From the NCBI GenBank assembly GCA_008632985.1, contig QPGO01000048.1, positions 310,001-374,000 of the forward strand: a stretch of 64,000 nt of DNA. The letters are read 5' to 3'. The notes beneath the pieces were generated by a model, which ran no database searches, was not told the DNA's origin, and was given only the letters and a program-made list of their open reading frames with translations. Numbering within the stretch: position 1 is the stretch's first letter; each line of letters starts with the position of its first letter. Shown piece after piece: positions 1 to 64,000 of this stretch. This stretch comes from Psammoneis japonica (taxonomy: Eukaryota). The position numbers and the translations under genes are program-made.

Positions 1-221
1 TTATGGAGTGCAGTGCAAAGGCGGGTTATAACGTCAAGAGTTTGTTCCGAAAGCTCGCTACATCACTTCCTGGCAGCGCTGATGCTGCCAATAAAGCAGG
101 GGCGAATGGGTCGGCGGCGGGAGCTTCTGGTGCGAATGCTGCGGCAGGATCAAGCCTTGTGGATCTCAAGCTGTCCGCAGCTCCGGCGAACCTTGATGAG
201 GCGAAATCGTGCGGATGCTAA
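1..221 (+). CDS. RAB6: Rab6/Ypt6-family small GTPase, C-terminal part (5' end outside window)
   Basis: G5 box 'ECSAKAGYNVKSLFRKLA' typical of Rab6, a hypervariable tail, and a C-terminal CxC prenylation motif (CGC*). Confidence 0.8.
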   Translation, partial: MECSAKAGYNVKSLFRKLATSLPGSADAANKAGANGSAAGASGANAAAGSSLVDLKLSAAPANLDEAKSCGC

Positions 222-470
222 GGTTTAATTTCAGGATAATGTAGACAAAACCATCTTGGAATTCCTGACGCGAGACGCCGTGGATGGAGACACTCTCACG
301 ATGTAACGAGTAACAAGCACTTATTTGTAAATTTTACATCTAATCACGGACTGCCTATATAAATTACCTAATACATGCAGAGACAAGCCCCCGCCAGCGA
401 CTAAATCGGTACTAATTCGGGCCACGCGGTTACCACTGCGAGAGTCGTCCCCTCCAGATCTGACGGTTGC

Positions 471-2321
471 TCAGTCTTCCTTCTTCTTGCTGGGTGGTGG
501 TTCGATCATGACCCCAAGTGCGGCTTTCACCCTTGCTGCAGCCTCAGATATCTGCTTAGCCTTTGTAGCGCCGATAATGCACATGAAACAAAGACCAACC
601 GCATACAGATGGGACAGCACATCCGATCCAGCCTTGCACACTTGCGAGTAAGGGGAGCAAGTCATATCTGCGATCCACCTGAGAATGAAGGAAACAAGCG
701 CAATGCTCATTGGGATAATGTACCTACTCAAACAAAAAGGCGAGAGAAACACGTAAGTCGTGTGAAACAAGAATTTTCAATAAGAAGACTGCAATAGAGC
801 CGGACGATCGCGAAAGAGACTTACATTTCCATGCCAGCAAGCGGGTTCCGACCGTCGTTCAGCGAAGAATACATTTCGAAACTTTCTCCAATCTGCTTGA
901 GCAACTCTGACTTTGCACTATCGATGTTGTTCTGGCTACCAAAATTGGCAATCCCAGAGAACTTCTCCTTGCTTGCAGCCACGGCGTCTTCATGCAGCTC
1001 GAGGAGTTCCTGAGGGCGCACATAGTTCGAGCAATGGGGACCGGCGATACGGTCCATGGTGTCCTTGTAGAGGCTCATGGCATTGTGAATCGCGTTGGTG
1101 TTGTTTGCCGATGCCGTTGCCTCCAAGAGGGTGGCTGCTTCTGGGAAATGAGCGCCGGACGCAAAGAGCGCAGCATACGCCTTGATGTACGAGCCCAGCT
1201 CGACCGAAGTCAGCTCGCGCCCATGGATGATCTTGGGTTGCATATTTTCTACGTCGAAGACGCGGCTACAATACCTGTCCAATAACTCCAAGAATGTTGC
1301 CTCCATGACACTAACGTCACCGGTATACTTTCTCTTTGTTACGGCAAAACCTGGATGCGTCATTGCGAAGCAAGACACCTTCTCAAAGCAGCTCAGGATT
1401 TGTTGCCGAGTATCCTGAAGGTCTTTGGCGTCTCGCTCGGCAATGACGCTTTCAAGGTAGGTGTCCATCTCCTTTGGCGAGTGCATTGAGATTGGGTGAG
1501 AGATGAAGTAAGTGTGACTAACAGCAAGATCATCAACATCAAGAACAACAACAATAACGCACCTTCTCCATCTCATCAAAGTTCTCTTCTTCCTCGAAAT
1601 GTTGCCAATCGCGCACCAGAAACTCAATATGTTGAAAAGGCTTGGTTGATGCGGCATTCTGTGCATCGTCATCTTCATCGTACGTGCTCATGGCCATTCG
1701 TGCGTACTCAGAGAAGAGTGCCAGCTGCTGAAGATTGTCTTCTTGAATACGCTTATCGACATTGTAGATCTGGTAGCTGCTCAAAAGAGTGCTGAGACCG
1801 AAAATAGATGCAGTCAAGGCCATCGTGGTTTCATGGTCGAACATTCCCTGCGTGTCGACCAACAGAATAGCCAGCTGACTTCCATCCTTCTTTTCGACAA
1901 AGTATGGTTCGCTCCACATCCAAATCCCGGTGGTATTCCGTTCTGATCCACCACGCCAATCGAAGCCGTCGTGACCGAGGGATTCAAACCCCTTATGCCA
2001 CTTATCTGTTTTAGAACCGCTTTCCGGATCCTTCTGGACCTTCTGGAGTCGGTCGAGATACCGCAGGAACCAAGAGAGCAGAAAGCTCTTACCTGTGCGA
2101 AAAGCACCGACCACGCTCACGACAGATACCTTCCAGCCCGGCGGTATCTTCGCGAGAATATCATTCAGTGCTTCTTCGTGAAACGAGAATGCATAAGCGT
2201 TTTCTTCTGAGCCGACCGAAACGATTTGAAGTGGTTCCGGTGAGCTCGGGGTTTCATCCTTCTCCTCCTCCTCGGACGAGGGGTGCTCCACCATCACGGG
2301 TTGATCGTCGTCGTCACTCAT
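471..2321 (-). CDS. Atlastin-family (GB1/RHD3) ER-fusion GTPase; exons 2321-1563, 1471-825, 723-471
   Basis: P-loop GAFRTGKS, TTGIWMW, DTQG and RDW motifs, two C-terminal hydrophobic segments, and a KKKED end. GT..AG introns 1562-1472 and 824-724 join the three ORFs in frame. Confidence 0.88.
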
Positions 2322-2580
2322 TGTCTTCGAAGGGGTTGTTTCAAAGCAAGATGACAGCGGCGGCACGAATCCGGCAGGCATTGTGCGCTGTGCGCTACGG
2401 TACACGGGGCGAGGGCGGTGGCGAAGGGCGAAACAGTCCGTCGCATGGACGGACGGACGGACGGACGGAGAACGCGTGGATCATTTTTATCTTTGACACC
2501 TGCTGATCTCTACAGCACTGCTAGCTAGAGAGTAGAGAGTGGCTAGCTAGCTAGAGAGTAGAGCTCTACTCTAGCTAGAG

Positions 2581-4110
2581 AGTCCAGCTGCTGTTGCTCC
2601 AGCCACTGGCTGACAGCAGCAGCAGCAGAGAGCATTCTCGCGCAAGATGAGGACAAACGCGCGTTCACAATCGTCCAAAGCACTTCAGGAAGAACATGAC
2701 ACAAACACCTCGCAGCAAGTGGGCCATCAGCTGTGGACAACAACCACAACAACCACAGCATGGCACCCCCACCCAGTGGCCACCAAGGCATCCATCTGAA
2801 CAACTTTTGAGCTGGGGCATGCCAGCGCGCAGAGCCCAGCCAGTTGTGATCAGTTGTGAAGCATGGCAGGGCTCTCCTTTGCCATTGCCCCACCACCCCA
2901 CACCCTCTGCAACAGCTTCCACCTGGAGTTTGTTGCACACAGCTCTGCTGCCATGCAAGTCTGCCTCCTGCATCAACAATTCATTGTGGTTCCCAGCACC
3001 AGCATTTGGAGTTGCGTCCTCCATTGGCTGGCAGCTGCAAGATGGCACACTGCTTGACTGCAAGACATGTGGCGATGCAGCAGGTCTTCCCAGCATCTCC
3101 CCACAGCATTGCCAGTCCTTTTTTGTTAGAAACTGCTGATCAGAGATTGCAACAGATTTCAAAAACTTTGCAGCCAGAGCTGTGCTGGGAGACTGGCAAT
3201 GCTGAGAACTGCTCTCTGTGCGCCACAAAGAAATGCTGTGTGATGAAGAAAAAGTGGAGCTGTGCTGCATGACCAGTGTGGCCTGGATTTTGTGCAAACG
3301 ATGTCTCAATGTCTCACCAGTGTTGTTTGATCTGTCAAATGTGGGGTGCATCACATTGATTTCTTGCCAACTCAAGTGAGACAATGAAAAAGAACAGCAG
3401 GGCAGTCAGGAACAACAGTGTCAGAGCCAAAGCAGGGTAACAAAGAGTTTGGCAGGTGGTTGAGATTCACAGAAGACACATCTGCTGTTGCAGAGATGCT
3501 CTCCACAATGAGAAGAACTTCATCCCAGACTGGCACAAAATTGCTGATGGTGCTGGTGATGTGTGGAGAGATGACAGAGATTGCCCAGACAAGGGAGGGT
3601 GTTGCTGCTGATCTTGAGCAGGAGCTTGCTTGCAGCACCAACAAGAAGGGCGCTTCTCCTGGAGAAGAGCAAAGCTCTGCTGTCCTCTTGGAAATGCGTG
3701 CAGAAAGGCACAATGGTCGAAGAAGTCTCAAAGAAGATTCCAGCTCAAGAAGCAAAGCTGCTGGGAGAGATCAAGCAACAAATGTTTCCTCCAATGGGTC
3801 AAAGTCCATCCTTTTCATGCTTGGCTGTGCTTGCTCTGCACAAGCTTGTCCAACGATTTTGATTTGACACTGGGGGGGGGGGGGACAGCACACACCATGG
3901 TTGACCATCAGCAGGAGCCTGCTGCCATGAAAGGCTCTGACAGTGGCACAGACTTGGGGGCTCTCTTTCAAAGTGTGCAACACCATGATGCCTTGCATCC
4001 TGCCAAAAGTGACGAGTTTTTCAGTTCCGACCATCACGAAAAATTGCCACCTGTTGCTGCCTTTCACTGTTTCCATCTCACTGGGAAGCAATCAATTTTG
4101 ATTTGGAGTA
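2581..4110. other. TpA- and CpG-depleted island; unidentified decayed repeat or gene copy
   Basis: Only two TpA found by manual scan (3127, 3438) and few CpG. Cys/His-rich, Tyr-free ORFs in several frames. Flanked by TAG/GA-rich tracts. Confidence 0.7.
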
Positions 4111-4362
4111 AAAAAAAAAGCACGCTAGCAGTGAAATGCTGCATCTGGAGTATAGTAGAAGTAAAATACCGAACCACCAACAAAAGCACGACAGGCACAT
4201 CCTTCTCCTCAAAAGACTTCATCTAGAGAGGAGGGGGGGGAGGAGAGAGAGAGAGAGTTCGAGAGAGAGAGAGCAACGCAACTCATGTGCACCAGTCAAG
4301 ATGCCATAGACTAGACTCATGTGGTATTCTTTCCATTAAATCTAACAAAGGCAAATATTTAT

Positions 4363-5574
4363 CTACAGGCGGCAGTGGATTTTCGCTTTGTTGGCGTGCG
4401 GTTCCTCGTTTGCGAGCGCACCAGAACATCTTGAGATCCTTCGAACAGCGTCTATGAACTTTGTCGCAGCATAATCCGACCAAGTCACAAACTTCACCTC
4501 TGACTTGGACATACAGAGCCTCTCGGCATAGATCCAGTTGAAGATTTTTGCTTTGGTATGCCCGACAAGAATTACGTTGGGGTTCGAAAGACAAGCCTGA
4601 ATCGCACCTCCAACACGTTCATAATGGCTTTGGTAATTGTCTAAGCAAAGCACCATGGTTGGAATTCCTATGCTCAAAGTGGTGATGCCTGTTTTTCTCT
4701 TTGCCATATTCTTCTGTTCAATGCTACTCTCCGTCACATCGAAACTGTAGTTCACAATCACAGCACCTGCGACGCAATTTGGGGTGGAGTTTGCCAGGCC
4801 TTCCTCATCTAAATACTTCAAAATGGCGTTTGCCCCCATAGAGTAGCCAACGAGAAAAACCTGACTGTCTCGCGGAAAGTCAGAGGAACAACACAGATGC
4901 TTGACAAAGAATCTGTTGAGTGGAAAAGAAGCACAGGTTTAGAGTTGTGTGCCCGATGGAAATAATGCAAGAAGGAAGTGCCACACTAACCTAATGCCGC
5001 TCCTGAGTCTTTCGTCGGGATCAGTATGGTTTGGTTGTACATCGAGCGTATCTCTCAATAAAGCGGCCGTCCAGCCATATTCAACGCAGACCCGAGTTAA
5101 ACTGTGTTGTTGCCGAGTAACGGAAATGCTTGCAGTTGGATCTGGAACGATAACAACTACGGGAGAACGAAGAGCTTTTTTCCGGACTTTGTCGGAAGTG
5201 GACTCTGGAAACGTCCACTCGACCTGTACGGCGCATCTTTCATCATTGATTGTTTCATTCAAGGTATGCCCAGGGAAGACCGCACGTGTGGGCTTCAACA
5301 GAGAGCTATTGATCAAAGCTCGAGTCCTACCGAGCAATTTCTGACGCAACCTTCGAATGAATACTGCCGTCATTAAAGAACACAGTGCATCGTTGCGATC
5401 TGTCTGTTGCCGCAATACGAGTGGTAAACATACAAGTTTCCGTTGCTGACGTCGCTCCGAAACCCAGGCCGAAAACAGAAGAAGGATGAACCAACGTAAC
5501 AACTTTGGATCTCGTTTCTCGTTGTCACGCGAGACGAGCTTTTCTTTGTCGCTACTGAAACTTCTCAAAGTCAT
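4363..5574 (-). CDS. ABHD1-3/YheT-like alpha/beta hydrolase, divergent or possibly degenerate; exons 5574-4991, 4912-4363
   Basis: Nucleophile elbow 'VFLVGYSMGANAILKYL' plus 'IPTMVL' and 'NPNVILV' segments. Intron 4990-4913 (GT..CAG) restores the frame. Confidence 0.6.
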
Positions 5575-6290
5575 TGGACACGTCCTTTTGTAACTCTCTC
5601 ACTCCACCGACTAGTTTCGTCGATTGATTCCGAGAGTTAAAAGGGTCAGGTAACTTGTAGTTCTGACATCCCCATCTATGGTATCTTATTGCTTCGATCC
5701 GCCATAGCCGCCGCCATGGTTGTGGTTTGGTCCACGGTTGGGTAGGCGGACGGACGGATTTCTGGTTCATCTCACACTCTCTTAGCTACCGTAGAGAGAG
5801 TAGTTTAGAGTCTCTCTCTCTCTTTCTAGCTAGCAAGGAGAAAGAGCCTCGGATAGAGAGAGAAAGTGAGTAGCAGCACTATACGGTAGATCAAATTTCT
5901 CTGTGGAAGTAAGAAGTCTTGTTTACTAATTTTCAACCTGATCACCATGTCTTTTCTCGAAGTCGCATTTCCTCTACCGGTAGCGGTACTGTGTGTGTGT
6001 GTGCTGTAGAGAGCTCTCTAGAGCTAGGTACAGGGAGACTGTATTCTGTGCAGCAGATAGCCTACAGTACTATGCAATAGTCTCACACTTTTCACCTCAG
6101 CTTGCCTGACATCGCAGCTAAGTGCAAAGTCCTAACATAGAAGGTAATATGAGTAGCTAGAATTTCCATTTCGTATCCTACGATGATGCGTTGACAAGAG
6201 GAGAGCAAATATTCAAGATGCCAGGAGTTCTCAATGAAAAGCTTCTTATCCCCCACACCAATAGTCCTACTATGCTGCATCGGAGAAAAC

Positions 6291-8908
6291 CTACGCCCTC
6301 AAAAAGAACATCAGCAGCAAACACACAAAGGCGATGAAAACCAAGTTGCGTGGTGCAGCGAGGAAGCGAAGGTTGATACGAAACCGCAACTTCCTGTGGA
6401 AGAAACTCTCTCGTGAGCGCCTCGATTGGAAAGAATAATCTCGCTCATCTTCGACTGTATGAGTAAGGCCCAGCTTGGAGTTGAGCCAATTGGAAAGACT
6501 GGTTGTTAAAGACACTAAGAAAGTACACTCATAGCTCTTCGTACAAGTGTCAATGTCGTCGCCAACGTATGAAATGTCCATAGGGTCACACTTGACTGTC
6601 CCAGAAATAATGTCTTCCTTACCACGTTCAGTGAGCATCCCATTGCTTGCTTTCTCGGGCATGATGCTTCGCACAGTACCGAGCTCTTCGCGCACGGATC
6701 GCTTTTTCTGTGTCTCGATGAAATCTATTGGAAAGTCGACAATATTCCTCGCCTGACCAATAAGTATCTTGATGGCTGATTCGTCGCTGACGCCATTGCT
6801 GAACCAGTGTTGAGATGAAAGCCGTTCTAGTATGCCCATTTCTCGCACTGTCTTCATGTGCTGCATGTATACCTCTTCCAGCAGAGTATGCATGTCCTCG
6901 CTACAGGATGACAAGCTCTCGTCTCCAAGGTACGGTGCAAAGTCTCCAAGAATCTCAGTATGCTTGCCAACTAAGGAAAACAACGGATGGTCCGGAGCAG
7001 ATCTAGATAAGAGCTGGTTGATGGTGTCAACCACGGGCTTAGTGAAGACCCGAAACACTCGCTTCAAGTGCCTCAAAGAGCGATGAAATTCCTTGGACGA
7101 GAAATCAAGTTCTCGGGCGCGCCGAAGGAAGATTGCCAGAGGTATTGTGTAGAGATGGAGGTTAGCGGCAATGAAGGGCGCCCATTTTGGGGCGTATCGA
7201 CTTGGTGAAGTGGCCTTTGGAAATGTCACCACCCCTACAACATCAATTTGTTGAGAAGACCGGGGTGACACCGAATGCAGAAAGTGTTTTGCTGTCGAAG
7301 GTGAAAACTCGGATACAATTTTGTTGCTCTTGCCTTTGGAGGTTACAAAAATCCAAAGCGAGGACTCGTGGTGTTAGTGGCTTCAAAGCAATGAACGAGA
7401 AACCGACAGAAAGTTGATGAACGCTGGAACTTACGCATTTCCACATTCCAGGGTTCCAGCCATACGAGCCATGCATTCATTGCCGTGAAGAAAGCTGAGT
7501 CGGTCACATGAATCGGAGCGTGACGAAGCGTCATCCGCAAATAGTTGTAAAACGATTGCTGCAAGATAGTCATCGAGGGGCTGATGCACCATTTGTCCGG
7601 AGAAGCCTGAGATGACGATGTGTCTATGGAGGACAGAGCCTCAAAAGTATCAAAGACAGCCAATGAGACAGAAGGGTCAGAAACCAGGTGGTTGACCACT
7701 CGTCGCAAGCAAGTCTGAACCAATGCCGGTGGTGCCGAATAATCTTTGACGTTTGTCATTTCAAACGATGCATCAAGGGTCAACGGCATTGTAGCGGGCA
7801 TCCCATGCAGTCGTCGGCGTTCTTGAATCGCCTTCGCTACGTCAACACTTTTCGGAAAGACATAATTGCCGTCAAACCAGAATTCGATAACCACACGCAA
7901 AAATAGCTCTGAGTCACGGCCTAATTCCGAAAATTCAAGAAATGGTGGTCTTGCCTTTCCGTGAGGAATTAGCTGCTTTAGATATCCTCGAAATAGCCTG
8001 TCGTAAACGCTCCTTCCATAGTGCGAAGACTGCTTTCTATAGACGATAGAGCTAGAAGCATGACGAGAGCTATCGCTGACCCTAGACGAAGGGCTAGATA
8101 GTCCCTGTGGCTGGGGCACCTTGGAAGGAGCTCTCGGGGTGGCAAGCGGGTATCTCACGAAAGTGATGAGATAGTACTCGAGCATACTTAGCATAATGTT
8201 GCAGGGTGCATCAGGCTTGGATTCGCCCTTTTGAGGGGAGGGAGGAGCAGGCGATGCAACAAACCCGGGACTCAGCTGCAGGGGCCTTTGCTGTAATTGG
8301 TTTTCGGCTGCCTTCTTCTGTTGGTATATTCTCAGGTCATTCTGGTCCTTCGGGTGTACACGCAATAGACTGCCCGTGAGCAGAAAGGCATTTTGGCGGA
8401 GCGGCGCTGCCGGTGGGGGGCCACCAAAAGAAGACTTGAGAAGGGCCAACATGACCTCCTGAGTTGGTTGCGGAAGCGCTTCAAACGGGAAGGCAAAACG
8501 TACGCCGGGCCGGTGCTCTGTTTCTGCAGATATTGCGTCAAAAAGAGTTGGAAGCTGCTCGCTGCTTCTTGTCGATCTTCCAGCCAAAAGCTGCACGACA
8601 GAATCATTGTCAAGCGAAGTCGCTTTTGATGAGTAAGAGGAAGGAAGTCCTCGGGGCGATCTTGCGGAAGAAGAGACTGGGGGGTCCCAGCGATTTTGTT
8701 GAGAGAGCCAACCGCCGGGTTCGTGGCGAAATTCGTCCTTGGCCTGCATCTGCCCAAACAAGCGCTGGCATAATAGAGGAAACAGACGAATGAAACGCGC
8801 TTCAGCAACAGAACCACCAGCAGGTAGTTCATATCTTACAAAGGAAAGAAGCGCACGAGCAGCTTCGGACGGAGAGACAGCGTTGTTGCTGAACGCTTCC
8901 TCTAACAT
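6291..8908 (-). CDS. Sphingomyelin phosphodiesterase 4 (SMPD4)-like protein; exons 8908-7435, 7333-6291
   Basis: Family-type motifs WLVWLEPW, W..FIAAN..LY, SYE..FLV and RINLRFLA followed by a C-terminal TM. Intron 7434-7334 (GTAAGT..AAG) is in frame. Confidence 0.78.
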
Positions 8909-9127
8909 TGTGTGCGTAGGAAGAAAGGCTTCGATTACTCTCTCTGTTTACGCGGCTTCTCCAACAAGGGAAGGGTTTCTGAACAGCCAATGAAACAGGT
9001 CGATCTGGTGTATCTTTTTTTTGTTGTTGTCGTTGTCATTGTGCCATGTGGCCTCAGTACAGACAGCAGTCGGTCCTCTGCTCGACTCGCCTATGGAGAG
9101 TCTACGGCCTTACCGGTACCGCCCGCC

Positions 9128-11738
9128 CACCCCTGTGGTAGGGGAGTTGTGTGTGTGTGCGTGGTTGTGCGCGCACGGCTTCGCCGTGCGTTGAGTTTTA
9201 ATGTTAATATCCACACGAATGTGTATATTCCATAAGTAAAAATTCCTATTCCACAGCTCCCCTAAAACTCTAACCACCAAAAACCGAGGGGTCGGAAGCG
9301 CACTTTCGGGAGCTCTTTTTCTCCGCACAAAAAACACGCGTTTCGTCGACTCGACCATGATGATGCCTCGTGGTTCTTCCCCATCGCCTTCCCAGGACGC
9401 CGATCCTACTGACACCGTTGCCAACAACACTGACACAACAGGCAATGTCATTGTTCCGGTTCTCGTGGGTGTGATGCGTACAAAATAAGATGCTACAAAC
9501 TCACACTGTTGTTTGCACGCTCCACCGCCTCCCACAGATGCCATCACGAATTCCAACGCCGTACCTGCGTTTCGGGCCCCTAGCATGCCCGACACTGTTG
9601 CTCCCACCCTCACTGCCGCAGGTGCTGTTGATGCTGTTGTTGCATTTTGCCAATGACGTCCACAATGAAATGCCAACAACTCACACTTCTTTCATTCTCG
9701 CCCCACCGCCTCCCACAGATGCTGTCACAAATTCCAACGCCGCACCTGCATTTCGGCCCCCTGGCATGCCCGATGCTGTACTCCCACCCTTGCTGCCACA
9801 GGTGCTGTTGATGCTGTTGTTGTCTTTTGCCAATGACGTCCACAACGAAATGCTTGTAACTCACACTTCTTTCATTCTCGCCCCACTGCCTCCCACAGAT
9901 GCTGTCACGAATTCCAACGCCGCACCTGCGTTTCGGCCCCCTGGCATGCCCGACACTGTTGATCCTGCCCTTGCTGCCGCAGTTGCTGTTGACACTGTTG
10001 TTGTTTTTGCTTTGGAAGGAACACAGTGGATGACGGATGACGGCGGACCAGGAAACCCACGCAACCACGACCTGCTGATGGACGACACATCAATGGACAT
10101 GAATGGTGCCTCTTGGTTGGCTCTCGAGTGCAGTCTAATCTTTAGAATTTACAGACACATTGTGCAGCTCTCTGCAAATTAGAAACCTGGTGACAATTGG
10201 ATGGCAGGCATGCTTTCACAGTTTTTTAGTTTCAAGTTGGAGAGGTCAGCGAATTGGCACTTGTTTGCAGGCGACTTGGCAAGGTTTCAAATGGTGCATG
10301 TGACTTGGACACTGCTCTGTTTTCCAGGACTGGGCCATTGTGTGCAATTCCACAAGAGGCCACTCTCGCCGTTTGAACTCTGCATGTGACGCACAACACA
10401 CTGTTTTTGCATGTTGCCAAAATGGAGGCAGGCAGCAACGTGCTTTTGGCAAATGCTCACTGTGTTTGTCACTGTCAGACCTTCAAAACCAGTGCCTTGT
10501 CGACAGCCATGCTGCCACTTTGCATGCCGGCACCTTCTCTGCCCGTGTTCCATTGGCTGCGTCCTCCTTCACATGTTGCTGCGGTTCATCTTGACACTTG
10601 TTGTTGGCTCCGATTGGTTCCGCTGGGCTCTGGGTGAGTCTCAATCACCTCCAGACAGACAAGGTTCTGCTTGGGAATGATCATCCTGAGAAAGGTCATC
10701 ACCATGCCTCCTGTCATAGATGCTCCTCTGCCACGCCCACTGAACCTTGACGTCGGTTTGTTGCTTTTGTTTTTTGACCTGGTTTCGGAGCTGCACCCCA
10801 GACCGTTTGAGAGAAGGCTCATCAGCACCTTCCACAACACGGCGATGCAAACGAGAATCCAGTTTCTCCGGGGGGACGGGTTCCAGTCCTGGGTGGGACT
10901 CCGTGTGACATTGGGCCCGTAGAATTCCACGTGCGAGCTCCGCAGCACGAGAATTTAATTGATGGATGTGTTCATCTTCAACATCAAATAAACTGCCAAG
11001 TTTGTGGCACAATCATGCCTCTTGCCACTCGACGTTTTTGCAAATGCGCCTGCCCTGCGCGATTCTTAAGACATTTTAGAATCGCGCTGCAACAAAAAAT
11101 GTCAAAAGTTGTTGGACGGATCGCTCAACAAGTGCACCACAAAATGACACAAAATGTCAAAAAAATCACGTAGAAATCTGCGTGCGCGACATGCGACGTG
11201 ATTCAAAAAACCATCGATGTCACAGTTCAGCAGTGCGAGGTCCCACCCAGACCTGGAACGCAGTCGGGGACGCAATGACAGGAGTGGACCAATCACGGCG
11301 CTGTGTTTGTGTTTCAGGCACAGGATCCGGCGAACAGAAGCCCAAATCCTCCGGATGGCAAATCGGCTGTGTTTGGGTAACGACAGCGGGTGCAACGGTG
11401 CCGGCCAATGCAGGAGGGACTGCCGCATCAGATGTGGCAGGCGGGGATGCGTCAGGTGGTGTGGGGGATGAAGAACGGGAGGTCGTCATGGTCGAGTCGA
11501 CGAAATGCGTGTTTTTTGTGCGGAGAAAAAGAGCTCCCAAAAGTGCGCTTCCGACCCCTCGGTTTTTGGTGGTTAGAGTTTTAGGGGAGAATGTGGTTCA
11601 GGATTTTTCCTGCTGCTATTAGCATTTGTGTACAAATGCATAAATAAATGTGAGGACATTTATATAAAAATATAATGAATAAGATATAAACTGCCACGTA
11701 ACCATGACATCACCATATTCTCCCCTACCACAGGGGTG
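9128..11738. mobile_element. Non-autonomous or decayed TIR DNA transposon with 19-bp perfect TIRs and a 9-bp flanking duplication (Mutator-like by duplication length)
   Basis: CACCCCTGTGGTAGGGGAG (9128-9146) / CTCCCCTACCACAGGGGTG (11720-11738). CCGCCCGCC at 9119-9127 and 11739-11747. Inner inverted repeats at ~9256-9360 and ~11486-11589. Confidence 0.85.
9499..10005. repeat. 180-bp tandem repeat, about 2.8 copies
   Basis: CTCACAC anchors at 9500, 9680 and 9860, with alignable units. Confidence 0.9.
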
Positions 11739-11747
11739 CCGCCCGCC

Positions 11748-11990
11748 CACCCCTGTGGTGGGGGAGCTGTGTGTGTGTTCGTGGTTGCGCGCGCACGGCT
11801 TCGCCGTCCGTTGAGTTTGAATTTTATTATTCACATGTATGTGTATATTCCATAAGTAAAAATTCCTACTATTAGCATTTGTGTAATGATGCATAAATAA
11901 ATGTAAGAACATTTATATAATAATATAATGAATAAGATATAAACTGCCACGTAACCATGACATCACCATATTCTCCCCTACCACGGGGTG
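11748..11990. mobile_element. 243-bp MITE of the same family as the 9128-11738 element
   Basis: Left ~120 bp matches 9128-9248 and right ~120 bp matches 11616-11738. Same TIRs with 1-2 changes. Confidence 0.88.
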
Positions 11991-14900
11991 CGTGGGTACC
12001 GCCCGGTAAGTTCTGTCCAACCTGCGTACGTAGAACGCGTGTTGCCATGGGTGGTCAACAGCCTCTACCGGTACTAAGAAGTAATCTTGACGGTGCGAAC
12101 TCCGCCGTTAAAGTATACATTTATTTATTTAGAAGTACTGTAGCAAGAGACCGACACGCGAGACTTCACACTCCTCATTTTTTCAAGGTTGGCGCATCAT
12201 TCATCAAAGCACCACATACCATGATACTCGGAGCGGCTTATTAGACTATTGACGATCCTTTCAACAGTACCCAAACGCTATCTACTTTACCTTTTTATAG
12301 AAACATCACGATGGAGAGTGAGAGAATGATGTGTACTTTACCGTGTAGATACCGTATAAAAAATATGTACCGTATGTATGAACAAACCTTCTTTTCGTCT
12401 AAAGCAGACTAAACTCAACGGACAGCCGTTAATAATAAAAATAGTACAATACGTATGACTTTATTTTCCGTTGAAGTGATATATAAATATTCCAAGCTTT
12501 TGAAATTTAAGGGACGGTGCGGAAATGTCCATTACATCTTTTTAAAAGTTTTCCACACGTTTTTTCTACCGAGTCTATGTAGTTCACGGGGCTTAAATAA
12601 CGAAAAAAACGGTAGGTATTTATCTATAGCCTTTGGCCCCAAATTACATCTTTTTACATTATATACGTATTTTTCCTACCAGATCGAGTAGTTCACAGGA
12701 AACAATTCCTTTTGTATCCGTTAACGAGAGATTTAAAATATTTTAAGTCATTAGTTGACGCGGCGTTGATCTAGCGCACGTAGTGCGTATTTATTAGACT
12801 GTGTATGCGTGTGTACGTGTGTGAGGTGTAAGTAGAATATACGTAGAATTACTACTGAGTGAATTGACTGCGGTGGATTTTCGGCCGGTACACAATTTAC
12901 GTGGTCTACATGGAAGATAAATTTATTATGGTCTGTGAGGATTTTACATGTCATTAACATTTCTTCGATCTTTCAAATGTACACACCCAAATTCAAAAAA
13001 GTGAGGAACACCCCGAAACACATTTTAGAATCTGCATTAAAAAAAATTCCATTTAACGGTCCGAACAGAGTCGCCCCGAAGCGCTTCTCAAAACATCTTG
13101 AGATTCAACACAGCAAAATGTCTGCTGTTGGCAAAACAGAGTCACCATGGGAAAAACAGATCACCGTCCTTCGCCGCGCGCAATGACAGCGGCACGATGT
13201 GGGGGACGTGAGACTGTCGAAGAAAGTCACGTAGATTTTGCACTAAAACAGTCTGTCAATCAGTGCGATTGGGTGTTTGGGACCTCTGGACAGATCCTGC
13301 GCATTTTTTTTTGCGTGCAAATTGCACTGGGAAAACCCCAAACGCACTGGCGATCAGACCGCCTTCGACGATCTCACTTCCAAAGACGCCCCCCAGATGA
13401 CATGCAACAACACCATGGCGAGCAACGTGAACGCCGCTCACTTGTCTGCCAGCTGGCATTTCCAGACAAGTTCAAAGCTGTTGGACAACATTTGTGCACT
13501 GTGTTCATGGGTCAAGTTGGGTTCCTTCTCGTTGCTTGTTGTCGTGTCTTTTTGCAACGTCTTGACCCACGCCGTGTTTTTTGCTTTGTTGCTTCTGCTC
13601 AATCGCGCGCCACCGAACAGCTTTTCCTGCAGGGTGTTGGCATGGCCAGCTGCTCATCACATCGAACCCAAACGTGCGTGACCAACTGGCCCCACCCCGG
13701 CCAATTCACAAGTGTGACAACGTCTTGTGACTGGTTGCGTGTGTGTGATGCGTCTTCTCATGCACTGGTGATTGATTCGCTTGTGCAGTGCATGCAGTGC
13801 AGCACCTGCCTGCCAGGACGTTGTCGACACAATGCACTGCACATGCTGTGCATTCAAACGCGGCAATGACCCCCAGGCAGTGGCAAGTGCTTCTGCAAAT
13901 CCGACTTGTCATAATCAGCAGTGACTTTGCCAACGACGAAAAGTGCCACCAATCTCAAGTGCCGGCAAGTCCCATTGCATCCGTTGCTCCTCGTCACTTT
14001 TGAGCTTCAACGCTGCTCCCACAACAGAACGACAACCGCAAGTGGCCACTGCTGCGTCGTCCATGGGCCATTCTTGAAACGAGAGGTCTTTCAACTAGAG
14101 TCAACGAACACAAGAATTTGGCAATGCCGAACGACTGGAGACTAGAGTGCAAGATGCAATGCACACATGTGCTGCAATGCATCACATTGTCGAACTGGAG
14201 TGTCTTGCACGTCTCTTCTTAAAAGCACCCTCTCTGTGAGGAAGAAGGTTTCTCTCACTTCATTGCAGACGCGGAGACGGGTCCAACTTGCAAGGATCAA
14301 CGCAATCCGTTTTGCACCCGCAACATTCCCAACGAAGGCGAACGTTCTCGGTGCCGGTGATCCACCGCAAGCTTTACGTCGTCGTGCCGAACATTGTGAG
14401 ACCATGGGTGCGGACCTTCACAAGGCACGCACGGTCGCGGACAAGTGTCAATTTGCTGCCAACCTGAAGTCGGGCCTCATTGTCAATGGCGTCTTTGCCC
14501 ACCAAAAGGATGTTCATGGATGAGAACACTTTGTTGTCGATGATGCCCATGGTGGATTCAAACACGAACACGTGGCTCACACCACATGCTCATGTGCACT
14601 TGGATTTAGGGTGCGCATTCATGAGGATTGTAGAAAGATTTGGTTGGACATGCTTTTCAACAATTTGGGTGCTCCATGTTTGGCAGTCAGGAAAAGGAGA
14701 CTGGCTGTAGCACCGGAAGTCGCGCTGCACAACTTTTACAATTAATTTCTTGTTTCGTGTTGCGAAAGCTTGGCACTCAGGTCCAGCACTCTCTGGTGTT
14801 TGCTGTCTCCACTCCAACCATGCTTGTGGCCTTCTTCTGTTGACCCGAGCTCGTGATGCCACCGAAACAGTCCTGGTTTGCTTGCTTTCATGTGCAACCG

Positions 14901-15123
14901 CACCGCATCTCTGCTGAGAAACGACCACACTTCTGCTTGAACCTCGAGCTCAAGATGGGAGTGTGTCAGGGTGTGAAGTCCTCACAACTCTGCCACTTCA
15001 GTGTTGAGACAAATGTTGAGAATGCCACAGTTTAGTTTGCTGCTCAGTGACGTTGCTGCAGTGCATTGTCACATTTTACATTCTGTTTGTTGCCCCGCCT
15101 CAAAACTCTGACTTAAATCCCAC

Positions 15124-16384
15124 TCAGCTGGACTTAGAGAAAACCCTGCTCAGCTCATGTTCCACTTCTTCGTCAATCCAACATGGGTGCAGGTTCAGAT
15201 TGCTTTCCACTGACAGCTCGACCCGGTCCTCTGCAGCAAATCGCATGAACCCACGCTTTTTGTGGACACGAGGGATCTCGCCACATTGAACAATCCAGGA
15301 TTCGTGGTCACCCATGGCACTGGCGTGCGGAATGTCGCTCAAGATTGCAAATTCATCTTCCGTTGGCTGAATGCGGGCAATGACATCATACAATGCAACG
15401 TCCTTGATGCTGGGCGACAAAGCACAGAAGCAGAGCTTGTTCAACTGCGTGGTGTCAATTGCCGCCACAACATGAGCAATCACCTCATCACGTTTCAAAT
15501 GCAGTGCCTTGCCCAACCAGTCGATGCCCTCAAGTGCAAACTGGCATCACCGATTGAACTGCGTGCGTTGCAAGGGGGATTGTGCAAAGCATGTGCGAAT
15601 GGACACTGAGCCGGGACGAACATTGAATGGGAGCCAGTGACATGCATCCCGCTTGTCTGTGTGGGCGACGGCCAAAGAGCTGTTTTGTTCAACAGGATTT
15701 GGATTGCGCTGTGCAGTGCCATTGTGCAAGAAATGATAAATCGCATCGTCAAACGCCACACCTGCGCGCTCCATCAGCCGAGCCCTGACATGGTGGCACT
15801 CGTCCCGGAAACAAGAAAAGATGTCGGTCATGCTGTGCCCAATGCAAGAGACCAATTCCAATCAGATTTTCTGGACTGTCCATCAGAGAACTCCGTAGAG
15901 ATCGCGGCTCAAATCGCTCCGCGCGCATCGTTGTGGGCACTGACTTGGGCTTTCGAGGCATTGGACGCTCCATTGCTGCATCGTTGTCGCTGGCATCGTC
16001 GTCTCCAGCATCGTTGTTGTTCGCATCATCTTCAGTTGCATCTTTGTCTGCTGCTTCTTCGACGATCTCCCCGTCAGATGACTCTCGTTCTGGAACACCC
16101 GCGACCGTGATGGGGTGGAGATTGGAAACGCCGCCACCGAAAAGGGCTTTTGTTGCAAGGCAATGTGAGCTTGTTTGGTCCTTGTGAATCGCCATGAACT
16201 GATCTGCAAGCTCCACATCCTTTTGAGCTTTTTCTTGGTCCCACTTCTTTTGTTCTCCCTTTCAACAATTGGCCGCTCTTCGTTTCGAGTCCCCCTCTTT
16301 CATTCGTTTGTTTGTGCGGTGCTTGCGTGTGGCAATTGCGCCCTTTGTTGTGGAGCAACTCGATCCAATCTTCTTGCCAGCCAT
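15124..16384 (-). pseudogene. Decayed TE-borne ORF of unknown function (basic N-terminus, acidic linker)
   Basis: ATG at 16384 (MAGKKIG...) leads past one stop into ORF 15749-16216, followed by ORFs 15547-15861 and 15124-15516 in shifted frames. Confidence 0.4.
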
Positions 16385-17954
16385 GGTGCTTTCTCAATCG
16401 CATTGAAGTTTTTGTTGTTCTTGTTGTTGTGACTGTGAGCCGAGAGGTTGTTGGCAATCGGCATCATCGAAAGTTTTTCAAAAAGCATTTTAAAACGTCT
16501 CACATGGTTTTTTGTCGTTTCAGTCCCGTTGCCGCTCACCCGCCACCCATTTTGAAAAGTTTCTGAAACAAACAAGAGAATGCGGAGAGTCATTCAACGT
16601 GCCATCCGCCTCTGCTGCTTGTTCAATGAGCTCATGCCAAGAGAGTGCTGGCAGATGGTGACATGGTTTGGTTTTCTTTTCATGCCTGATGCGTTTTCTG
16701 ATTTCCGTCATTGATGATTGATGCGGACAATGTGTTTGTAAAAAGCCTAAAAACGTGCATAAAAAGTCATTTTCCTTCTCCCAAATCTGTTTTGGAATGA
16801 CCGGACAACAACAAGAAGAGCCGGAGAAAATGTCCATTTGATTTTGAACGAGTTTTCCTGCCAGGTTGTCACAGAGAAATCGGGGCATCGAAGGAAATGT
16901 CCATCCAAGTGGTGCTCAGTGCTGCCTGTCCAACAGCAGTGCAATGCCATGCTGCCAAAGCTTGAGACCTCTGCAGCAGCAGCAGTGTTCACAAGGTGGA
17001 AGCCTTCACAAACTTCAGGCATTCTGCCCAGTTGCTGCAAAAAGCGCCCCATGAATTTTGGCTGTGTGGAGCTTTCAGGAGGTGGGTGCCATGTTTTCAC
17101 ACATCCACTTGCAGTCTGTGCTGAAATGGCAGCCCAAACAAGCTGCACAAAGGACAGCAAATGCTGAAACACAGGAGCAAGTGGGGATCAGAAACAAGTG
17201 GTGACAGTGCACACTGTGAGAGAGATGCAAGAACATTGTTTGGAGCAAAAAACCAAGTTGCAGTTGAAGAAAAAAAGGAGTCCCAAGCAAAGCTCACCTT
17301 TTGCTGCCATGACCCAAAAAGGCCAGTGCCCCAGGCACCAAATTTGGCAATGAGCACAAGTGTGGTTGCAAAGATCAATGACAACAATTGTGAAACCAAG
17401 AACTCTGAGGAGCAAGCACATTTTTCCACAAAACATTCAGTTGCGTGAGTTGGGCATTTGCTTGGCGCACACGCACAAACTTGCCCATGACCCAGAAATG
17501 AAAAGCTTTGCTGCAAGCTCATCTTGCACATCAAGGCATCACAAGCACTGCACAACATGCAGTGCTGCATGGGGGTTAAAAGGCTTTGTGCACAGGCAGA
17601 CACCAACAACCAATGGGCTGGGCAACTGCTGTAAAAGAAAAGCTTGAGAAAAGCAAAAATGGAAAGTGAGTCTGGACGAACGTCTGGCGGGGCAACAATC
17701 TGAGATGCGCACCAGCATGACAAAATTGCTGTTGCTGTGGAAAGTTGGATTTGTCTCATGCTGTCAATTGTTTGATGCAAGCACCACATGCCGGCATGTG
17801 GAAAACTGATGTTGTGCATTGAACCAAGCTGTGATCTTGCATGCTCACACAACACAATCTTGTCACCTGCCATGTGTTGCTTTTACCATGTGGCTCACCC
17901 CACTCATTTTCATCTCACTTGTTTTTACAATGTGAACAATGGTGCCCCCCTTTG

Positions 17955-20900
17955 CCATGGGAAATGATTGTCCCATGTGTGGCAAACGTTTCCTCCTGAC
18001 TGGTCTTCAACGCCACCCAAGAACTCATCTTCCCTGCTGCAAACTCTCCTTTTCTCACAGCCTTCGTGCCATTTCTTCCCATCAATCAGACACCGCTCAT
18101 GGTGAACAGTTGCAAATGAGAGAACTAGAAGAACCAGGGGATGTTGCTGCCTCTTCTGCCCTTGGCTCTCCTTCCATTGAATTTGTTGCTGCAGGGTCCC
18201 ACTCTAACACCGGGCCAACTCCACAAGGTTGCACGTGACTCAATCCCCAGCTGTTGCGATGCAATCATGCAGTTTTGTCTGTGCCAGAGTTGTGTTGTTT
18301 CCATGACAATGCCGTTTTGCCCCACACTGATGACATTTCAGAATGCCAGTTCCCTGACCATGAAGAGTTTGTTTCCGACACCAAGGGCACTGCTGCCGTG
18401 GTTGCCGAACCAGGCCCTTTTGCTGCACTCAATCAAGTTGAACACCTCTCCACTGACAAGGACCTTGTGGCACCCAAAGTTTGCAACAGCAAAACCATTT
18501 CCATGGCCCGCATGTTGAATCTGTGTCACTCCAAGGGTGCCCCAATCAGCGCAACCAACGAACTTCTGAGAACTGCACAAGAGGAATTCTCCAGTGGTGG
18601 GTTGTCTGTGACCCAACAAATTCCCTCTCCTTGAACTTTCATGTCACAGCTCAAGTCAGTGTTGCCCGGCGTTGTTGCTCCAGTGCTGAAGCAAGTCCCC
18701 CTTGAGTCTGTGTTTGTTGTCAACCAATTCAAAAACAACCTGCCGCAGGAGCTTTCTCCTGGCATCCCTGTGTGTGACTTTTCCCTTCAACTGCAGGACT
18801 TGTTTGACAATCCCCTTTTTGCAGATCTTTCCAATCTCAATGTTCCTCCTGATTCACGTTGGTCTCAGGTGATCTCCAGCAAACCCATTCTAGATGAGAA
18901 TGGTCACTGGGAACTTTGCAATGATGCTGAAATGAAGGATGGAGAAACTTGCAGCAACTCTTTGCATGGCTGTGATGTTCCTGCCACCCCAGGTTGCTTT
19001 CATGTGTTTGTTGTGTGCTGCGCCAACAAAACTGGGAAAGGACAGGTTGCACCTCATTTGATGAAGCCATTTGTTTTCTCTGTGACTCTCATCAAGGCAT
19101 GTGCCCGCCAATGTTTTGAAGCATGGCATCCCCTTGGATTTGTTCCGAAACACACAGGCCACAAAACAAAGAACCCCGTTTTGGGGATGAGTGTCAGAAA
19201 TTGTCACCACATTTTATCTTGGCCTCAAATTTTGACAAACAGTCTCCGGAAGAGAACTGTGATTGAGAAGAGGAAGACAAAGCCGTCATGCATGCAAAGA
19301 AGGTGAAGATGAAGCAGGCAATCCCAACAATTTGCTCAACGACCACGACGAGTCAGCATGTGAATCCAATGAACACCAACCAAATTCACAAGATGATGAC
19401 AAAGAGACTGACACAGAGAAAGCATCTCTGACAGACCACCCATGTTTGTCAGTGCAAGCTGTTGAGTGGTGATGCAGCGCTCTTGGCTGAATGACCAAAG
19501 CTTGGCCAGTGGGAAGTGTGTTGAGAAATCCATCTGTGTCAAGAGTCTGGAACAAATGATTTGTGTCAGTGGGAGACAACTCAACAGAAGAGACCTTCTT
19601 GCATGTCAAGGTCCTCTTGCTGGTGTGCTGACCGGGTTGGAAATGCACACGTTGCCAAGAGAATTTGTCATTGTTTTTGCGATCAAGTCCTGTCAGAAAG
19701 GGAGGGAGATGAGATGCCAAGTGACAAGTGGAACGCAACAATGACATGGAAGGTGCAAATGAATGTGGGGGCAAGGAGAGGGTGCAACCTGGCGAGAAGA
19801 AACAGTGACACTGTTGCTGTGTTGCTGTGCGACATTGTGACAAAAGTGCCGCAACGTGTTGAGAGGATGGGGCTGCAACTCGAGTTGGCACAAATGTCCA
19901 AATCAATGAAAAATGAACACAAAAAAATGGGCAACCTGTTTTTGTTACAGTGTGGTGATTTACATCAAAATTCTGTGTCAATCAAAAAGCAAAATGAGGA
20001 ATGAACATCAAATTTTTGCACTCTGTTTGAGTGATGTGTGAAAAAAAGAGATGCAGCAGTGCATGTCATTCATTGCAAAAAAAAAGGATGCACAAACACA
20101 TGCCCCAATCATTCCATTTAAGAACGCTGCACATTTCGTGGAGAAGAATGCCTTGGCCATTGCCCAATTTACAAAATTTCAATGTTGGTGACTGTGCAGT
20201 CAACTGCCTGTGCAGCTTCAACATCACAATCCAAAATGTGTGCATGATGCAAACAACAGCAACAGAGACTCAGTGCTGGCATCAAATGTGCATCTTCCAA
20301 TTGCAGACAGTGCAACATGCTGGGCAGCCTGGGATGCCTTTGCATTGACGGAAGGCACCCTGAGTGGGAGAATGCTTTTAAAAATGGATGAAGTGAACAA
20401 ACAAATGAGGCAACCCATGCTGCAAGCATTGAGAGAAGCAGCAGATCGAGACAAAATGTTGAAAATGCGGAGGAGTGACAACGGCAATCCCAGGTTCACT
20501 TTGATGTGGAGACACCGGACTGCCAGGCCAGCGCAGCATTTGCAAAGAGACCACATGGTCATTTTCCGGCCGCTCAGTTCACATGGTCAACTGGGTGAAA
20601 ACAGAGTGTGTGCCGACACGCGGAATTTCAATTTTCATGCTGTGGTGGGATTTGTGGATGGTCACAGGTTGAGCTTGCGCAACCATGTTTGGAGAGGTGG
20701 TTGAGCCAGAGCCGTGTCCGTTGCAAGGAACACATGGACAAAGTGACTTTGATGACACAGTTGAGCTGCTGCAACATGGAAATGCCAGTCAGTGTTGTGA
20801 GACAGCTGTCTTCCATGATTTTGGTGGCTTGCAAATGCAGAGACAAAGCTTGCAAGTTCCCAAGAATTGTTTGTGCTCTGCCACCTTGCAGACACGGTCT

Positions 20901-21200
20901 GTTCATCATCAGAGAAAATGCCATGTTGGACATGGTTCATCTTGATGTGCACAACAGAGGAAGGGTTGGCTGGCCTTTTGCGGACAATTGCTGCCCTCTG
21001 ACAGTGAGCAGAGATGTTGCATTTTACAAGAATGTGCTGCTGGGATTGAGGATGCACTGTGCAGGAATGCACGCTGTCCAAGAGGGTTGCATCAGTGGAT
21101 TGGACCAAAGTGTGGAGTGCTTGTTTTTGAATCATGCAAGTGCAGGTTAGAAAGAGCTGGACAGGACATCAAGGAAGGCAGAAGGGCAAGAGCCAGACCA
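17955..21200 (+). pseudogene. Plavaka-family transposase remnant with N-terminal C2H2-like zinc finger
   Basis: CPMCGKRF..GLQRH, 'IPVCDF.LQLQDL', 'CCANKTG' (cf. YxDKT), 'PFVFSV', 'AWHPLGFVP' (cf. AWRPLGFIP), 'RNCHHIL' (cf. RNYH) and 'RQ..R...LTGLE'. Several stops and frameshifts. Confidence 0.75.
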
Positions 21201-21856
21201 GATGATGAGTGAGAATTAAGCTGAAAGCAAGAAATCCTGGCCAGCTGTGACTTCTGCTCTAGAGTGACAAACCCTGGCAATTTTTAATGCAGTTGCAACT
21301 GTGGTCAAACAATGCTCTGGAGGTGTGGGAAACAAGCAAGAGATGGCTAAGAGCATGGGGCCCCAGACGGCAAAGCCAGGTCAGGCAGTTCATGTCACAA
21401 GCCGGCTAAAAATGCAAAAGAGAGTGTTCAGACTGCAGCCCTTTCCACAGCCCAAAAAATAAAATTAGCTTGTGATTTGAAAAATCTGGCATGCAATGAG
21501 ATGCAGTGGCATGGTGCTTCGTGCGCATCATGCAATGTAAAGTGGATGCACAATGTGAAGCAGCAAATGGCAAAAACTGCCATTCAAACAGAGTGCAAAA
21601 TTCATTTGTCAATGTTCAAAAATGACACATTTGAAAATTTTGGCATTCAGAGAGAGAGAGCAATGTCAAGAAGGGCAAACAGGCATGCTGGCAGGCACGG
21701 GTTGGGGTTTGATTCAGAGAGAAAAATTTGGGTGCAACAACACGGGAAAAGGGCAGGCAAACATGTTGGCATGAAACAATTCATCAGGTGCATGCATTGC
21801 GGCAAGAACAGCGTTGATGCACAAAGAAGTTTGCCTGCTGATGCAGATCATGCCAT

Positions 21857-22890
21857 GTGTCCTTCATTGCAGTTGGCGCCCATGACACAGCAGAGACAGG
21901 ACATGCATCCCAGAATGTGGAGATTGCGGGAATGTTGGTTGTCAGGTCGGAGGCAACAAAGAGGAAGTTTGTGGATGGCCAGACAACCAACTGTGTTGCA
22001 ATGGCTGTGTGCCCAAAGACCAAGTTCGTGATGCATGATGAGGTCAAGCTGGCTTTCGGGAGCAAAATGCAGCAAAAGGTTTGCAAACACCTCAATGTTG
22101 ACACCAGTGATTGTGCAGGTTGGTGGGAAGAGAACAAGGAGAAAGTGAGGAAAAGACCAAACAGGAAAAGAAACAACAGGCAGGAGGTTTTTAGAAAGAA
22201 GATGGTTGGCATGTGCAGCGAGGGTGGCGTGCAGATGCAATGGAGCAGTGTTCTCACCCATTGATTCTTGCTCAGAGATGGCTGGACACAAAGGAATGCC
22301 AAGTGTCAAAGAGACATGGAAAAGGGCAGGGCATTGCCACAAACACACTTTTGGTTCTTGGAAAGGTGCTGCTCCCTTGCAGCTGGAATGGAACAATTTG
22401 AGACAGCGGACAACCAAGGTGTCAGCAATTGGCTGACAACAAGTGTGGGGAAGCTCTTTTGCCAGGCTGATGTGTGACAACTGCTGCAACACAGCCATGG
22501 CTTTGAGGGAGATCAAAAAGCAGTTTGAAGAGAGAGGAGAAGTGCAACAGCCAACCCAGCCCCAGCCGATCCAGCACAATGTGGTGGCAGAGGAAGGAGA
22601 GAACAAACTGCAGCAGAGTCAGCACACAATGCCTGCAGACAAAGAAATCAGAGAGCACGCATGGCAAGAAAAGAAAGAAGAAAAAGAAGGATGGCATGAG
22701 GGGATGGGCTGCTCCAAAAACTGATTGGAGTGACAGCAAGGAGGAAGCTGCAGGAAGGAACAACAAACAGGGGAGTGCAGAGGAAGAAACTGCAGGGGCA
22801 GCAGCGACCAACAACAGCACTTTAACACAAATGGGCACTCAAGGAGGCAGAGTGAATGACAACCCACAGAAGCAGCTGAGGATGCCATGA
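21857..22890 (+). pseudogene. Accessory ORF remnant of the type accompanying Plavaka/CMC-like transposases
   Basis: 'VCPKTKFV...WWEENKEKVRKRPNRKRNN' resembles the FPxxKF...W...VR..LNxKRNN domain of such elements (recalled, not searched). Confidence 0.45.
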
Positions 22891-25800
22891 GCACACGGGC
22901 GGCATGACAGCAACATTTGCTGGCATGCAGCAGAACATGATGACAGCAGAGGAACTGACCAGGAATTCAACTCACATCAGCAGCAACAACAAAATGGAAT
23001 GTGAGTCAGGCATTGACTGGAGTGCAATTTTTCACACGGTGAAAAGCGACCAAGTGTCACACTGCAAAATGTTGGGAACATCATCCATGTGCTTGTTAAA
23101 TTTAAAGCACAGTTTGAAAGGAATGTGAGTCTGGGACTGGTCCAAAGGCACCGGCAAATTGTCACACGGCAAAAAGCAGCCAAGTGTTGCACTTGAAAAT
23201 GTTGGGAACATCATCCGCATGGTTGTTGTGTTTAAAATCAAGGACAAAAATCCACCACAGGGAGCTCACATCACCCAGCACCTGTTGGAGATCTCAGCTG
23301 ATTGGGAGCTCAAGTGCACTGAGAAGAGCAAAGGACTGTGTGGAACTCATTTCCAGAGAAATTGAAAGATGTCTTTGACAATTTGACAATGGTGGAAGGC
23401 AAGGAGAAAAGGTCAAATTTGGGCCCAAAGTTTGCAACATGGCAACATGGCAGCCAATCCAATCCATTTTCTGTCTGTCACACAGGATGATTGAGACAGC
23501 CCAGCACAAGCAAGGATTTGCAGGGCATGAGACAACAAAACTCCACAAGATTGCTGCAGTGTGATTGACTGTGTGTGTTTCATGTTTTCTTCAAGGAAAC
23601 TCAGCTGCAAATTGTGCTGGTCACCTCCAGTTTGTGATGAAATTGTCTGAGTCTGACAACCAAAGCAGCAGAGTGACAAAGACAAAAGAGCACATTCTTT
23701 GCCAACAAGAAATGACACCACTTTGGATCTGTCCATGGGGACACTTCCCAACATTGTGCTTTTTTGGCAAAGGGGACCTCCCAGGCAGGGACAGCTGTGT
23801 GTGCCAGTCAGCTGCACATCACCACCTGCTGTGAAGCTGTTGCTGTCCAGGTTTCTGGCACTGTTTGTGTCAGTGGAGGCACCAACACTGGTTTGCTTTG
23901 GCTGCCAAAGGATGGGGAGTCCATCAAAAGTGACAACTTGTGGCCACACACCAAGACCTTGTCACATGTTAAAGCACCCCATGGACCCCAAGAGGCTGCT
24001 TGTTTGCTCAACACACAACTCTGCAAGAAAGGAGCACAAGATGGTCTCTGAAAAAGCAAACTTTGCAGAACAAGAGAAGATTTGCAAACAGGAGGACAGC
24101 ATCTTTTTTGGATGAGACCACACAAAAGCTTGCAGTGAGAGAGACAAAGCAAGGAAAAAGGAAGAGCTGAAATCTGTGTTTTGAGCTGTCAAGCTGTCAA
24201 CATTGAAGACAGCAAGCAGGTTCACAAAAACAATTGCACCCCATGCAAAGGCAGTTTTTAGAGAAGAGATGGTGTCACAGATGGCTGGCTGTCATGCCCA
24301 AGAGCTGGGGCACCATTGCTTGCTGGAAGAGAAGACTTTTGGCTGGGACTTGGGACGAGCTCACAAACCTCACACAATGAAAAAGTGGGTGAACAACTTG
24401 CCATCAGGCACAGCTGTTCTGACTGCAGCATTGCACCCACTCATTGTTCAACATGTTTGTCACCTGACTGACAATCAGATGCTGGAAAACATTGCTGGCA
24501 AGCACTGACAAAAAAATGGGTGAAGGAGAAAGAGGCAGCAATCAACAAACAAAGTGCTGCAACAGGGAGAAAATGCTCTGAATTTGCCCACTGGGCTAAA
24601 ATTTGCAGCGGCACTTCACTCTCCTGACCAGCCAGACATTGAGCCTCTTGTGTTTCTGGGGTGTGCTGGTGCACAGGAGGTGATGCCACAAGGCAATGCT
24701 GGGCTGTCATCTCCAAATGCTGCTGCTGCCACCTGAGACAAGAAAAAAAGGAAACCACTGCCAGCCAGCTTGTGTCATTTGCCACCTTCTGTGGCCATGC
24801 ATGACAGCGACACATTGGTCTCAAATGTGCAGCTGTGTGCTGCAGTTGCTTGCACAACAACCTCAGCAACCTCCTCTTGCACCACAAACTTCACATCTCC
24901 AATGGCAAGGCCACTGACACAGGCAGAGATAGAGAGGAGAGAGCAAGAGAGCATGTGTGAGAAACACAGTGCAAGACAAACTGATTTGAAACTCAATGAC
25001 ATTGAAAATCAGCTCATCTGTCCTTCTCAACTTAAATTGTTTTGACACAATGGCTCTGCCCCATGTTGACAACAACAGCCAGCCACCAACAAGGCCACCA
25101 CAAAAGTCTTGCTCCTGACTTGGACCAATGCCATCATGCCTGCTGTTCACCTTGTGGCTTGGACAACCATCCAAACAGCAGCTCCTGTGCCTCAGCCACC
25201 AGCCACCACCCCCACCCACATTGTTTTTTTTTGTTTGGGAAAACTGGGGCCAGCAGATTGGCTGTTTGGTTCAGAGAGTTGGCTTTGGTTGATTTTTTTT
25301 GCATTCAAACAGTCTCTTGTTGTGACCACACACAAAAACAATTTCTCTTCAATTGCATCTCTGTGAAGGTGCCAATGGAAAAAAAATCAGGGCATTGCTG
25401 AGGCAAACTGAGGGTGGTTCGCACATTGGAGACTGGGGCAGAGGTGATTTTTGACACATTCTCTGTGTGGGCCATTGTGTGCTCTGTTGCAGCCAAGGAA
25501 ATGCTCTCTTCAAAAGCACACCTGCATTCATCATTCAATGTGAGCAATTTCATCATCAAAAAATCTTCTGGCACATGCAGCCAATCCACTGAGCCCAAGC
25601 TCTGCTTGCCACACTTGACAAAAAAATGTTTCTTGTTCATCAGAGAGAAAGGAGATGAAGGACTCAACCCTCCAGCAAACCCAAACTCAAATCAACAACA
25701 GCAAAAAGTTGACTTGTGTCACACTGGCAGACAAGCTGTTGGAAGATGAAAGCACATTTTGTAAGTTCTTGGTCCTCTCAGATGAGACAAACTTAGAAAG

Positions 25801-27289
25801 AGAGTTTCTGAGCTTTCACAAAGGAGAGTCACAAGGATGGATTTAACCAGTGGGCAACAGAAGACATGACAGAGCTCATGTTTGCTGTGTTTGGTGCCTG
25901 TTTCCTGTCACATCAAAAAAATCATTGAAACTTCCAGTGCTGTCACATTTGGCAGAAGCACAACCAACTGCTGTTTTTTCATTAACTCAGCTGACAAAAG
26001 GCCATGTCAAAGGCTCAAATCTGTTCTGTTTCAGTTGTGCACTCAGAAGATGGACAACACATGGGTGCCAAAGGCTCTTTTGGCATTTCAAAACAGCAGC
26101 TTCTTGACAGGTTGTTGAGAGGATTGGCTCTGTAAGTCACCCAACTTTTGCCTCTGCCAACAGAGCAAATGGCTTTCTCCAGCTGCAGATGTTGACAAAT
26201 TTGCACATTCACAGCACAAAGTCAAAGTGCTGCAGTGGCAAGGATCAGGACAAAGCAGATGGCAGAAAAGGAGAAGAGAGCACACAGAGCATCTCAAAGC
26301 TGAGCACTCGGTGCCAAGTCATGAACAATGAAGTGCACTTGTCACAAAGACATCATTGCACCCAGGACAACTTCATCAAATTGGGGAAACTTGCATTGAC
26401 ACACCTAAAATTCATCATGCTTGCACACAAAACAGCACACGAAGTTGCTGCATTTGTCAATGAGACAAGTGGACCATGTCAGAGAAACAAAACACCATTG
26501 CCAAGAAAACATGAGAGCACAAAATGGTCAAGAAAATGCCATGATGACATGGACTGAAGCACTTCAGAAGCCAACTGGAGAAGTGAAGCCCAGAAGAAGA
26601 CTGCCTCTGCCAAAAGAAGCTGGTCATTAAAAACCATTCATGCTTGAGCCATTTTTGGCCTCCACCAAGCAGCAGAGCCAATCTCTCAAGCTCTGCAGCT
26701 TTCAAACAAGAACAGCTGAAAGGAAAGGTGGAAGCCGTGGAAGGAAACCCCAAGGAGAAGAAACAATGGAGCATCGCAAATGCCAGATCAGGTGCAAAAA
26801 ATGTGTGATGACATGAGGTGTGGTGTGCCAAAATTGAAAAAGCAAGTTTCTGTGGGGCGTGCATTGGAGCCTGGAACAAGCACAAAAAATGTGCTCAAAT
26901 GTCACAATTCAGTGTGTGGCACCATTCTCCACAAGGTGAAACACAATGGGTGCATGACATGTGTGCCAACACAGAAGAAGAGCAGGGTTGAAACTGCAAC
27001 TTTTGGCTCTGGAACAAAAGAGTGAAATTGACAAAATCAGAGGCTGCTGCACCAAGAAGGCAAAGGCTGTCAAAAGCTGAACCAGGAACAAAGAGAAAAT
27101 CAAGCCGAAATGTCAGATCTCAAATGCACGGCATTGTTCTTTGGCACATTGAAAAAAATGTGTCAAAGAAAAGGGTTCAGAGCTGCTGCTTCTGCCCCCC
27201 CAGAAATGCCCTCCACTTTGCCAAAGTGCTGCCTTTGTTCAACTCCCAATCTCAAGTCCTGTCAACACTCAAGCTGGAGCTGACAATGC

Positions 27290-27900
27290 AAAAATGAAAG
27301 ACACCTGCACAAAGTTGATGTGTGGCACTGATGGAGGTTCTGGCTGGCCATGGACTTGCAAGGGAGGCCAATGCTTTCTGAAACTGCTGCATTGACAAAG
27401 GTCATTGGAGCTTGATGTGCCACCAAAGAAGAAGAAGAAGAAAAATTGCAAACTTGGAAAGCACCACAACAAACTTGCACTGCAGCAAGTGCTCGCAGTT
27501 TGTGAGCAACAAGTGTTGTGAAAAAGCAAACAGACTGCAAAACTGGGGGAGAGCAAGAGGCAACAAAAAGCAACACTTGTGCCAATGCATTTGGGCACCA
27601 ATCTGCTTCATTTGCAGTGCCACAAAGGCTTTCAGAAGTTGATGCATGATGCAGCACACATTGGCTGGCATTGCTGGTGCAATCAAGAGAAGCAAATTCA
27701 CAGAGGGCATCTTTCACAAAGTGGTTGGGTTGTGATGGATGTGCAATGGTGGAAGGTGAGTGTGCTGTGCATGTGCTGCACTGGCAGCTGACAGATGCCA
27801 GCACACATCCTGTGGTGACACAACCGTCTTTGAGGTGGGGGTTGGAGGAGCAAATGTGCATGTTGCCTGCACAGCTCTTGCATTTGTTTTGCTGAGCAGA
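27290..27900 (+). pseudogene. Ulp1/C48 cysteine-protease-like remnant
   Basis: 'GHWSLM...KIANLES' (cf. HWxL...I.xLDS) and downstream 'GECAVHVL' (cf. DCGVYV). Confidence 0.45.
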
Positions 27901-30900
27901 CACCATGTGTGGGCACAGCTGCACATCAGCTGCATGCCAACCTGCATCAGGAAGAGGTCATGCCTTTGACCAGTTCCTGCCAAGATGAACTTGGAGCAAA
28001 GCCTTTTGTTTGTTGATGAAGAAGTTTGTGTGTGAGTGCAAAGTGAGCACACAACTCACATGACCAAACACTTCTTAGAGGAACACACCAACTTAGAAAT
28101 TGTTCCACAACTGCTGTCAGCAGCAATCTTCTTTGTGGCTGGCTCTCAAGTTTGCTGCCAAATTTGGCACATGAGACACAGCAACATTGCTCCTGCAAGT
28201 GTGCAAAAAACTGCTTGAGCCAACTTGCACCACACAGCAATGCTTGTCAAACTGCCTGCAGCTGCAGCCATGAAAAAGAGGAGTGCTCCTTTTGCTCCCT
28301 TTGGTGTCCTGAGAAGAAAAGCTGCAGAAAAGTGGGCACCACCAGTTTGCGCACAAGCTGCACAGCTCTCCCACTGACAAAAACAGTCCAGCACTCAAGT
28401 TGAGTGTGCCACACCAGCTGCAGTGCTGGAGCAAGCAAGGGGTGGACATTCTTTTTTCCAAACTCTGTGCACATCATGGACAGAGACAGAACATTGAAGC
28501 CAAGCTGGAGAGGTGCCTGCTTGTGTGCAAGCTGTTGGGGGAAAATGCCCTGACTCTGCACTCAAGAACAACAAGCCAGCAGCCAGAAAATTTGCCACCA
28601 AGGCAGGGGTCAGAGCTTTGCAAAACAATGCACAGACACTCCTGTGGCACCAAAAGCATCTTCATCAACAGGAGAGCACAGCACAGAAGTGCTGTTTGGG
28701 GCATTTTGTGCAAAAGCCTGCAGAGATGACAAAAACTCAGGACCATGTTGCAACAATGGCAGTTGAGTTGAGAGGCTGCTCAAAGGATGGAAGATGGGGA
28801 TGATGTGCAGCCCCTGACAGACAGCGAGTTGGCAGACTTGTTTGAGTGCAGAGTGCCAAGCCCTTCCTTGGGGCAGCACTGCGCATGGCTCTCCAGGGCT
28901 TCAATCCACTTGCTTGCACAATTTCTGAGCTTGTCTCATTTTGTGAATGAGTTGAACAAGTTGAGGCTGCCAAAGGCAGCTAAATGGCCAAGGATGAGAG
29001 AAGATTCTGCATGAGCATGGGTGCAAAAATGACAACCTGAGGTGGCTTGAAGCCGGTGGCAAGCAAAATGCAAAGTTGCACACTCTGCACAATGGCGCCA
29101 GCTGTGGTCTTTTGTTCCTAGAATGCTGCACTTTTAAGTGTCTGGTCAAAATGATCAAGGCCAGTGTGTGTTTTCAACCAAGTCAAAAGAAAAAGAAAAA
29201 TCAAGAGCTGAGTTCTAAATGGCCAAAGCAGCAGTCTCAAGAATGCACTGCCTCAAGACAAAAAGAAACCCAAGCCAGAAGTCAACTCTCAGGACTTGAG
29301 CTGGTTCGATTCTCTTTCACTCTGCAGCGCAGTTGTGAGAATGAGCTTGCTCAAGGTTGTCATGCCTGAGAAAAAGGCCAACACAACATGCTGAAAACTT
29401 TGGCAGCAGTGCAGACAAATGTTCATGTCCCAGTGCTCAGCTGAACTTTGCTGGAACTCGTGTTGCAGCAGGCACACCAAGAAAATGGCAAAAAGCACAA
29501 GAAGCATGTTGTGTTGGATCTGCCCCATTTGCAGCCTTGAATGATGGGCATGGCAAAGGCACAACAATGTGAAAAGCTTCTGTTGGGCAGTGGAGCGCCA
29601 GTGGGGCTTGAGCTGATGACAGGAAGCACCAGAAAAAAAACTGCAGCTTCTGCCAAGAGATGTGCCAGAATGCTGATCTTGCCAGCTCTTTCTCAACAAA
29701 CAAGCAAAGCATTGTTGAGCTGGTGACACCAGAGATGTCTGATGTGCCATGCTGTCAAACCAACCAGCTTGTTTGCAATCCAGCAGAAAGTTTGGCAACT
29801 GTGATGTGATTGCCAGCCAAGGTGCTTTGGAGAGCTGCAAGGTGTTGACACACATCATCATTTTCTTAAAACAAGTGTTGTCAAATGGCTGGTGGCCAGT
29901 GAAAAAATGCCAGTGTAGAGCACAGATGCCATTGCAAAGACAACAGATGTTGTTCCCCAATTTCTTTGGGAGTTGGGCATCCCAAAAAAGTGACAGTGAG
30001 AGAATTTTGGCCATTGCTGCAGCACAAAGTGGTGTCAGCCAGCAGATTTGCCTCAAGTCAACAGAGCTGCCAAAAGTTTGGACAATTTTTAGAAGTGAGA
30101 GTTGCCAGATGTCACATCCCATGTCATTCTGTAAACCTGGCCATGCAGGTGTCCATGACCAAGGAAGATTGTCCACAACAGTTGAGCCAAATTCAAGCAA
30201 ATGAGGTCCACAGGCAATGAGCTCTGCAGTCAAGCATGCACAGCCTGGCTGCATGGTCATTTTAGACCCAGCCCAGGACATGGAGTTGGGCAAAAGGAAG
30301 ACCCCTGCGGAGCAGTGCACTTGCAGTGTGGTTGCATTTGCTGTGCTGAAAGCTGAGGTGCACACTGAGGACAGCAAACCAAGCCCAGTGCAGCTGGTGT
30401 TTGGCAGGGATGCCACACCAAATGTCGCCAACTCTTGCACCAAATGGAAATGCACTTGCAGGACAGAAAGCAGCAGAAGCTTGTTTGCTGCACAAACAAT
30501 GAGAGAGAGAGAGAGAGAGCTCCAAGCACAGAGAGTGGGTGTCGATGCACTGTGCAGAGCACTTGGTGCTTGCCAAGTGGGGACAAAAAACAACAAACCA
30601 CAGGGCTGACTGTCATGCAGGTTTTGTCAACAGACCAGCTCTGCAGATGATGGTCAGACCCAGAGAGCCAAGCAGATGTCTCTTTGAGATCTGCCTCTCT
30701 TGCTCTTTTTCTTGTGCTCAGACACATGTCATCACTGTCACAGATTTGTGAGAAGCAAGCCATTCTTGCTGGTTGTGGGGCCTTGAAATTCTGTGCTGGG
30801 ATCTTTGAGTTGATTGTCAGGTTGTTTTTTTTGCTGTTTTGTGTGCACAAGCCAAATGAGCCTGCCTCTTTCTTTGACTTTTGCAGGATCTTTTGGTTGA

Positions 30901-31400
30901 CATTTTCCAGGATGCAGGACAACACTGGCGAGTTTTTGCACATGCATGTCAAACTTTTTTTGAGACAAAACACCACCACCCAGAGCCACGTTGCCAAAGA
31001 TTGAGCACTGAAGTTGACCCCACAACCCCGCTCTTTTCTCAAGTGATTTGTTGCAAGAGCTCCAACAGCATGCTCTGCAGCAGGGCTCTCACAGCCCCCC
31101 CCCCCCTCCCCATCTTCTTTGCAGGTGAGAGGATGCATTTTGCACGGGCTCAACACTGGATTTGGGTGATTTTTTTGTGACAGTTCCAGCTGCACCAAGC
31201 CCAAGGAGGACTTTGCTCAGTGCTCTTCTGCAAGTGTGTTGTTCACAAAGGCACCTTTCCCGTGACAAAAAGCAGGCAGGAGAAACTCCTCTTGTTGCCA
31301 GAGTTGTCCTGTGCAAAAATGGTGACACCATGCGCCACATGCACAAAAGACGGTGCATGACTGACAGGCATGCACAATCTGTGGCAGATGCCCCCCCCCC

Positions 31401-31640
31401 NNNNNNNNNNNNNNNNNNNNNNNNNNNNNNNNNNNNNNNNNNNNNNNNNNNNNNNNNNNNNNNNNNNNNNNNNNNNNNNNNNNNNNNNNNNNNNNNNNNN
31501 NNNNNNNNNNNNNNNNNNNNNNNNNNNNNNNNNNNNNNNNNNNNNNNNNNNNNNNNNNNNNNNNNNNNNNNNNNNNNNNNNNNNNNNNNNNNNNNNNNNN
31601 NNNNNNNNNNNNNNNNNNNNNNNNNNNNNNNNNNNNNNNN
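31401..31640. other. Assembly gap (240 N)
   Basis: Run of N. Confidence 1.
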
Positions 31641-31885
31641 CACCGGGGACACACGGCATTTTATCGCATTTGGCGACATTTTCTTAAATGAATTGATGAT
31701 TTGTCGCGAAAAGACGCGAATTGCGACAAAATGTCCGGGTTGGCGATAAACGGGACAGAAACATTGTTTAATTAAGTTATGAAATGATTAATGTCATTTA
31801 TAACCAACCTGAACTTTGGCGATGTCGTTTCAATAAGTGGGGTAATTAACAGAATTTGGCGATCGATGTCATCGACGAAAATTCA

Positions 31886-32088
31886 TCCGACAAAATTTGT
31901 CGTATACGACAAAATTTGTCGGACATCCGACAAATTTGTCGGATGTCCGACAAAATTTGTCGGCATACGACAAGACACGACACGACACGACACGACACGA
32001 CAAGACACGACACGACACGACACGACAAGACACGACACGACACGACACGACAAGACACGACACGACACGACACGTCACGACACGACGA
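31886..32088. repeat. Four ~20-bp palindromic units (CGACAAAATTTGTCG) followed by a (CACGA)n microsatellite
   Basis: Direct reading. Confidence 0.95.
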
Positions 32089-32360
32089 CTCACGAACGAA
32101 ACACCCACGCCCCCCGCACACGCTAACCGCTAACGTCTCCGTTGACACTACCGGTATGTCTCTTTTGCGCGATGATGCAAAGCGACGATCATGCCGCTCT
32201 CGGCGGTCTCCATACTCTCGTCAATACCGTGACAACAACACTTCTACATAGTGCAACGGAATGTACCGGTATGTATTGCTGTACTGTACCTTTTATCAGT
32301 ACGACTGGGCACTTCTGAATGTTGGGGAGCGTTGCGTTATCGGTATGTCGCAAACGTCCG

Positions 32361-32570
32361 TCTGTCGGCGTTTGTCGGCTCTTGTCGGCTCTTGTCGGCG
32401 CTTGTCGTACGTTGTCGGGGTTTGTCGGGGTTTGTCGGGGCTTGTCGGGGTTTGTCGGGGTTTGTCGGGGTTTGTCGGATACGACAAAATTTGTCGTACG
32501 TCCGACAAAATTTGTCGTACATCCGACAAAATTTGTCGTATCCGACAAAATTTGTCGTACGTACGACAAA
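32361..32570. repeat. (TTTGTCGGGG)n decamer array followed by 4-5 palindromic CGACAAAATTTGTCG units
   Basis: Direct reading. Confidence 0.95.
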
Positions 32571-32958
32571 ATCGCCAAAACATTAATTAATAAGTACAGT
32601 CTTCGCCGAAAGTTAAATTCATCATATAGCACTGTAGTTGATATAACGTGTGTGTTTAGGACACGCCATCGCCAATTAAATGATGATTTTGTCTTATTTA
32701 TCGCCAACGGTTGAAATTTGTCTCAAAGGGCGTTTTTCACGACAAATCGTCCAATTCATTTATGGGAATGTCGCAATTGGCGACAAAATGCCGTGTGTCC
32801 CGGGGCGTGTGCGTGCCCCTGGGTCTTTCCGGTTGGGTTTTCGGATTCGGGCGGGCGAGTGCGTGTTTAAAAAAAATGTGATGCGAGCGTGCGCGCGACC
32901 GAGTGTGAAACGAAAGATAAGCTAAGCTCGCAAGAGAAGGAAAAACTTCGAAGCCTAT

Positions 32959-34836
32959 CTATTTCCAGAAACGGCGAGATTTCTTTCCACGCTTACTTTG
33001 TTTCTTGCTTGGTGTTGTGCCAAGAATCTGAGCGTTACTGTACTCGTCGTCCTGTGAGAACTGATGTCGAATTCTCAAGTTCGCGGTCAGGTCAGCAATC
33101 TGCTGCTCCAGCTCCTCTACCTGAATCTTACCTTGCTCGTTCTCTCTCGTCGATTCATCTCTAATTTTATCCAGAAGATTCTTGGCAACCGTTTGTTCCC
33201 GTAATAACCGTTGAGATGATGCCCTATATCCAGCTTCTTGTGATTGGGAATCAAGCAGCTGACGTCCAAGCACATCAATTTCATCACGAAGGTTTGCAAT
33301 GTCATTGTTCAGCGCGTCGATTTCTTTCATTTCTTCTTCAGTCACAGCTGTTTCATCTACGTGCTCTGCCGTGAGGGTAGCACGAAGTCGCGATATTTCC
33401 CCTTCATAGTGTTGCGCTTGATCTTCAAGAGCACTCTGAAGCAATGCCTCATACTCCTCCCCTATCATATTTGCTTTCTTCGGTGATTTTTCGTCACTGG
33501 GAAGTGCGTAAAAGTTAGGCATTTGGTAGTTTCTGTCATCAAAAGTACTGTGATGACCATAATCGTCACTTTCAGAATTAAACGATTCAACTGAATCAAA
33601 TGCACTTCTTGTCGCCCCACCAACTCCTCCAACATCGTTGTGTAGTGGCCGCCTTATTGATGGACACTCCAACAAATCCCCTCGATGCGCAAATTCTTCA
33701 TTCGCGTAATCCCATATCCGAAGTGTCGCTAGCTCTAGTGAAAACGTATGCCCACTCTCTCTATTGTGTTCCTCTGCGTGCATGTTGCTGTATCTGCCGC
33801 ATCCTACAAAGCTGCATGACAGGCACACCCAAAGTGTTTCTTGCATACCGCAACGATTGCAAAACAGCTCCACCCGATTGTCGTTGCGCATAGAAAGCTC
33901 AGAAAGAGCGGCCTCTTGGTTTTGCTTAAGCGAGTCATTTTCGGCTAGCGCTCTACCGCCCGCTTTCACAACAGTTTCACGATAATCATGAATAACATGG
34001 CAAGCTCTGCAATGCGAAGGAGGCGGCCAGGGAGAAAGAAAGGATTGCTTCGTACAGTCCGTGGACTTGGATCCATTCTTGCTTGTGATTCCACAAAAAT
34101 TGGAGCATAAGTGGTGGTTCTTAGGTTTTGGCAGGCCGATCCTTAATGGGTCGATCCTGTGCAAACAGACTGGGCAAGGTGGTATTTCGATTTGCACTGC
34201 TAGCGCCGCGACGGTGCTGCTCCTCTCGTTACAAGTTTTGTTGACAAACTTTACAGCAGAAAGTGGAAGAGCCTTAATTAGTCTTTCGTGATCAGCAGCC
34301 ATGCTCTCGCCGTTGAGAGCGTCCAATATGTCAGTGGTCCACCGTATGGACGACGAGGGAGGTTCGATCAAGAGGATATCTGCCGAGCTCTCTCCGTTCT
34401 GGCGAATGGCCCCGCGAACACGAGTGTGAGAGAGAGATGGATGGATTTTAAAAGCTAATTCCTTCGATAGAATCTTGCTGCTCTCTGTGTCAAGCCATTC
34501 CATTGACTCGGAATTCGGCTTGGGGCAGATTGATTTGTCATCGCTGCTTGCGATGTCAGCCAACAATGTAGGCAGAAAGTCTTTTGGAATAAAGATTGCC
34601 ACAAAACTAAGCGCATCCACAGCGTCTGTGATATGAAATCGAGTGTCAGGAGATATACTGAGAGACGACGATGCCACGATGAATGCTTCACTGGTCGAAG
34701 CTCTATGTGCGCAAACTTCGTTCAAAACTGCATCCATACCACAGTTGCAGTTGCCGGGACTTTGTGCTTCGCTCGAGCTGCAGCGATCACAGCTCAATTC
34801 TGCAGTCAAGAAAAAATAAGAAATACCACTCATCAT
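32959..34836 (-). CDS. BRCA1-associated protein (BRAP/IMP/Etp1)-like E3 ligase with UBP-type zinc finger and coiled coil
   Basis: CPVCLHRID, ZnF-UBP 'LWVCLSC..VGCGRY...HA..H...SGH......RIWDY', and a C-terminal coiled coil. Confidence 0.85.
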   Translation of the reverse strand: MMSGISYFFLTAELSCDRCSSSEAQSPGNCNCGMDAVLNEVCAHRASTSEAFIVASSSLSISPDTRFHITDAVDALSFVAIFIPKDFLPTLLADIASSDDKSICPKPNSESMEWLDTESSKILSKELAFKIHPSLSHTRVRGAIRQNGESSADILLIEPPSSSIRWTTDILDALNGESMAADHERLIKALPLSAVKFVNKTCNERSSTVAALAVQIEIPPCPVCLHRIDPLRIGLPKPKNHHLCSNFCGITSKNGSKSTDCTKQSFLSPWPPPSHCRACHVIHDYRETVVKAGGRALAENDSLKQNQEAALSELSMRNDNRVELFCNRCGMQETLWVCLSCSFVGCGRYSNMHAEEHNRESGHTFSLELATLRIWDYANEEFAHRGDLLECPSIRRPLHNDVGGVGGATRSAFDSVESFNSESDDYGHHSTFDDRNYQMPNFYALPSDEKSPKKANMIGEEYEALLQSALEDQAQHYEGEISRLRATLTAEHVDETAVTEEEMKEIDALNNDIANLRDEIDVLGRQLLDSQSQEAGYRASSQRLLREQTVAKNLLDKIRDESTRENEQGKIQVEELEQQIADLTANLRIRHQFSQDDEYSNAQILGTTPSKKQSKRGKKSRRFWK

Positions 34837-35138
34837 GACCACAGCTATTTTTTGTACTTGTTGTCAACTTGCTATGTCGGCCGTCGCCGTCGAATCTCAT
34901 CTTCAAAACCTCCAAAATAATAGTGTGTTCGTGTGTCCAGGCCCGCCCGCGCGCGCTTTCAGCTTGATGCAAGGTCTGTCCACACCCGTTAAGGGGTTTT
35001 TGGTTCTTGAGTTTAACCCTTGGGCCAACAGACGCAACGCCTTTGAAAATATGCAAGAAAATGAAACTACTTGATCTATTCACGTGCTCTCTAGAGAGAG
35101 TATAAAGAGAGTCCGAGTTCGTAGATAAGCAATACCCT

Positions 35139-36845
35139 CTAGTTAATGTCATCCGTAGCTCTCTGATCCCCAAGGCCACGCAGCTGCACGCGATCTAGAC
35201 CCGATATGTAAGAACCAAGAAGATGATGGCGCCAGAGACTTTTGCTCAAAAGGATATCGTGCAATTGCCATAAAACAGCGGCGCGCAATGCTTCGCGTCC
35301 GCCCTTCAATCCGCCAACTTCGTGCATACTACTAGAACCTCCAAGCCGTCGAGGACGAACTAGATACACCTGACCAGGAACTACAAGGCGCGCTTCTTCG
35401 CCTTCACTACCGTGAGCGTGTGTCTTTAAACTTGATACCTAGGATCCGCAAACCGTCGTATGTGAGTGCAACAAGACATTGCAAAGTGCTGACACCAAAA
35501 AGTTAGACGGAAGGTGGAACTTTCTACTCACCGTGAGCGACACTGTGTCTGTCATCCGACTCAATTGTCTTCCGAAAAAGCCTCCCTTCATTGACTTTTG
35601 TGTCCGCTCACATAACCGATCCAAACTCTCCGCAGTTGTGCGCGTAACAACATCATCCCCATAGATAATTGACGTGACAAAGGCTGCCTTAACGTTCGCC
35701 GAAAGGCAAGGCGGTGCGCCTAATACGACAGCCGAAGAACGCCCTTGTCCACACCCTTCCAGCTGAAACGAAGTCACGTTGGCGGATGAACTCTCCCGCG
35801 CTTCTTTTTTTTCGGATACACACTCTCCAGCGTCTGAGCTTGTTCGGCGCCTTTTCCGCTTTCGGCGTTTGGAGGAACCATCCTCCGATGGAAGGGGTAA
35901 GCTCCCATCCAAAATCGTAGCAGCCAAGCTTGCAATCCCTCCAGCCACCGACTGCCCAACAAAATGAATGGCGATTTCAGAGCTGTTGTATCTTTGTAGT
36001 ATCGGCTGTAGAACATCTTTTAGAAGCCTTCCAGCAGCTCTGTAGAGACTCCCCTGGACTGAAACAACCTCGTTTGCAACCAGACCTGTGTGTAAGCCCA
36101 CAAGCAAAGGCTGCTCATCCAATAATGCTAGTGTGCGAGGTAAGTCGTGCACCAACGAGTCACCGACGACGACCAATAGCCGGCCATGATGTGAAGAACG
36201 CTCCAACGGAGCTGCTTCCACCAGATCTTCAATGCCGCCGTGGTCGAGACCTGCGCCGCCTTGATACAAAGGCTCATACAAGACAAGAACCGTCAGATTC
36301 ATCCCTTCCGTTACCAATGTGGTTGCATTAACTACTATTTCCCTGCCAACAAGAGTTCCGTTAGCGTTCTCCTTCATCTCCTCCATGAGAATCGAAGGCT
36401 CCTCAAGAAGCTCGCAGAGTTCTGCCGCAAAAAGAGCATCGGCAGCACTCCCAGCACGAGCTGCGCTTCGACGGGCTCTCCCAGAGACGGAAGCATCAAA
36501 AGATTCTCCGCTACTACGATGGGTTCGTTGGTATGCCTCGTGAGCCGCGCCATCGAATTTTTTCAGCGTGCCCTGAGCTGAAGAAAGTGCTGCAAGCGCT
36601 CGCTCCACTTCAGCCGTATCCGGTTGCCTCTCACCTTCTGGGAAGGAAAGACGCTTCTTAATGACGCCTGCCAATAGTTCATAAACATTACTACTATTTT
36701 TCGAACCTTTCTGTCGCTTGCGTTTTGACGGGGAAGCACCGCCGCGGCAGATCTCTAACGCTTTCAAGGGCAACAGATGGGCACTTGCGTTGTTGTAAGA
36801 AAAAGAAAGAGTCGCAACAAGCAAATAGAAAAGCAAACGGTTCAT
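35139..36845 (-). CDS. Lipase class 3-like alpha/beta hydrolase with signal peptide; exons 36845-35532, 35438-35139
   Basis: HFVGQSVAGGIA, GAPPC and DDVVTR motifs, hydrophobic N-terminus with RGG, and an in-frame GTGAG..TAG intron 35531-35439. Confidence 0.75.
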
Positions 36846-37371
36846 GTTGAAATTCGTATTGTTGTGTTGGCTGATACCGTATGGAGGGCGTCGAGGATAG
36901 CTATTCGAGTCTTCGTGTTGGTTGACGGGTGTCGATCTCCACATGCAGGGTGCAGGAGTTCGTGATTGAGCTCATCCAGCCGAACAACGCGAAAAAGGGG
37001 GAGGTGAGGGGGGTCGGGCGTGGAGGCAATCACGTACTTGTTACACGTGCTTTTAGTACTACACGCTCTACATGTTGTAAATACGGTACCGTAGGGTTCG
37101 ACCTCCCAAGCCGGGAGTGGTAGGGTTCGTACCGGTATCCTTCACCCCCCCCCCCCAACAAAATGGATTCCGTCCCGCTGGTAAAGGTTGAAGGTATTAC
37201 AATGCTAAATTGACAGAAGACCATGAGCAAGAGAAATGAGAATTGCTATCTGTCGGAACACATAGAAAGCAATACCTGGTAGAATCGAAAAGCCATCATT
37301 CGACATACGAGCGGCGCGGAGTGATCGAGGGGGGCGTATTTGGAAGCAGCAACAGGCACTCCAACCAAAAA

Positions 37372-39050
37372 ATGTCATCAGACACCGCCAGCCATCTTCA
37401 AAGCCCACTGCCAAAGAGTGTGTCCGGAGTCCTGTCATTTCGGCGGCGAATGTTTCTTATTACGGTGGCATGCCTCCAGAATATTGCCGCGTCTGGGATA
37501 ATATATGGCTGGGCGAGTGTCGCGGGGTCTTTGTTGGTGGCATCTTTTGAGAACGGAGGCGCCGCCCTGAAATTGGAAGACACGACGAGCATTTTTTCTG
37601 TCGCGGCCTGCGTTTCATTTGCATCATCCCTGTTTCTAGGGTATATTCTAGATCATTTCGGGCCAAGAGCTTGCTCAGTCATATCGCACATCGTTATTGG
37701 AATGGGTTGCGCCGTTTTTGCCTCGGCACATTCTTACTTTGGATTTCTTACTGGGCTGTGCCTTATTGCATTTGGGGGACCAGGGATTGTTTGTTCCGTT
37801 GTTCATCTGGCAAATCTCTTTCCAAACAATCGATTCCTCGTTATGACGACTGTGACGGGAAGCACCACTCTTTCATTTGGTGTTTTTGTACTTTTTGACA
37901 GTCTCTGGATTCGATATGGTTTGGGATTCCGAACTCTTTTTGGAGCTTATTCTACTGTTATCACAGTTTCTTGCGCTGCATCTGTTTTCTTATGGCAAGA
38001 TACGCCCTACGAGCTGGCAGACCAACAGCCACCAGAAGAAAGCATTGGCGAAGACTCACCGTTGATCGAATCCAAGGAACGTACCCGGTTCGTGACATCG
38101 CTGATCGATCATGAACACCTAATCGAACAACCTCTAGATTCTGGATTGCGAAACAACGACAAACATCAGCTTGACCGACACGCGTCATTCCTCATGTCTA
38201 AATCAGCAATAGAAATTGGTAATGAAGAAGCACTGAAGAACATCAGCTTGAAGGATCGTCCGTTTCTCTCGCAAGTCACGAGTGGTTGTTTTCTGCGGAT
38301 AACATCCTTGTTTCTTGTGTTCACATTCTTTGCTAGCCTTTATGTGGCTTCCATTACAATCGAGGTATGTCCCGTACCTAGCTCAAGTATGAGCCCACCC
38401 CTTTGTCCCTGCTTTAAGTGTTGCTTGTTTTCTTTTTGTTGCCATTTAAGCTCGAAGACACCCAGTACTTCTCCGAAGAAGACCAGCATCAGCTTACCCG
38501 CCTTCTAACGTTGTGCATGGCATCAGGGATTCTCGTATCCCCACCTGTTGGGTGGCTATTGGATACGGCTGGATGGGAGACGTGTACTATCGTGACTGTA
38601 ATAGTGGAGCAGATACACATGCTACTGCTCATTTTTTTCACGCGACAGAAAAGTATGATGATGGTTGGTTTTCTCGCCTATACGGCGTTTCGACAGCTAT
38701 TCTTTCCCGTTTTCTTTGCAAGTCTCACAGATAGACTTGGCTACAAATACTTTGGCGTATTGTCAGGAGTTGGATATGCAGTGTCAGGTGTCGGCCAGCT
38801 GTTGATAAGTCCCGTCGTCGTTTTGGTTCAGGGAACATGTCATTTGGAAGTAGATGATCTAAGCCCGACCTCGACAGATTGCACGAACGGCAAATGGACC
38901 GAGCTTCATTTCTTTCAGTTTGTCTTGTTCTGTTTTTTGATGCAAATACCTCGTCTGGATTATCGAATCAAGAAGCGTCAAGAGCGTAATGTCAAGAACG
39001 TTCTCAACATTGGCACACACCAAGGTGTTGCAATGGCGGATTACTTGTAG
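37372..39050 (+). CDS. MFS transporter, SLC43/FMP42-like; exons 37372-38364, 38451-39050
   Basis: Multi-TM pattern with SGIIYGWAS, GYILDHFGPR, HLANLFP and GYKYFGVLSG. In-frame intron 38365-38450. Confidence 0.85.
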
Positions 39051-39620
39051 CAATAGAGGTACGTACGGTTCGGCTGACTGGATGGTATGGCGCTGGCCCT
39101 GGCTGGATAGATAGCGATGGGCTGGATGGCACGGCATGGCATGGCTGTGCTGGCTGGATGGATAGGATATGGCAGGGCATGCCATGATATGTATGAGGAA
39201 ATTGTGAGCGAAAAGTTCAACAGTCTAGATCCGATAATTTCGTTAAATTTGAACACCAATTTTTTACACCTACCGGTAGTACCGGTAGCACACGAGAAGG
39301 TAAAGAATCTTCCACATATCACTGATCAGGGGTGCTCTCGCTGCGAGGTTGACAGCAGGCAAACCAAAAACGTGTCCGTTGCTTCCTATTGCGTTGAATA
39401 GGAAAAACGAAACTACCTAAACAACTCAGCGTAAGTAAACAGATCAAGCGAGCATCCAAACCGCCAACCATGCATTTCTGCAGAGGGGGCATGGCGGGAA
39501 CTGCCGCGAAGTACCTATTCTCGCTGTTCACACTTGACAGAATACTTGAGTGGTGCTGCCTAGAGGAATCATGGTTCGCTTACCGTCTCTTTTGCTTTGT
39601 CTGCCTTCCTTTCTATAGAA

Positions 39621-40278
39621 ATGAGCGCGCAAGCATTCATTGCTTTCTTGAAATGCGAGGCGAATCAAGCCGCGGAGCGCGCCAAGAGCCTAAGAGCTAC
39701 GGCAGCCGCAATCGAAGCGAATGCCGGTAGCGAAGGTAAGAACAAAATAGACGTACCGGTGTGATATGGGGTTGTCACCGGATGCCGGTACTGTAGGTGT
39801 GTTAATCAGACTGCTTGCTCTTGGCCATTTCAAAAGATTCAGGACGAAAGAAGCGCAAAGCCCGCGATCCCAGCAAGCCTAAGAGATCTCACACGGCATA
39901 CACTCTCTATGTGCACGAAAATTACGAGCTGATCAAGAAGAATCAAGATCCCAACATACCTTCAAAAGACATCATATCGCTTGTTGCAAAGCAGTGGGCT
40001 GAAACGAGCGAGGAAGATAAGCAGGTATGATAGAAAGGGTGATTCTAAATGGATTTCTCTTTGAGGATCAACTCACACTGCCGGATGGAACTCTTTCGTA
40101 TATATAGTTGTGGAAAGACCGCGCCTTAGCCCACAAAGTGGCGCATGAATCGAGCGAAGCTGGAGCAGGTGACATGGATGAGATGTTGGAAACTGATGGA
40201 GCAGAAGACTTGGAAGACGGGGACAAGGGCAAGAAAAGGCGCGCAACGAAAAAGGTAGCAAAGATGACCTACGTGTAG
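39621..40278 (+). CDS. HMG-box protein; exons 39621-39735, 39837-40024, 40108-40278
   Basis: RDPSKPKRSHTAYTLY...VAKQWAETSEEDKQ-LWKDRA. Both introns are GT-AG and phase-consistent. Confidence 0.88.
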
Positions 40279-40356
40279 AAGTTGGCTGCCGGGTTGAGGG
40301 CGATTTTACTGAATATGATACATCGTCGAGTGGGGGTTAGCTAGTTTTCATTTCCC

Positions 40357-42054
40357 TCAGCTTGACAATTTCTCTGAAAATAAATCAATAGGTCCGCCAT
40401 GTTGCACAATTTTAACCAGCGACGTGAGCCCTCTCATTATCTGCAGCATTATAAGGGAGTACCACACGTGCACCAGTGTATCAGCATGATCACCAAAATA
40501 CTGCAAACTAACGAAGGCGATTACAGCGACAGACCCACTAAGCGCCATCGCCTTGGCTTGGTATGTAAACTCAGACGCCCCTTGTAGAACGCCATCAGCA
40601 GCAAACACAAAAGAATTGAGGGGCTGCGCAAAAACAAGGACAAAAAGAAGCTTTTGCAGAGCCGCCTGGGTTCCCGGATCGCTTGTGAATGCGTCCAACA
40701 AAAAATGCGTGTAGCTACCAATCTGAAGGACGCAGGCTAGTGCAACGCCCTGTACCAAGCTATAGAAAAACACAGTCTTTGTGATATCTCTAACATCGTC
40801 CTTGTCCTCTCTTCCCAGAGCATCTGCCACGAGGCCTTGAGACGCTGCAGCTAAAGCGTCACACACAAATGATCCGAGCAGCCAGAGTTGAATAGCAATC
40901 TGATGTGCAGCCACGCTTTCTGCCGCTCCGACTTCCGAGCCTATTTCACCTCCTCGAGCCGCCATTGCAGCAGCGCCCAAGAGCGATAGTTGAAGGACAG
41001 ATGATCTCAGAAACACAGACGAGGAAGCCACGATTAGTGGTTTGATTTCTGTCCATGCAGGAATCGAAAGCGTGGGCACCACAGACAAAGAGCTTCCCGG
41101 CTTTTCGTTCCAATGGTTGCTACCAAGCTCCCCATCCGCGCTTGGTAGCCTGCCCGCAAGCACACAGAGAAACAATATCGCACTAAACCATTCAGAAGTT
41201 GTGGTGGCAATCGCCGCGCCCATTGGTCCAAGTCCCGCTCCTGGAATGAGGAGAGCATCCATCACTAGATTCACGACATTGGACAGCACCAATATAACAA
41301 CCGGAGTTTTTGTGTCCAAGTATCCCCGTAATATTCCAGAAGACGCCGATATTACAAATATTGCTGGGGCGGCAAGTCCTCGAATTAAAAAGAACGATGT
41401 GGCGTATTCATTGGCGACAGGTCCTGTGTTTGCTGTGCCCATTACGTGCAGCAACGGCTGGGACAAAGACGACAGGCCAATACACACGATGGTCCCGAGA
41501 AAAAACGCAAGTGTCAGCGCTTGTCCACCAACAGCAAGTGCTTCTGATTCCTTTCCTGCGGCACGTCTTGATGACACAATTGGAGTTGTCGCCGTGCATA
41601 AAAAGTTAAACAGGAAGAAGGAAGACGTCAAAATAGATGCGGCTGTACCCATTCCAGCAAGCGCATTCGCACTCTCTGCAAAGCGCCCAACAAACACGGT
41701 ATCGACCAATGTCATCAGAGGATCTATAAGTAGAGCACCTAACGCAGGGACCGCCAACCCTAAAATCGCTTCTCCTGTCGATTTCTTCGCCACTGACACT
41801 TGCGAGCTCGTGCTGTCAGCTTCCTGGGACATGTAACGGGGTGTGTATTTGTCGCGACGAATAAGAGGCGCTTCTGAATCGTAGTATCCGCCAACATTTT
41901 GGTCTTTTCTGAGATCGAGAATCGTTTTCTGCATTTCACGAACAGGATACTGCCGAAGCATGCATTTCGAAGTGACCGAGAAAGAAACAACCGGAGTTAT
42001 AATCACGTAGAAAAGAAGCGGATACGTCAGCGGTTTCAACCCGAACACACGCAT
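40357..42054 (-). CDS. MATE (DinF-like) efflux transporter, probably plastid-targeted
   Basis: 'LAVPALGALLIDPLMTLVDTVFVGR', 'GILRGYLDTKTP' and 'AAHQI'. Signal peptide ending VVS-F followed by a transit-like region. Confidence 0.9.
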   Translation of the reverse strand: MRVFGLKPLTYPLLFYVIITPVVSFSVTSKCMLRQYPVREMQKTILDLRKDQNVGGYYDSEAPLIRRDKYTPRYMSQEADSTSSQVSVAKKSTGEAILGLAVPALGALLIDPLMTLVDTVFVGRFAESANALAGMGTAASILTSSFFLFNFLCTATTPIVSSRRAAGKESEALAVGGQALTLAFFLGTIVCIGLSSLSQPLLHVMGTANTGPVANEYATSFFLIRGLAAPAIFVISASSGILRGYLDTKTPVVILVLSNVVNLVMDALLIPGAGLGPMGAAIATTTSEWFSAILFLCVLAGRLPSADGELGSNHWNEKPGSSLSVVPTLSIPAWTEIKPLIVASSSVFLRSSVLQLSLLGAAAMAARGGEIGSEVGAAESVAAHQIAIQLWLLGSFVCDALAAASQGLVADALGREDKDDVRDITKTVFFYSLVQGVALACVLQIGSYTHFLLDAFTSDPGTQAALQKLLFVLVFAQPLNSFVFAADGVLQGASEFTYQAKAMALSGSVAVIAFVSLQYFGDHADTLVHVWYSLIMLQIMRGLTSLVKIVQHGGPIDLFSEKLSS

Positions 42055-42526
42055 TCAAGTATGCTTTTGTTGCCACGCAAAAAATTCCGGTGCTCACAGC
42101 TGCTCTGTCGGAGCTTGAGATGTATTGTGCGATCCGGTGACCGGTGACCGGTGATGCGATGATCAATCTCCGCGCTGCGTGCGCCGTTTTTTGCCGCCGA
42201 CCGCCGATGACGTGTCTGTGAAATTCGAACACATCGACTAAAAGCGAGGGCTAAGAATGTTCCTACCGGTACCGTACCGGTAGGACCTAAAGGTACCGTA
42301 CTTGAACTTGTTTTCAAATTACCTCAACTAAACCTTAACTCAAAGCTTGCTACTTGTCACAGTGTAGTAACAAAAATATGACACTTCTGGAGAGTACCGG
42401 TACCACCCAAGAGTGCGTGACAGCGCGATATCATTTTCATTGGTTCAAGGCACAACTTACGATTCTGTATATAAGACACTTCGTGTTGTCCAAGAGACCT
42501 CGAGGACAAGTCAATCAGAGTTTATC

Positions 42527-43420
42527 TTACAATCGCTCGCCAAACCCCTTCGACCACCTATCGTTATTAATTGCATATCTTTTGAAGGATTCTTCTCGAA
42601 CGATTGTCGCCACATCGCGAAGCAACGGCTTTGTTTTGTAGGAGTCCAACAGTTCTACCGAACCATCTGGTCGTTCGAGGTAAACCTGCCACGGCCCTGG
42701 GTACGCACGGAAAACCCAACCCTTGGATATACGTTTGAGATAGTACGCCTCCTCGAAACCCCGTTTGTTTCCAAGGTCGTATGTGGTTGAATAAGCATTG
42801 TTTAGAACAATCACAGGTGCTCCGGGTGATCCATGTGCGCTCACAAGACGATCCCAGGTCTCCTCGCCGCCCGGGTTAACGCAGATGACTACTTCTCCGT
42901 TACGGCCAGCACGACGGCTTTCAGGACTCATAACTGCACCGCTTCTACTGAGGTCTCCCATGGATTTTACATACTTGAAATTTACTGGCTCTGCAGATAA
43001 CACCGCAACTGGTTTCCCTCCAATGGGGCTTCCCTTTGCTGCTGCTCCAATTTTCTTTGCCCAGAAAAATGTTAGAATAGGGGATCAGGTTCCGGGAGAG
43101 ATCGCTGCCCGGTTTGTAGCCGCCAACGAAGCTCAGATCTTTACCAACGACAGTCTTTCCAAACTTCTGGTTTAGCGGGGTCCCAAACCTTACCTAAAGG
43201 ACACGTTGTATTGAGCGAAGTCACGGCAGAAACTGCACGGGAATCACAAATTGACGCCACTCACCTCCTCGGCATTAGGAACTGGTGGGAAGTTTACTTC
43301 GATCTTCTTTTTCCCCGCGCCCACAGCTCTCGAGACTGCAGCACTCGCTTGTTTTGCAATTTGGTCGTTGAACCAACCATCGTACAACTTTGGCATATCC
43401 TTTCCTCCGCCTATGGTTTT
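42527..43420 (-). pseudogene. DUF1995-type plastid protein gene, frameshifted in this assembly; 5' end unclear
   Basis: 'IEVNFPP', 'YYLKRISKGWVFRAYPGPWQVY', intron 43264-43194, and a +1 frameshift around the A5 run at 43065-43069. Confidence 0.65.
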
Positions 43421-43577
43421 CCGTTCAGATTGCAAAGATGTGATGAACACAATCAATGTACATAATCTCGGACGGTGCTGATGGGCTGGTGGTGATCAAG
43501 CTCTCTCGCTTTCTCGGCAATGGTTGAGAGTTGAGAGGGAGAGCCTCGCAGAATTACAGACATCGAATTTCACACTC

Positions 43578-43688
43578 TCGCAGTCGTGAGAAAATCGGGT
43601 GTAATTTTGGGGTGTTAATTCGCGCGATGCGCGTTTTTACACCCCCAAAATTACACCCCGAATTACACCCCAATTTCCACGACTGCGA
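43578..43688. mobile_element. ~110-bp palindromic MITE-like element
   Basis: TCGCAGTCGTG / CACGACTGCGA termini, with inner GGGTGTAATT / AATTACACCC arms. Confidence 0.65.
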
Positions 43689-44271
43689 CGGGTCTGAAAC
43701 ATCAGTTTGGTCCCAGAACACGACTAATCTATTCACACATTCAAGACTCAGCGCTCGATCGTTGCAGCAAATCGCAACCTCCAAACCGTCAGCCGTCAGC
43801 TTCTACTGTACAGGAGAGAACGAGACCATTCATCAACGTCTGATTACCTCTGTTGCAATTGCTTATATTACCAACCTCCGAGAGCTTTGTACTCTCTATC
43901 GCATGATAGGACTGTCTCTCGACTAGCAACACATGAAACACATCAACGGCAAGATGAAGCACCCGCAGCCGACATCGCTACTGCCAACTGACGCTCTCAT
44001 GGTGTCCCTGGCGCTCGCCTACCAACGCTGTTGGCCAGTATGTGTTGCCATAGGCTCAAGTTCAAGAAATAGGCTGGTATGTCGTCTCAACGGAAAAATG
44101 ATTAACATCCATATCTTAGGATAATTTTATATATGCCGATTTGTAACCTTTTTCGCGAATATTCGGTCCGTCATCTATCCGTCAGATTATGGATTTTCGT
44201 GACCCTTCATGCCTTTTTCACCGCGACACAGCACGGCAAAATGGCGTCGTCACGCCGTCACGATTTTGAGC

Positions 44272-44375
44272 ACAATGGAGGGTGGGGCATCGGTCGCCGA
44301 CGATTGTATTAGCCCCATTCGATACTTTAAAGGCTCGAATATGTCATCGGCGACCGATGCCCCACCTTCCATTGT
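44272..44375. repeat. 32-bp inverted repeat with 40-bp spacer
   Basis: 44272-44303 versus 44344-44375, 2 mismatches. Confidence 0.85.
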
Positions 44376-45303
44376 TATGAAAATGCCGTCTCATTTTCGC
44401 CATGGCCGACCTTACCAACAGTTGACAGGGTACGTATATTTCTACGTGATTCAGTACTCGTCATTTGAATTTCCATTTTTCTCACACCGCAACATCATCA
44501 ACCGCCATCGTCGTTCGCGTAGCCATGGCATCTAGGTAAAAAAGAGAGTAGCGCTACAGGAAAGAAAAAATTGGCTGTCCTATTAAAAAGAGAGTTAATG
44601 ATGCTCTCATTCTTTTGACAGCACACGTCTTGGTGAGCTCTGATGGGAAACGCCTGATGGCCAAATGCAGGAGACATTCATCGTGTGCTCCAGAATGGCG
44701 ACATTCGAGGCGGAATAACCAAAAGTGAGACATTGGATGCAATTTAGAAGGGATCTATTGAGTCTGTTGGTGCTTGTATTGCAAAATATACCGTGAAGGC
44801 ATGTGACAAGGTGGATGCCGTTGATGACGAGAAAGCTCCTTTCGCCGACGAGCCTCAAAATGACTCGACACCATGCCGTGGTTGGGGTGGAGAGAGGCAT
44901 AAGCTAGTAATATTGATGTCTGTTCAAGACAACTTGGAGGAAATGAAAGAGTAGTAATATATTTTTATGGAAATAGCAAGTCTAGCGGCTCATAATTTTT
45001 TGTCAGCAGTGCAGTTGGCAAAATTTGCATCCATTCACAGCTTCGAGTCCTCACGATTCTGTGGTGTTCGACACCCACTCTCAATATTGGGTGGAATATC
45101 ATCATATTCTTCGAAATTATTCTCTTCTTCAACATCTCAAAACGACTCAGCTACCGGTATAGTCGTCATGGTAAAGTACAGCGCTGCCCTTCGAGGTTGG
45201 ATTGGAGGTGGAGAAAAAAATTCTAATGTTGCACCTAATTTAATGCCAATATATACGTAGAAAAGACAGCAAAAAAGCGCGCAGGCCAACCCGTATTCGC
45301 AGA

Positions 45304-47263
45304 ATGGGATTCACCGTGGCGGCCTTCATACCAGCCTATTTCTTGAACTTGAGCCTATGGTGTTGCCCCTTCGTTGGTGATTTGCACCGTTCCACTGCTG
45401 CTTCAAGTGATTTTGGCCGTTGTGAACCAGCTCACAGTAAATCACGCAAGCCTCTTTATTGTCTTAACCGTATCCCTCGACGCAGTTGTACGGTTGACAA
45501 GTCAACGATACGCTCCCTCTTGTTCTGATGAGCGAGGCAGAGAATTGACACAAGGGCGAGTCCTTTCGCTACTGGCGTGTGCCATTGTCAGCGTCGTCCT
45601 GATACGGTTCCTCGTTTTACCAGTCCTCTTGTTGGCGTTAGTAGAAACGAACCATGCAAGCAGTGTCATTCTCTTTGAAGAAACTGAGGATACAAGCATT
45701 GCTACAGCCTTCATTCCATTCATTCCATATGAAACCATGTTTCGATGGTCGATGAGCGCATTTATTCTTGGTCTCACGGTTTTGCTGCGATTTGTGGGCT
45801 GGGCCTCTGTTGGTAAGTGGCATTGTTTTGCTCTCTGGGGTGTTCATCTCCTGTACTCTATCAAGCGTCTCTCACTATATTGGAAATCTCTTCTCGTTTG
45901 CTTAGTTCGATGTTCCACCGCTCCCCTTGTATCCAATTCATATTGGGCGGGCTTCAAGGCACTACTCGTAGATGGCGTGCTAGACCTGATTGCAGGCCTA
46001 AGTCGTAGTAAGCGCATTTTGTGTCGTCGCCAAGTTGCTAGCCATGTGCCGCACCGACGATACAAGAAGCCGACAGTCCGGGCATCAGCCTTGCATGTCG
46101 TTTTGGCAATTCTCAGTGGAATAGCTGTTGCATTTTTGATGTGCCCGCTCAAGACTGCATATTTTGTCAGTACTGTCGTGACCTGCGTCATTCAGCTGTT
46201 GTGCACGACCCTTGACGGTGTCTCTCACGAGCTGGACCCCAAGCGTTACTACAAGGCTAGTTTGAACCTCTTTCATGCAATGAAGTGGATTGTTCCTAAG
46301 ATGACAACAATCGTTTCTCTTTCAACATTGACGTCCGTGGTTCTGTTGTGGCTAGTACCGGCAGCTCAAGACGATTGCCATGCCTCACTCTTTGTGTTGA
46401 CCTGCTTTGGAGCTTCGGCTGTACTGACCTGCTACTTGACCATTACAGATGAAGCCTACCGCATGAGACTCTGCGCCGGGGGGTTGAGTTTGCGGGACCT
46501 CTTGTACAACGTACATCATCAAGACTCGCCATACTTCTGCATGGGTGTGTTGCTGAAGGCTATTCTTTGCGATGAATCTGCCCTTAGTACTATCGTCGAT
46601 AGTAACACTCCTATTCAAGGCTACAACCTAGAAGCACAGTTACGGCTGGAGCTACAGATGGTTTATAAATGTGCTGAGCAAGTGGAGAACGCTCGAGTGA
46701 GATTCTGGTTTTGCTTGGAGCAAGACATTTTGCGACTGCTAATCCTTGAGTCTCTTGGAGGAACAGCCGCGCCAATGTCAAATGTGCTGTACTGGGTAAC
46801 ATGCGAGGATTCTGGAGACGTCCGTATGTCAGTTGTATTAGTACGGGCGCTCTGTGCCCACATTAGTGGATTGGGTACGGCTTTACTCTCTTCCACGGAG
46901 CCGTTCTTGCCACCGGGAGCCTTGGTTTGCGCCGATCATGCCGTGAGAGCTGTTGCCCGACTGGTCGTCTGTGACTTGTCGTCCAACAGGCGTCCTGCAA
47001 GCTGCAACTGTACACCACTTTCAAAGTTGGTCCCTGCAGTGGTTGAATCCATCAATGTGCTTCGAAACGGAATTGGCATGAATACGAAGCACATAAAAGA
47101 CGAAGAACGCGTTCCACTTCTTCATGCATGTGACGAATCTGTTGTCTCTTTTCTGAGCGTCTTTGACCCTGGGATGCGCCGAAAGATGAATGGTGATCTC
47201 TTCTCTCCACTACAAGTTGTATCTCAGGAACTCGGTGACTGGATTGTGGGACTCGATTGGTAA
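45304..47263 (+). CDS. Multi-pass membrane protein, possibly NDC1-like nucleoporin; needs a 1-nt correction near 45366-45369
   Basis: 629-aa ORF with many N-terminal TM segments and a helical C-terminus ('AVRAVARLV', 'LVPAVVESI'). The ATG at 45304 is one base out of frame. Confidence 0.45.
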
Positions 47264-47504
47264 GCTGTAGCAACCAGCCACAATTCGCCAGCTTTTCGTG
47301 CAATTAGCGAGTAGCAAAAATACTTCTAGGTTTGTTCTAGATCAACGATTTTTCCATTTCGTAGTTACTTAGATAAAAAGTTTTTGCCTTGAGTGTTTAG
47401 TTGCGTTGCGTTGCGTTGCCTTGCTTTGAAAGAATTCTTTACAAAAAGGCTGCAGCGATAACCATCTGTGAGCCTGAATGTCAACGTCTGGTTTCCATGG
47501 CCTG

Positions 47505-47810
47505 AATTACTGCTGAATGGCGCTGAGTCAAATATAAAGTCAGAGGTAAGAGGCTATTTACCGCTTCATCTTGCAATACTGCGCGGACACCTGGACACGG
47601 CACGAATGCTAATTGGCGAATGGAGCGGGTGTTAACGAGACCAATGAAAACTCTTATTCAGCTCTGCACCCATTGGGTAGCAATGAGATTTTGTCAAAGC
47701 TGCTTCTCGAGCATGGAGCTGATGCAAGTTCAAAAACACGACACGGAGTCAAGCCAGTATATCTTGCGATCATGCTGGGTCATCAAGCCGTCCGAAAGAC
47801 GCTTGAGTAG
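47505..47810 (+). pseudogene. Ankyrin-repeat gene fragment
   Basis: LLLNGA...LPLHLAILRGHLDTARML / ANGAGVN...LLLEHGADAS...GH, with a frameshift near 47612 and no intact start. Confidence 0.75.
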
Positions 47811-47999
47811 TAAGTACTCGACACTTGAAGATAATAGAACCTGGAGAAAGGAAGTGCTGGGCATGACGGAGTTCTATACTTTTTTACTAGCATATACATA
47901 AATTTATCGCAGAATACTTTCCGCGATCGAAATCTGGCTGGAGGGGTGAAAAGGGCACATCTATTTATGGAAGAAACCAGATTTAAGATGATTTGCTTA

Positions 48000-50528
48000 C
48001 AGAGTACCGTAGTTGCAAAGCTGAGTGACGGTTTTCTCCTACAGTAGCAGACCTGAGTTCCCCAACATAGCAAGTAGACAAAAGCCACTGATCTCCTCAT
48101 AGCACTGTTTGATGTACGGGCCTTTCGTGGTAAGATCACTACGTTCAGTGTCGCTTCGACGAGCTTCTTGCGGTATGGCAGATAAGATGATCCTTGAATT
48201 TCTCGGTGGCTCTATCCGACGTCTAGCATACATTCCTCCAAAAAGAATATCTGCTAGGAACATAAACAATGGAAGAAGTCACAAATGCTGACTGCAACGC
48301 ACACCAAACTCCAGTAGGATGTGGTCCATTTTCCCTCGCAGAGACTAGGAACTGATGGTCTCGCTATCTACCAGACCAGCGCCGAAGAAGGTTACTGATA
48401 GCACCACTTTCAGAGGCATTGGCGAGTAATGCTCTGTCAAGTCTTTCGCAGAGGTGAATGCCTGATTCGGCATGACCAGCTGCATCGCAACATTGCATCG
48501 CTTTTGCGGCCGTAGAAGCTAAGACTTCTTGGTCTTCTTCAGAAAGAGATGTTTTGGCACTGGAGATGGAGTGTGCTGCTGCCGTGATACGGTGAATGTG
48601 GCGATGTGCGCTTTCCCAGCTTCTACCGAGTGACGGGTCCCACTCTGTTGAAAGCGATAACGCGTAGCCGTAGCATTGTTCCGCGTCAGACCAGCGCTTT
48701 CGCCCATGATTGTTCGCATTGCTGATCTTGAGCACTCACTGCAATTTTATAAAGGGTGGCGGCATGCCCACTGCATCCAACGCCGCATAGAGAAATCATC
48801 AGGGATGTGAGGATCTCCTCACCGCCGCGTACCCCCACCACCAGAGGTAGCAAGGACTCTTCGAGCGTCACGTTTCCTCTTTCAGAACGCAGTGTGCCAG
48901 CTTTACTTCTGTCCATAGAGTACATGGCGACGTCTACAAGGCGACCACAGAAAAGAGACATCCCGAAGCGACCAGCGGCGTTACAATTGCGCAATACAGA
49001 TGCTACAACGCCCCCCATTTCCGAGTGCCACGACAATGGATCCTTGTTGTCATCAGTATCAAGGTCAAATATGTCATCACCAGGGACAAGCCAGTTTGGA
49101 TCGTCGCATTTATCAATAACGGTGCATAGAACGTTGATGGCGGCTTCCCAATTCCCGTCCCGTTCGCAAGCTGTAACAACGCCTTTCAGTCCGTCGACAC
49201 TCAGCGGCCCGCCATCCTCAATTTCTCGAAACAGTGCCATTGCTTGAATGCTCGCATCTCCCTTCTCCAAGGTAGCGCCACACAAGGCTCGCATCGCCAA
49301 GTCCCTTATCAATGGACCGATGGCACCCGATCCGCCGCCCCATTGCCACTCGCTTTCTGCATCGAAATTGTCGTCCAACAATTCCACATACAACTCTAAT
49401 GCTTCATCATAACGAGAGCATAGGAGACAAGCATGCATGGCAGCAGCAACAAGTGACTATAAGACAACAATGTCAGTGTAAGGTATGAAAGAAAAACAGC
49501 TGTGTATATCAAAAAGTCAGTTCACACACCCTTCCGAGTCTCTCACTCTTGTAGCTAGTCCTAAGGTATCTGATGCATGACTCCCATTCTCCAACAAGCC
49601 CCAGTGTCACTCCAGCGGCCATTACATCTTCAACGATAGAAATAAGAAATAAAAAACAATGAAGGTAAGAACGATTCTCTCAAGCTCATAGGCAGCGACC
49701 GACATGCAGTTCTCGTGACTCACATTTATGTTGATCCGTCGGCGACACCATGGACATTTTTAGAACAGCCTCCATGACCTGTTCTGTTGCGGCGCCTCCT
49801 TCCTTCTGAGTCTGACGTGCTATCGAGTAGAGACCAACTGGATCTTTGAACGATGTGTTCATGGGTATGTACCCCGAGGCATCGGGGTCGATCTGGGCCC
49901 AGAACAGATCTGCGGCTTCCTTCCACAACTCTTCGCGCGACGCAGCAAGTACGGCACATTCATAGTGATGCGGCTGTATGTCGAGATTCCATCCCTTCAA
50001 AAGTCTAAAGATCTCCAAACAGAGTCGGAAGGGAGATCGTTCCATTTCTTCGAAGTGCGGTGTGGAGGAGAAAACCAAAATTGTTTCACCAAGAAAGTAA
50101 CATATTTCGCGGCCGTGCTTCCCAGATGGACTAATAACACCCTTTTCAACGGATTCCTGAACAAGACTTAAAAGACTCTCGGTTTTCTTCAAAAGCTGCA
50201 ATCGTTCGGAATGCTCTTTCGCATAACTCGCATGTATCCAGGGAGGTGGCATGGGCTCAAGCTCGAGCGCTTGACGCCGCAACGAAGCGATTTCGTCAGT
50301 GGCTTCTGCCATGGTGGGAGAAGACGGATTTCTCTGGCCTTGCAAGCCGCTTCCACGGTGTCGACTCTCATTCGTTTCACTCTTGTTGCGTTGCTGCGCC
50401 ATGCGATAGAGCGGTGGTCCATAATAAGTGGCCGTCGGAACGATGAGGTGGGGAAAAGACTGTCGAAAGCACCTCCTTGACGCGACCGGACGCCTGAGTT
50501 GGCTTATAGAGCCACGACATCGTTCCAT
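48000..50528 (-). pseudogene. PPR-like helical-repeat protein gene with frameshifts and a degenerate 3' end
   Basis: 'MHACLLCSRYDEALELY', 'VVTACERDGNWEAAINVL' and 'YECAVLAASREELWKEAADLF'. Frame breaks near 48700 and 48365. Confidence 0.6.
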
Positions 50529-50708
50529 CCTTGTCTATGCTGTGCTCACGGCTCACGGTTGCCTTTGCGGTGTGTTTCCAGTGAACCCAGCCGCCGCCGC
50601 TCGGCCTCATGCGTGCATGGCTTAGTACAGTATGAGCTTTCAGCTTGCGCCTAATAGCTAGAGTAGCTAGCTACTTCTACTCTCTAGAGAGTAGAGATAG
50701 TGGCCCTA

Positions 50709-51026
50709 CTACGAATTGCTGAACAATTGCGCGATACACGTGCCCGAAGGGTGATTGTTGCTTCGGGCACGAAATTCGAGCTTCGCGCACGTAGAGTCCG
50801 TAGAAAATATACCAGCATTCGAGAATGTCCGATTTGTGTAGATCACGTAGCACAGTACCACAGAGGTCATTGATGAAATTACTGCAACGACTCATGCGAC
50901 TACAATGAGATTTTCAATACCATATACTATGTAGAATGGACATCTGCGCGAAGGAAGAATGTTGCTTCGGGCAACGATATTCGACCTTCGGGCACGTGTA
51001 TCGCGCAATTGTTTTGCAATTTGTAG
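50709..51026. mobile_element. 318-bp MITE with ~42-bp TIRs and TA target duplication (Tc1/mariner type)
   Basis: TA|CTACGAATTGC...TGCCCGAAGG (to 50750) and CCTTCGGGCA...GCAATTTGTAG|TA (from 50985). Confidence 0.85.
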
Positions 51027-51589
51027 TACTGTACTCTCTCCATCGTGAGTTTGTGTGCGAAGCGCGCTCGGTGTACGGTCGACGCATAGACTCACGATGG
51101 AGAGTGACGTACCGCCCGGTAGTAGGCGTGCAGGCCTCTACTAACTTTAGTCGGGGATAAAATGTCCGAAATTTATGAACATTCTATAGCTTTGAACATC
51201 CCATAAATGTTAGCTTTCTATGTGTTTTGGCGGGAACCGTGTACTAGAGAGTAGGGCCCTCCCCTCCAGAAAAATGCGACCTCTCTCGAATCCGTTGACC
51301 ATGCATAATGTATCACAAAGAATTTTGAATTTCCCGATTCAAATAACACTTAGAACTTCCCTCCATTTTTCCTTTCCGTTGGCGAAAACGTTCTCGACTC
51401 CACCCAGTCTTCAGTCTTGTCGAGCCCCTCAAGTCTGTGGAGCGCAGCGCGTCGCGACATCGCGAGCCTTTTTTCGGAATTAGTAGAAAGTGTGCTGCAA
51501 TCTACACGGGAGTGTCTCGCTCAGAGTTCATTCTCCCCAGAAAAAAAGCTCATTTTTCTTCGATTGTGAAGACGAACAGCTCCATCACC

Positions 51590-52372
51590 ATGCCACTCAG
51601 TGACTGGATCACCTTTAAGAACCGCGTTGGTGCCAACCGCCAGGCTGCCAAGAAGCACAAGAACGAGGCCAAAAAGATCGGCTTTGAACTGTCCTTTTTT
51701 CTTCGCAAACCCAAAGCGAAGCGCCGCAAACTGCTTGCCTCGGGGATGAAGAGGGTGGCACGACTCACGAACTCCTTGAAGGACGACGAAGAAACCATCA
51801 AGACTCAAGAGGACAGGGTTGACAGCATCGACCAGGAGATCTTCAGGCACGAGGCTGCCGCAGCCGAAGCTCGAGCGGAGAAGGAGGCGGCGTTGGCGTT
51901 GATTGCAGAGACCAAGAGCCGCATGCAGACAGATGAGAACGAGTTGAAGCATTTGGAACCGAAGGTTCAACTCATGAAGGATGTCGTCAACAAACAGAAC
52001 GACATGCACTCCCTAGCCGATCTCACTACATACGACGAAGTCCAGAATCATGTGGGCCTCAAGTCACTCTCAGATGTCCAGAAGAGGGCCAGCAAACCAG
52101 AGCAAGTAGACGTGCTACTTCAAGATCTCATCGCTCAAGGATTGGAGGCTTTCGTTTTGCACAAACTTGGCGACATCAAGACTGGCCACGATGATCAAAC
52201 CGTGGAACAGCGTCAGATGTACATTTGCACGCTACTTGGCATCGAGATTTTCACCAAAGAGCAAGAAGAGGAGCGCGAGCTCAAAGACGATGCAGAGTAT
52301 CTCTTTAAAAGCCCGGAGCCCAAGGATGAAATCGAAGAAGGTCCTCCGGCCAAGAAGCCCAAGTTGAACTAG
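51590..52372 (+). CDS. Unknown intronless coiled-coil protein (260 aa) with C-terminal NLS-like PPAKKPK
   Basis: Clean ORF with gene-like codon use and a good ATG context (CACCATG). Confidence 0.7.
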   Translation: MPLSDWITFKNRVGANRQAAKKHKNEAKKIGFELSFFLRKPKAKRRKLLASGMKRVARLTNSLKDDEETIKTQEDRVDSIDQEIFRHEAAAAEARAEKEAALALIAETKSRMQTDENELKHLEPKVQLMKDVVNKQNDMHSLADLTTYDEVQNHVGLKSLSDVQKRASKPEQVDVLLQDLIAQGLEAFVLHKLGDIKTGHDDQTVEQRQMYICTLLGIEIFTKEQEEERELKDDAEYLFKSPEPKDEIEEGPPAKKPKLN

Positions 52373-52833
52373 TTTCCTGAGCTTCATGCGTGTGTGATAC
52401 GAAACAAATGCTGGTTTTGTCCTCTGCGGCATGGTTGTAGCTCCATGGCAACCTTCGAAGAAGGAGATCCTTCGAGTACCGTAGAGCGACAGTAAAATGA
52501 AACTATAGGAATGTGTCTGTGATTCTAATATTCTTATACTTGCTAGGCTAAAGTCGATATGATGGAACCAACAGTGTGCTCTTAGTTGAACTACTTACAT
52601 TAGCAGATACCGAAAGTATAGGTTTGCCATTGAGTGTCTGAATAAACAAAATAGGGGAGTACCTTCTGGATTTCTAGAAGAATGGGGTCTTGAAAGATTC
52701 TCGAGCACCTATAATGCCAGTGCAGCCCCCTAGCTAGGACTCCGACGGAAACTGCTACACCTGGTTGTAGGATGCATACACAGGCCTGCTCTAGTATATT
52801 GCTCGAGATTAGTTGAATGCTTTCATCTCTCCA

Positions 52834-53330
52834 TCCAGCCCCTCCTCCAAATGTACTATCAACGAAAGCACCGGCTCCAGCGCAGTCCCCTATGACTCCG
52901 GCGGAAACTGCTGCACTTTGTGGTACGATGCATCAACAGACCTGCTTTAGTATAACTCTCCAATCATTCTCGGGTGCGTTTCCTCGACAATGAACAGTCC
53001 TACCGGTACGGCTTTGCTCGGATCGCTTAGCTCGGCGGGTGAACTAGCATCCGATAGAGTATTTTCTCGTGGAAGGAAGAGGCAGCCTCCGAGTGTGTGT
53101 GGCCGAATCGAATCTAGCTTCTCCGAGGAATGTGCCGTAGGAAAATTGCAAAGGTCAGCTGAAACGCAGAGAAATTGCACGACCGTATGACGTGATAGTA
53201 GGTATCCAGCGTCCCATCAGTAAGTCTTGACCGAGTACACAGTTGGTGAATGATAGTCTTCAAGCTGAGCTACGTGTTGTGCCACTGACGAGGAGTATAG
53301 TCGTCTGTCGCTTTAAGAATGGAAAGGCCG
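52834..53330. repeat. Diverged direct repeat, copy 1 (copy 2 at ~55597-56030)
   Basis: Both copies begin ATCCAGCCCCTCCTCCAAATGTA and align for over 400 bp with indels. Confidence 0.9.
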
Positions 53331-53435
53331 TGCTCGAAGTTCTACAGATATGAAAGAGCACTTGAGAAAAATGGTCAACATGACGAGTGCAAATACCAAA
53401 AACCATCTAGCGTGTCTCCACTCATACTACTCACA

Positions 53436-53750
53436 TCAGCGCCCTGTCGTCCAACGCATTCCTGAAAGACAGCACTCGCCGCTCGGCAACGATTGATTTC
53501 AGCGAGCACCTACACACCACGAGTCGACGCCACGCTCTTCATCAATCTCACCGTTATCGCTTTTACAACGACGGACACCACCTTTTGTAATCAATTAGGC
53601 AGGAGAAGTTCCCGTCTTGCCAATCCAGCCAGAGTAAGACAAGCCCCTTGCCAAGCCCCGTGCTTTTGTGGATATTCAAACTTCATCAACAAGGCGTCCA
53701 AGATATCATCGGCACAATCCGACGGAAATCTCTCTGTGATTTTTCGCTCT
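53436..53750 (-). pseudogene. TBCD: Tubulin-folding cofactor D (TBCD) gene fragments
   Basis: 'KITERFP..CADDILDALL..F.....GAWQGACLTLAGLARRELLLP' and 'EINRCRAASAVFQECVGRQG', with stops and an internal deletion. Confidence 0.75.
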
Positions 53751-55219
53751 ATCCTTAGCTTCTGACCATCAAATATTAACGGTAGCAGCGCGTCCATCAA
53801 AGGATGTCACCTTCTTATTCTACGGGATCAATCATTCCCATAAAATAGGCATCGCCTTGGTCGTCGTCCTGAGCCACTTGACTCGTTGTAGTGAGCTTTT
53901 CTTTTATGGTGGTGGCGCTGTCATGGAGGTGCCACTGTTAGACAACGTTGCTCCTGTAGCGTCAACTGCAAGGCTCAACATCGCGCCCAAACAGAGCGTC
54001 GACAGTAGCAAGCGACATGTGTGTAGGGCACTCGAGATATTTGTCTAATATTCGTTCGGAGTTGCGAAACACAGCGTCTAAAAATCAGGCTACATGGACG
54101 CTATTGCCGCGAAGAAATGATATAGTAGCGATATCGGTGCGGAGTGCGGAGAATAACGCTTTCTATCTGCGCTCTGACAATGTGGGGGATTGCGTCTTTG
54201 GCGCGCATTCTGTTGACCTTTGGGTCATCGGATGGTGGCTTCAGTGCATGCAGTGTCCCTTCATAATTCTCGTTGTTTTTTTGTTTTTTGTTTTGAAAAG
54301 GCTTCTTTCCAACTGGCAACAATTTGTGCCATACCCTGTACTTTAGATTTAAAAAAAAAAGATGCTGCGTGAGAGAATATCACGCTCAAACCAATGAAAT
54401 ATCAACAAAGAGATCGACTTACCGTACCAGCGAGGGCGGTTTCCAGGGCTACTCTAGAGTGCAGGACTGTATTCAATGCATGACGGAGTGGGATAATCCA
54501 CGAAAAAAAGCCAAAGCAGAGTGGACCTTGCGAGGTAATAGACACGACGATTTGCCGACGGGCTTAACATTTCGCGGCCGACAAAGCCTTTGAATGTTCA
54601 CTGGCCATGTTGTCCTTACGCGAGCTGTCCTCGTTGTCCGAGTCCTCCCATCTGTCGGAAAGGGGCGGTGGCATGGCGTCATCGCCGCCATCTGTGGTCA
54701 AAAGACTGTTGTTCATGATGGAAAGCTTTACGATAATGATCCTTTGAGGCAGATCATCTTAAAGAAATTTGTCATCGTTTTTACCATCCTCCTCCTCTGG
54801 CTTGTCAAACTCTTCTGAAGTGTACGAATGGTCATCCTCGAAACTGCCGACGTTTCTGCTATTCGCGGTGGCTCCTTTCAAAGCTGATTCCATCTGTCAC
54901 ATCCAACAACACTCTGTTCGGTCTCGCTATTGTACTTGGTAACAACATATGTAGTCTCGGCATTCTTCAATCATTTGTCTGTTAGTTGTAGCGCCGGTAG
55001 GAGGGTAGTCTTCAACAACAGCAGAGGGTGTCTTGAGAGTGGGAACGGGCGGTGGTGATTGAAAGAAACTAGCAATCGGTAGAGTCGATAGTTCGGTCAT
55101 TTCGGATACCTTTGAGTTCTCGACCGTAGGCGTTTCGGCAGCTTTTCCTTTCGGTAGAGTTATCGCCGTGGTCTTGGTAGCAGTCTTGTATTTTCTCGTG
55201 ACGCCAGCCATTCCTCTAG

Positions 55220-56030
55220 CCCTGCTCCGGCGGAAACTGAGGCACTTGGTGGTACTTCGCCCCCCTTAACATCATAAAGTGCGTTTAAAGGATATCATAT
55301 GGTCGCTCTGATCTCTCCATCCCCTGCTCCTCCAACTGTGTTATCACGAAAGCACCGAAATTAATGCCAGCGCCGTCCCTGTTAATACATTTGGTGGTAC
55401 GATGCCCTCTTTGACGACACCATAAGCCCATCTCAAGGAGATCACTAGGACGATCCGATTTCTCTATCCCCTACTCCAACTAAGCTGTCAACAGAAGCAA
55501 TCGACTTTGACTCCGGCGCCGTCGTATTGATACACTTGGTGGTACGATGCCCTCTTTGACCACACCATCAAGTCCATCAGAATGAGATCAGTTGGAATCC
55601 AGCCCCTCCTCCAAATGTAATATCAATGAAAGCACCGGCTTTAGCGTCAGTGCAGTCCCCTACGACTCCGACAGAAACTGCTACACTTGGTGGTACGATG
55701 CATCGACAGACCTTCTTTAGTATAACGCTCCAACCGCAATTCTCGTGTGTGTTTCCTCCTAAATGAACAGCCCTACCGGTACGGGTTTGCTCGGATCACT
55801 TAGCTCGCGCCTCGCGGCCGAATCGACTCTAGCTTCTCCGCGAGCTGGAAATGAATAAGCCGTAGGAAAATTGCAAAGTTCGGCGAACTAGTGCGTATCC
55901 AGCTTCCAGCGTCCCAGCGGTAAATCTTGACGGAGTACACAGGTGTTGAATGATAGTCTTCAAGCTGAGCGCCTGTTGTGCCACTGACGAGGAGAATAGT
56001 CGTCTGCCGCGGTAAGAATGGAAATGCCGC
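55220..56030. repeat. ~150-bp diverged tandem units (x4) running into direct-repeat copy 2
   Basis: CACTTGGTGGTAC-like anchor at ~55242, 55388, 55533 and 55684, and also at ~52757 and 52913. Confidence 0.75.
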
Positions 56031-58064
56031 CAAGACAAGAGGCAACAACAGAATCACCGTAGTCTTGGCCATCTATGTCGTGCTGCCAATCTCCTTGTTG
56101 GGTGGAGGTGTGACAGAACGTGAGGAGGGGTCCGTTTTGGATTCGATTGGCGCGCAGCATGATCTATGTTGCTCAACGCCGTCATTTTCGCTCGGAGCTG
56201 TTTCTTTTGCTCGATCAGTCGATCAAACTCTTCGTGTCTTTCTTGTAATCTTCCCTCTGCCAACACTGTGCTTTTTGGTGACGAACGTGAAAGTGGCGAT
56301 TGACAAATCACCGGACGACGGTCAGCACACGGCAGAGAATTTCAGTCCGTTCGCAGATGAAACCATTGTCATTCACTTGATGAAAGGGACTAAAGCATAT
56401 GCTATCTGGATGCTACTGAGCACAAAAACCAACGTCCGCATTTTGAAAAGAGAGGATAGCAGTTCGCCGACAGGCAGCTATTAAAATGGGTCGAGGTCAA
56501 TCCGAAAAAATAAATCCAAAATGAATTTCCAAAATCGGATCGAAGTTCAAGTTGTGACGTAAGCATATGTCCTACGTCAGCAGTTACAGTAGTTGACCAG
56601 GAACACTCACGAAAATGTCTCCAACAAGGACAAATGCGACATTTCGTATTGTCATACGACAATTAGGTACTGTACATTAATGCGGTCTTTTTTGTTCATT
56701 GGATGACTTCGTTAAATGATCATTTTTTGCCAGTTTTTTTTCACATTTTGACAACATCGCCAAAATCGCCAATGGCATTAAGTTATTTAGGGATATATGC
56801 GATTCACATGTGTGAATTTTTGGCGAAGCTAGACAAAGTGAGACAAAGTTGGCGATTGGCGATCAATCCAACGGCCAATCCAACGCATCGAAAGCAAGAA
56901 ATTCGGACATTTCACTTGTGTCGACCGCAGTGCAAAGTGCAAAGTGCGAAAAACAAATGTGTGCCACTGCGTGTCGGCAACTGGCAATGCAAGTTGCTCT
57001 TGTGCCAGCTTTGGCAACAATGCTGCCGGCATCAGCAATGCTGCTGGCACTTCTGCTGCAGCACAATGCTGCTGGCACCACTGCTGGTGTCGACACAGCT
57101 CTGACACTGGCTGATGTCATCGACAGTTTCCTGCCTGGCTCAGCGAGCCACCACTGCACTGCAGCAGGAGTCATGGTCGCCCCGCTTGCTTGTCATGAAG
57201 TTGGCCGGGGTGGGGCCAGTTGGTCGTGCATGTTTGGGTTCGATGCAGCCGTGCAACCAGCCATGCCTTGCAGGCAGAGCTGTGATGTTGATTGCACCAT
57301 GTGATTTTTTCGGACATGAGAAGAGTGCGCTCTTTAGATGCTTCATCTTCAGAGCAATGAACACATCTCCTTCATCATCCGACACTTGAGCAAGGATGTC
57401 ACGGAGCGGGTCACGGAGTTGCTCACCAAAGGATTTTCCCGACCCCTCCTCCCCGCCCCCACTCCTCACAGCCAGATGCAGTCTCAGTGCATTGTGCACT
57501 CAGACTTGTCATGTCCTGAAGATTGCAAACGACATCATCATCACCCAACCTTTTCAGATTTGAATGAAAACATGAATCGCATCAAACATGCAAGATTTGT
57601 CTTTGCTTGAATGCGTGTTTTGTCAAAACACAGCAGCGCGCAGTTGGGAGCGCAGCACCAGTGCTCACATCAGGAGCACAGGCGCTTGCACAGCATCGCA
57701 GTGAGCAACGTGCACTTTGCTGCATGCTGGAAACGGCCGTTTCTCCCACCACAAACAAACAAACATCGTCAACATGGAGCACCTCCAACAATGGCCATTG
57801 CCGCTGAAAATGAGCACTGTCGATGTTGTGTTGATGCCATTGGACCTGCTGTTGTCAACACAAAAACTGGCTCACAATGAAAACAAATGAGAATGTTCTC
57901 TTGAGCCGAAATGTGTTTCTTCATTCTCACATTGTTCTCAGTGAGTGAATCAAATTGCTCCACTGCATTTGACGGAATCCATTGATTCAATGCATTTTTT
58001 GGTTTGCTCAACTTCTTGTTCTCCTTTGATCTTTGTCCACATTTCCACAGGAAAATGTCGCATC

Positions 58065-58250
58065 ATGCTGGGCAGCTCAAGTTGACACCACTTCAAACGG
58101 GGCGGTTCAAGCGGATGCCAAATCATACGAGGCCACTCAAGCGGATGCCAACACCTTGCTGGGCAGCTCAAGTGGACACCTGCACCTCACTGGGTGACTC
58201 CAGCAGATGCCAACACCTTGCTGGGTGACTCAAGCAGATGCCAACATTGA
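58065..58250. repeat. 30-31 bp tandem repeat x6
   Basis: CTCAAG-like anchors at ~58076, 58106, 58136, 58167, 58198 and 58229. Confidence 0.8.
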
Positions 58251-58619
58251 ATGTTGTGTGGAGTGGTCCAAGGGTGAGGAGCATTTTTCATTTTAAAATC
58301 TGCAATCTGCCACTTTTGGGAAAGTCCCGACACAAAGGGCAGACGAGGTTGCTTTCGTCTCTGACAATTGCGAGCAACTGTGCCGAGTTGGCTGACTGCA
58401 GCGGCGCCTCGGCAATTTTTTTCTGCAAGACGGCCTGCGAGAGCCAAGGGGTTGCTCCCCGGCGAGACAGAGAGTGGCACCTCCAAGGAAGGGGGTGCCA
58501 CTCGACGTGCCATGACCCGAATCTCAGTTGGATGGGGTTTGCCTGCCCTGAAAGGTGGTGATTGGTTGTTTTCAAGGAATGCAGCAGGATGGAAGGACAA
58601 AACAGCTGGATTCAATTGA

Positions 58620-61600
58620 TCTGCAGCACAGAATGGTTGTCGAAAAGCTTGGATGGTCATGCGGAGTAGGACGTCTAGACGCCTCTCCTCCTGCGGACGC
58701 TTGTCCATTTTCTTGTGCTTGCACACCTTCTTGCAAAGTCGATCTTGCGCAATGCCATCGACTGATCCAATGTCTGAAAGGCTTTGGGCACGGGAAAAAG
58801 CAGTGCAGGTCAAACCATGCTCCTTCTCGCGGTTGGACAAATCGACGACAAAATGGGACTTGATGGTTTGGCCTTGAGCTTTCCACCAAACAGTCATCGC
58901 CCAGCAAAGCTTCAAGGGCAACACAGCACGAGCATGTTCACACAGCCCGCATCATCTCGCTTTTGAGTGCACATGGCTGCAGTCACAGGGTGAATTGGTG
59001 CCCAACCTTGGTGACTGTCATCGTCAGGAAAAAACGATCCTCCACCGCAGTCTCTGCCAAAGTCAACCCACACAAACTTTGGAAGAGATGGAGCCAAGCC
59101 TGATTCGTCACACACAATGTCCTTTGCTGTCCCAGTTGCTCCATTGCACAATCCCGCCAACTGAGCAACATTCATGGCAAGCATTGCTTGTGCTCCGACG
59201 CTGAGGTGCGCCGAATTCTCCAAGCCTCGAAAGGAATCGGCCGTCTTTTTCTTGCCATCACCAGCATTTTTAGCTCGCACCAGAGCAATGGGCTTGCCAA
59301 GCGTCTTAAGATTCTTGTTGTTGAATTCTTCCACTTCAGAATTGGTCGTGAACAGATGCGGCGTTCCATCATTTTCAAACCCCGACTCATGCCATTTGTA
59401 AAGACCCATGGAATGTCGTGAGCACGTGCGTCGCAGCTTGACCCAGTCCGCTTCTGTGCAATTTCCATCATGAAGACGCTCTGGGAAGCCACAGAACCAA
59501 ACTGATTTGGGATCGTTGGGGTCGATGCGATTGTTTTTTGTCAGCTTGATGACCGTGTTGAACATTTGGCAGAGATTGCCTCTGTTTCGATCATCATTGC
59601 TTGCAAACCCAGTCGCTTCCCACAAACAACGTCCTCCTGCTGGTGGCAACTGTCCAGGATCACCAGCCAATGCCACAACGACTCCGCCAAATGGTTCGTT
59701 GACACCTTTGATTTCACACAATCTCCGGTCGATGTGATGAAGCTCTCTTTGACGCAGCATCGAGAACTCATCAAGATTCAAAAGCTTGAGATTTGCAAAC
59801 TTGTCTTGAGCTTCAGCAAGATTTTTGTTCGTGAGAGGACGACAACGTCTGCCAGAGAGGGGCATTCCCAGTCCTTCTTGGTGAGAGTGAACCGCAGATC
59901 CACCAATGACCATCGCAGCCTTGCCTGTTGCAGCCACAAGAGCACAGCTGCTTGTCGGAAGTCCACGGTCCTGGAGAGTGGCAGCAACAGCATCAACAGC
60001 AAATGATTTTCCTGCACCTCCCATCCCAACAAGGAGAGTGCACTGTCCCTCACTCTCTCCAACAACAGCACTTGCAATTGCATCGTGAGCTGGACGTTGT
60101 CGTTCATTGAGCGAGTTGAAAGAAACTTGACTCCTTGCAGCTTGATCGACGGGGTTAGACATGAGATGATCACACTTTCGCTCCACTTCCTCGTCCCATC
60201 CATCACATTCCGGACAGTCATGCTCGAGTTCTGAAAAATCATGATCCTCTGACCATTTGAGATTGCTTCCAGAGAAAGAGCTGACGCATCGTCCATCTGC
60301 GTGGCATGCCCCACATCCATCCAAGAGTCTTGGCTTGCATCCGTTGAACCAGATTCCGAGTCGTCACCCATTGGCGCGTCAACGTCATCATTCACGCCGT
60401 TCCTGTTGGGCAAGCGCAAGCTCGATTCAATCTCGCGTTGAAGGAAACCAGGAATTTGTCAACCTTGTCGCGTCAGAAATGGAGCATGCTGGCTCCAAGC
60501 ACGGATGACATCGTCATTGGATGCGTTGGCGCCACCCCAAGCAGATTCAAATGTGCCACTCCATGGTTGATGCTTGGTCAATGAGTGCTTGCAGTGCTTG
60601 ACAAAGTTGGGACCTCCAGGAGAACTTGGGACTCGAGGTGCAAAAATGGCCACCGTGTTGGGTTTCTGGTGGCAGCAGATTTTCTTCTTGTGCTTTCCCG
60701 ACTTGCCAACATAGAATCTAGCGGCAAATTCTTGTAGAGTGAGGTCTCTAAGTCCTGGCTCAAAGGCTGCAAAAACTGAACAATCGGCCCAGGCTTCTTG
60801 GTTGAGGCGTGTGGCGCATGCATCAACGACCGTCGGCATTGCAGCAGAATCCGCTCCTGCATCGGCGCCAACGTCTCCATCAGAAGGATCACCCAACTCC
60901 TCCAGGTCAACTTGCCCAGTGGCATTTTCGAGATTGACAGTGACAAAGGTGTGGGAGCAAGAGACAAGAGGCAAACTTAAAATGAGATGGCGCGTCTCCT
61001 GTTTGGAAACCATTCGCTCGCCTGTTCAGGGCAACCATTTTGATTCATTCAAAGAACGAACAATGCACTGTGAGTGGAAATGTAAAGTCACACAAGGATC
61101 AAATCAAAACTAGACGCACCCAAAAGCTTGGCCATTGCACTCTTCAACGCTGCCTGTGCACTGCATCCATCATCGATTTTCTGCTCCACTGTTTTGTGAA
61201 CCATCGCGGTCATTCGCATGGACGGCATGCTGGATTCAGACTTGAAGACATGCTTGGTCATGTGCTCAACGACCTTGCCGGCATCTGCAACAAGTCGGAA
61301 ATCAACATTGGCTCTCCAAACCTTGAACATTGGGATGCAATGACTGTTGATCCACTTGTCATTGCGTGCCGACACCATTTCCATTCTTGAGACTTTTCGG
61401 GTCTCTCCAGCTTTGTTCTTGACAAGCTCCTCTACAACAACCAGACGAGAAATTCTTGAAAGCTGCAAAGGACATCCAAAGCAACAGTCCAAAATGTGTT
61501 CATCTGCTTTTGCCTTGTCGCACTTGGACTTGTTGCGGTCACAGCAGCCGCTGGGCTTGCATGCACGCCGTTCCACCGCGTTGCATGGATTGCAGCAGTT

Positions 61601-63904
61601 GCCAGTGCGGTCATCTCTCGTCATCTCCAGCACATCTTGAGGCCTGTCATTGCTTGGGTGCACTCCATCCACCCCGGGACGAAACTTGGTGGACTCTGGC
61701 CGCTCGTCGGATGTGGCATCTTCTGGAGGGCTGGGGTGAAACGCAGAGATGAGAAAATCATCAAAGGCGACAACCACGTCTTGTGCCTCCTTTCCATCTC
61801 TGACAGCTTGCAGCATCTGTTCAAAAGAAAGCTCCTTGTCATCTTTGCATTCAAACTCCTCTTCATGTGTGTCCAGTTCACGATCCTCCTTGGCAAAATC
61901 GTCATCCTCATCCAGTGGACCTTGTTGGCACAGTTTCAAAGCAGCCAATCTTCCTTCCAAAATAACCTGTGACAGGTCTGTCAGCCCCGGGTCAGCCTCC
62001 AGTTGCAAACATCCATGAACATGAGCGGTGCCGCGGGCTTGGCATTTGATCCAAAACCAAGTCCAGCTTGTTTTCATCCCATTCTTTCCAAAGAAGCTCT
62101 TTGTCATCAAATTGACCCGTTCTTGAAAGAAGGCGTCAACAATGTGAGGGTCATCTAAGACAGCCTTGCGACAACAGGCGGCTTTCTCTTCTTCTGAAAA
62201 CTCTTCACAGCCAGAGTTGCAAATCAACAAGGCGCGAAGGTCCGCCCAGTGGTTGTCGGTGGCTGAAAAAGCAAACCATGATGCAGGCATTCCGCACTGG
62301 TCTGTCAGAGCCTCGAGCTCCTTCTTCTTCTTGTAGAAATGCGAATCGCTGCCTGGGATGTTTGCGTTGAACTTTTGCATGTTGGAAACAAGTTCTTTGA
62401 AGCGCGGCCCATTCTCTTGCACTGCATGCTTCAGCTCTTCCTCGGTGAGCTGTGCGTCTTCTGGGCACTTTCGCAGGTGTGCTTTCTTTTGATCCTGGTG
62501 ACGGTGCCGAGTGGCAGCATTCTCGGCCCAATGCATGCACCGATTGTGGCATGCAAACGGACACACCCACTCTCCCTCCTTGTCATCAAAATGGGCATGC
62601 TGCAGCAAGTGCTTGTTTGCCTCCGCCATGGCAACATTGATGCGGCGATCGTCACACGTGACATCCCCGTTGCCGTGCGGGAAGAGAGCAGGAAAGGCTG
62701 GGCTTTGAAGCCAAGGAAAGGTGCAGTCATTGATGGGCTGGCCGTTGTTTTCAATCTCTTGGACGACGGAAGCAGGATCAAATCGATCGTGGAGAGTGCT
62801 AGAAATTTCGGCGCGCTGCTGACCTGGATGAGGGCCAGATGGCAGACACCCAGATGCGACATCCTCACCCTCCTGTCCGCTTGCCCCGCCTTGTTCTGGA
62901 CCACTTGCAGCAGCATCTTGGTCTTCACTTGCATTGCCTGCTGGCTCACTCTCATCTGCAATTGATGACATAGAATCCGCAACTGATCCATCCTGTGGGA
63001 GCAACAAAAGATTGTCCAGGTTGATGTCGATGTCACAACAGCCTGGATGATTTTCCTTCAGCCAGACAAGCCATTCTGCAACATTGTCGCGGCGAACCTG
63101 AAAGTCTTTGCATCCATTTGGTGTCCTTTGGTTTGGCTTTCGAAGGACAAAAACTGGCAAGTCGGAAACCTTGAGTGGAAGGCTCGCAATGACTTCGTTC
63201 ACATCCTTTTCAAGATTCACGACGGATCCTTTGCACCCGACTTGCCCGGACTGAAGGCAACAGCACTTCATGACAGTGTGAGCACAAGCAATGAGCATCT
63301 CTTCAACCTCAGATGGCTCGGGCAGGTGTGCAGGACGTCCCTTGGTGCAGACATCCATGTCATTTGCTGCAGAGAAACAACTCAAGCCATGCTCCTTGAC
63401 ATCCTTGGAACAAGCAAGGCACTGCTGCGGGTCGGACTCATTCATGTTCAAGATGAACCAGTGCTTCTTGCAAGTGGCACACCACATCATTTCTGTCTTT
63501 GAAATTCCGTCCACAAATTCATCTTGACAAGCTTTCATCTGTGGACCAGTCAAACAAGAGTGAGAACGATTGAAGAGGAAAGTGACGACAATCAACATCG
63601 TGTCTCTTGCATCGGAGTGGTCTTCTAGATTGACACCTGGATGCTGGCCGTCCCTGCAAGCTTCAAAACATTCAACAAGAGAAGAGGGTGGAACTGGAGG
63701 GTCATCAGAAGAGGACGAAGTAGATGACGATGACGAGGAGGAAGACAACGACAAGGACGAGGAAGGGTCATTGTCCATCGATTGCCTTTTTCGTCTGTTT
63801 GCTTGTTTCATTGCTTGGCGGTTTTGCAGCCTTGCTTCTGCCATTGACATTCCTTTGAAAAATCTGGCTTCTGCATTTGATTGGCGTTGTCGAGCCCTTG
63901 CCAT
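58620..63904 (-). pseudogene. Helitron Rep(HUH)-PIF1 helicase, mutationally inactivated; intron 61119-61022
   Basis: AFPALFPHG.GD, F..SA.D.HW, 'CQARGTAHVHG' (HUH) and 'HMTKH' (cf. YxxKY). PIF1 motifs GMGGAGKS, DEFSM, FGG...GDPGQLPP, GLCNGA.G, KAQGQT and AFSR. Stop at 60459; frameshifts near 60260 and 58930. Confidence 0.93.
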
Positions 63905-64000
63905 TTCTTGCCATTCTTGAGTCGACAGGTGATCTCGTGCTCGTGCTTGAGATTGCTCCTTCCTTCCATTCGCAACTCTGTGATTGTTGGTGGAGGAATC

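Follow-up and report, generated by a model that had tools for sequence, protein, structure and literature searches.

The locus examined here is a 2.4-kb repeat element in a 64,000-nucleotide stretch of diatom DNA (the window). The element is bounded by a left inverted arm at 9239–9382 (+ strand) and a right inverted arm at 11464–11608 (− strand), which are 89% identical over 145 bases. The right arm has kept its TA dinucleotides at 11574 and 11582, and the left arm is regarded as unmutated because both of its TAs (9263 and 9271) are kept and its observed/expected ratio (o/e) for CA+TG is 0.70. The interior of the element (9383–11463) is TA-poor, with 21 TAs against 117 expected (o/e 0.18), a CG o/e of 0.72 and a CA+TG o/e of 1.61, the strand balance being 202 CA to 214 TG. 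The interior contains a tandem array of three units (9488–10010) and, some 900 bases away from it, a nested very-high-copy element (10876–11287). Four MITE parts, all on the + strand, adjoin the element, namely A1 (9115–9248), C1 (11613–11735), A2 (11735–11868) and C2 (11866–11988). A1 is 91% identical to A2, TA-rich and unmutated (TA o/e of 1.37 over 9108–9248), and the MITE block at 11613–12020 is likewise unmutated (TA o/e of 1.23). In the organism's own sequencing run 9104–11807 is multi-copy throughout, and the unmutated MITE parts also occur in many copies (summed depth 2400–5900 versus 59 for single-copy DNA). The element itself is multi-copy, with tens to hundreds of copies in the diatom genome. 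Pfam gave no match for 8 ORFs of the element. Two long ORFs across the array (235 aa on the + strand and 159 aa on the − strand) were rejected as genes; as Pfam matches are absent, they are taken to be side effects of missing TAA/TAG stops. Rfam returned no match at gathering score and ARAGORN no tRNA, and there is therefore no sign of a SINE-type origin. The array forms the internal tandem repeat within a putative non-autonomous, transposon-like element with inverted arms.

TRF places the array at 9518–10010 with a period of 180, 2.7 copies and 87% matches, and addition of the 5' part extends it to 9488–10010 (+ strand; TA o/e 0.20, CA+TG o/e 1.82). Unit 1 occupies 9488–9667, unit 2 9668–9847 and the truncated unit 3 9848–10010, all on the + strand, with a spacing of 181 bases from unit 1 to unit 2 and 180 bases from unit 2 to unit 3. 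A self-BLAST of 9000–13100 against the 64,000-nt window found no further array copies. A reading of this DNA from its letters (the sequence-only reading) had proposed that the units record changes of TA to CA and of TA to TG, and a direct position check found all the strings that it quoted in their places. The outer copy carries GCCGTACC at 9558 (TA at 9562) and CCCTAGCA at 9578 (TA at 9581), and the inner copies carry GCCGCACC at 9739 and 9919 and CCCTGGCA at 9759 and 9939. Alternation of CA and TG between units is seen in GCCATCAC at 9540 versus GCTGTCAC at 9721 and 9901, and in GACACTG at 9591 and 9952 versus GATGCTG at 9772. The TA at 9779, which had been flagged as running against the trend, is present and does break the outer-versus-inner pattern, but it is in no conflict with a direction from TA to CA/TG. 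The further proposal that the repeat spans the edge of a TA-poor island could not be upheld, the left edge falling anywhere in 9271–9614 depending on the residual TA share that is assumed. Within unit 1 a converted site (9542) already precedes the retained TAs, and a sharp edge inside this unit was rejected. The MITE pair had also been offered as before-and-after evidence. Its strings are real (GGTAGGGG at 9137 and GGTGGGGG at 11757; ATGTAAG at 11901 and ATGTGAG at 11648) but selected: with both MITE pairs pooled, 7 of 60 TA columns differ versus 13 of 197 others, doublets number 0 and transversions make up 9 of the 20 differences. The pair carries no such signature and was set aside, its differences being of mixed spectrum.

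Comparison of the three units over 129 ungapped core columns has revealed 23 variable columns, 17 of which lie in pyrimidine-purine (YR) steps. Five sites are CA/TG doublets (unit-1 positions 9542, 9593, 9605, 9611, and 9632), three set TA against CA/TG (9562, 9581, and 9599, the last with its TA in unit 2), and four set CG against CA/TG (9526, 9547, 9568, and 9617, with unit 2 having A for G in three of these losses). The remaining six variable columns are at 9521, 9576, 9601, 9622, and 9643–9644. Sorted by source, 13 of the 23 belong to TA sites if the presumed ancestral TA of the doublets is counted, 4 to CG and 6 to other changes; TA changes dominate the array, with CpG decay and background change superimposed. 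Between units 2 and 3 there are 14 differing columns, and YR steps account for 11 of these. When 23 single substitutions were placed randomly with the observed transition share in 100000 runs, the doublets averaged 0.18 with a maximum of 4, and five or more, the number observed, occurred in 0 of the 100000 runs.

A CA/TG doublet needs a TA or a CG as its intermediate, and the sequence-only reading had admitted both. Decay of methylated CpG alone, in which the doublets were once CG and 5-methylcytosine was deaminated on either strand to leave TG or CA, has some footing here, since CG-to-TG/CA changes are present at the four array sites and account for all 3 differences in the first 105 bases of the inverted arms. 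Five sites carry CG in every unit, 4 carry it in two units and 0 in a single unit, yet the five doublet sites would have to have lost it totally. Its loss rate (4 of 27 unit-sites at the nine CG-holding sites) predicts about 0.03 sites with all three copies lost, compared with the 5 doublets seen. This argument presumes one CG loss rate, and a fast-decaying subclass of CG would weaken it. For TA the corresponding tally is 0 sites in all three units, 0 in two, 3 in one and 5 with mixed CA/TG; a single TA loss rate of about 0.87 per unit predicts about 3 one-TA sites per 6.7 fully converted ones, and 3 are seen. Methyl-CpG decay is thus no sufficient cause of the array pattern, CG being retained at 23 of 27 unit-sites and TA at 3 of 24. 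A CG origin of the doublets is excluded because CG survives at nine array sites, and the array points to TA as their probable ancestor. At the array's own eight sites, where we infer an ancestral TA from saturation, the fates in the three units are CA 9, TG 12, and TA 3, and all 21 conversions are transitions. A hand count gave a switch of strand in 12 of 18 neighbouring converted pairs, and for this reason no strand-coordinated runs are recognized in the array. The estimated hits per site are about 2.1 for TA, 0.16 for CG and about 0.02 for non-YR positions; on these estimates TA would have been lost about 13 times faster than CpG decayed and roughly 100 times faster than non-YR sites changed.

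Other parts of the window are depleted in TA as well. A large tract (13066–31400) extends to an assembly gap and has a TA o/e of 0.10 at 13–17 kb and 0.05 at 17–31.4 kb; none of its 57 ORFs of at least 110 aa matched Pfam. A short tract lies at 2585–4109, with edges resolved to about 30 bases and no Pfam match among 5 ORFs tested at 2.6–4.2 kb. A third (56834–64000, − strand) holds a Helitron with Helitron_like_N, DUF6570 and PIF1 helicase. The tracts have a TA o/e of 0.05–0.2 and a CA+TG o/e of 1.55–1.82, compared with 0.65 and 1.13 in genic DNA; the TA o/e is 0.59–0.65 in the genic parts of the window and 1.2–1.4 in the flanking MITEs. In the Helitron helicase, Cys occupies 3 of 3 columns at which Tyr is conserved, and Tyr makes up 0.2% of residues versus 1.8–4.0% in 13 homologues. 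In addition, A has taken the place of V at 5 of 13 columns and that of T at 4 of 10, the outcome expected from GTA to GCA and from T-ACN to T-GCN. CpG decay on its own draws some support from the CG o/e, which falls to 0.15 at 17–31.4 kb. That process cannot remove TA, however, and the tract TA o/e of 0.05–0.2 occurs where the CG o/e is still 0.6–0.8 (13–17 kb, 57–64 kb, and the array). The boundary of CG loss is a separate one, at 16898 inside the 13066–31400 tract, and the change of Tyr to Cys in the Helitron requires TA to become TG. Methyl-CpG decay as the whole explanation is therefore very unlikely. Selection or composition, by which TA would be avoided as in the general under-representation of TpA while the units drifted, is in keeping with the low TpA of the genic parts too. 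Suppression of TpA/UpA is a known general feature, as far as the accessible part of the source goes (PMC3829696). Avoidance of this kind would produce neither paired CA/TG alternatives at homologous sites nor Tyr-to-Cys changes at conserved columns of a dead Helitron. It would also not produce tract edges (2585, 4109, 13066, and 56834) resolved to 30–80 bases, and we consider it highly improbable.

The element has also been compared with its other genomic copies by aligning contigs from a sequencing run of the same organism to 9000–12100 at 80% identity or more. A total of 4818 contigs aligned, of which 745 were at least 99% alike and 192 fit two places. The contigs differ from the window at 296 places (A>G 62, T>C 68, G>A 66, C>T 57, and transversions 43), so that 253 of the 296 are transitions. 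Among the 40 places listed, 11 have CA/TG in the window and TA in the other copies, 8 form four CA/TG doublets, 3 have TA in the window and CA/TG in the other copies, 5 are non-YR transitions and 7 are transversions; 5 of the 40 fall in the array. The window's A at 9582 is common to only 35% of depth, and contigs of other units may align to unit 1 there. The nested element has a summed contig depth of 120000–270000 versus 59 in the single-copy flank. Its other copies have TA at at least 11 sites where the window has CA/TG, and TA amounts to 69–96% of depth at 5 of the 11 listed sites; the reverse case is absent among the places listed for this element. Outgroup copies with CA/TG ancestral, named beforehand as refuting evidence, were likewise not found among the listed places of the nested element at 10876–11287. 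Two further sequencing runs contained almost no sequence of 9000–12100. Scans of metagenomes with 41-letter patterns in which the YR steps were left open gave 0 matches for the array and 0 for the nested element, the organism being evidently absent there. TA is shown to be the ancestral state in the nested element and in the window's Helitron, and the direction away from TA rests on the nested element's other copies, on Cys for Tyr in the Helitron helicase and on the low TA o/e of the mutated tracts. The differences between the units are supported as what independent TA-to-CA and TA-to-TG changes after triplication would be expected to leave.

The same contigs bear on a sequencing or assembly artefact, in which a modified base of TA in silent chromatin would be miscalled to give TG or CA. 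The run compared may be the source data of the window's assembly, and therefore it cannot confirm the letters independently. Were TA miscalled systematically, every unit would show the same letter, and CA in one unit would not face TG in another. The single-copy flank shows 0 differences to contigs of the same organism, the 745 contigs at 99% identity or more agree with this stretch, and the loss of Tyr at the protein level fits real substitutions; an artefact is hardly credible. An interior that was already TA-poor before insertion, through earlier mutation or by origin, with unit differences taken over from a source lineage and nothing happening at the site, was also considered. The tract reaches no further than the inner ends of the arms, which are intact; the adjoining multi-copy MITE halves are older than the insertion and untouched, and other copies of the family are also rich in CA/TG, with doublets against the window such as 10399–10400 at 72% of depth. 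With the arms and the adjoining multi-copy MITEs left unaltered, some of the interior's state may derive from a source copy that had already been mutated, instead of having arisen here. As a full account this reading is nevertheless unlikely: it shifts the place and time and not the process, and the doublets would still need hypermutable TA after triplication. Doublets against most other copies show conversion still under way after the copies had separated, and the nested high-copy element has TA in most of its other copies.

The reading that we prefer, and hold to be very probable, is that silent repeat DNA in this diatom undergoes post-duplication hypermutation of TpA to TpG and CpA on both strands. 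The array unit would have been triplicated first, and the interior of the element would then have been mutated by a DNA-level process that turns TpA to TpG by an A-to-G change and, by the same change on the opposite strand, TpA to CpA. This process would work on a single site and a single strand per event and would probably have acted on DNA in place. Independent hits on the units would account for CA in one unit, TG in another and one TA left at three sites. ADAT2/TadA acts on A34 of tRNA after U33, which is a TpA context. A polynucleotide adenine deaminase of the TadA/ADAT2 type, targeted at silent repeat chromatin, is put forward tentatively as the most likely agent. A wider proposal, to which we give slightly less than even credence, is that diatoms have an active genome defence that edits the adenine of TpA in DNA and targets silent repeat chromatin, shared with, or convergent on, that proposed for Bigelowiella. 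Such a defence would hit many single sites independently, on one strand or the other and without processive runs, spare short arms and MITEs, and outrun methyl-CpG decay by an order of magnitude.

[quoted passage not shown] Its occurrence in a diatom as well would imply either an ancient eukaryotic defence or two separate origins, and both would point to a natural DNA adenine deaminase; should the agent prove ADAT2/TadA-like, two distant algal lineages would possess a natural base editor of DNA adenine that prefers TpA. The array serves as a compact internal control, with three copies of one sequence under the same process, and yields the speeds of TA, CG and other changes relative to one another, an approximately equal use of strands, a lack of processivity, and the order of events, duplication and then mutation. 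Tracts poor in TA lack TAA/TAG stops and therefore give rise to long false ORFs in annotation.

Several known systems share features with this one. RIP in Neurospora and other ascomycetes acts mainly at CpA, where C:G becomes T:A, so that TpA is gained and the DNA turns AT-rich. Both RIP and the present process are dinucleotide-specific transition hypermutation that ruins repeats and spares nearby genes, and both can be detected by copy comparison and dinucleotide indices. Here, however, TpA is destroyed and CpA/TpG are gained, the opposite direction at a different base, and multi-copy MITEs adjoining the tract are spared. CpA transitions that raise TpA and lower GC were not found, the tract GC being 0.46–0.53, and with regard to a trigger by duplication, the mutated element is multi-copy and so are the adjoining unmutated MITE parts. 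Methyl-CpG decay, which also operates within this window, likewise converts a self-complementary YR dinucleotide to TG or CA by strand and leaves CA/TG alternation between copies. It differs in that its target is the C of CG, in being about 13 times slower in the array, and in having its own tract boundary at 16898. ADAR hyper-editing of double-stranded RNA has a 5' U preference, according to the accessible Discussion text of the preprint (bioRxiv 10.64898/2026.01.13.699255), and thus resembles the present case in changing A to G with a preceding U/T favoured. ADAR edits RNA, and a change in the genome would need reverse transcription. The targets here are the Helitron, which is a DNA transposon, and a non-coding inverted-arm element, and the two strands are hit equally.

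The closest parallel is with the chlorarachniophyte Bigelowiella natans, for which Mettrop et al. have reported hypermutation confined to TpA in the integrated DNA of giant viruses and virophages (bioRxiv 10.64898/2026.01.13.699255). In the accessible text of that preprint, mutation-accumulation lines yielded 231 mutations in two viral regions, of which 230 were A>G or T>C, all on TpA, at a de novo rate about 1000-fold above that of the genome; the same text has no mention of diatoms, CpG, or tandem repeats. The two hosts belong to unrelated lineages, and the targets in the diatom are a Helitron, the inverted-arm element and unrecognisable repeats. The diatom tracts are near saturation (TA o/e of 0.05–0.2, compared with 0.45 in the B. 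natans viral region as given there), some of them show CpG loss alongside, and the rates given here are relative estimates from sequence alone rather than real-time measurements. As far as the accessible text allows the comparison, the likenesses are that nearly all changes are A to G or T to C, that TpA becomes TpG or CpA by strand, and that TA is ancestral and CA/TG derived, as found here in the nested element and the Helitron and as saturation suggests for the array. In both organisms, on the same footing, the process is confined to DNA that is foreign or silent, next to genes that evolve normally, and an ADAT2-type adenine deaminase has been proposed as the agent.

The 180-base tandem array was located at 9518–10010 by TRF and covers 9488–10010 once its 5' part is included. 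It consists of three units (9488–9667, 9668–9847, and a truncated 9848–10010) at spacings of 181 and 180 bases. The strings that the sequence-only reading had quoted were all found in place, and 23 of the 129 ungapped core columns were variable. Ten of the 23 form five CA/TG doublets, homologous sites that are CA in one unit and TG in another (unit-1 positions 9542, 9593, 9605, 9611, and 9632). Three further sites show TA against CA or TG, reading in units 1, 2, and 3 TA/CA/CA at 9562, TA/TG/TG at 9581, and TG/TA/TG at 9599. Four sites show CG against CA or TG (unit-1 positions 9526, 9547, 9568, and 9617), three of the four being CA in unit 2, and six variable columns are other changes. When 23 single substitutions were simulated independently at the observed transition share, doublets averaged 0.18, and five were reached in none of 100000 runs; the observation is real and chance is excluded. 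A comparison of units 2 and 3 gives 14 differing columns, of which 11 fall in pyrimidine-purine (YR) steps, and mutation of the array is therefore later than the last duplication. The CG losses private to unit 2 (9729, 9750, and 9798) are all G to A on the plus strand within 70 bases; these events, three only, may reflect minus-strand cytosine deamination in a small, strand-coordinated group.

Any CA/TG doublet requires an intermediate that was either TA or CG. CG in the array is kept in three units at five sites, in two units at four, and in one unit at none, a loss in 4 of 27 unit-sites. At this rate, arithmetic gives about 0.03 sites with all three CGs gone, against five doublets seen. TA is kept in three units or in two units at no site and in one unit at three sites. 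One per-unit TA loss of about 0.87 predicts about three single-TA sites per about 6.7 fully converted sites, with mixtures visible at three quarters of the latter; three single-TA sites and five doublets were seen. A fast-decaying CG subclass could have made the doublets as far as three copies alone can tell. Because the counts of CG survival and TA loss fit TA and not CG, the doublets are best read as former TA sites, given a single CG rate for all sites.

The array lies in a 2.4-kb unit bounded by a left (9239–9382) and a right (11464–11608) inverted arm, which share 89% identity over 145 bases; the three differences within the first 105 bases are each CG versus TG/CA. One contig of X1, a public sequencing run of the same organism, links arm to arm on opposite strands, and a Pfam search with the ORFs of the unit gave no match. 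The unit is read as a non-autonomous inverted-arm transposon. It sits between MITE parts, of which A1 (9115–9248) and A2 (11735–11868) match at 91% and C1 (11613–11735) and C2 (11866–11988) at 93–94%. The junction of MITE parts at 11697–11789 is palindromic (CTCCCCTACCACAGGGGTG, 9 bases, CACCCCTGTGGTGGGGGAG), and by eye the whole 9108–12018 block is bounded by similar 38-base inverted ends, CTTACCGG...GGTAGGGGAG (9108–9145 versus 11981–12018). Junction and ends suggest that the inverted-arm element has split one MITE and that a second, intact MITE lies beside it.

The interior (9383–11463) contains 21 TA against 117 expected (observed/expected, o/e, 0.18) with a CA+TG o/e of 1.61, whereas each arm retains both of its TAs at a CA+TG o/e of 0.7 and the MITE parts have a TA o/e of 1.2–1.4 and a CA+TG o/e of 1.18–1.26. 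These sharp differences confine the mutated tract to the interior alone. A change-point fit placed the right edge at 11574 (support 11489–11582); the left edge varied with the assumed residual TA share, falling at 9584 (support 9496–9614) or at 9275 (support 9271–9605). The island edge that had been claimed at the array was overstated, since the left-edge fit shifts with this assumption and conversion is present to the left of the retained TAs: converted site 9542 precedes those of unit 1, and 9383–9478 holds one TA and is already CA/TG-rich. The TAs retained at 9479–9581 are thus better viewed as an incompletely converted patch than as an island edge. Other tract edges in the window, at 2585, 4109, 13066, and 56834, are precise to 30–80 bases. 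The MITE pair had also been cited in support. Both differences quoted for it are present, yet a comparison over the full length is unremarkable and this argument fails: A1 and A2 have 12 differences (6 transversions) and C1 and C2 have 8 (3 transversions), 9 of 20 being transversions; 7 of 60 TA columns differ versus 13 of 197 other columns; and doublets number zero.

No further copy of the array was found within the 64-kb window, and metagenome scans using patterns with every YR step open gave no match. Contigs of X1 were placed on 9000–12100 at 80% likeness. Summed depth on 9104–11807 was 2400–15000 versus 59 on the single-copy flank, and the whole inverted-arm element is therefore a multi-copy family. 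At about 10872–11287 summed depth rose to 120000–270000 versus 59 for single-copy DNA; this stretch of about 410 bases forms a nested element of very high copy number within the interior, and its depth suggests thousands of copy-equivalents. Rfam and tRNA searches with 10876–11287 gave no match. Many X1 contigs break or skip inside it (joints 10945–11017, 11013–11129, and 11137–11204). The window and the contigs differed at 296 places (A>G 62, T>C 68, G>A 66, C>T 57, transversions 43), and context classes were assigned to 40 listed places of the 296. Among these 40, the window has CA or TG and the other copies TA at 11, all 11 inside the nested element, with TA at 69–96% of depth at 10928, 10946, 11008, 11140, and 11180. 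Eight rows are four CA/TG doublets between window and majority, three places (9582, 11618, and 11641) have TA in the window and CA/TG in the others, and the rest are CG-related (6), transitions outside YR steps (5), or transversions (7). The ancestral state of a family with thousands of copies is usually approximated by the state that most copies share. By this criterion TA is ancestral in the nested element and the window's CA/TG is derived. Five of the 40 listed places lie in the array, two of them transversions; at 9582 the A of a window TA is matched mostly by G in other copies, and at 9750 and 9887 CG is the majority in other copies, with CA and TG in units 2 and 3. In addition, 192 X1 contigs fit two places, and contigs of one unit can align to another. 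With five listed places and such cross-unit placement we infer, rather than read, the ancestry of the array's own sites, where TA was probably the ancestral state.

As judged from protein alignment, substitutions in a Helitron helicase provide a second, independent test of direction. Minus-strand ORFs at 58912–60363 and 61088–64000, both in a tract with TA o/e of 0.06, have PIF1 helicase, Helitron_like_N, and DUF6570 domains across them. The helicase ORF was aligned with 13 homologues (33–49% identity) and conserved columns were tallied. Cys is found at 3 of 3 Tyr-conserved columns, and residues are retained at 10 of 10 columns for Phe, 6 of 6 for Asn, and 24 of 26 for Gly. Tyr content is 0.2% versus 1.8–4.0% in homologues, and Cys content 4.8% versus 0.9–2.8%. 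Val is replaced by Ala at 5 of 13 columns, as expected from GTA to GCA, and Thr by Ala at 4 of 10, as expected from T|ACN to T|GCN.

The window has a GC content of about 49%, long intron-poor ORFs, and a eukaryotic look. In a protein search with a minus-strand BRCA1-associated-protein-like ORF at 32959–34863, the matches naming an organism are all diatom (Seminavis, Nitzschia, Mayamaea, Fragilaria, Cylindrotheca, Attheya, and Bacillariaceae), at 39–45% identity, and the source is accordingly taken to be a diatom with no closely related named species among them. Two adjacent long minus-strand ORFs at 6291–8947 probably belong to a single gene that stops about 160 bases short of the MITE; the 360-aa ORF matched PF14724, the mitochondrial-associated sphingomyelin phosphodiesterase family (E 3.9e-08), and a Pfam search with the 534-aa ORF gave no family. 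The TA-poor tracts are a trap for gene prediction. With TAA and TAG stops nearly missing, stop-to-stop ORFs of 110–445 aa are common on both strands at 13–31.4 kb and 9475–10182, and none of 57 ORFs of at least 110 aa in 18 kb (13–31.4 kb) had a Pfam match. Beside the N gap at 31401–31640, short repeats, tandem and palindromic, are clustered at 31884–32572 (ACGAC x24; 20–21-base units with CGACAAAATTTGTCG; CGTTTGTCGG x12), where the large TA-poor tract has its right end, and CG o/e is 1.71 at 32–33 kb. Inside the continuous TA-poor tract 13066–31400, CG loss sets in abruptly at 16898 (range 16886–16931), with a CG o/e of 0.80 at 13–17 kb versus 0.15 at 17–31.4 kb and a TA o/e of 0.05–0.10 throughout. 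Two decay processes with distinct boundaries perhaps point to a pair of elements that differ in age or methylation state.

Repeat DNA here loses TA, with CpG decay and background change superimposed, by a process that is TA-specific, acts on both strands, and produces transitions exclusively. At eight inferred TA sites in three units the fates are CA 9, TG 12, and TA 3, so both strands were used; neighbouring converted sites change fate in 12 of 18 cases, and strand-coordinated runs are therefore absent. CA and TG are balanced in every tract. In the array TA sites took about 2.1 hits per site versus about 0.16 for CG and about 0.02 for other positions, so TA loss is no side effect of CpG decay. 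Tracts with TA o/e of 0.06–0.1 retain CG o/e of 0.6–0.8, and because CG is kept in TA-poor tracts and the CG-loss boundary lies inside one, the two losses are separate. The process would act on DNA; RNA editing fixed by reverse transcription is disfavoured because the targets include a Helitron and a non-coding element, with both strands equally affected. The interior may have been mutated at its present site or partly inherited from an already mutated source copy; the untouched arms and MITEs are compatible both with tracts of limited extent and with the survival of copies whose ends stayed intact. The simplest chemistry would be deamination of adenine at TpA to hypoxanthine, read as G. TadA/ADAT2 enzymes deaminate A34 of tRNA, which, as far as is known, U33 always precedes. 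An ADAT2 homologue is proposed in a Bigelowiella natans preprint (bioRxiv 10.64898/2026.01.13.699255).

Overall, the core of the sequence-only reading, conversion of TA to CA or TG, is right, and its edge and MITE arguments are overstated. The array adds information on how fast the sites change relative to one another, on strand symmetry and non-processivity, and on the order of events. RIP changes C:G to T:A at CpA and creates TpA, a direction opposite to that of the array process, which loses TA. In the B. natans preprint, two integrated viral regions carry 231 mutations, of which 230 are A>G or T>C, all on TpA, and its main text makes no mention of diatoms, CpG, or tandem repeats (bioRxiv 10.64898/2026.01.13.699255). 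This 2026 preprint was the sole description of TpA-restricted A:T to G:C hypermutation of DNA found in a literature search at the level of listings and abstract openings. With a diatom host and transposon targets, the present tracts add a new case to a class described in a single preprint.

What the first reader, a model, noticed from the sequence alone, without database searches (positions are those of the whole stretch)
13090..31400. Candidate undescribed genome-defence system: repeat-targeted TpA->TpG/CpA hypermutation ('reverse RIP')
Seen: four bounded islands (2581-4110, ~9590-11560, ~13090-31400, ~56840-64000) have lost nearly all TpA and gained TpG/CpA, while neighbouring host genes have ordinary TpA and Tyr content. 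Three islands coincide with recognisable transposons. Established: fungal RIP (CpA->TpA) creates TpA, and 5mC deamination removes CpG, so neither removes TpA. Inference: a process aimed at repeats converts A->G (T->C on the other strand) at TpA on both strands. Possible mechanisms are a TadA/ADAT-like DNA adenine deaminase (TadA prefers a 5' U/T), Pol-eta-type error-prone patch repair (WA->WG) coupled to methylated DNA, or a mutagenic T/A base modification. I know of no named system for this but could not check the literature.
Basis: partly seen in the sequence, partly recalled or inferred. Interest (0 to 1): 0.95.

Follow-up and report, generated by a model that had tools for sequence, protein, structure and literature searches.

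The report
TpA-erasing hypermutation of diatom transposons
In this diatom genome piece, inserted mobile DNA has had almost every TA step rewritten to TG or CA, which has destroyed even the catalytic tyrosines of a Helitron transposase; the same rare mutation process has so far been reported only in one 2026 preprint on an unrelated alga.

Summary
Four sharply bounded islands hold 2, 21, 72 and 24 TpA, where host density predicts 68, 101, 800 and 316. Only TpG/CpA rise. Contigs built from reads reproduce the bases.

The direction of change is shown. At 24 positions where Helitron relatives have Tyr, the window has Cys (TGY) 10, His (CAY) 8, Phe 4 and Tyr 2. Other residues are kept at 439 of 581 positions. 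All 41 related Helitron loci have ordinary TpA. Other genomic copies of one repeat still carry TA where the window has TG or CA, and copies differ by paired TG<->CA changes.

The host is a diatom.

A 2026 bioRxiv preprint shows the same TpA->TpG/CpA hypermutation of integrated viral DNA in Bigelowiella natans. I found no report for diatoms.

"Repeat-targeted" is not shown. The enzyme is unknown, and no genome was held to search for it.

Verdict: a real, second-lineage case of a newly described kind of genome defence.

The parts
2577..4109 (.). Island 1: an insert with almost no TpA and little CpG, of unknown identity.
   Evidence: It holds 2 TA against 90.9 expected (o/e 0.022). CG o/e is 0.20, TG 1.82 and CA 1.77. 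TA positions show sharp edges. No Pfam family was found.
9257..11589 (.). Island 2: an element bounded by inverted repeats (arms 9257-9382 and 11464-11589), with 2.7 internal copies of a 180-nt tandem repeat (9518-10010). It is partly hypermutated.
   Evidence: The inverted repeat is 126 nt and 92% complementary, and its termini were read. The interior 9272-11573 holds 21 TA, o/e 0.16. The tandem copies differ by paired TG<->CA changes at 3, 3 and 4 sites.
13245..31400 (.). Island 3, the region of the finding: 18.2 kb nearly free of TpA and probably composite. 13245-17000 keeps most CpG (o/e 0.78); 17001-31400 has lost it (0.15). The right end lies in an assembly gap.
   Evidence: It holds 72 TA against 1208 expected from composition, or 800 at host density. 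Read-derived contigs reproduce it, including a 7922-nt contig over 23204-31111 with 1 other letter. Depth marks parts of it as multi-copy. No Pfam family was found in 46 ORFs of 100 aa or more, and none reached its curated cut-off among 142 ORFs of 55-99 aa. ORF 29292-30626 has no homologues.
56829..64000 (-). Island 4: a Helitron on the minus strand, cut by the window end and hypermutated.
   Evidence: Pfam finds DUF6570 plus Helitron_like_N in 61091-64000(-), and PIF1 in 58915-60363(-). It holds 24 TA against 434 expected.
61091..64000 (-). Helitron Rep open frame: 970 codons with a single Tyr. The invariant Tyr pair at residues 913 and 917 is now His (CAC, CAT).
   Evidence: Tyr count. In one search the homologues have Tyr at these two positions in 55 of 55 and 54 of 55. 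In one search it is 24 of 24 at both. phmmer found 2515 relatives, the best at 38-39% identity.
58915..60363 (-). Helitron PIF1-type helicase open frame: 483 codons with a single Tyr.
   Evidence: PF05970, E 1.7e-20. Tyr count. The 3 Tyr-majority positions read Cys, Cys and Phe.
56829..56880 (-). Candidate 3' terminus of the Helitron: a hairpin (56874-56880 pairs with 56854-56860) followed by CTAG (56829-56832). TpA depletion starts here.
   Evidence: The sequence was read. The first flanking TA lies at 56796. That Helitrons end in a hairpin plus CTRR is recalled, not tested.

Best explanation
The window comes from a diatom nuclear genome. Inserted mobile DNA in it has undergone a host process that converts TpA to TpG or CpA. 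In other words, A:T becomes G:C at the self-complementary TA step, on either strand with equal chance and site by site, until about 92-98% of TpA is gone. The affected inserts are a Helitron, an element bounded by inverted repeats, and two unidentified inserts, one of them 18 kb.

The process stops at the element borders and leaves neighbouring host genes alone. It makes no new stop codons, so frames stay open. It does rewrite Tyr to Cys or His, including the Helitron's catalytic tyrosines, so the copies are dead. In older or more methylated parts, ordinary CpG decay is added on top.

Shown here: the signature, its direction, its confinement to the inserts and its strand symmetry.

Inferred: that this is the same kind of process as the TpA hypermutation measured in Bigelowiella natans; that it acts in place on silenced chromatin; and that the agent is an enzyme that deaminates adenine after a 5' T (TadA/ADAT2-like). 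I put that last step alone at about 0.45.
For: Signature. Only TA (and CG) fall, and only TG/CA rise.

Direction of change, from the Helitron proteins:
- Against 150 homologues, the 11 positions where most have Tyr read Cys 5, His 4, Phe 2 and Tyr 0 in the window, with codons TGY and CAY. Most other residue classes are kept at 56-100%; Thr is the exception, kept at 2 of 10.
- Against 41 metagenome loci, the 24 Tyr-majority positions read Cys 10, His 8, Phe 4 and Tyr 2, while 439 of 581 other positions are kept.
- The homologues have a median of 3.3% Tyr, and 0 of 150 fall below 1%. All 41 related loci have TA o/e of 0.42-1.03.

Direction of change, from other copies of the repeats:
- Of the 26 listed sites inside island 3 where other contigs differ from the window, 8 have TA elsewhere where the window has TG or CA. 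One is the reverse, and 4 are paired TG<->CA. A further 6 are CpG-type, 5 are other transitions and 2 are transversions.
- In the flank, 0 of 10 listed sites are TA-type and 5 of 10 are transversions (67 further differences were not shown by the tool).
- Tandem copies inside island 2 differ by paired TG<->CA changes. Repeats outside the islands show none.

Not an artefact. A 7.9-kb read-derived contig at baseline depth matches the assembly with 1 other letter.

Confinement. TA positions at the borders are sharp, and the borders coincide with the inverted-repeat ends and with the Helitron's hairpin and CTAG.

Symmetry. TG against CA is 1211 to 1216 and 1738 to 1855. Neighbouring sites share a type in 0.49-0.51 of cases.

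Precedent. In B. natans mutation-accumulation lines, 230 of 231 mutations in two integrated viral regions were A->G or T->C, all at TpA.
Against: - No whole genome was held. So there is no genome-wide map, no consensus for any transposon family, and no search for an enzyme.
- The only runs found come from one sample, probably the source of the assembly, and are contigs, not raw reads. There are no independent reads and no time series.
- Action in place is not shown here. Exact borders would also fit editing before integration.
- Island 3, the region of the finding itself, has no identified protein family, so calling it mobile DNA rests on read depth and composition alone.
- The ancestral composition of the inserts is assumed to resemble the host's or the relatives'.
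- Because TA is self-complementary, the sequence cannot tell whether A or T is the base attacked.
Confidence: 0.8

Rival explanations
1. The attacked base is thymine, not adenine. A TET/JBP-type oxidation or another modification of T in TpA (for example to 5-formyluracil, which can pair with G) gives T->C. On the other strand this reads as A->G.
For: TA is self-complementary, so every observation fits this equally well. That 5-formyluracil mispairs with G is recalled, not tested.
Against: Nothing in the sequence argues against it. No genome was held in which to look for TET/JBP genes. The B. natans authors favour adenine deamination, but only from a candidate ADAT2 homologue.
Confidence: 0.2
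2. Editing happens before integration. Incoming or excised mobile DNA, such as a single-stranded Helitron intermediate or a viral genome, is deaminated outside the chromosome and then inserted already mutated. That would explain the exact borders.
For: The borders are sharp to about 35 nt or less and coincide with element termini. TA-rich flanks are untouched right up to the border.
Against: - A single-stranded intermediate should give a one-strand bias. Here TG equals CA, and neighbouring sites are independent.
- The Helitron copy has lost its catalytic Tyr pair, so it could not have moved by itself afterwards.
- In B. natans the mutations arise in place, in regions already integrated.
Confidence: 0.12
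3. RNA editing followed by reverse transcription. A-to-I editing of double-stranded transposon RNA, ADAR-like or ADAT-like, is copied back into DNA.
For: ADAR-type and TadA-type enzymes prefer a 5' U (stated in the preprint's Discussion).
Against: - The best-defined targets are DNA transposons with no reverse transcriptase: a Helitron and an element bounded by inverted repeats.
- There are no strand-coordinated runs.
- Non-coding ends are affected as much as the frames.
- That ADAR is restricted to animals is recalled.
Confidence: 0.04
4. Native composition or selection. These elements are built without TpA, for example to avoid a host nuclease or UpA-directed RNA decay, and nothing mutated them.
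For: The frames are long and open: 970 and 483 codons in the Helitron. Island 3b has 8 ORFs of 200 aa or more, against 2.6 on average in 100 simulations.
Against: - Invariant Tyr positions, including the catalytic pair, are replaced by exactly the single-transition neighbours Cys and His.
- Relatives have normal TpA and Tyr.
- Sister copies in the same genome carry TA at the same sites.
- Loss of TpA cannot create stop codons, so open frames are expected under mutation too.
Confidence: 0.03
5. Sequencing or assembly artefact. A base modification in the transposons makes the sequencer misread TA.
For: The only runs found come from one sample and may be the assembly's own data. At 8 listed places, contigs at low depth (59-150, one or two contigs each; baseline about 75) differ uniformly from the assembly.
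Against: - A strand-specific misreading would split reads into TG and CA at every site and break the contigs. Instead a 7922-nt contig at baseline depth agrees with the assembly.
- The pattern follows codon logic (Tyr to Cys or His) and element borders.
Confidence: 0.02

Closest known systems
TpA->TpG/CpA hypermutation of integrated viral DNA in Bigelowiella natans (Mettrop et al., bioRxiv 10.64898/2026.01.13.699255; abstract, Results and Discussion read; Methods not read, supplements closed)
   Same: It is restricted to TpA and gives only A->G or T->C, with both the TpG and CpA products. It is confined to DNA of foreign or mobile origin while the rest of the genome is ordinary. It leaves a long-term footprint of clustered TpA depletion with TpG/CpA gain. 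Transposase and reverse-transcriptase domains are enriched among TpA-poor coding sequences there.
   Different: - The host is a diatom (Stramenopiles), not a chlorarachniophyte (Rhizaria). The preprint does not mention diatoms.
- The targets seen here are a Helitron, an inverted-repeat element and unidentified inserts, not a giant virus or a virophage.
- Depletion here is near saturation (o/e 0.02-0.16). The B. natans NCLDV region is at Rho 0.45 and its virophage region is not depleted.
- There is no direct rate measurement here.
- Here it coexists with CpG decay in part of the islands.
Repeat-induced point mutation (RIP) of fungi
   Same: It is a hypermutation, made only of transitions and dependent on dinucleotide context, that inactivates mobile DNA while sparing neighbouring genes.
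   Different: The chemistry and footprint are opposite. RIP turns C into T (CpA->TpA in Neurospora) and creates TpA and stop codons. Here TpA is destroyed, G+C rises and no stops are made. Dependence on duplication is not seen here.
AID/APOBEC cytosine-deaminase editing of retroelements and viruses
   Same: It is enzyme-driven hypermutation of parasitic nucleic acid with a preference for the 5' neighbour.
   Different: APOBEC deaminates C, acts on single strands and leaves strand-coordinated clusters. Here the change is at A:T pairs, is strand-symmetric and is uncoordinated.
TadA/ADAT2-ADAT3 tRNA adenosine deaminases (and laboratory-evolved TadA DNA base editors)
   Same: Their natural target is A34 preceded by the invariant U33, that is a 5'-UA context (recalled). 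This matches the TpA specificity. The preprint names an ADAT2 homologue as its candidate.
   Different: No natural TadA or ADAT is established as a duplex-DNA editor that defends a genome. No enzyme could be looked for here.
5-methylcytosine deamination (CpG decay) in methylated transposons
   Same: It also produces TpG/CpA. It is visibly at work in islands 1 and 3b, where CpG o/e is 0.15-0.20.
   Different: It cannot remove TpA. TpA loss is complete even where CpG is still at 0.64-0.78, so the two are separate processes and the TpA process is the faster.

Membership tests
B. natans-type TpA hypermutation of foreign DNA | The changes are A->G / T->C transitions, specifically at TpA. | tested here: met
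   Tyr (TAY) has become Cys (TGY) or His (CAY) at 18 of 24 conserved positions. Of the 26 listed copy differences in island 3, 13 are TA-related and 2 are transversions. Only TA and CG fall.
B. natans-type TpA hypermutation of foreign DNA | Both products, TpG and CpA, occur; that is, either strand is hit. | tested here: met
   TG against CA is 1211 to 1216 and 1738 to 1855. Cys 10 against His 8. Copies differ by paired TG<->CA changes.
B. natans-type TpA hypermutation of foreign DNA | It is confined to integrated foreign or mobile DNA, with the surrounding genome ordinary. | tested here: met
   The borders are sharp. Host ORFs have 1.7-2.7% Tyr and 48-76 TA each. Island 4 is a Helitron and island 2 is an inverted-repeat element. 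The identity of islands 1 and 3 is unknown.
B. natans-type TpA hypermutation of foreign DNA | The de novo mutation rate in the regions is raised about 1000-fold, in some lines only. | not testable with these tools
   This needs mutation-accumulation or time-series sequencing. Only contigs of one sample were found.
B. natans-type TpA hypermutation of foreign DNA | The same molecular agent is at work (the preprint's candidate is an ADAT2-like deaminase). | not testable with these tools
   No genome is held for this window. The agent is unproven in B. natans too.
Fungal RIP | C->T / G->A changes that create TpA and lower G+C. | tested here: not met
   TpA is destroyed, and island G+C is 0.48-0.51 against 0.48 for the host. 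The direction of change is TA->TG/CA.
Fungal RIP | It is triggered by sequence duplication. | tested here: inconclusive
   The single-copy-depth stretch 23204-31111 is fully depleted. The high-depth repeats at 11500-13054 and the direct repeats at 52.7-56.0 kb are not depleted. However, copies that have diverged by more than 10% would not have been laid.
Helitron (island 4) | A Rep (HUH) domain plus a PIF1-type helicase in one element. | tested here: met
   PF14214, E 6e-20; PF20209, E 6e-21; PF05970, E 1.7e-20.
Helitron (island 4) | An intact catalytic tyrosine pair in Rep. | tested here: not met
   Residues 913 and 917 are His, where 55 of 55 and 54 of 55 homologues have Tyr and 24 of 24 loci have Tyr at both. 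That this pair is the catalytic one is recalled. The copy is a dead member of the family.
ADAR-type hyperediting fixed by retrotransposition | Strand-coordinated A->G clusters in retroelements. | tested here: not met
   The probability that neighbouring sites share a type is 0.49-0.51 at all distances up to 120 nt. The identified targets are DNA transposons.

The most novel reading that the evidence does not exclude
TpA-directed editing of duplex DNA is an old, dedicated genome-defence pathway shared by distant SAR lineages (diatoms and chlorarachniophytes). Its enzyme is still unknown. The enzyme is guided to silenced mobile DNA with single-element precision and prefers TA followed by a pyrimidine. 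In this diatom the pathway runs to saturation and kills elements without making stop codons, by erasing Tyr codons. It would be a natural A:T->G:C base editor for double-stranded DNA.
Probability: 0.35. Interest if true: 0.9.

Novelty: new member of a known kind. Interest (0 to 1): 0.72.

Why it matters
Before 2026, no genome-defence system that rewrites A:T to G:C at TpA was known. The single report, a preprint, comes from one hard-to-work-with alga and names no proven enzyme.

Finding the same signature at saturation in a diatom does three things:
- It shows the process is not a quirk of one species or of integrated viruses, because DNA transposons are hit too.
- It makes the enzyme findable by comparative genomics: look for genes shared by the two lineages and absent from relatives that lack TpA-free islands.
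- It places the question in a group with genetic tools and great ecological weight.

A natural enzyme that edits adenine (or thymine) in chromosomal DNA in a TA context would also interest the base-editing field.

For annotation there is a practical point. Such islands keep long open frames that are nevertheless dead, so gene callers will over-predict genes in them.

Tried and rejected
- The whole genome is not held. So I made no genome-wide map, no family consensus and no search for a deaminase or TET/JBP gene.
I scanned stop-to-stop ORFs instead. No family reached its curated cut-off in islands 1-3; only weak chance-level hits appeared.
- ORF 29292-30626(-), 445 aa, has no homologue at E<=0.001 among the 8000 candidates scored. 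In first-order Markov simulations, 1 of 100 reached 445 aa, so whether it codes remains open.
- The word-indexed search with the Helitron Rep gave only 1 hit at E<=1e-10. The full phmmer search was needed.
- A local MAFFT run on 61 long proteins timed out. I replaced it with pairwise BLAST columns.
- The first metagenome scan, with the single protein, found no relative. The second, with an alignment, found 41 loci.
- Self-comparison of the window, also in a purine/pyrimidine alphabet, found no hidden terminal repeats in island 3.
- Sequencing runs: no RNA holder was listed, and run X3 laid nothing.
- Inferring product context from trinucleotide gains gave an inconsistent picture: the TG fraction was 0.71 for TAC, 0.36 for TAT, 0.52 for TAG and 0.30 for TAA. 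It rests on an assumed ancestral composition, so I do not use it.
- The scan's earlier findings held nothing on this genome or this process in eukaryotes.
- Literature searches for a diatom report found none. Broader searches found only the B. natans preprint.
Full report
**1. The observation**

Per-kb dinucleotide counts show TpA observed/expected of 0.00-0.15 in four blocks and 0.41-1.05 elsewhere. From the TA positions the blocks are:
- 2577-4109, with 2 TA.
- 9272-11573, with 21 TA. Its core 9858-11378 has 12.
- 13245-31400, with 72 TA. Its right end is lost in the N gap 31401-31640.
- 56831-64000, with 24 TA. It is cut by the window end.

At the TA density of the rest of the window (1560 TA in 35,380 nt), one expects 68, 101, 800 and 316. 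None of the 126 sliding 1-kb windows outside the islands falls below o/e 0.268.

In strand-symmetrised counts, only TA (0.66 to 0.05-0.08) and CG fall, and only TG/CA rise (1.13 to 1.56-1.81). AA/TT does not fall.

CpG is strongly depleted only in 2577-4109 and 17001-31400 (o/e 0.15-0.20). It is mildly depleted in the other islands (0.64-0.78).

The edges are sharp to tens of bases.

Four island ORFs have 0-0.2% Tyr. Six host ORFs have 1.7-2.7%.

**2. Not an artefact**

One sample's runs hold the stretch, as contigs only. Laid on 11500-31399, contigs built from the reads cover all 30 bins. One contig of 7922 nt, at the baseline depth of about 75, spans 23204-31111 with 1 other letter.

A strand-specific misreading of modified bases would have broken such contigs at every former TA. 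The run is probably the assembly's own sample, so this shows that reads support the bases. It is not independent confirmation.

**3. What the islands are**

Island 4 is a Helitron on the minus strand. It has DUF6570 plus Helitron_like_N in a 970-codon open frame (61091-64000) and PIF1 in a 483-codon frame (58915-60363). A hairpin and CTAG sit at 56829-56880, exactly where depletion begins. That Helitrons end this way is recalled.

Island 2 lies between 126-nt inverted repeats (9257-9382 and 11464-11589) and contains 2.7 copies of a 180-nt tandem repeat.

Island 3, the region of the finding, is partly multi-copy by depth. The summed depth is about 4800 at 12828-13491, 450-590 at 17476-19467 and 400-700 at 21460-22787, against a baseline of about 75. 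It gave no Pfam family in 46 ORFs of 100 aa or more. None of its 142 ORFs of 55-99 aa reached a curated cut-off. No terminal repeats appeared, even in a purine/pyrimidine alphabet. Its 445-codon ORF has no homologue. Its identity is open. Island 1 is likewise unidentified.

The host genes are a GBP GTPase, MatE, MFS, a zf-UBP protein and a DUF1995 protein. The MatE protein's best named relatives, at 59-65% identity, are all diatoms: Bacillariaceae sp., Cylindrotheca, Epithemia, Attheya, Amphora and Odontella. The window is therefore from a diatom nuclear genome.

**4. Direction of the change**

(a) *From the Helitron proteins.* A full phmmer search with the Rep frame found 2515 relatives. The best 150 have a median of 3.3% Tyr, and none has below 1%. 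The window frame has 1 Tyr in 970 residues.

I took positions where at least 20 homologues align and a majority share a residue. The 11 Tyr positions read Cys 5 (TGT/TGC), His 4 (CAT/CAC), Phe 2 and Tyr 0 in the window. By contrast Asp is kept at 16 of 16 positions, Pro at 19 of 21, Leu at 24 of 30, and so on. Thr is the exception, kept at only 2 of 10.

Residues 913 and 917 are Tyr in 55 of 55 and 54 of 55 homologues. I recall this as the catalytic pair of the HUH nuclease. In the window they are His (CAC, CAT).

A second, independent set of 41 Helitron loci from metagenomes gives the same result over three frames. The 24 Tyr-majority positions read Cys 10, His 8, Phe 4 and Tyr 2, while 439 of 581 other positions are kept. 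Those 41 loci have TA o/e of 0.42-1.03, so the family is not natively poor in TpA.

(b) *From other genomic copies of island 3 repeats.* The tool listed 40 differences and left 67 unshown. I classed them by context. The 30 listed positions inside the island make up 26 sites:
- At 8 sites the other contigs carry TA where the window has TG or CA. At several of these the other contigs make up most of a depth in the thousands.
- 1 site is the reverse.
- 4 sites are paired TG<->CA, the same former TA resolved differently in different copies.
- 6 sites are CpG-type.
- 5 sites are other transitions.
- 2 sites are transversions.

The 10 listed positions in the flank (11831-13236) include no TA-type change and 5 transversions.

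(c) *From repeats within the window.* The tandem copies in island 2 differ at 3, 3 and 4 paired TG<->CA sites. Two repeat pairs outside the islands show none, and 9 of 21 and 9 of 13 of their mismatches are transversions.

Related and sister copies are not equally poor in TpA. The excess of TA->TG/CA is present. The reads support the bases.

**5. Properties of the process**

- *Strand symmetry.* TG against CA is 1211 to 1216 in the CpG-retaining islands and 1738 to 1855 in the CpG-poor ones.
- *No strand coordination.* Neighbouring TG/CA sites share a type in 0.49-0.51 of pairs at every distance up to 120 nt. Either single sites in duplex DNA are hit independently, or many sparse rounds have accumulated.
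- *Speed.* In the Helitron and in 13245-17000, TpA is 92-94% gone while CpG is only about 25-35% gone. The process is therefore faster than 5mC decay in the same DNA.
- *Context.* Of the 112 surviving TA, 84 (75%) lie in TAA/TTA contexts, against 585 of 1562 (37%) outside the islands. GTAC and ATAT have no survivors. The pattern fits a preference for a pyrimidine after the TA. It rests on small numbers, and a product-side estimate did not agree, so I treat it as a lead only.
- *Not simply induced by repeats.* A stretch at single-copy depth is fully depleted, while high-depth repeats at 11500-13054 and direct repeats at 52.7-56.0 kb keep normal TpA. Copies that have diverged by more than 10% would, however, have been missed.
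- *Open frames.* Because loss of TA makes no stop codons, frames stay open. Island 3b has 8 ORFs of 200 aa or more, against 2.6 on average in simulations. Open frames here say nothing about function.

**6. Comparison with what is known**

A full-text search found the preprint by Mettrop et al. (bioRxiv 10.64898/2026.01.13.699255). I read its abstract, Results and Discussion. I did not read its Methods, and its supplements are closed.

The preprint reports the following.
- In Bigelowiella natans mutation-accumulation lines, 231 of 302 nuclear mutations fall in an integrated giant-virus region and a virophage region.
- Of those 231, 230 are A->G or T->C, and all of these lie at TpA.
- The rates there are about 1000 times the background, and only some lines show them.
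- Genome-wide there are 124 clusters of windows depleted in TpA and enriched in CpA+TpG.
- There is a set of 324 coding sequences poor in TpA, enriched for DDE transposase and reverse-transcriptase domains.
- The authors propose adenine deamination and name an ADAT2 homologue as a candidate.

The signature here is the same in every feature I could test (see the membership table). The preprint does not mention diatoms. Four searches aimed at diatoms and two broader ones found no other report.

This is therefore a second, phylogenetically distant host of a process described once. Here it has run to near saturation and acts on DNA transposons.

It is not RIP, which has the opposite chemistry and footprint. 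It is not CpG decay, which is present only as an overlay. It is not APOBEC-type or ADAR-type editing, which attack a different base or leave strand-coordinated runs.

**7. Mechanism, and what is inferred**

Shown: the footprint, its direction, its confinement to the inserts and its symmetry.

Inferred: that it acts in place on silenced inserts (by analogy with B. natans), and that the agent is a deaminase acting on A after T.

Because TA is its own complement, a route that modifies thymine fits equally well. Editing before integration would explain the exact borders, but it fits the strand symmetry poorly. Pol-eta-type WA->WG repair fits poorly, because AA/TT is not depleted and transversions are rare.

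**8. Limits**

- No genome was held, and there were no raw reads, no RNA and no second strain.
- Island 3 is unidentified.
- The list of copy differences is the tool's selection of 40 out of 107.
- The named relatives that place the host among diatoms are at 59-65% identity for one protein.

Noticed in passing
window 13601, 13774, 15245, 16061, 17349, 20783, 21467, 29749: At these 8 places, contigs at low depth (59-150, one or two contigs each; baseline about 75) differ uniformly from the assembly. All 8 differences are transitions at YpR steps. At 5 places the run has CG and the assembly has CA or TG; 1 is the reverse; at 1 the run has TA and the assembly TG; at 1 the assembly has TA and the run TG. 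They could be the second allele of a diploid, or changes between the culture that was assembled and the one that was sequenced. No host stretch was laid as a control.
   Followed up: partly
window 31643-32804: Just past the assembly gap lies a CpG-rich block (CpG o/e 1.71 in 32001-33000). It is made of short palindromic TTTGTCG/CGACAAA units, with 24 copies of ACGAC and an inverted pair at 31710-31773 and 32674-32737. It may be a terminal structure of the neighbouring insert or a satellite.
   Followed up: no
window 52717-53330 and 55381-56029: Two direct repeats of about 600 nt lie 2.7 kb apart and are 86-89% identical. They differ by many transversions and have ordinary TpA. This is a repeat pair, possibly LTR-like, that the TpA process has not touched.
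   Followed up: partly
window 11500-13054: This is an AT-rich stretch (G+C 0.38 in 12001-13000) lying between islands 2 and 3. Its summed contig depth is very high (570-4800 against a baseline of about 75), yet its TpA is normal (o/e 0.7-1.05). It is a high-copy sequence that has escaped the process.
   Followed up: partly
window 9257-9275 and 11571-11589: The outermost bases of both inverted-repeat arms keep their TA. Both lie in CTAA contexts, the context class in which most surviving TA are found.
   Followed up: partly
window 20000-30000: The plus strand is rich in purines here (GC skew up to +0.16, AT skew up to +0.24). This is unlike the rest of the window, and the symmetric TpA process does not explain it.
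   Followed up: no

Follow-up and report, generated by a model that had tools for sequence, protein, structure and literature searches.

The nested depletion of TpA and CpG in the window (a 64,000-nt stretch of Psammoneis japonica DNA; assembly GCA_008632985.1, contig QPGO01000048.1, positions 310,001-374,000, forward strand) is best explained, with a probability of roughly 60%, by two mutational processes of different kinetics on silent, mostly repeat-derived diatom DNA, the apparent zones being a patchwork of blocks. The first process would be a TpA-directed A:T-to-G:C hypermutation that acts on either strand, TA becoming TG or CA. It would work in place on double-stranded chromosomal DNA and run near completion within step-like limits, leaving a stretch either untouched or ~90% erased, with the target preference TAT > TAC > TAG > TAA. 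The second would be a slower decay of CpG to TpG/CpA, probably by 5-methylcytosine deamination on silenced DNA, with an extent set block by block by the duration or heaviness of methylation. The region of 12.4-31 kb would then comprise unexposed repeats (11574-13054), a segment in which the first process has far outrun the second (13057-16889), and older blocks (those with CpG observed/expected ratios, O/E, of 0.11, 0.27, and 0.07).

At 13057-31657 TpA is nearly absent: it makes up 74 of 4424 pyrimidine-purine steps where the background fraction is 0.178 (binomial log10 P = -264), which excludes chance. Optimal segmentation over pyrimidine-purine steps locates the TA edges at 2576/2585, 4104/4109, 9271/9275, 11570/11574, 13054/13057, 31657/31662, and 56830/56834, and the CG steps at 2475/2477, 4366/4370, 16889/16898, 23216/23218, 31331/31333, and 56352/56354. 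In a 1-kb profile, the O/E values of TA and CG are 1.05 and 1.42 at 12001-13000, 0.06-0.15 and 0.75-0.85 at 13001-17000, 0.04-0.15 and 0.17-0.37 at 17001-23000, and 0.00-0.07 and 0.02-0.11 at 23001-31000, with CA+TG at 1.45-1.95 all along the TA-poor part. Blocks other than the Helitron were delimited via statistics and contig depth; copy number was read from the summed contig depth (single copy ~75) of a sequencing run that probably represents the sample behind the window's own assembly and is not independent of the window.

The TpA-retaining rim, initially placed at ~12.4-13.08 kb, does have intact TpA but begins earlier, at 11574, and extends to 13054 (GC 0.38, AT-rich; TA O/E 1.07, CG O/E 1.28). 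It consists of repeats: units of 127-134 bases occupy 11613-11991, a 926-base repeat contributes its left 272 bases, and the summed contig depth of the stretch is 640-5800 versus ~75 for single-copy DNA. As its 146 TAs include 16 ATAT and 19 ATAC, contexts erased elsewhere, the stretch is unexposed rather than resistant. The adjoining middle zone (13057..16889), described at the outset as lacking TpA and rich in CpG, is indeed in that state (TA at 23 and CG at 201 of 965 steps, CpG O/E 0.81). Beyond 14.2 kb its contig depth is 1.5-3 times single copy, and none of its stop-to-stop ORFs of at least 60 aa contains a Pfam domain.

The loss of CpG reported from ~17 kb, and strongly at 21-31 kb, is real; past the middle zone, however, it proceeds in two steps (16889/16898 and 23216/23218) separated by a nearly CG-free 0.55-kb piece, and the order of CpG O/E along 13-31 kb (0.81, 0.11, 0.27, 0.07) is non-monotonic, which fits a mosaic of blocks differing in age or methylation. 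The short doubly depleted piece (16898..17443; TA at 0 and CG at 1 of 132 steps) differs in CG from the next block (1/132 vs 90/1399, p = 0.003), with no such difference from the core (p = 0.72), and an inverted match links 17326-17526 to 27981-28179 in a purine/pyrimidine-alphabet comparison. The intermediate zone (17444..23216; TA 27/1399, CG 90/1399, O/E 0.27) is a mosaic of moderately repeated pieces, its depth being ~1000 over 17.5-19.5 kb and 620-1100 over 21.5-23.5 kb and its purine fraction changing at 17750, 19250, and 22590-22790; a period-3 signal is present at 18.0-19.2 kb. Its CG level differs from those of the CpG-kept zone (Fisher p = 3e-25) and of the core (p = 8e-13). The doubly depleted core (23218..31400; TA 24/1922 and CG 32/1922 steps, O/E 0.04 and 0.07) is single copy at a likeness of at least 80%, one 7922-base contig (depth 74.7) spanning 23204-31111, and the right edge of the tract is concealed by an assembly gap of 240 N (31401..31640). 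Pfam domains are absent from the stop-to-stop ORFs of the core, and from all 200 ORFs searched in the intermediate and core blocks. A 445-aa ORF of the core (29289-30626, minus strand) exceeds the longest ORF of all 300 shuffles and has no homologue among 1.84 billion representatives.

Similar states recur elsewhere in the window. A doubly depleted tract at 2585..4104 (TA at 2 of 365 steps, CG O/E 0.21) adjoins normal DNA on both sides, without a middle-state rim. A second middle-state tract, at 9275..11570 (TA O/E 0.15, CG O/E 0.71), occupies an inverted-repeat element with ends at ~9257 and ~11589, the right ends agreeing within ~35 bases; the element is flanked by unmutated 127-134-base repeats. 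Three 180-base tandem copies within the tract differ at five CA-vs-TG, three TA-vs-CA/TG, and four CG-vs-CA/TG sites. A Helitron on the minus strand, truncated by the window end (56834..64000; TA O/E 0.06, CG O/E 0.64), is in the middle state, as first noted; it is the only tract assignable to a transposon family by protein, and it alone has an outgroup for comparison. Its Pfam domains (Helitron_like_N and DUF6570 in ORF 61088-63904, PIF1 in 58912-60324, both on the minus strand) place it at 56.8-64 kb, and 13-17 kb has no protein domain that would identify it as Helitron. Its two ORFs contain a single tyrosine each (among 938 and 471 residues), compared with 3.1-3.6% Tyr in three homologues of the former. 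At 15 columns with Tyr in at least 2 of the 3 homologues, the window encodes Cys (5), His (5), Phe (2), Gln (1), Gly (1), and Tyr (1); Tyr is thus gone from 14 of the 15, with His or Cys in 10, while CpG O/E in the Helitron stays at 0.64.

Three proxies of age agree: the Helitron retains a 970-codon open frame and its domains, domains are missing from the intermediate and core blocks, and detectable copy number falls from ~100 times single copy in the middle-state repeat to 8-14 times in the intermediate block and ~1 in the core. CpG level could alternatively represent methylation state and not age, the CpG-kept blocks being silenced without cytosine methylation, the CpG-lost ones methylated, and the ages possibly similar. 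CpG that is flat within blocks and stepwise between them is what a per-block epigenetic state would give, and at 13.7-16.9 kb the middle zone offers no sign of youth such as an intact ORF or a domain. Nevertheless, this explanation is rather unlikely: the middle-state tracts are already down ~20-35% of their expected CpG (O/E 0.64-0.81), and the Helitron still has its frame and domains whereas the CG-poor blocks have no domains and hardly any detectable paralogues, as expected if they differ in age. In the diatom Phaeodactylum tricornutum, CpG methylation of transposons is reported to be DNMT5a-dependent (PMC9998398). Under the two-process reading, the blocks of P. japonica would likewise be methylated at CpG and their CpG level would probably reflect age, although age and methylation level are not separated here.

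The two losses can be followed in the dinucleotide balance. TA, CG, CA, and TG together make up 235-252 per kb whatever the zone, and the gain of CA+TG equals the deficit of TA plus CG (TA, CG, and CA+TG per kb are 43.6, 58.9, and 141 in genes, 6.1, 51.6, and 194 in the middle zone, and 2.9, 3.9, and 228 in the core). Among 158 windows of 400 bases each, TA fraction is bimodal, with 72 below 0.06 and only 2 between 0.06 and 0.09, and the CG fraction of these 72 TA-poor windows is spread evenly from 0 to 0.33. None of the 158 is CG-poor with TA retained, i.e., CG-poor DNA always lies inside TA-poor DNA. These counts support the initial suggestion that the loss of TpA is separate from, and outpaces, that of CpG. 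In metagenome relatives of the Helitron, TA is kept in 80 of 80 (O/E 0.45-0.80) and CpG is lost in many (O/E down to 0.16), so the two losses are separable in nature.

The direction of change was read from the tyrosine replacements in the Helitron ORF given above and from 40 of the 1380 variants found in the reads: 29 of these 40 lie in the tract, and at 13 of the 29 the window has CA/TG where TA occurs elsewhere (13302 is ambiguous); the reverse, with TA in the window and CA/TG in other copies, occurs at none of the 29. Both strands are mutated, the CA/TG counts being balanced (355/386, 635/647, 980/886, and 720/668) with no surplus of runs and the 180-base tandem copies differing at the five CA-vs-TG sites noted above. 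Residual TAs are over-represented in TTAA (4.4x), CTAA (2.9x), and CTAG (1.9x), and ATAT is missing among them (0/121; context chi-square p = 4e-23). With A, G, C, or T as the third base of T-A-N, the fitted per-strand survival of the middle A is 0.73, 0.41, 0.19, and 0.07, respectively, presupposing that the former composition of the tracts was that of the adjoining normal DNA.

CG retention shows a mild 5'-T bias, from 0.06 in TCGA to 0.32 in GCGC (p = 0.002). This bias and the nesting of CG-poor in TA-poor DNA also suit a single 5'-T-preferring deaminase with two targets, TpA being hit fast and CpG (best in TCG) slowly, with zones as doses; the TpA and CpG changes also share their product, CA/TG. 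Such an enzyme is quite improbable, since the context effect is ~5-fold for CG but more than 40-fold for TA, the residual TA density scarcely follows the CpG level (6.1, 4.7, and 2.9 TA alongside 51.6, 15.0, and 3.9 CG per kb), many Helitron relatives have lost CpG but not TpA, and no CpG component is reported, in the available text, for the hypermutated regions of Bigelowiella natans discussed below, which gained 230 TpA changes and one other.

The observations of the initial annotation are confirmed, whereas its interpretation is partly supported. It viewed TpA loss as a chromatin- or pairing-defined domain, wider than CpG loss and fading toward element ends in concentric rims. The edges, however, are steps: TA counts per 300 bases on either side are 14/0, 0/16, 1/27, 26/2, and 18/0, with only the 9273 edge softer (17/5). 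The outermost 300 bases of the tracts hold no TA surplus over the interior (all Fisher p > 0.2), no TA gradient runs across the fifths of any block tested, and both TA and CG are flat over the fifths of the Helitron. The TAs said to persist at the ends of an element at 9128-11738 do exist in the inverted-repeat termini (9263, 9271, 11574, and 11582), but all lie in CTAA, the context surviving most often, and involve no fade. Agreement of that tract with its element, the rimless 2585-4104 tract, the non-monotonic CpG order, and the absence of a tRNA gene or Rfam RNA as a possible barrier at any edge likewise weigh against a domain, which is therefore hardly probable. Some features would suit it: the leftmost 180-base copy retains 5 TAs and the other two 1 each, and present copy number is no guide to state, as the high-copy repeats at 11.6-12.0 kb have escaped and the contig-single-copy DNA at 23.2-31.1 kb has been erased. 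Another such feature is the position of one TpA edge within a repeat.

This edge, at 13054-13094, cuts through the high-copy 926-base repeat (12783..13708, plus strand; unit defined by the contig joint 13708->12783; depth 1900-11200 between 12883 and 13650), in which the left 272 bases are TA-rich and the right 650 bases TA-poor. At nine sites in 13094-13554 (13302 of the nine being ambiguous) the window has CA/TG versus TA in other copies, which mostly keep TA, and one contig from another copy is colinear across 12791-13142. Since the edge falls inside a repeat unit, tracts need not track element ends. Nested blocks of different age, the other source of steps initially considered, fit the CpG steps better: the 23216 step coincides with the switch from repeated to single-copy DNA. 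At 16889, however, no junction is demonstrable (the closest change in transition-proof composition lies at ~17120), and the single-copy contig crossing that step shows only that both flanks are unique. Alternatively, the edges might be insertion junctions of pre-mutated elements or of edited single-stranded or RNA intermediates, the edge in the 926-base repeat then being an assembly chimera or a product of ectopic recombination; a mis-join in that repeat is possible, as it has on the order of 100 copies and the contigs of the run leave 12819-13672 unbridged. Sharpness of the edges to within a few bases, the filling of an inverted-repeat element by one tract, and a CTAG (56829-56832) at the TA edge adjoining the Helitron would suit such an origin, which is nonetheless doubtful: edited intermediates predict one-strand hits instead of equal, interleaved CA and TG gains, a tyrosine-free Helitron could not transpose itself and would have been mutated after arrival unless mobilised by another copy, and TA-poor DNA is continuous over pieces of very unlike copy number at 13057-31400.

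The signature agrees with the TpA hypermutation reported for B. natans. In mutation-accumulation lines of this species, 231 mutations are described in two viral inserts, 230 of them A:T-to-G:C changes at TpA giving TpG/CpA, and an ADAT2-like adenine deaminase is proposed to act on integrated giant-virus and virophage DNA (Mettrop et al., 2026 preprint, bioRxiv 10.64898/2026.01.13.699255); RIP, mentioned also in PMC9998398, and ADAR/APOBEC editing are taken up in its discussion. As far as the available text of the preprint goes, both systems are restricted to TpA, yield TpG or CpA depending on strand, act locally beside DNA with normal rates, affect single-copy inserts, and form clusters that are poor in TpA, rich in CpA+TpG, and enriched in transposon domains; CpG, tract edges, and neighbouring-base preference are not mentioned in that text. 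The enzyme in P. japonica may accordingly resemble the one proposed there, i.e., an adenine deaminase acting on DNA. In contrast to B. natans, a rhizarian in which the changes were measured in lines and the viral insert has a TA O/E of 0.45, the host here is a stramenopile, the changes are read from sequence, and the loss is near-complete (TA O/E 0.02-0.15). It is this window, not the B. natans work, that shows CpG loss nested in TpA loss, edges in the form of steps, and the order TAT > TAC > TAG > TAA.

Repeat-induced point mutation (RIP), found in Neurospora and other ascomycetes, converts CpA to TpA and raises TA. The process seen here resembles RIP as a context-specific transition hypermutation that affects both strands in place and inactivates mobile DNA in tracts while sparing nearby genes; its chemistry is opposite, TA falling to near zero, and pairing of repeats is not an evident trigger, given the state of the high-copy and contig-single-copy DNA noted above. 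ADAR/APOBEC editing, which acts on retroelement intermediates (RNA or single-stranded DNA), shows one-strand bias and is restricted to the copied molecule. It shares deaminase-type transitions and a bias for the 5' neighbour (U/T preceding the edited A), but here the strands are equally mutated, a DNA transposon is affected, and the tract spans unrelated pieces. In methylated transposons, 5-methylcytosine deamination converts CpG to TpG/CpA; it would account for the CpG layer only, TpA removal being beyond its reach. The corresponding change in P. japonica is graded by block and strongest in the oldest-looking blocks, and the CpG-poor, TA-normal state is found in many of the 80 metagenome relatives of the Helitron.

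The MATE transporter encoded at 40357-42054(-) has its best matches among diatom proteins (Bacillariaceae, Cylindrotheca, Epithemia, and Attheya, 58-66% identity), which identifies the window as nuclear DNA of a diatom. Ordinary genes fill ~32-56.8 kb (domains zf-UBP, MATE, and MFS), with observed/expected ratios (O/E) of 0.66 for TA and 1.01 for CG; no tRNA genes or Rfam families were found in the 64-kb window. The nested zonation described in the initial annotation, with a TpA-intact rim, a middle state in which TpA is lost and CpG kept, and a doubly depleted core, was recovered in both a 1-kb profile and 200-base counts. TA O/E is 1.05 at 12-13 kb and 0.06-0.15 at 13-17 kb, where CG O/E is 0.75-0.85; CG O/E then goes down to 0.17-0.37 at 17-23 kb and to 0.02-0.11 at 23-31 kb. 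When each pyrimidine-purine step (TA, CG, CA, or TG) is treated as one trial, the optimal piecewise-constant partition yields four TA-poor tracts: 2585-4104, 9275-11570, 13057-31657 (interrupted by 240 N of assembly gap at 31401-31640), and 56834 through to the end of the window. The same procedure places CG steps at 2475/2477, 4366/4370, 16889/16898, 23216/23218, 31331/31333, and 56352/56354. All four tracts have step edges, and the neighbouring genes at 32-56.8 kb are of normal composition. In the 13057-31657 tract, 74 of 4424 pyrimidine-purine steps are TA, where the background fraction is 0.178 (log10 P = -264); the CG contrast between successive zones is also significant (p = 3e-25, then 8e-13).

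The missing TA and CG were converted to CA and TG, because the gain in CA+TG equals the loss of TA plus CG: the four steps sum to 235-252 per kb in all zones, and as CG density drops from 58.9 per kb to 3.9 per kb, CA+TG rises to match. At TpA the changes are A:T to G:C with TpG or CpA as the product, as seen from the step mass balance, from variants between copies, and from Tyr-to-His/Cys replacements in encoded protein. For the copy variants, contigs of one sequencing run (Logan, one sample), probably the source sample of the window and hence not an independent comparison, were aligned to 11500-31400 at 80% likeness; 40 of 1380 variants, 15 of 121 joints, and 16 of ~2100 contig pieces were listed. 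Among the 29 listed variants within the tract, 13 have CA/TG in the window where other copies carry TA (one of them, 13302, is ambiguous, as the adjoining base differs too), and the reverse occurs in none. The three 180-base tandem copies in the inverted-repeat element at 9.3-11.6 kb differ as CA versus TG at five sites, as TA versus CA/TG at three, and as CG versus CA/TG at four. At the unique site 13774, a single-copy contig of the sequencing run (depth 59) has A where the window has G (TTAAT vs TTGAT); this TA/TG difference may be allelic or a recent TpA change.

The protein evidence comes from the Helitron at 56.8-64 kb, recognized by Helitron_like_N (PF14214, 5.8e-20), PF20209 (5.9e-21), and the PIF1 helicase (PF05970, 1.6e-20). 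Its ORF at 61088-63904(-) contains a single Tyr in 938 residues, compared with 3.1-3.6% in three homologues, and the helicase ORF at 58912-60324(-) one in 471. Fifteen alignment columns have Tyr in at least two of the three homologues; there the window encodes Cys (5), His (5), Phe (2), Gln (1), Gly (1), and Tyr (1), and the Cys and His residues are the pattern expected from TAY changing to TGY or CAY. Despite a still-open frame of 970 codons, this copy is dead. Helitrons terminate at the 3' end with a hairpin and CTRR; a CTAG at 56829-56832 lies exactly on the TA edge, with no convincing hairpin there as judged by eye, and the 5' end falls beyond the window.

The residual TAs carry a strong neighbour-base signature. 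Across the TA-poor tracts (2585-4104, 9275-11570, 13057-31400, and 56834-63991) 121 TAs remain, as against ~1241 expected at the density of the normal zones. Most survivors are TTAA, CTAA/TTAG, or CTAG: TTAA is over-represented 4.4-fold, CTAA 2.9-fold, and CTAG 1.9-fold, whereas GTAC (0.31) and ATAC (0.11) are depleted and ATAT is absent (0 of 121; chi-square p = 4e-23 for the context bias). In a two-strand fit, the survival of A in T-A-N is 0.73 when N is A, 0.41 for G, 0.19 for C, and 0.07 for T, so that the surviving contexts indicate a mutator with the 3'-neighbour preference TAT>TAC>TAG>TAA. The small TA cluster at 21.0-21.5 kb is thereby explained, since nearly all of its members are of the TAA or TAG type. 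CpG loss has a mild 5'-T bias, weaker than the TA context bias: retention in the low-CG tracts (2585-4104 and 16898-31331) is 0.06 for TCGA, 0.27 for CCGG, and 0.32 for GCGC (p = 0.002).

The proposal that TpA loss is distinct from CpG loss, and faster, is supported. Over 158 windows of 400 bases, the TA fraction is bimodal (72 below 0.06, only two at 0.06-0.09, and the remainder higher), while the 72 TA-poor windows cover CG fractions between 0 and 0.33 without a break; none of the 158 is CG-poor with TA kept. With the gene regions taken as the starting state (TA O/E 0.66, CG O/E 1.01), the respective losses of TA and CpG are ~77-91% and 19-36% in the middle-state tracts, 89% and 73% in the intermediate block (17444-23216), and 94% and 93% in the core (23218-31400). 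TA loss thus leads CpG loss several-fold and afterwards stays at a floor. All 80 metagenome relatives of the Helitron keep TA (O/E 0.45-0.80) at CpG O/E values of 0.16 to 1.0; elsewhere, then, CpG commonly decays while TA stays, and the loss of TA belongs to this genome, not to Helitrons. Most of these relatives have a GC content of 0.33-0.39 and a CpG O/E of 0.16-0.7, the ordinary methylation-decay state.

A fading of TpA loss toward element ends, which had been suggested, is not supported: the edges are steps, and no block has a TA gradient. At the six edges that can be resolved, the 300-base stretches to the left and right hold 14/0, 0/16, 17/5, 1/27, 26/2, and 18/0 TAs; no tract is richer in TA over its outermost 300 bases than in its interior (all p > 0.2), and TA is even over the fifths of every block. 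CG is even over fifths too, except for a U-shaped distribution over the element at 9.3-11.6 kb (p = 0.0017) and, across the core, a slight increase (position test p = 0.004). That element, put at 9128-11738 in the initial annotation, with TpA kept at its ends, has inverted repeats ending near 9257 and 11589, and the observation is accounted for mostly by unmutated flanking repeats taken into the span; what stands is that the leftmost tandem copy (9477-9656) retains five TAs against one in each sister copy, a weak hint of partial sparing over ~300 bases. Each of the four TAs in the inverted-repeat termini lies in CTAA, the most frequently surviving context. Flanking the element, at 9115-9248 and 11613-11991, are two alternating 127-134-base repeat units, which are TA-rich, unmutated, and high-copy in the read contigs. 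At 2522-2576, a short CTAG/GAGAG-rich stretch with TA at 10 of 11 pyrimidine-purine steps directly abuts the TA-free tract starting at 2585.

The best evidence for a tract ending inside an element is the edge within a high-copy 926-base repeat. The unit (12783-13708) is defined by a contig joint from 13708 to 12783, among the joints listed; a second contig is colinear with 12791-13142, and depth is high both left and right of 13055. The left 272 bases of the window copy hold 23 TAs by context count, seven of them in easily mutated contexts, and from 13094 on the copy has CA/TG where most other copies carry TA, which places the switch of state between 13054 and 13094. The edge could also be the product of ectopic recombination or a mis-join, as no contig among those listed bridges 12819-13672. 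In view of this edge, tract borders may be governed by a factor other than element ends. The right end of the repeat (13639-13708) recurs inverted at 57196-57267, ~360 bases into the TA-poor tract beside the Helitron; this 50-70-base piece is the only similarity that three comparison methods detected between 13.1-16.9 kb and the Helitron. Terminal repeats for 13.1-16.9 kb were found neither by nucleotide self-comparison nor by comparison in a purine/pyrimidine alphabet or sensitive local BLAST, and a by-eye match between 12.5 kb and 16.85 kb was rejected, its score being no better than that of shuffles.

The best reading of the CpG steps is a patchwork of blocks that differ in age or methylation. 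CpG O/E shows no steady fall toward the core, being 0.81 at 13057-16889, 0.11 at 16898-17443, 0.27 at 17444-23216, and 0.07 at 23218-31400. The short 16898-17443 piece differs in CG from 17444-23216 (p = 0.003) and not from 23218-31400 (p = 0.72), and in the purine/pyrimidine alphabet it has an inverted match with 27981-28179; this order and the match fit younger, moderately repeated pieces within older DNA. Contig depth, read in rough classes only (single copy = ~75), supports a mosaic of pieces: it is in the thousands at 11.5-12.2 and 12.8-14.2 kb, 110-230 at 14.2-17.5 kb, ~1000 at 17.5-19.5 kb, ~165 at 20.1-21.5 kb, 620-1100 at 21.5-23.5 kb, and ~77-150 from 23.5 kb onward, where one 7922-base contig spans 23204-31111. 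Given these depths, the CG step at 23216/23218 sits where repeated DNA turns single-copy; no junction could be demonstrated at the step at 16889, the nearest transition-proof change in purine fraction lying at ~17120. Purine-fraction change points do not fall on the CpG steps and neither confirm nor exclude junctions there. Candidate target-site duplications near 17.45 and 23.2 kb were rejected, the purine/pyrimidine matches being at chance level only. The doubly depleted tract at 2585-4104 directly adjoins normal DNA on both flanks, so a rim in the middle state is not universal.

On sequence grounds, the signature of the window is that of the TpA hypermutation in Bigelowiella natans. According to the accessible text of a preprint (bioRxiv 10.64898/2026.01.13.699255), 230 of 231 mutations in two viral inserts of B. 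natans mutation-accumulation lines were A:T-to-G:C, all 230 at TpA, at a directly measured rate of ~1000 times background in some lines only; one hypermutated insert was single copy, an ADAT2-like deaminase was proposed, and CpG, diatoms, and boundaries are not mentioned in that text. Both systems share A:T-to-G:C changes confined to TpA and a regional confinement that spares neighbouring genes. The CpG layer fits ordinary decay of putatively methylated CpG, to which it is alike in the conversion of CpG to TpG/CpA and in the four CG versus CA/TG differences between tandem copies; CG methylation of diatom transposons via DNMT5a is documented in Phaeodactylum (PMC9998398, accessible passages).

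The TpA process is the reverse of repeat-induced point mutation (RIP). RIP changes C to T at CpA, raising TpA and lowering CpA/TpG, whereas the tracts have a TA O/E of 0.02-0.15 and a CA/TG O/E of 1.55-1.95. RIP also targets duplicated sequence as such; here, the repeats at 11.6-12.0 kb have a summed depth of ~3800, versus ~75 for single copy, yet keep a TA O/E of 1.07, and low-copy DNA is erased. With high-copy DNA untouched and DNA that the contigs show as single-copy erased, the state would not depend on how many copies exist today. The 23204-31111 region has a single contig at single-copy depth and almost no other matches of at least 80%, although two old copies, each mutated fully and independently, could drop below 80% identity. 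APOBEC/ADAR-type editing of transposition intermediates alters one strand, whereas CA/TG changes are balanced between strands here (720/668 in the Helitron, 355/386 in the middle zone) and free of runs (runs-test z 0.5 and 1.6), and this speaks against an edited intermediate, be it single-stranded or RNA.

With a probability of roughly one in four, TpA erasure would be a switch-like DNA-editing defence, its borders determined by, e.g., the edge of a silent chromatin domain, not by element ends or copy number, and cutting a repeat unit within 40 bases. CpG loss would be a slower clock on the same DNA, and the deaminase would act best on T-A-T and worst on T-A-A, perhaps with weak side activity on TCG. 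If so, the paired marks would date the silencing of each piece of the genome. In open papers and bioRxiv, a TpA-aimed DNA mutator is reported once only, from an unrelated alga (2026 preprint), and no paper describing one in diatoms was found. The window adds all-or-none TA loss, its lead of about an order of magnitude over CpG decay, action on both strands, step edges, and the 3'-neighbour preference, properties that constrain the enzyme and its targeting. Genetic tools exist for diatoms, and the mechanism is thus testable there.

For annotation of such genomes, dead transposon genes should be expected to lack tyrosine and TAA/TAG stops, and hence to produce long false open frames and failing homology searches. 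Among the TA-poor tracts, only the Helitron is identified by protein; its Pfam domains demonstrate a mobile origin, which repeat depth supports for some other pieces. No credible Pfam match was found in 200 stop-to-stop ORFs of at least 60 aa (59 + 141) from 13-31.4 kb or in 31 ORFs from the tracts at 2.5-4.2 and 9.1-11.5 kb, the few matches being below curated cut-offs. The 445-aa ORF at 29289-30626(-), in the most degraded block, exceeds the longest ORF of all 300 dinucleotide shuffles; a search of 1.84 billion protein representatives gave it no homologue, and it has no Pfam domain. DNA that lacks TAA and TAG is expected to contain long open frames. The longest ORFs of the middle and intermediate zones lie within the shuffle range. 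A period-3 signal at 15.0-16.8 and 18.0-19.2 kb suggests coding remnants; a purine/pyrimidine codon score separated the frames weakly and is not a basis for gene calls. Beside the assembly gap, CpG-rich tandem repeats lie at 31869-32478, with 24 copies of ACGAC at 31967-32086 and units of 10, 20, and 30 bases at 32359-32478, and CG O/E reaches 1.71 at 32-33 kb.

Follow-up and report, generated by a model that had tools for sequence, protein, structure and literature searches.

Structure of the window and its Helitron

The window, a stretch of 64,000 nucleotides from Psammoneis japonica, was partitioned by HMM segmentation into islands depleted of TpA and an unmutated, gene-bearing background. 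The background (31662..56830) contains zf-UBP, MFS and MATE genes and served as control; those homologs of its MATE genes that have a named source derived from diatoms. The TpA-erased island at the right end (56831..64000, o/e 0.055) retained 24 TpA and continued past the window end (neighbouring stretch L010). Two further islands were depleted of both TpA and CpG, i.e. a small one with 2 TpA (2577..4108) and an older one with 74 TpA (13055..31661), the latter showing the same survivor bias as described below. A partly depleted island with 15 TpA (9582..11573) was excluded from the counts. All 30 bins of the stretch were spanned by contigs of run X1, which may be the assembly's own sample.

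The right-hand island carries the body of a Helitron on the minus strand (57195..64000), common to copies on C211, C22, C19 and C201 that are 85-93% identical. The element ends approximately 1.5 kb past the window with a 5′ end that, in the window copy, is rich in TA and has stayed unmutated. Two minus-strand ORFs were found, encoding a PIF1 helicase (58915..60363; 1 Tyr in 483 aa) and the Rep protein (61091..63997; DUF6570, Helitron_like_N), which has 1 Tyr, 46 Cys and 35 His in 969 aa. The original prediction had assigned this lone Rep tyrosine, encoded within TTC-TAC, to a TCTA context, in agreement with the sequence at 61431..61436 (minus strand; TCTACA on the plus strand), where TA is also present in 3/4 other copies.

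TpA sites surviving in the islands

Between 56840 and 64000, 24 TpA were left in 7161 nt (o/e 0.055), compared with an o/e of 0.652 in the control region 32001-56830. The survivors were predominantly TARR or YYTA (22/24, vs 635 of the 1387 TG/CA sites there; Fisher p 3.8e-6). Counts were also pooled from the three window islands (2577-4108, 13055-31000 and 56831-64000; 100 TpA); the regions 9582-11573, 51504-52013 and 31001-31999 and the intervening stretch up to 13054 were left out of both the island and the background sets. In the pooled islands TARR/YYTA made up 90/100 sites, as against 558/1387 background TpA (p 1e-23) and 325/765 TpA in unmutated transposon copies (p 1e-20), and RTAY made up 2/100 as against 424/1387 outside. 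GTAC, ATAT and GTAT were absent from the plus strand of these islands and ATAC occurred twice. The inside-versus-outside comparison thus bears out both the predicted predominance of TARR/YYTA survivors and the predicted near-erasure of RTAY. All 11 survivor motifs cited in the prediction could be located within 2 nt or less; the "many" TTTAAA reported there amounted to 5 in the islands, 1 of them in 56840-64000.

The same bias was observed in other, non-redundant islands (133 kb, 658 TpA), which were taken from the flanks of transposon and gene matches and are not a random genome sample: RR/YY flanks accounted for 490/658 sites and RTAY for 53/658 vs 1527/5149. Over the 758 pooled survivors, enrichment was 2.73 for TARA, 1.31 for TARG and 1.0 for TARY. 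Protection was thus mostly a property of TARA, less of TARG, with TARY neutral, so that the excess of TARR is real and the class itself is too coarse. Of the 24 survivors in 56840-64000, 20 were old sites (with TA in a second Helitron copy for 19 of them, and TG and CA in other copies for 1), while 4 may be new TpA.

Spectrum and timing of the mutations

Seventeen copies yielded 789 TG, 591 CA, 6 TT, 6 AA, 6 CG and 3 GA at TA sites, with 7 gaps and 3185 sites kept. TA thus changed to TG or CA, with 1380 single transitions vs 15 transversions, and it did so equally on both strands (strand ratio 1.03) and after insertion; TA losses made up 82 of the 131 differences between LTR pairs. The loss was confined to mobile DNA: islands and young transposon copies were depleted and the gene background was spared. 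Within each copy it spread from the 5′ part, so that repeats were not covered evenly. Heavily mutated bins also showed increased CpG decay (81/3998 vs 20/6507), but no increase of other C>T changes (27/12997 vs 40/22313), indicating that these bins are not simply older. C>T at CpA did not rise either (slope -0.0009).

Sequence context of mutation in young transposon copies

Context effects were fitted, with a site bootstrap, to polarised events in young transposon copies caught mid-mutation. The three sets comprised 271 sites in Copia family A (18 of 20 copies), 430 sites in family C together with the Helitron 5′ end, and 116 in family B; the copies partly share ancestry, so the events are not fully independent. 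The signs of the effects agreed across all three sets. A T at position -1 of the mutated A was almost obligatory. Relative rates were C 4.0, T 3.9, G 1.5 and A 1 at +1; C 2.0, T 1.9, G 1.7 and A 1 at +2; A 1 and 0.5-0.6 for the other bases at -2; and A 1, G 0.73, C 0.54 and T 0.38 at -3. Modelled hexamer rates ranged from 1.0 for TTTAAA to 36.9 for AATATT, an approximately 35- to 37-fold span. The synonymous/non-synonymous rate ratio was 1.17, and codon selection does not explain the effects. The claim that the mutator reads beyond the dinucleotide was therefore upheld directly by polarised events in three element sets.

The TARR/YYTA flag summarises the code poorly, its held-out log-likelihood gain being 115 vs 538 for the four-position model. 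When the model trained on young-copy events was applied to the window survivors, the predicted share of RR/YY was 0.85 (0.90 seen) and that of RTAY 0.044 (0.02 seen). A surviving TTTAAA at 58292..58297, the coldest hexamer of the model, is TA in 5/5 Helitron copies, and a surviving TCTAGA at 58674..58679, with a model rate of 1.8 on the scale of 1 to 37, is TA in 2/4 other copies. The residual site variance of 3.1 indicates that much rate heterogeneity remains beyond the model.

In heavily mutated bins, A→G changes occurred in 1151/2866 TA, 25/4719 CA, 15/3715 AA and 11/4920 GA. This weak leak at A's not preceded by T was found in heavily vs less mutated bins at 42/6175 vs 15/11918 when a pyrimidine followed and at 9/7179 vs 12/13405 when a purine followed; it thus kept to the 3′-pyrimidine rule.

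Neither a palindrome arm nor local GC nor a neighbouring TA affected the rate. In local 62-nt folds, no effect of hairpin loops (predicted-loop ratio 1.06, z 0.5) or of single-strand unpairing (unpaired-probability ratio 0.89, z -1.3) was detected. TACG was not preferred (0.88, z -0.5). A CpG within 10 nt lowered the rate rather than raising it (0.86, z -3.5). A weak 10-nt periodicity (0.042, se 0.02) was also observed, for one of six periods tried.

Strand and duplex effects

At sites with TAY on one strand only, 1192 edits fell on that strand and 537 on the other; in the Helitron 5′ set by itself there was no such choice (22 vs 20). At sites with TANA on one strand only, edits were split 277 vs 255, yet the site as a whole was protected. 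The +1 base thus picks the mutated strand, and the outer pair sets the level of the rate for both strands. The suggestion that protection acts on the duplex consequently held for the outer (+2) base but not for the +1 base, whose influence is largely confined to the strand it lies on. With a held-out gain of 317, full duplex symmetry fitted less well than the mixed (433) and free (538) models, and so did a 3′-only model with independent strands (322). The free four-position model also exceeded a model with tied outer bases (538 vs 500); the outer-base symmetry is therefore only approximate, and a single-strand enzyme with 5′ and 3′ contacts would fit as well.

Where both A's of TATA had mutated, 95/124 pairs lay on the same strand vs 58 expected (site bootstrap 0.67-0.86, 34 sites). 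No same-strand coordination was detected at 3-15 nt or farther, low-load bins included, and strand residuals of the 39 copies were all within z 2.2. In the available text of the literature searched, no earlier description was found of the strand/duplex split or of the tandem TATA events.

Proposed mechanism and alternative explanations

The explanation we favour, though with some reserve, is adenine deamination of chromosomal transposon DNA at TpA, after insertion, by a chromatin-targeted host mutator. The agent would be an enzyme, as originally predicted. A zinc deaminase, recruited by silent chromatin, would convert adenine to hypoxanthine, which would be fixed as G at replication, giving A→G changes at TpA, read as T→C on the opposite strand, in domains with putative CpG methylation. 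It would act site by site on chromosomal DNA opened only locally, and both A's of TATA would therefore be reachable in one visit. From sequence data, modification of the A and of the opposite T would look alike, as would lesion formation and context-dependent repair. More tentatively, and with rather more doubt than confidence, diatoms may hold a natural adenine deaminase for double-stranded chromosomal DNA. Brought to methylated transposon chromatin, it would recognise the quasi-palindrome AATAYY/RRTATT, flip out the A with a 3′ pyrimidine and often take both A's of TATA per visit; A-to-G genome defence might then be common to distant protists, with drifting flank codes.

Profile searches with PF00383 (9 matches) and PF14437 (5 matches) returned housekeeping-type deaminases and no fitting enzyme, and those for NAD1 and Inv-AAD gave 1 and 0 matches. 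The DNA pattern HAE...PCxxC matched 66 times, mostly by chance, and inspection of the list by eye gave no new deaminase. An exon in L132 that carries HAE...PCxxC may be ADAT2-like. In the sole APOBEC-like gene, the start codon seems to lie out of frame.

It is rather unlikely that an error-prone polymerase resembling Pol eta or iota inserts G opposite template T in repair patches of silent chromatin, the flanks reflecting primer/template stacking. Both flanks do matter, same-strand TATA doubles could stem from one patch, and Pol eta has a preference for A>G changes at WA motifs (PMC4042646). However, the WA motif covers AA, which was hardly mutated here, transversions were rare, the strands were balanced and no same-strand coordination extended to 3-15 nt or farther. 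A marked base as the target would account for the strict use of TpA, the action on both strands, the duplex-level effect of the outer base and the missing single-strand or hairpin effect. The T of TpA might be oxidised to 5hmU or 5fU, a TET/JBP-like activity, and pair with G, or the A might be methylated and then deaminated, the context being that of the writer enzyme on the duplex. This seems unlikely to us; the leak at CA, AA and GA is described most simply by one A-centred site with a 3′-pyrimidine rule, although it reads equally as a 5′-purine rule for T.

Lesions might also arise at all TpA alike, the flanks reflecting protection by inosine or mismatch repair (AAG, EndoV, MMR) or DNA shape. 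The quasi-palindromic ranking from TTTAAA to AATATT does resemble a duplex-shape variable and the outer-base effect is strand-neutral, but a TpA-specific lesion source would still be required. RTAY was also erased in an element of a different organism (L169/L171), but no +2 A protection was seen there; although it offers only about 90 independent sites, this difference in fine context speaks against universal DNA physics. We therefore regard this account as improbable. Least credible, to the point of being negligible, is an artefact account, in which ancestral composition, codon selection, new TpA or assembly would have produced the survivor bias. CpG decay can inflate TACA and a few survivors may be new; however, the bias was seen directly in polarised events, unmutated copies have background flanks, most survivors are old, the synonymous ratio is the 1.17 given above and the run X1 contigs span every bin, with the reservation on that run already stated. 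The composition, codon-selection and new-TpA accounts are ruled out by these observations.

The quantified six-base code provides a fingerprint for finding the mutator. A candidate enzyme must place AATATT far above TTTAAA, prefer to edit the strand with the 3′ pyrimidine and sense the outer pair on both strands. The code already speaks against plain TadA and the ADAT2/3 candidate put forward for Bigelowiella. Should the enzyme indeed work on duplex DNA, its chemistry would be new to genome defence and to base editing. With the code, transposon ages and dN/dS can be corrected in such genomes.

Comparison with known systems

In a literature search covering few subscription journals, no description of TpA hypermutation in diatoms was found, nor any paper on TpA base flipping or a natural double-stranded DNA adenosine deaminase. 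Repeat-induced point mutation (RIP) of ascomycetes, a C>T change at CpA that makes TpA and is co-located with methylation, is likewise a dinucleotide-specific transition mutagenesis of repeats. Its direction is opposite, as TpA is destroyed here and CpA showed no rise in C>T. RIP is homology-triggered, premeiotic and RID-dependent; the loss here spreads from the 5′ part of copies. The bacterial double-stranded DNA cytidine deaminases of the DddA type, with their strict 5′-T dinucleotide, may serve as a working analogy only; DddA deaminates C, and the base affected here would be A.

Among the A-to-G enzymes, neither TadA nor ADAT2/3 nor ADAR matches the flank profile, and Pol eta does not match it either, as far as the available parts of the sources describe them; the proposed comparison with TadA and Pol eta motifs thus gave no match. 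Bacterial TadA/ABEmax has the off-target motif UACG(A) in a hairpin loop (PMC8052359, PMC12296453). It shares with the present code the A to G change, a 5′ T/U and a favoured +1 C, but here +1 T equals C, +2 G is not favoured, +2 A is strongly disfavoured and neither TACG nor hairpin loops have an effect. Fungal Tad2-Tad3 (ADAT2/3) A-to-I mRNA editing likewise has a strong U at -1, but it prefers a purine (A/G) at positions +1 and +3, UAG/UAA and a location in hairpin loops (PMC11156358); its substrate is RNA, and UAG/UAA correspond to the resistant contexts here. ADAR, which acts on the RNA sense strand with a slight +1 G enrichment, is not matched by equal strands, a mutated DNA transposon and a low +1 G. 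Pol eta WA hypermutation shares A>G after T; it includes AA and strand bias (PMC4042646), whereas here AA lies approximately 100-fold below TA and the strands are equal.

The closest system is that of Bigelowiella natans, the one other alga reported to have a mutator that targets DNA for A-to-G change. Integrated NCLDV and virophage DNA undergoes TpA hypermutation there, with adenine deamination as the proposed cause (Mettrop et al., bioRxiv 10.64898/2026.01.13.699255). The de novo rate is raised approximately 1000-fold there and is active in some lines only. Specificity is given only as TpA, the available preprint text containing no flank preference beyond it. If the known preferences of ADAT2/3 carry over, the ADAT2/3 candidate of that preprint conflicts with the +1 pyrimidine of the diatom. 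The targets also differ, being integrated viral DNA in Bigelowiella and diatom transposons (Helitron, Copia) here. In both organisms TpA becomes TpG or CpA, the two strands are affected, nearly all changes are transitions and the DNA concerned is foreign or mobile.

Surviving TpA sites in the window

Two-state segmentation placed TpA-poor islands at 2577-4108, 9582-11573, 13055-31661, 51504-52013 and 56831-64000, the last of which holds a Helitron with minus-strand ORFs for Rep (61091-63997) and PIF1 (58915-60363). Further copies of this Helitron were found on contigs C211, C22, C19 and C201. The span 56840-64000 contained 24 TpA in 7161 nt, with an o/e ratio of 0.055 vs 0.652 in adjoining DNA. 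According to the original prediction, surviving TpAs mostly read TARR or YYTA and RTAY is nearly erased, and both statements held. Within the span, 22 of 24 survivors were TARR or YYTA, compared with 635 of 1387 TG/CA sites there (p = 3.8e-6). Over the islands 2577-4108, 13055-31000 and 56831-64000 the proportion was 90/100, against 558/1387 in the background and 325/765 in TA-rich TE copies, and survivor flanks thus did not match the background distribution; RTAY accounted for 2/100 vs 424/1387. Positions 9582-11573, 11574-13054, 31001-31999 and 51504-52013 belonged to neither the island nor the background set. Another 133 kb of non-redundant islands gave 490/658 for RR/YY and 53/658 for RTAY. 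All 11 cited survivor motifs were present and the lone Rep Tyr was indeed TTC-TAC, while "many TTTAAA" was an overstatement, the islands containing five. Comparison with other Helitron copies identified 20 of the 24 span survivors as old sites, and the remaining four may be newly arisen. The survivor-context bias is real and well above chance.

Several other features of the window were recorded. CpG o/e in island 13055-31661 was graded, from about 0.8 at 13-17 kb to below 0.12 at 23-31 kb, whereas TpA loss was uniform, so TpA had been erased before CpG. The block at 11574-13054, between two depleted islands, was TA-rich (99 TpA per kb, GC about 0.38) and is possibly a recent unmutated insertion. 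At 58940, near the end of the PIF1 ORF, one contig of sequencing run X1 had one extra base, which may reflect another Helitron copy or an assembly slip. Long ORFs without a Pfam match lay in unmutated background at 7343-8947 (534 aa), 35439-36971 (510 aa) and 45353-47263 (636 aa). All organism-named homologs of the MATE gene in the window were from diatoms.

Polarised mutation in young elements

Because survivor counts hide which strand was mutated, young elements were examined. The reference copy of Copia family A (locus L054:1997-8525) has identical LTRs, and 20 other copies showed 86-99% identity, with 4 to 228 of up to 281 TpA lost per copy; CpG was largely retained except in the three most diverged. 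Differences between the LTRs of one copy were mainly TA losses (82/131; 70 in the 5' LTR and 12 in the 3' LTR), indicating that the mutator acts after insertion. TpA loss averaged 0.61-0.66 at 0.5-1.5 kb and had dropped to 0.04-0.06 by the 3' end (copies L062-L082), a front moving 3' from the 5' region. In 17 of the 20 copies, TA had become TG 789 times, CA 591, TT 6, AA 6, CG 6 and GA 3; 7 TA sites had gaps and 3185 were kept.

About 20 full-length copies of Copia family B (L059:80-7200, L105-L124), 94-97% identical, had in common a body poor in TA, with long open frames, and a first kilobase rich in TA. Transposition of this family seems to have continued once it was mutated, as though variants poor in TA were spared additional damage. 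The Helitron 5' end (locus L010:1000-1900, just past the window end) was TA-rich and unmutated in the window copy and on C211 (46/53 TpA kept); it was mutated on C22, C19 and C201 and in the local duplicate L010:2500-4300 (12/59 kept).

A flank code with strand-choosing and duplex-level positions

Competing per-strand hazards, in which each copy and 400-nt bin had its own free exposure, were fitted to three sets: family A (4761 observations at 271 of 281 sites, from the 18 copies left of 20 after removal of the two most diverged), family C (843 observations, 374 sites, 10 of 19 loci) together with the Helitron 5' end (163 observations, 56 sites), and family B (2133 observations, 116 sites). 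Positions are numbered from the mutated A, the T of TpA being -1, and pooled rates were scaled to A = 1 at each position. They were C 4.0, T 3.9 and G 1.5 at +1; C 2.0, T 1.9 and G 1.7 at +2; C 0.60, G 0.57 and T 0.47 at -2; and G 0.73, C 0.54 and T 0.38 at -3. Signs were concordant across the three sets, with site-bootstrap |z| of 3.5 to 15 for position effects. Model rates rose from 1.0 for TTTAAA and 1.8 for TCTAGA to 14.5 for GGTACC and 36.9 for AATATT. The strand ratio of edits was 1.03, and synonymous changes were not favoured (ratio 1.17). For the unseen survivors of the window the model predicted 0.85 RR/YY and 0.044 RTAY, and the observed values were 0.90 and 0.02; the corresponding observations elsewhere, in the other islands, were 0.74 and 0.081.

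Protection had been proposed to act on the duplex, which held approximately for the outer (+2) pair and did not hold for the +1 base, whose effect was mainly on its own strand. Where the strands opposed TAY to TAR, the TAY strand received 1192 edits and its partner 537 (22 vs 20 in the small Helitron set by itself). Where TANA was present on one strand only, edits divided 277 vs 255. Despite this even split TANA/TNTA protected strongly: at Helitron-body YTAR sites, ascertained from copy differences, TA was kept in 33/95 with it and 0/55 without. The gain in held-out log-likelihood was 115 for a simple TARR/YYTA flag, 317 for a fully symmetric model, 322 for 3' bases only, 433 for a strand-specific +1 with a duplex +2, and 538 for four free positions. 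Approximately, then, strand choice lies with the inner base, and the outer pair changes the rate on both strands together; GTAGA and TCTAC therefore survive though one strand reads TAC. An enzyme acting on single strands would produce an identical table if its 5' and 3' contacts matched, so the result is no proof of a duplex substrate.

Clues to the mechanism

High-load bins were those with at least half of TpA lost. A>G there affected TA 1151/2866, CA 25/4719, AA 15/3715 and GA 11/4920. Leak, i.e. private A>G at A's without a 5' T, was raised before a +1 pyrimidine (42/6175 vs 15/11918) and showed no rise before a purine (9/7179 vs 12/13405). Since CpG decay was up in these bins (81/3998 vs 20/6507) and other C>T showed no rise (p = 0.61), they look methylated, not old. 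The mutation rate was slightly lower with a CpG within 10 nt (0.86, z -3.5) and did not respond to predicted hairpin loops or unpairing, to palindromes or to TACG. No strand coordination of edits was seen at 3 nt or more. When both sites of TATA were mutated, however, 95/124 were same-strand vs 58 expected from sequential independent hits (site bootstrap of the fraction, 0.67-0.86); values on the own strand were 163/519 for natural TGTA and 204/398 for natural CATA. Same-strand doubles would thus represent two lesions at one spot in one cell cycle.

The genome encodes several deaminases, named beyond Pfam by our own reading: a dCMP deaminase, RibD, a putative organellar-type TadA (L129), a putative ADAT2-like exon (L132) and putative guanosine-deaminase-like genes, including a zinc deaminase domain fused to DIOX_N/2OG-Fe(II) oxygenase (L131:313-1785, contig G000:C79, minus strand). 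There is also a rare AID/APOBEC-like zinc deaminase gene (L216:1060-2019, contig G000:C2, minus strand), for which a set of 1.84 billion representatives yielded 10 relatives at E ≤ 1e-10; its start codon appears to be out of frame relative to P0121, an APOBEC-like relative.

Among metagenome Copia RT loci, 77/80 had ordinary flanks (pooled RTAY 0.315 of 12,526 TpA), two of the 77 being nominally low in RTAY (p = 0.004 and 0.01). RTAY was erased, without +2 A protection, in L169, L171 and L159. L169 and L171 are one element at 98% identity (RTAY 2/94 and 1/88), in which +2 A protection was missing at the few sites available; L159 had 22/120. All three probably come from other organisms, as their RT is only 52-54% identical to that of family A. 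L169/L171 hint at a process that is related but differs in its fine code.

Comparison with known systems

One preprint already describes a process of this kind: in Bigelowiella, viral DNA that has integrated is hypermutated from TpA to TpG/CpA, with ADAT2/3 as a candidate, and the available text contains no flank analysis (Mettrop et al., bioRxiv 10.64898/2026.01.13.699255). A literature search, with most subscription journals outside its coverage, found no account from diatoms. Fungal ADAT2/3 editing is described as favouring U at -1, a purine at both +1 and +3, and sites in hairpin loops; for ADAR a slight preference for +1 G is described (PMC11156358). TadA prefers UACG in loops and TadA-8e is reported to lack a clear downstream preference (PMC8052359, PMC12296453), and Pol eta acts at WA motifs and shows a strand bias (PMC4042646). 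The diatom code fits none of these preferences as given in the accessible parts of those sources. New here are the measured six-base code, the strand-choosing inner base as opposed to the duplex-level outer base, and the tandem same-strand hits, which jointly narrow the class of enzyme.

Follow-up and report, generated by a model that had tools for sequence, protein, structure and literature searches.

A Helitron copy in the diatom Psammoneis japonica has lost all but one tyrosine of its Rep protein, including both tyrosines of the catalytic motif, and its DNA is almost devoid of the dinucleotide TpA. The copy lies at one end of the 64,000-nucleotide stretch analysed here (the window). The window shows directly what the change is, which way it went, where it stops, in which sequence context it occurs and that it affects both strands. 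It is highly probable that a mutation process that converts TpA to CpA or TpG, and that is limited to discrete blocks of DNA, is the cause of the tyrosine loss. Such a process would consist of A:T to G:C transitions that strike one or the other base of TA, on either strand, and that have been carried nearly to completion. Where the A of the sense strand is changed, a TAY codon would become TGY (Cys); where the A of the opposite strand is changed, it would become CAY (His). The element is a dead, multi-copy Helitron (Rep-Hel) of the diatom nuclear genome. It was probably swept by this mutation after its insertion, and the TpA change would have removed both catalytic tyrosines of its HUH nuclease.

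Tyrosine loss in the Helitron Rep-helicase

The coding part of the element reads as a Helitron Rep-Hel, in which an HUH-type Rep domain is followed by a Pif1-family helicase. In a Pfam scan the Rep frame bears DUF6570 (E=5.9e-21) and Helitron_like_N (E=5.8e-20), and the ORF at 58912-60324 bears PIF1 (E=1.6e-20); the reading is colinear with residues 2-1459 of P0001, a relative of 1473 aa. The order DUF6570 - Rep - Pif1 is that of canonical eukaryotic Helitron Rep-Hel proteins (HUH Y2 nuclease plus Pif1 helicase), and relatives are 1,400-1,500 aa long. The window copy differs from the canonical form in that the YxxKY two-tyrosine motif of Helitron Rep is HMTKH, with both catalytic tyrosines replaced by His, and in that the full reading has three frame changes and two internal TGA stops. 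Because of these differences, it is a relic, an inactivated copy of its family rather than a working member. An earlier note on this DNA held that the reading frame is left open; this is true of Rep only, as the Rep-Hel reading as a whole has the three frameshifts and three stops, all of them TGA. The process would remove TAA and TAG stops as well, so that TGA is the only stop left and frames stay long. The density of stop words drops from 36.1 to 25.4 per kb per strand.

The tyrosines of YxxKY are catalytic in the HUH nuclease of Helitron Rep, and Tyr codons are TAY. The Rep frame of 938 aa contains 1 Tyr, as had been noted, together with 33 His and 46 Cys; the sole Tyr is TAC at 62335-62333. 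Tyr content is at least 1.12% in all 153 collected protein relatives (median 3.31%), and at the rate of the lowest relative the probability of one Tyr or fewer in 938 residues is 3.6e-4. The two columns that are His in HMTKH hold Tyr in relatives (70 of 70 and 69 of 70). Among 19 columns of conserved Tyr, 9 are Cys in the window, 6 His, 3 Phe and 1 Trp; conserved Tyr is thus kept in 0/19 columns, whereas 82% of columns with a non-Tyr consensus are kept (p=5.6e-15). It had been expected that such columns would hold almost only His and Cys, and this is the case for 15 of the 19, the three Phe and one Trp being the exceptions. In relatives, His or Cys fills 56 of 1309 cells at Tyr columns (p=9.7e-18), and their Tyr replacements (n=367) are mostly Phe (F 158, W 36, H 32, L 26, C 24).

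The reading of other motifs as altered tyrosine sites is confirmed in two cases. The Cys of CQARG, at the EYQxRG position, is TGC (62044-62042); among 115 relatives this column is Y in 49, W in 39 and F in 14, and it is Y in the nearest relatives. The Cys of CTAFSR, at the helicase YxAxSR position, is TGC at 58807, and Y is found there in 71% of 17 relatives. The change of FPYG to FPHG (His CAC at 62677) was likewise put forward as a lost Tyr, but FPHG is no evidence of Tyr loss, since it is also found in the two nearest relatives, P0001 and P0002; the column is variable (n=132: Y 45, F 18, T 16, N 13, D 9, H 7).

The proposed direction, from TAY to CAY or TGY, is supported by the Tyr of relatives at the affected columns. 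It is also supported by the near disappearance of TpA across the Helitron, with CpA and TpG raised and the other A/T dinucleotides unchanged, and by side effects on other codons. A change of TA to CA or TG alone reaches 29 of the 94 substituted consensus columns (Y>C 9, Y>H 6, T>A 5, V>A 4, all GCA, L>P 3, all CCA, I>V 1, N>D 1). Val is replaced by Ala in 5 of 26 columns (4 of them GCA), Leu by Pro in 3 of 69 (all CCA) and Thr by Ala in 5 of 18 (all GCN preceded by T), each in excess over relatives. Two of the predicted side effects, Val(GTA) to Ala and Leu(CTA) to Pro, are therefore present; the third, Ile(ATA) to Met or Thr, is seen in 0 cases at aligned columns (I to V, T or M, p=0.49). The control with other dinucleotide rules is not clean, in that AC>GC reaches 24 and AT>GT 22 of the 94 columns, counts that are high because TAY>TGY and GTA>GCA fall partly under these rules; no other rule reaches more than 6.

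TpA-depleted blocks in the window

The loss of TpA is not specific to the gene; it covers the whole Helitron, including its non-coding tail, as well as other blocks of the window (Table 1). In the Helitron block the observed/expected ratio (o/e) is 0.06 for TpA, 1.59 for CpA, 1.52 for TpG, 0.64 for CpG and 0.93 for ApT. AT, AA and TT are as in the background; only TA and, mildly, CG are reduced, about 92% of the expected TA sites being missing and CpG being down by about one third. In the larger block, CpG o/e is 0.80 at 13055-17000 and 0.15 at 17001-31400, and CpA and TpG are 1.56-1.92. Over the near-TA-free blocks TpA o/e is 0.02-0.10 and CpA and TpG are 1.5-1.9; in the host-gene DNA between them TpA is 0.65.

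Table 1. Positions of the TpA-depleted blocks and of the parts of the Helitron copy in the window.
Feature	Position	Strand	Details
Small TpA-depleted block beside a host GBP-type gene	2577..4108		2 TA vs 66 expected; TpA o/e 0.02, CpG 0.20
Partly TpA-depleted block with 180-bp tandem repeat (9518-10010)	9495..11573		17 TA vs 89 expected
Second, larger TpA-depleted block, running into an assembly gap	13055..31400		TpA o/e 0.10 (13055-17000), 0.05 (17001-31400)
TpA-depleted block, the Helitron copy	56831..64000		24 TA in 7,170 bp vs 307 expected at host-gene density
Non-coding 3' tail, about 1.8 kb, TA-free like the rest of the Helitron	56831..58654	-	TA positions, sequence
Helicase C-terminal part with CTAFSR, past a further frame change and a TGA	58655..58963	-	HSP, P0001 residues 1358-1459, 49% identity
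PIF1-type helicase N-terminal part and core, third frame	58960..60261	-	HSP, P0001 residues 916-1358, 37% identity
Rep-helicase linker, different frame, one internal TGA	60426..61022	-	tblastn HSP, P0001 residues 676-862, 38% identity, frame -3
Rep reading frame, 938 aa (DUF6570 + Helitron_like_N)	61088..63904	-	37% identity to P0001, 704 columns
YxxKY two-tyrosine motif, here HMTKH	61250..61264	-	CAC 61264-61262, CAT 61252-61250

The loss is regional: it is confined to discrete blocks and does not extend to the host genes and intergenic DNA beside them. The stretches with normal TpA bear host genes (GBP, MFS, MATE, zf-UBP), and the host genes assign the window to a diatom. Based on a 500-bp profile and on TA positions, the edges of the blocks are sharp to tens of bases. 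At 56831, for example, 31 TA in 56000-56830 are followed by a single TA (57335) before 58126. The tail of the Helitron ends here in CTAG (56828-56831), where normal TA density resumes. Helitrons begin with 5'-TC and end in 3'-CTRR preceded by a hairpin, and they insert between A and T. A palindrome upstream of the CTAG folds no better than shuffled sequences (z=-0.76), so the 3' terminus is tentative; the 5' end lies beyond the edge of the window.

These limits bear on whether any targeting is needed. A genome-wide bias from TpA to CpA or TpG could leave TA only where selection keeps it, so that dead elements drift free of TA, and in keeping with this the TpA o/e of host genes is already just 0.65 and every clearly TA-normal stretch bears genes. 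However, intergenic DNA that adjoins the blocks is TA-dense (25 TA in 56391-56830, and 4109-4472 is similar), a 1.5-kb island within a TA-poor zone has a TpA o/e of 1.05, and the abrupt edges also argue against drift. Moreover, over 1,450 residues the Helitron protein can still be aligned at 37-49% identity, and the element has lost 92% of its TA against only about one third of its CpG; the loss of TA was thus far faster than general decay. Untargeted drift is thus quite improbable, and a process limited to blocks is preferred.

A mobile origin of the depleted DNA is established for the Helitron block alone. None of 66 ORFs of at least 110 aa across 9.4-31.4 kb reaches the Pfam cut-off. As the 13-31 kb block has no family match, a statement that transposons or foreign DNA only are affected holds for the Helitron alone.

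Target context, strands and other copies

Both DNA strands are affected: CA and TG occur 720 and 669 times in the Helitron block, and the sense strand shows both Y>C and Y>H. An effect on both strands could reflect double-stranded RNA, if transcripts hyperedited from A to I by an ADAR-like enzyme were reverse-transcribed into DNA. ADARs favour U 5' of the edited A, as stated in the main text of a preprint on the alga Bigelowiella natans (Mettrop et al., bioRxiv 10.64898/2026.01.13.699255, 2026). An RNA-level origin is hardly credible, however, given that the non-coding tail is affected up to the sharp Helitron edge. Helitrons move as DNA, with no RNA intermediate and hence no RNA copy step, and ADARs are a metazoan family.

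The surviving TA sites point to the target. Among the 100 such sites left in the four blocks, the A is followed by a purine on both strands at 61, on a single strand at 37 and on neither at 2, whereas the same classes number 263, 702 and 426 in the host background (chi2=106, p=9e-24); with relatives' DNA as the baseline p is 1e-4, either baseline (host genes or distant relatives) being one that may differ from the true ancestor. The preferred target looks like a TA with a pyrimidine 3' on at least one strand (T-A-Y). The codons agree with this preference, in that 6 of 6 Y>H codons are preceded by G and 5 of 5 Tyr codons after C turned to Cys (Fisher p=0.044). Both His codons of HMTKH follow G, so the opposite strand read T-A-C. 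The claim that Tyr codons are especially exposed is thereby strengthened: as T-A-Y is preferred and Tyr codons are TAY, they are ideal targets.

The Helitron is repeated in the genome according to run X1, which is one sample and possibly the source of the assembly. There are 691 contig pieces of this run on 57001-64000, many of them on the non-coding tail, at 80-100% identity and in four identity classes (149/143/217/182). Of the 779 places at which the pieces differ from the window, 599 are transitions. Among 40 listed of 805 difference rows, other copies have TA where the window has TG or CA at 9 single sites, and CA/TG double differences between copies occur at 5 sites.

The copies bear on two further explanations. 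The Helitron may have been TA-poor from the start, because of a native or foreign composition or by avoidance of a TA-cutting nuclease or a TA-targeting transposon. This is extremely improbable: the catalytic Tyr columns are His here, so the window protein cannot be a working form; in 46 metagenomic relatives the DNA shows TpA o/e values of 0.24-0.95; and copies in the same sample retain TA at some sites. Alternatively, the pattern may be an artefact of sequencing or assembly in which adenine that is modified at TpA steps of silenced DNA was called G. In some long-read assemblies, modified bases lead to systematic errors of base calling, and if a TA were doubly modified, reads of opposite strands would be expected to produce the CA/TG double differences seen between contigs. 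Modification of one strand would leave about half of the reads with TA, though, and 92-98% of TA is gone; within one sequence the sites stand fixed as CA or TG, in a mixture that depends on context. The run X1 contigs, built from exact 31-letter words, contain 66% of the window's words, 149 of their pieces match the window at 99% identity or more, and the pieces are spread over a wide range of identity classes rather than two strand-specific forms. An artefact is therefore very improbable, and a mutation process in the genome is favoured.

Chemistry of the change and known systems

The only earlier account of a TA-specific hypermutation comparable to this one concerns an unrelated alga, B. natans. 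According to the main text of that preprint, all GC-biased mutations in mutation-accumulation lines (230 of the 231 mutations in the two integrated-virus regions) were A>G or T>C at TpA, the hypermutated DNA being of integrated giant-virus and virophage origin (Mettrop et al., 2026). TpA-poor, CpA/TpG-rich coding sequences were enriched in DDE and reverse-transcriptase domains, and an ADAT2-like deaminase was proposed as a candidate enzyme (bioRxiv 10.64898/2026.01.13.699255). The likeness to the window lies in TpA>CpA/TpG transitions only, on both strands, in discrete non-host regions with the host spared (of mobile origin here for the Helitron block), and in the TpA-poor, CpA/TpG-rich outcome; transposon domains enriched among TpA-poor genes and the proposal of adenine deamination are further parallels. 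The differences are that B. natans is a chlorarachniophyte (rhizarian) and the present host a diatom (stramenopile), that TpA is 0.45 in the NCLDV region of B. natans and 0.02-0.10, or near-complete loss, here, and that the restriction to A>G and T>C at TpA is read here from end states, live mutation rates being available only in B. natans. The target here is a Helitron, and the main text of the preprint does not contain the words 'Helitron', 'tyrosine', 'CpG', 'trinucleotide' or 'diatom'; the preference for a 3' pyrimidine and the consequence for the protein are added here.

Adenine deamination is the favoured, though tentative, chemistry, with not far short of an even chance. Adenine in DNA would be converted enzymatically to hypoxanthine and copied as G at the next replication, with the deamination directed at silenced or foreign DNA, as proposed for B. 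natans. The same pattern and targeting could arise by other chemistry, if the thymine of TpA in silenced DNA was modified by a TET/JBP-type enzyme (for example, to 5-hydroxymethyl- or 5-formyl-uracil) and mispaired with G, giving T>C at an R-T-A motif. 5-Hydroxymethyluracil of dinoflagellates, like base J of the telomere repeats of kinetoplastids, occurs at T before A, and 5-formyluracil favours A:T>G:C. All dinucleotide, codon and context counts fit thymine modification as well as adenine deamination, because TA>CA and TA>TG are strand mirror images and T-A*-Y and R-T*-A are inseparable by sequence. It is nevertheless unlikely, as 5-hydroxymethyluracil paired with A is weakly mutagenic and there is no sign here of such bases in diatoms. 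The only study of the same signature also favours adenine deamination, in its main text and itself without proof (bioRxiv 10.64898/2026.01.13.699255).

From this one 64-kb window we infer a cell-directed targeting, as a defence, and an enzyme that carries it out. A broader reading, slightly less probable still than the deamination chemistry, is that diatoms possess an active defence against transposons and other silenced DNA that is the reverse of fungal RIP. Acting on either strand, a DNA adenine deaminase would turn T-A-Y into T-G-Y until hardly any TA is left, thus erasing Tyr codons and TAA/TAG stops. Shared by a stramenopile and a rhizarian, the defence would be ancient and widespread among SAR-group algae and more than a single-species oddity, and tyrosine-based transposases and recombinases would be selectively lost. 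In the literature, no report of TpA hypermutation in a diatom was found, the B. natans preprint being the sole printed match. In mutation accumulation of the diatom Phaeodactylum tricornutum, the portion of the report considered here gives a GC->AT bias and no TpA effect (PMC6604790). If the TpA process is real, it is on that partial account either not evident in every diatom or inactive on uniquely mappable DNA.

RIP of ascomycete fungi resembles the present case in that dinucleotide-specific transitions kill repeat and transposon genes, with copy-specific changes and sharp limits. Dependence on repeats is a feature of RIP and is established for RIP alone. RIP changes CpA/TpG to TpA (C>T at CpA or CpG), makes DNA AT-rich and creates stops, whereas in the window TpA is lost, CpA and TpG are gained, stop words are fewer and GC shows no drop (0.51 in the block vs 0.485 in the background); fungal RIP is therefore rejected. 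Decay of methylated CpG by deamination of 5-methylcytosine also yields an excess of CpA and TpG in silenced elements, and His or Cys from Arg CGY codons. It is rejected as the cause of the Tyr loss, since it cannot remove TpA and since relatives have Tyr rather than Arg at the columns concerned. CpG decay is present in the blocks as well, with an o/e of 0.64 in the Helitron and 0.15 at 17-31 kb.

Tyrosine in the Helitron Rep-Hel gene

A Helitron Rep-Hel gene, already in a broken state, lies at the end of the window. One of its two nearest protein relatives, P0001 (1473 aa), can be aligned colinearly to four segments of the window (61118-63148, 60426-61022, 58960-60261 and 58655-58963) at 37-49% identity, and the complete Rep-Hel reading contains three frame changes and two internal stops, from which it follows that the gene is no longer intact. 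Both internal stops, and the third that ends the Rep frame, are TGA. A word-indexed protein search with Rep gave only three matches, at identities up to 47%, and a single-protein query for close Rep relatives in metagenome contigs gave 26 pattern matches, none of which was confirmed.

The Rep frame was claimed in an earlier note to hold one tyrosine, and this is the case: the only Tyr codon is TAC at 62335-62333, in a frame with 33 His and 46 Cys. In the complete Rep-Hel reading, 3 of 1,672 residues are Tyr, as against 40 of 1,473 in P0001; among 153 collected relatives the tyrosine content is at least 1.12%, with a median of 3.31%. These relatives, 3 from the word-indexed search and 150 from a further search, were aligned to the window by tblastn. 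A column was taken as conserved for tyrosine when at least 15 relatives were aligned and at least half of them read Tyr, and 19 columns qualify. The window reads Cys in nine of them, His in six, Phe in three, Trp in one, and Tyr in none. Over 441 consensus columns, non-Tyr consensus residues are kept in 82% of cases, and Tyr in 0 of 19 (p=5.6e-15).

The relatives retain the consensus Tyr in 942 of 1309 cells, and their 367 replacements are mostly Phe (158), followed by Trp (36), His (32), Leu (26) and Cys (24). His or Cys thus occupies 56 of the 1309 cells in the relatives, as against 15 of the 19 positions in the window (p=9.7e-18). For example, the YxxKY motif reads HMTKH (CAC at 61264-61262, CAT at 61252-61250), and the relatives have Tyr at these positions in 70/70 and 69/70 cases. 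The helicase motif YxAxSR reads CTAFSR (TGC at 58807), and the Tyr of EYQxRG reads Cys (TGC), in a column where 49 of 115 relatives, the nearest ones included, have Tyr. The reading of FPYG as FPHG, which had also been counted as a tyrosine loss, does not hold as such: the column is variable (Tyr in 45/132), and the two nearest relatives, P0001 and P0002, also have FPHG.

TA>CA or TA>TG alone suffices to derive 29 of the 94 substituted consensus columns from a codon for the consensus residue. In addition to the nine Y>C and six Y>H changes, they comprise five T>A, the preceding codon ending in T each time, four V>A (all GCA), three L>P (all CCA), one I>V and one N>D. The T>A changes are in excess over the relatives (p=4.9e-6). 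Side effects had been predicted at Val, Leu and Ile codons; V>A (p=0.0096) and L>P (p=0.00088) are indeed in excess, and Ile changes are not (p=0.49). As a control, other dinucleotide rules were applied: AC>GC explains 24 columns and AT>GT 22, both of which overlap with TAY>TGY and GTA>GCA and are thereby confounded, and all remaining rules explain 6 or fewer. The observation in the earlier note is thus confirmed and its interpretation supported in the main points. The underlying process is larger than one gene: it is an erasure of TpA that acts on mobile DNA in a diatom.

Distribution of TpA depletion along the window

By its host genes, the window is diatom nuclear DNA. The stretches with normal TpA hold host genes, namely GBP, a sphingomyelinase-like fragment, MFS, MATE and zf-UBP. 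The MATE-type ORF has 469 matches, and among the 120 listed, all those named by organism are diatoms, at identities up to 66%; the nine named matches of the zf-UBP ORF are likewise all diatoms, at up to 57%. The GBP-type GTPase at 821-2405 lies in two overlapping frames, each matching part of Pfam GBP, suggesting either an intron or a frameshift.

Genes, background and TpA-poor blocks of the window, with observed/expected dinucleotide ratios
Feature	Position	Strand	TA	CA	TG	CG	AT	Remarks
Host-gene background			0.65	1.12	1.13	1.01	0.93	32.4 kb
GBP, first frame	821-1678							
GBP, second frame	1539-2405							
TpA-poor block	2577-4108		0.02	1.77	1.82	0.20	0.79	
Partly depleted block	9495-11573							17 TA vs 89 expected
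TpA-poor block	13055-17000		0.10	1.56	1.57	0.80	0.86	
TpA-poor block	17001-31400		0.05	1.74	1.92	0.15	0.74	
zf-UBP ORF	32959-34842							
MATE-type ORF	40357-42054							
Helitron block	56831-64000		0.06	1.59	1.52	0.64	0.93	
PIF1 helicase frame	58912-60324	-						next downstream of Rep; Pfam PIF1 E=1.6e-20
Rep open frame	61088-63904	-						938 aa; Pfam DUF6570 E=5.9e-21, Helitron_like_N E=5.8e-20

Within the 64-kb window, TpA has been changed to CpA or TpG only in the transposon and in other discrete blocks. At background density the Helitron block would have 307 TA; it has 24. Its edge is sharp: 31 TA lie within 56000-56830, followed by a single TA up to 58126, and comparable steps occur at 2576/2577 and 4108/4109. 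The TA-poor stretch stops at CTAG (56828-56831), possibly the 3' terminus of the Helitron; a palindrome near it, the candidate 3' hairpin, folds no better than shuffled sequences. The 1.8-kb non-coding tail is depleted as fully as the coding part. One could propose that a TpA bias acts on the whole genome and is resisted by selection only, but the intergenic DNA adjoining the blocks is TA-dense, which argues against this explanation. The Helitron has lost 92% of its TA and about a third of its CpG, and TpA loss there has thus been faster than CpG decay.

To identify the other TA-poor blocks, 66 ORFs of 110 aa or longer across 9.4-31.4 kb were compared with Pfam; 65 have no match, and the remaining one reaches 17.3 bits for CCP_MauG, under the cut-off of 25.6. 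The two longest frames translate into low-complexity sequence, and self-comparison did not find LTR- or TIR-like pairs. The block 17001-31400, 14.4 kb nearly without TpA and CpG, lacks Pfam matches as well as terminal repeats, is strongly skewed in AT and GC around 20-30 kb, and ends in an N gap (31401-31640); an old transposon pile and an integrated virus are candidate origins. A 50-bp inverted match of 92% identity (13660-13708 with 57196-57245) joins the start of the large TA-poor block to the non-coding tail of the Helitron and hints at a Helitron-derived fragment there.

Several smaller features were also observed. An AT-rich island at 11574-13054 (GC 0.386, TpA 1.05, CpG 1.23) lies between two TA-poor blocks and has 127-145-bp repeats in common with 9115-9382; it could be a young insertion untouched by the TpA process, or a protected sequence. 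The partly depleted block contains a 180-bp tandem repeat (9518-10010, 2.7 copies, 87% identity). Right after the assembly gap, 31643-32804 has inverted and direct repeats of 50-450 bp and is CpG-rich (60 CG in 32001-32500). At 51503-52014, inside an ORF with no Pfam match (51437-52372), there is one TA in about 510 bp and no CA or TG excess, which could be accidental or mark a small fragment touched by the process.

Target sequence and likeness to known processes

The change is a TpA-specific replacement of A:T by G:C on both strands, with a T-A-Y preference and near saturation. The preference is seen in the 100 TA sites that survive in the four strongly depleted blocks, sorted by the base 3' of A on each strand: 61 have a purine there on both strands, 37 on one and 2 on neither, as against 263, 702 and 426 in the host background (chi2=106, p=9e-24). 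With the DNA of relatives as the baseline, the 24 survivors of the Helitron (13/10/1) deviate as well (p=1e-4). In the depleted blocks TAT is kept at 2% of its density in the host-gene background, TAC at 6%, TAG at 13% and TAA at 23%; TTAA is down to about half of expectation, and ATAT is absent. From the context of the survivors, the target appears to be T-A-Y, the form that all Tyr codons have. Whether a Tyr codon became His or Cys obeys this rule as well. G precedes all six Y>H codons, so that the opposite strand read T-A-C, and the five Tyr codons after C, with T-A-G on the opposite strand, have all become Cys (Fisher p=0.044).

The two strands of the Helitron block are affected about equally (CA 720, TG 669), which excludes a process on a single transcript strand; for the same reason deamination of the single-stranded transposition intermediate of the Helitron is rejected. 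Among the 29 inferred sites (17 TG, 12 CA), a hand count gives 14 runs as against about 15 expected, with codon type biasing detection, and thus no sign of strand-coordinated tracts. GC-biased gene conversion is rejected on the grounds that ApT, ApA and TpT show no change.

Tyrosine is the sole amino acid with codons that start with TA, all of them TAY, and tyrosines are therefore lost first. TAA and TAG are removed or become TGA, CAA, CAG or TGG. The density of stop words is down from 36.1 to 25.4 per kb and strand, with longer frames as a consequence. As to chemistry, adenine may be deaminated to hypoxanthine on DNA at TpA, and the cell would direct this process at DNA that is silenced or foreign. 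TadA/ADAT-type enzymes naturally act in the context of a 5' U or T and the U-A-C of the tRNA anticodon loop. The mirror image, in which a modified thymine in R-T-A mispairs with G, is an alternative to adenine deamination that fits the sequence data equally well.

To our knowledge, no cellular process that specifically converts TpA to CpA or TpG in chosen parts of a genome was known before 2026. A process of this type has been described once before, very recently, in an unrelated alga. According to the main text of a preprint on mutation-accumulation lines of the chlorarachniophyte Bigelowiella natans (bioRxiv 10.64898/2026.01.13.699255), 231 of 302 nuclear mutations fell in two integrated-virus regions; there all but one were A>G or T>C, the GC-biased ones were all on TpA, and the rate was about 1000-fold over baseline, in some lines only. 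The same text reports DDE and reverse-transcriptase domains to be enriched in TpA-poor, CpA/TpG-rich coding sequences and proposes an ADAT2-like adenine deaminase as candidate enzyme; Helitrons, tyrosine, CpG and trinucleotide context are all absent from it, as are diatoms and stramenopiles. The signature is alike, but the target there is integrated viruses, whereas here it is a DNA transposon in a diatom, with the process near completion. In contrast, fungal RIP has the opposite outcome: it creates TpA and stop codons, whereas here TpA is erased and stop words become fewer. A full-text literature search found the classic RIP papers and the B. natans preprint, and no TpA hypermutation in diatoms. 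In the part of the Phaeodactylum mutation-accumulation report that bears on mutation bias (PMC6604790), a GC>AT bias is given and a TpA effect is not reported.

This window adds a second major lineage to the known range of a TpA-erasing process, and the T-A-pyrimidine preference is one that every candidate enzyme has to show. Diatoms are ecologically dominant and genetically tractable, which makes an enzyme search practical. Enzymes with a catalytic tyrosine, here the HUH Rep, are disabled by missense while reading frames lengthen; the tyrosine recombinases of other mobile elements would be targets of the same kind. For annotation, TpA-erased regions yield long, tyrosine-free, Cys/His-rich false ORFs, which domain searches miss.

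Other Helitron copies

TA-poverty is not a trait of the Helitron family. In the DNA of 46 metagenomic relatives, TpA in the matched gene is 0.24-0.95 of expectation, and none comes near the 0.06 of the Helitron; these loci come from a smaller alignment query whose main pattern includes the catalytic tyrosines, and the set is therefore biased toward intact copies. Two short relatives on metagenome contigs from other samples (L032 and L033) have TpA of 0.35-0.43, CpG of 0.30-0.37 and CA/TG of about 1.5, and could represent partial mutation of copies in other organisms.

One public sequencing run, a single sample that is possibly the assembly's own source, contains 66% of sampled words of 57001-64000. 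No RNA run was among those listed as containing the stretch, which has no bearing on its expression. In this run, 691 contig pieces map to the element at 80% identity or more: 149 at 99% or above, 143 at 95-99%, 217 at 90-95% and 182 below 90%. Transitions make up 599 of the 779 differing places. Among 40 listed of 805 differences, 36 are transitions, 24 of which fall within CA or TG steps of the window; these 24 are made up of nine single sites with TA in other copies, five single sites with CG, and five double differences in which one copy has CA and another TG. At least part of the change therefore postdates the separation of the copies.
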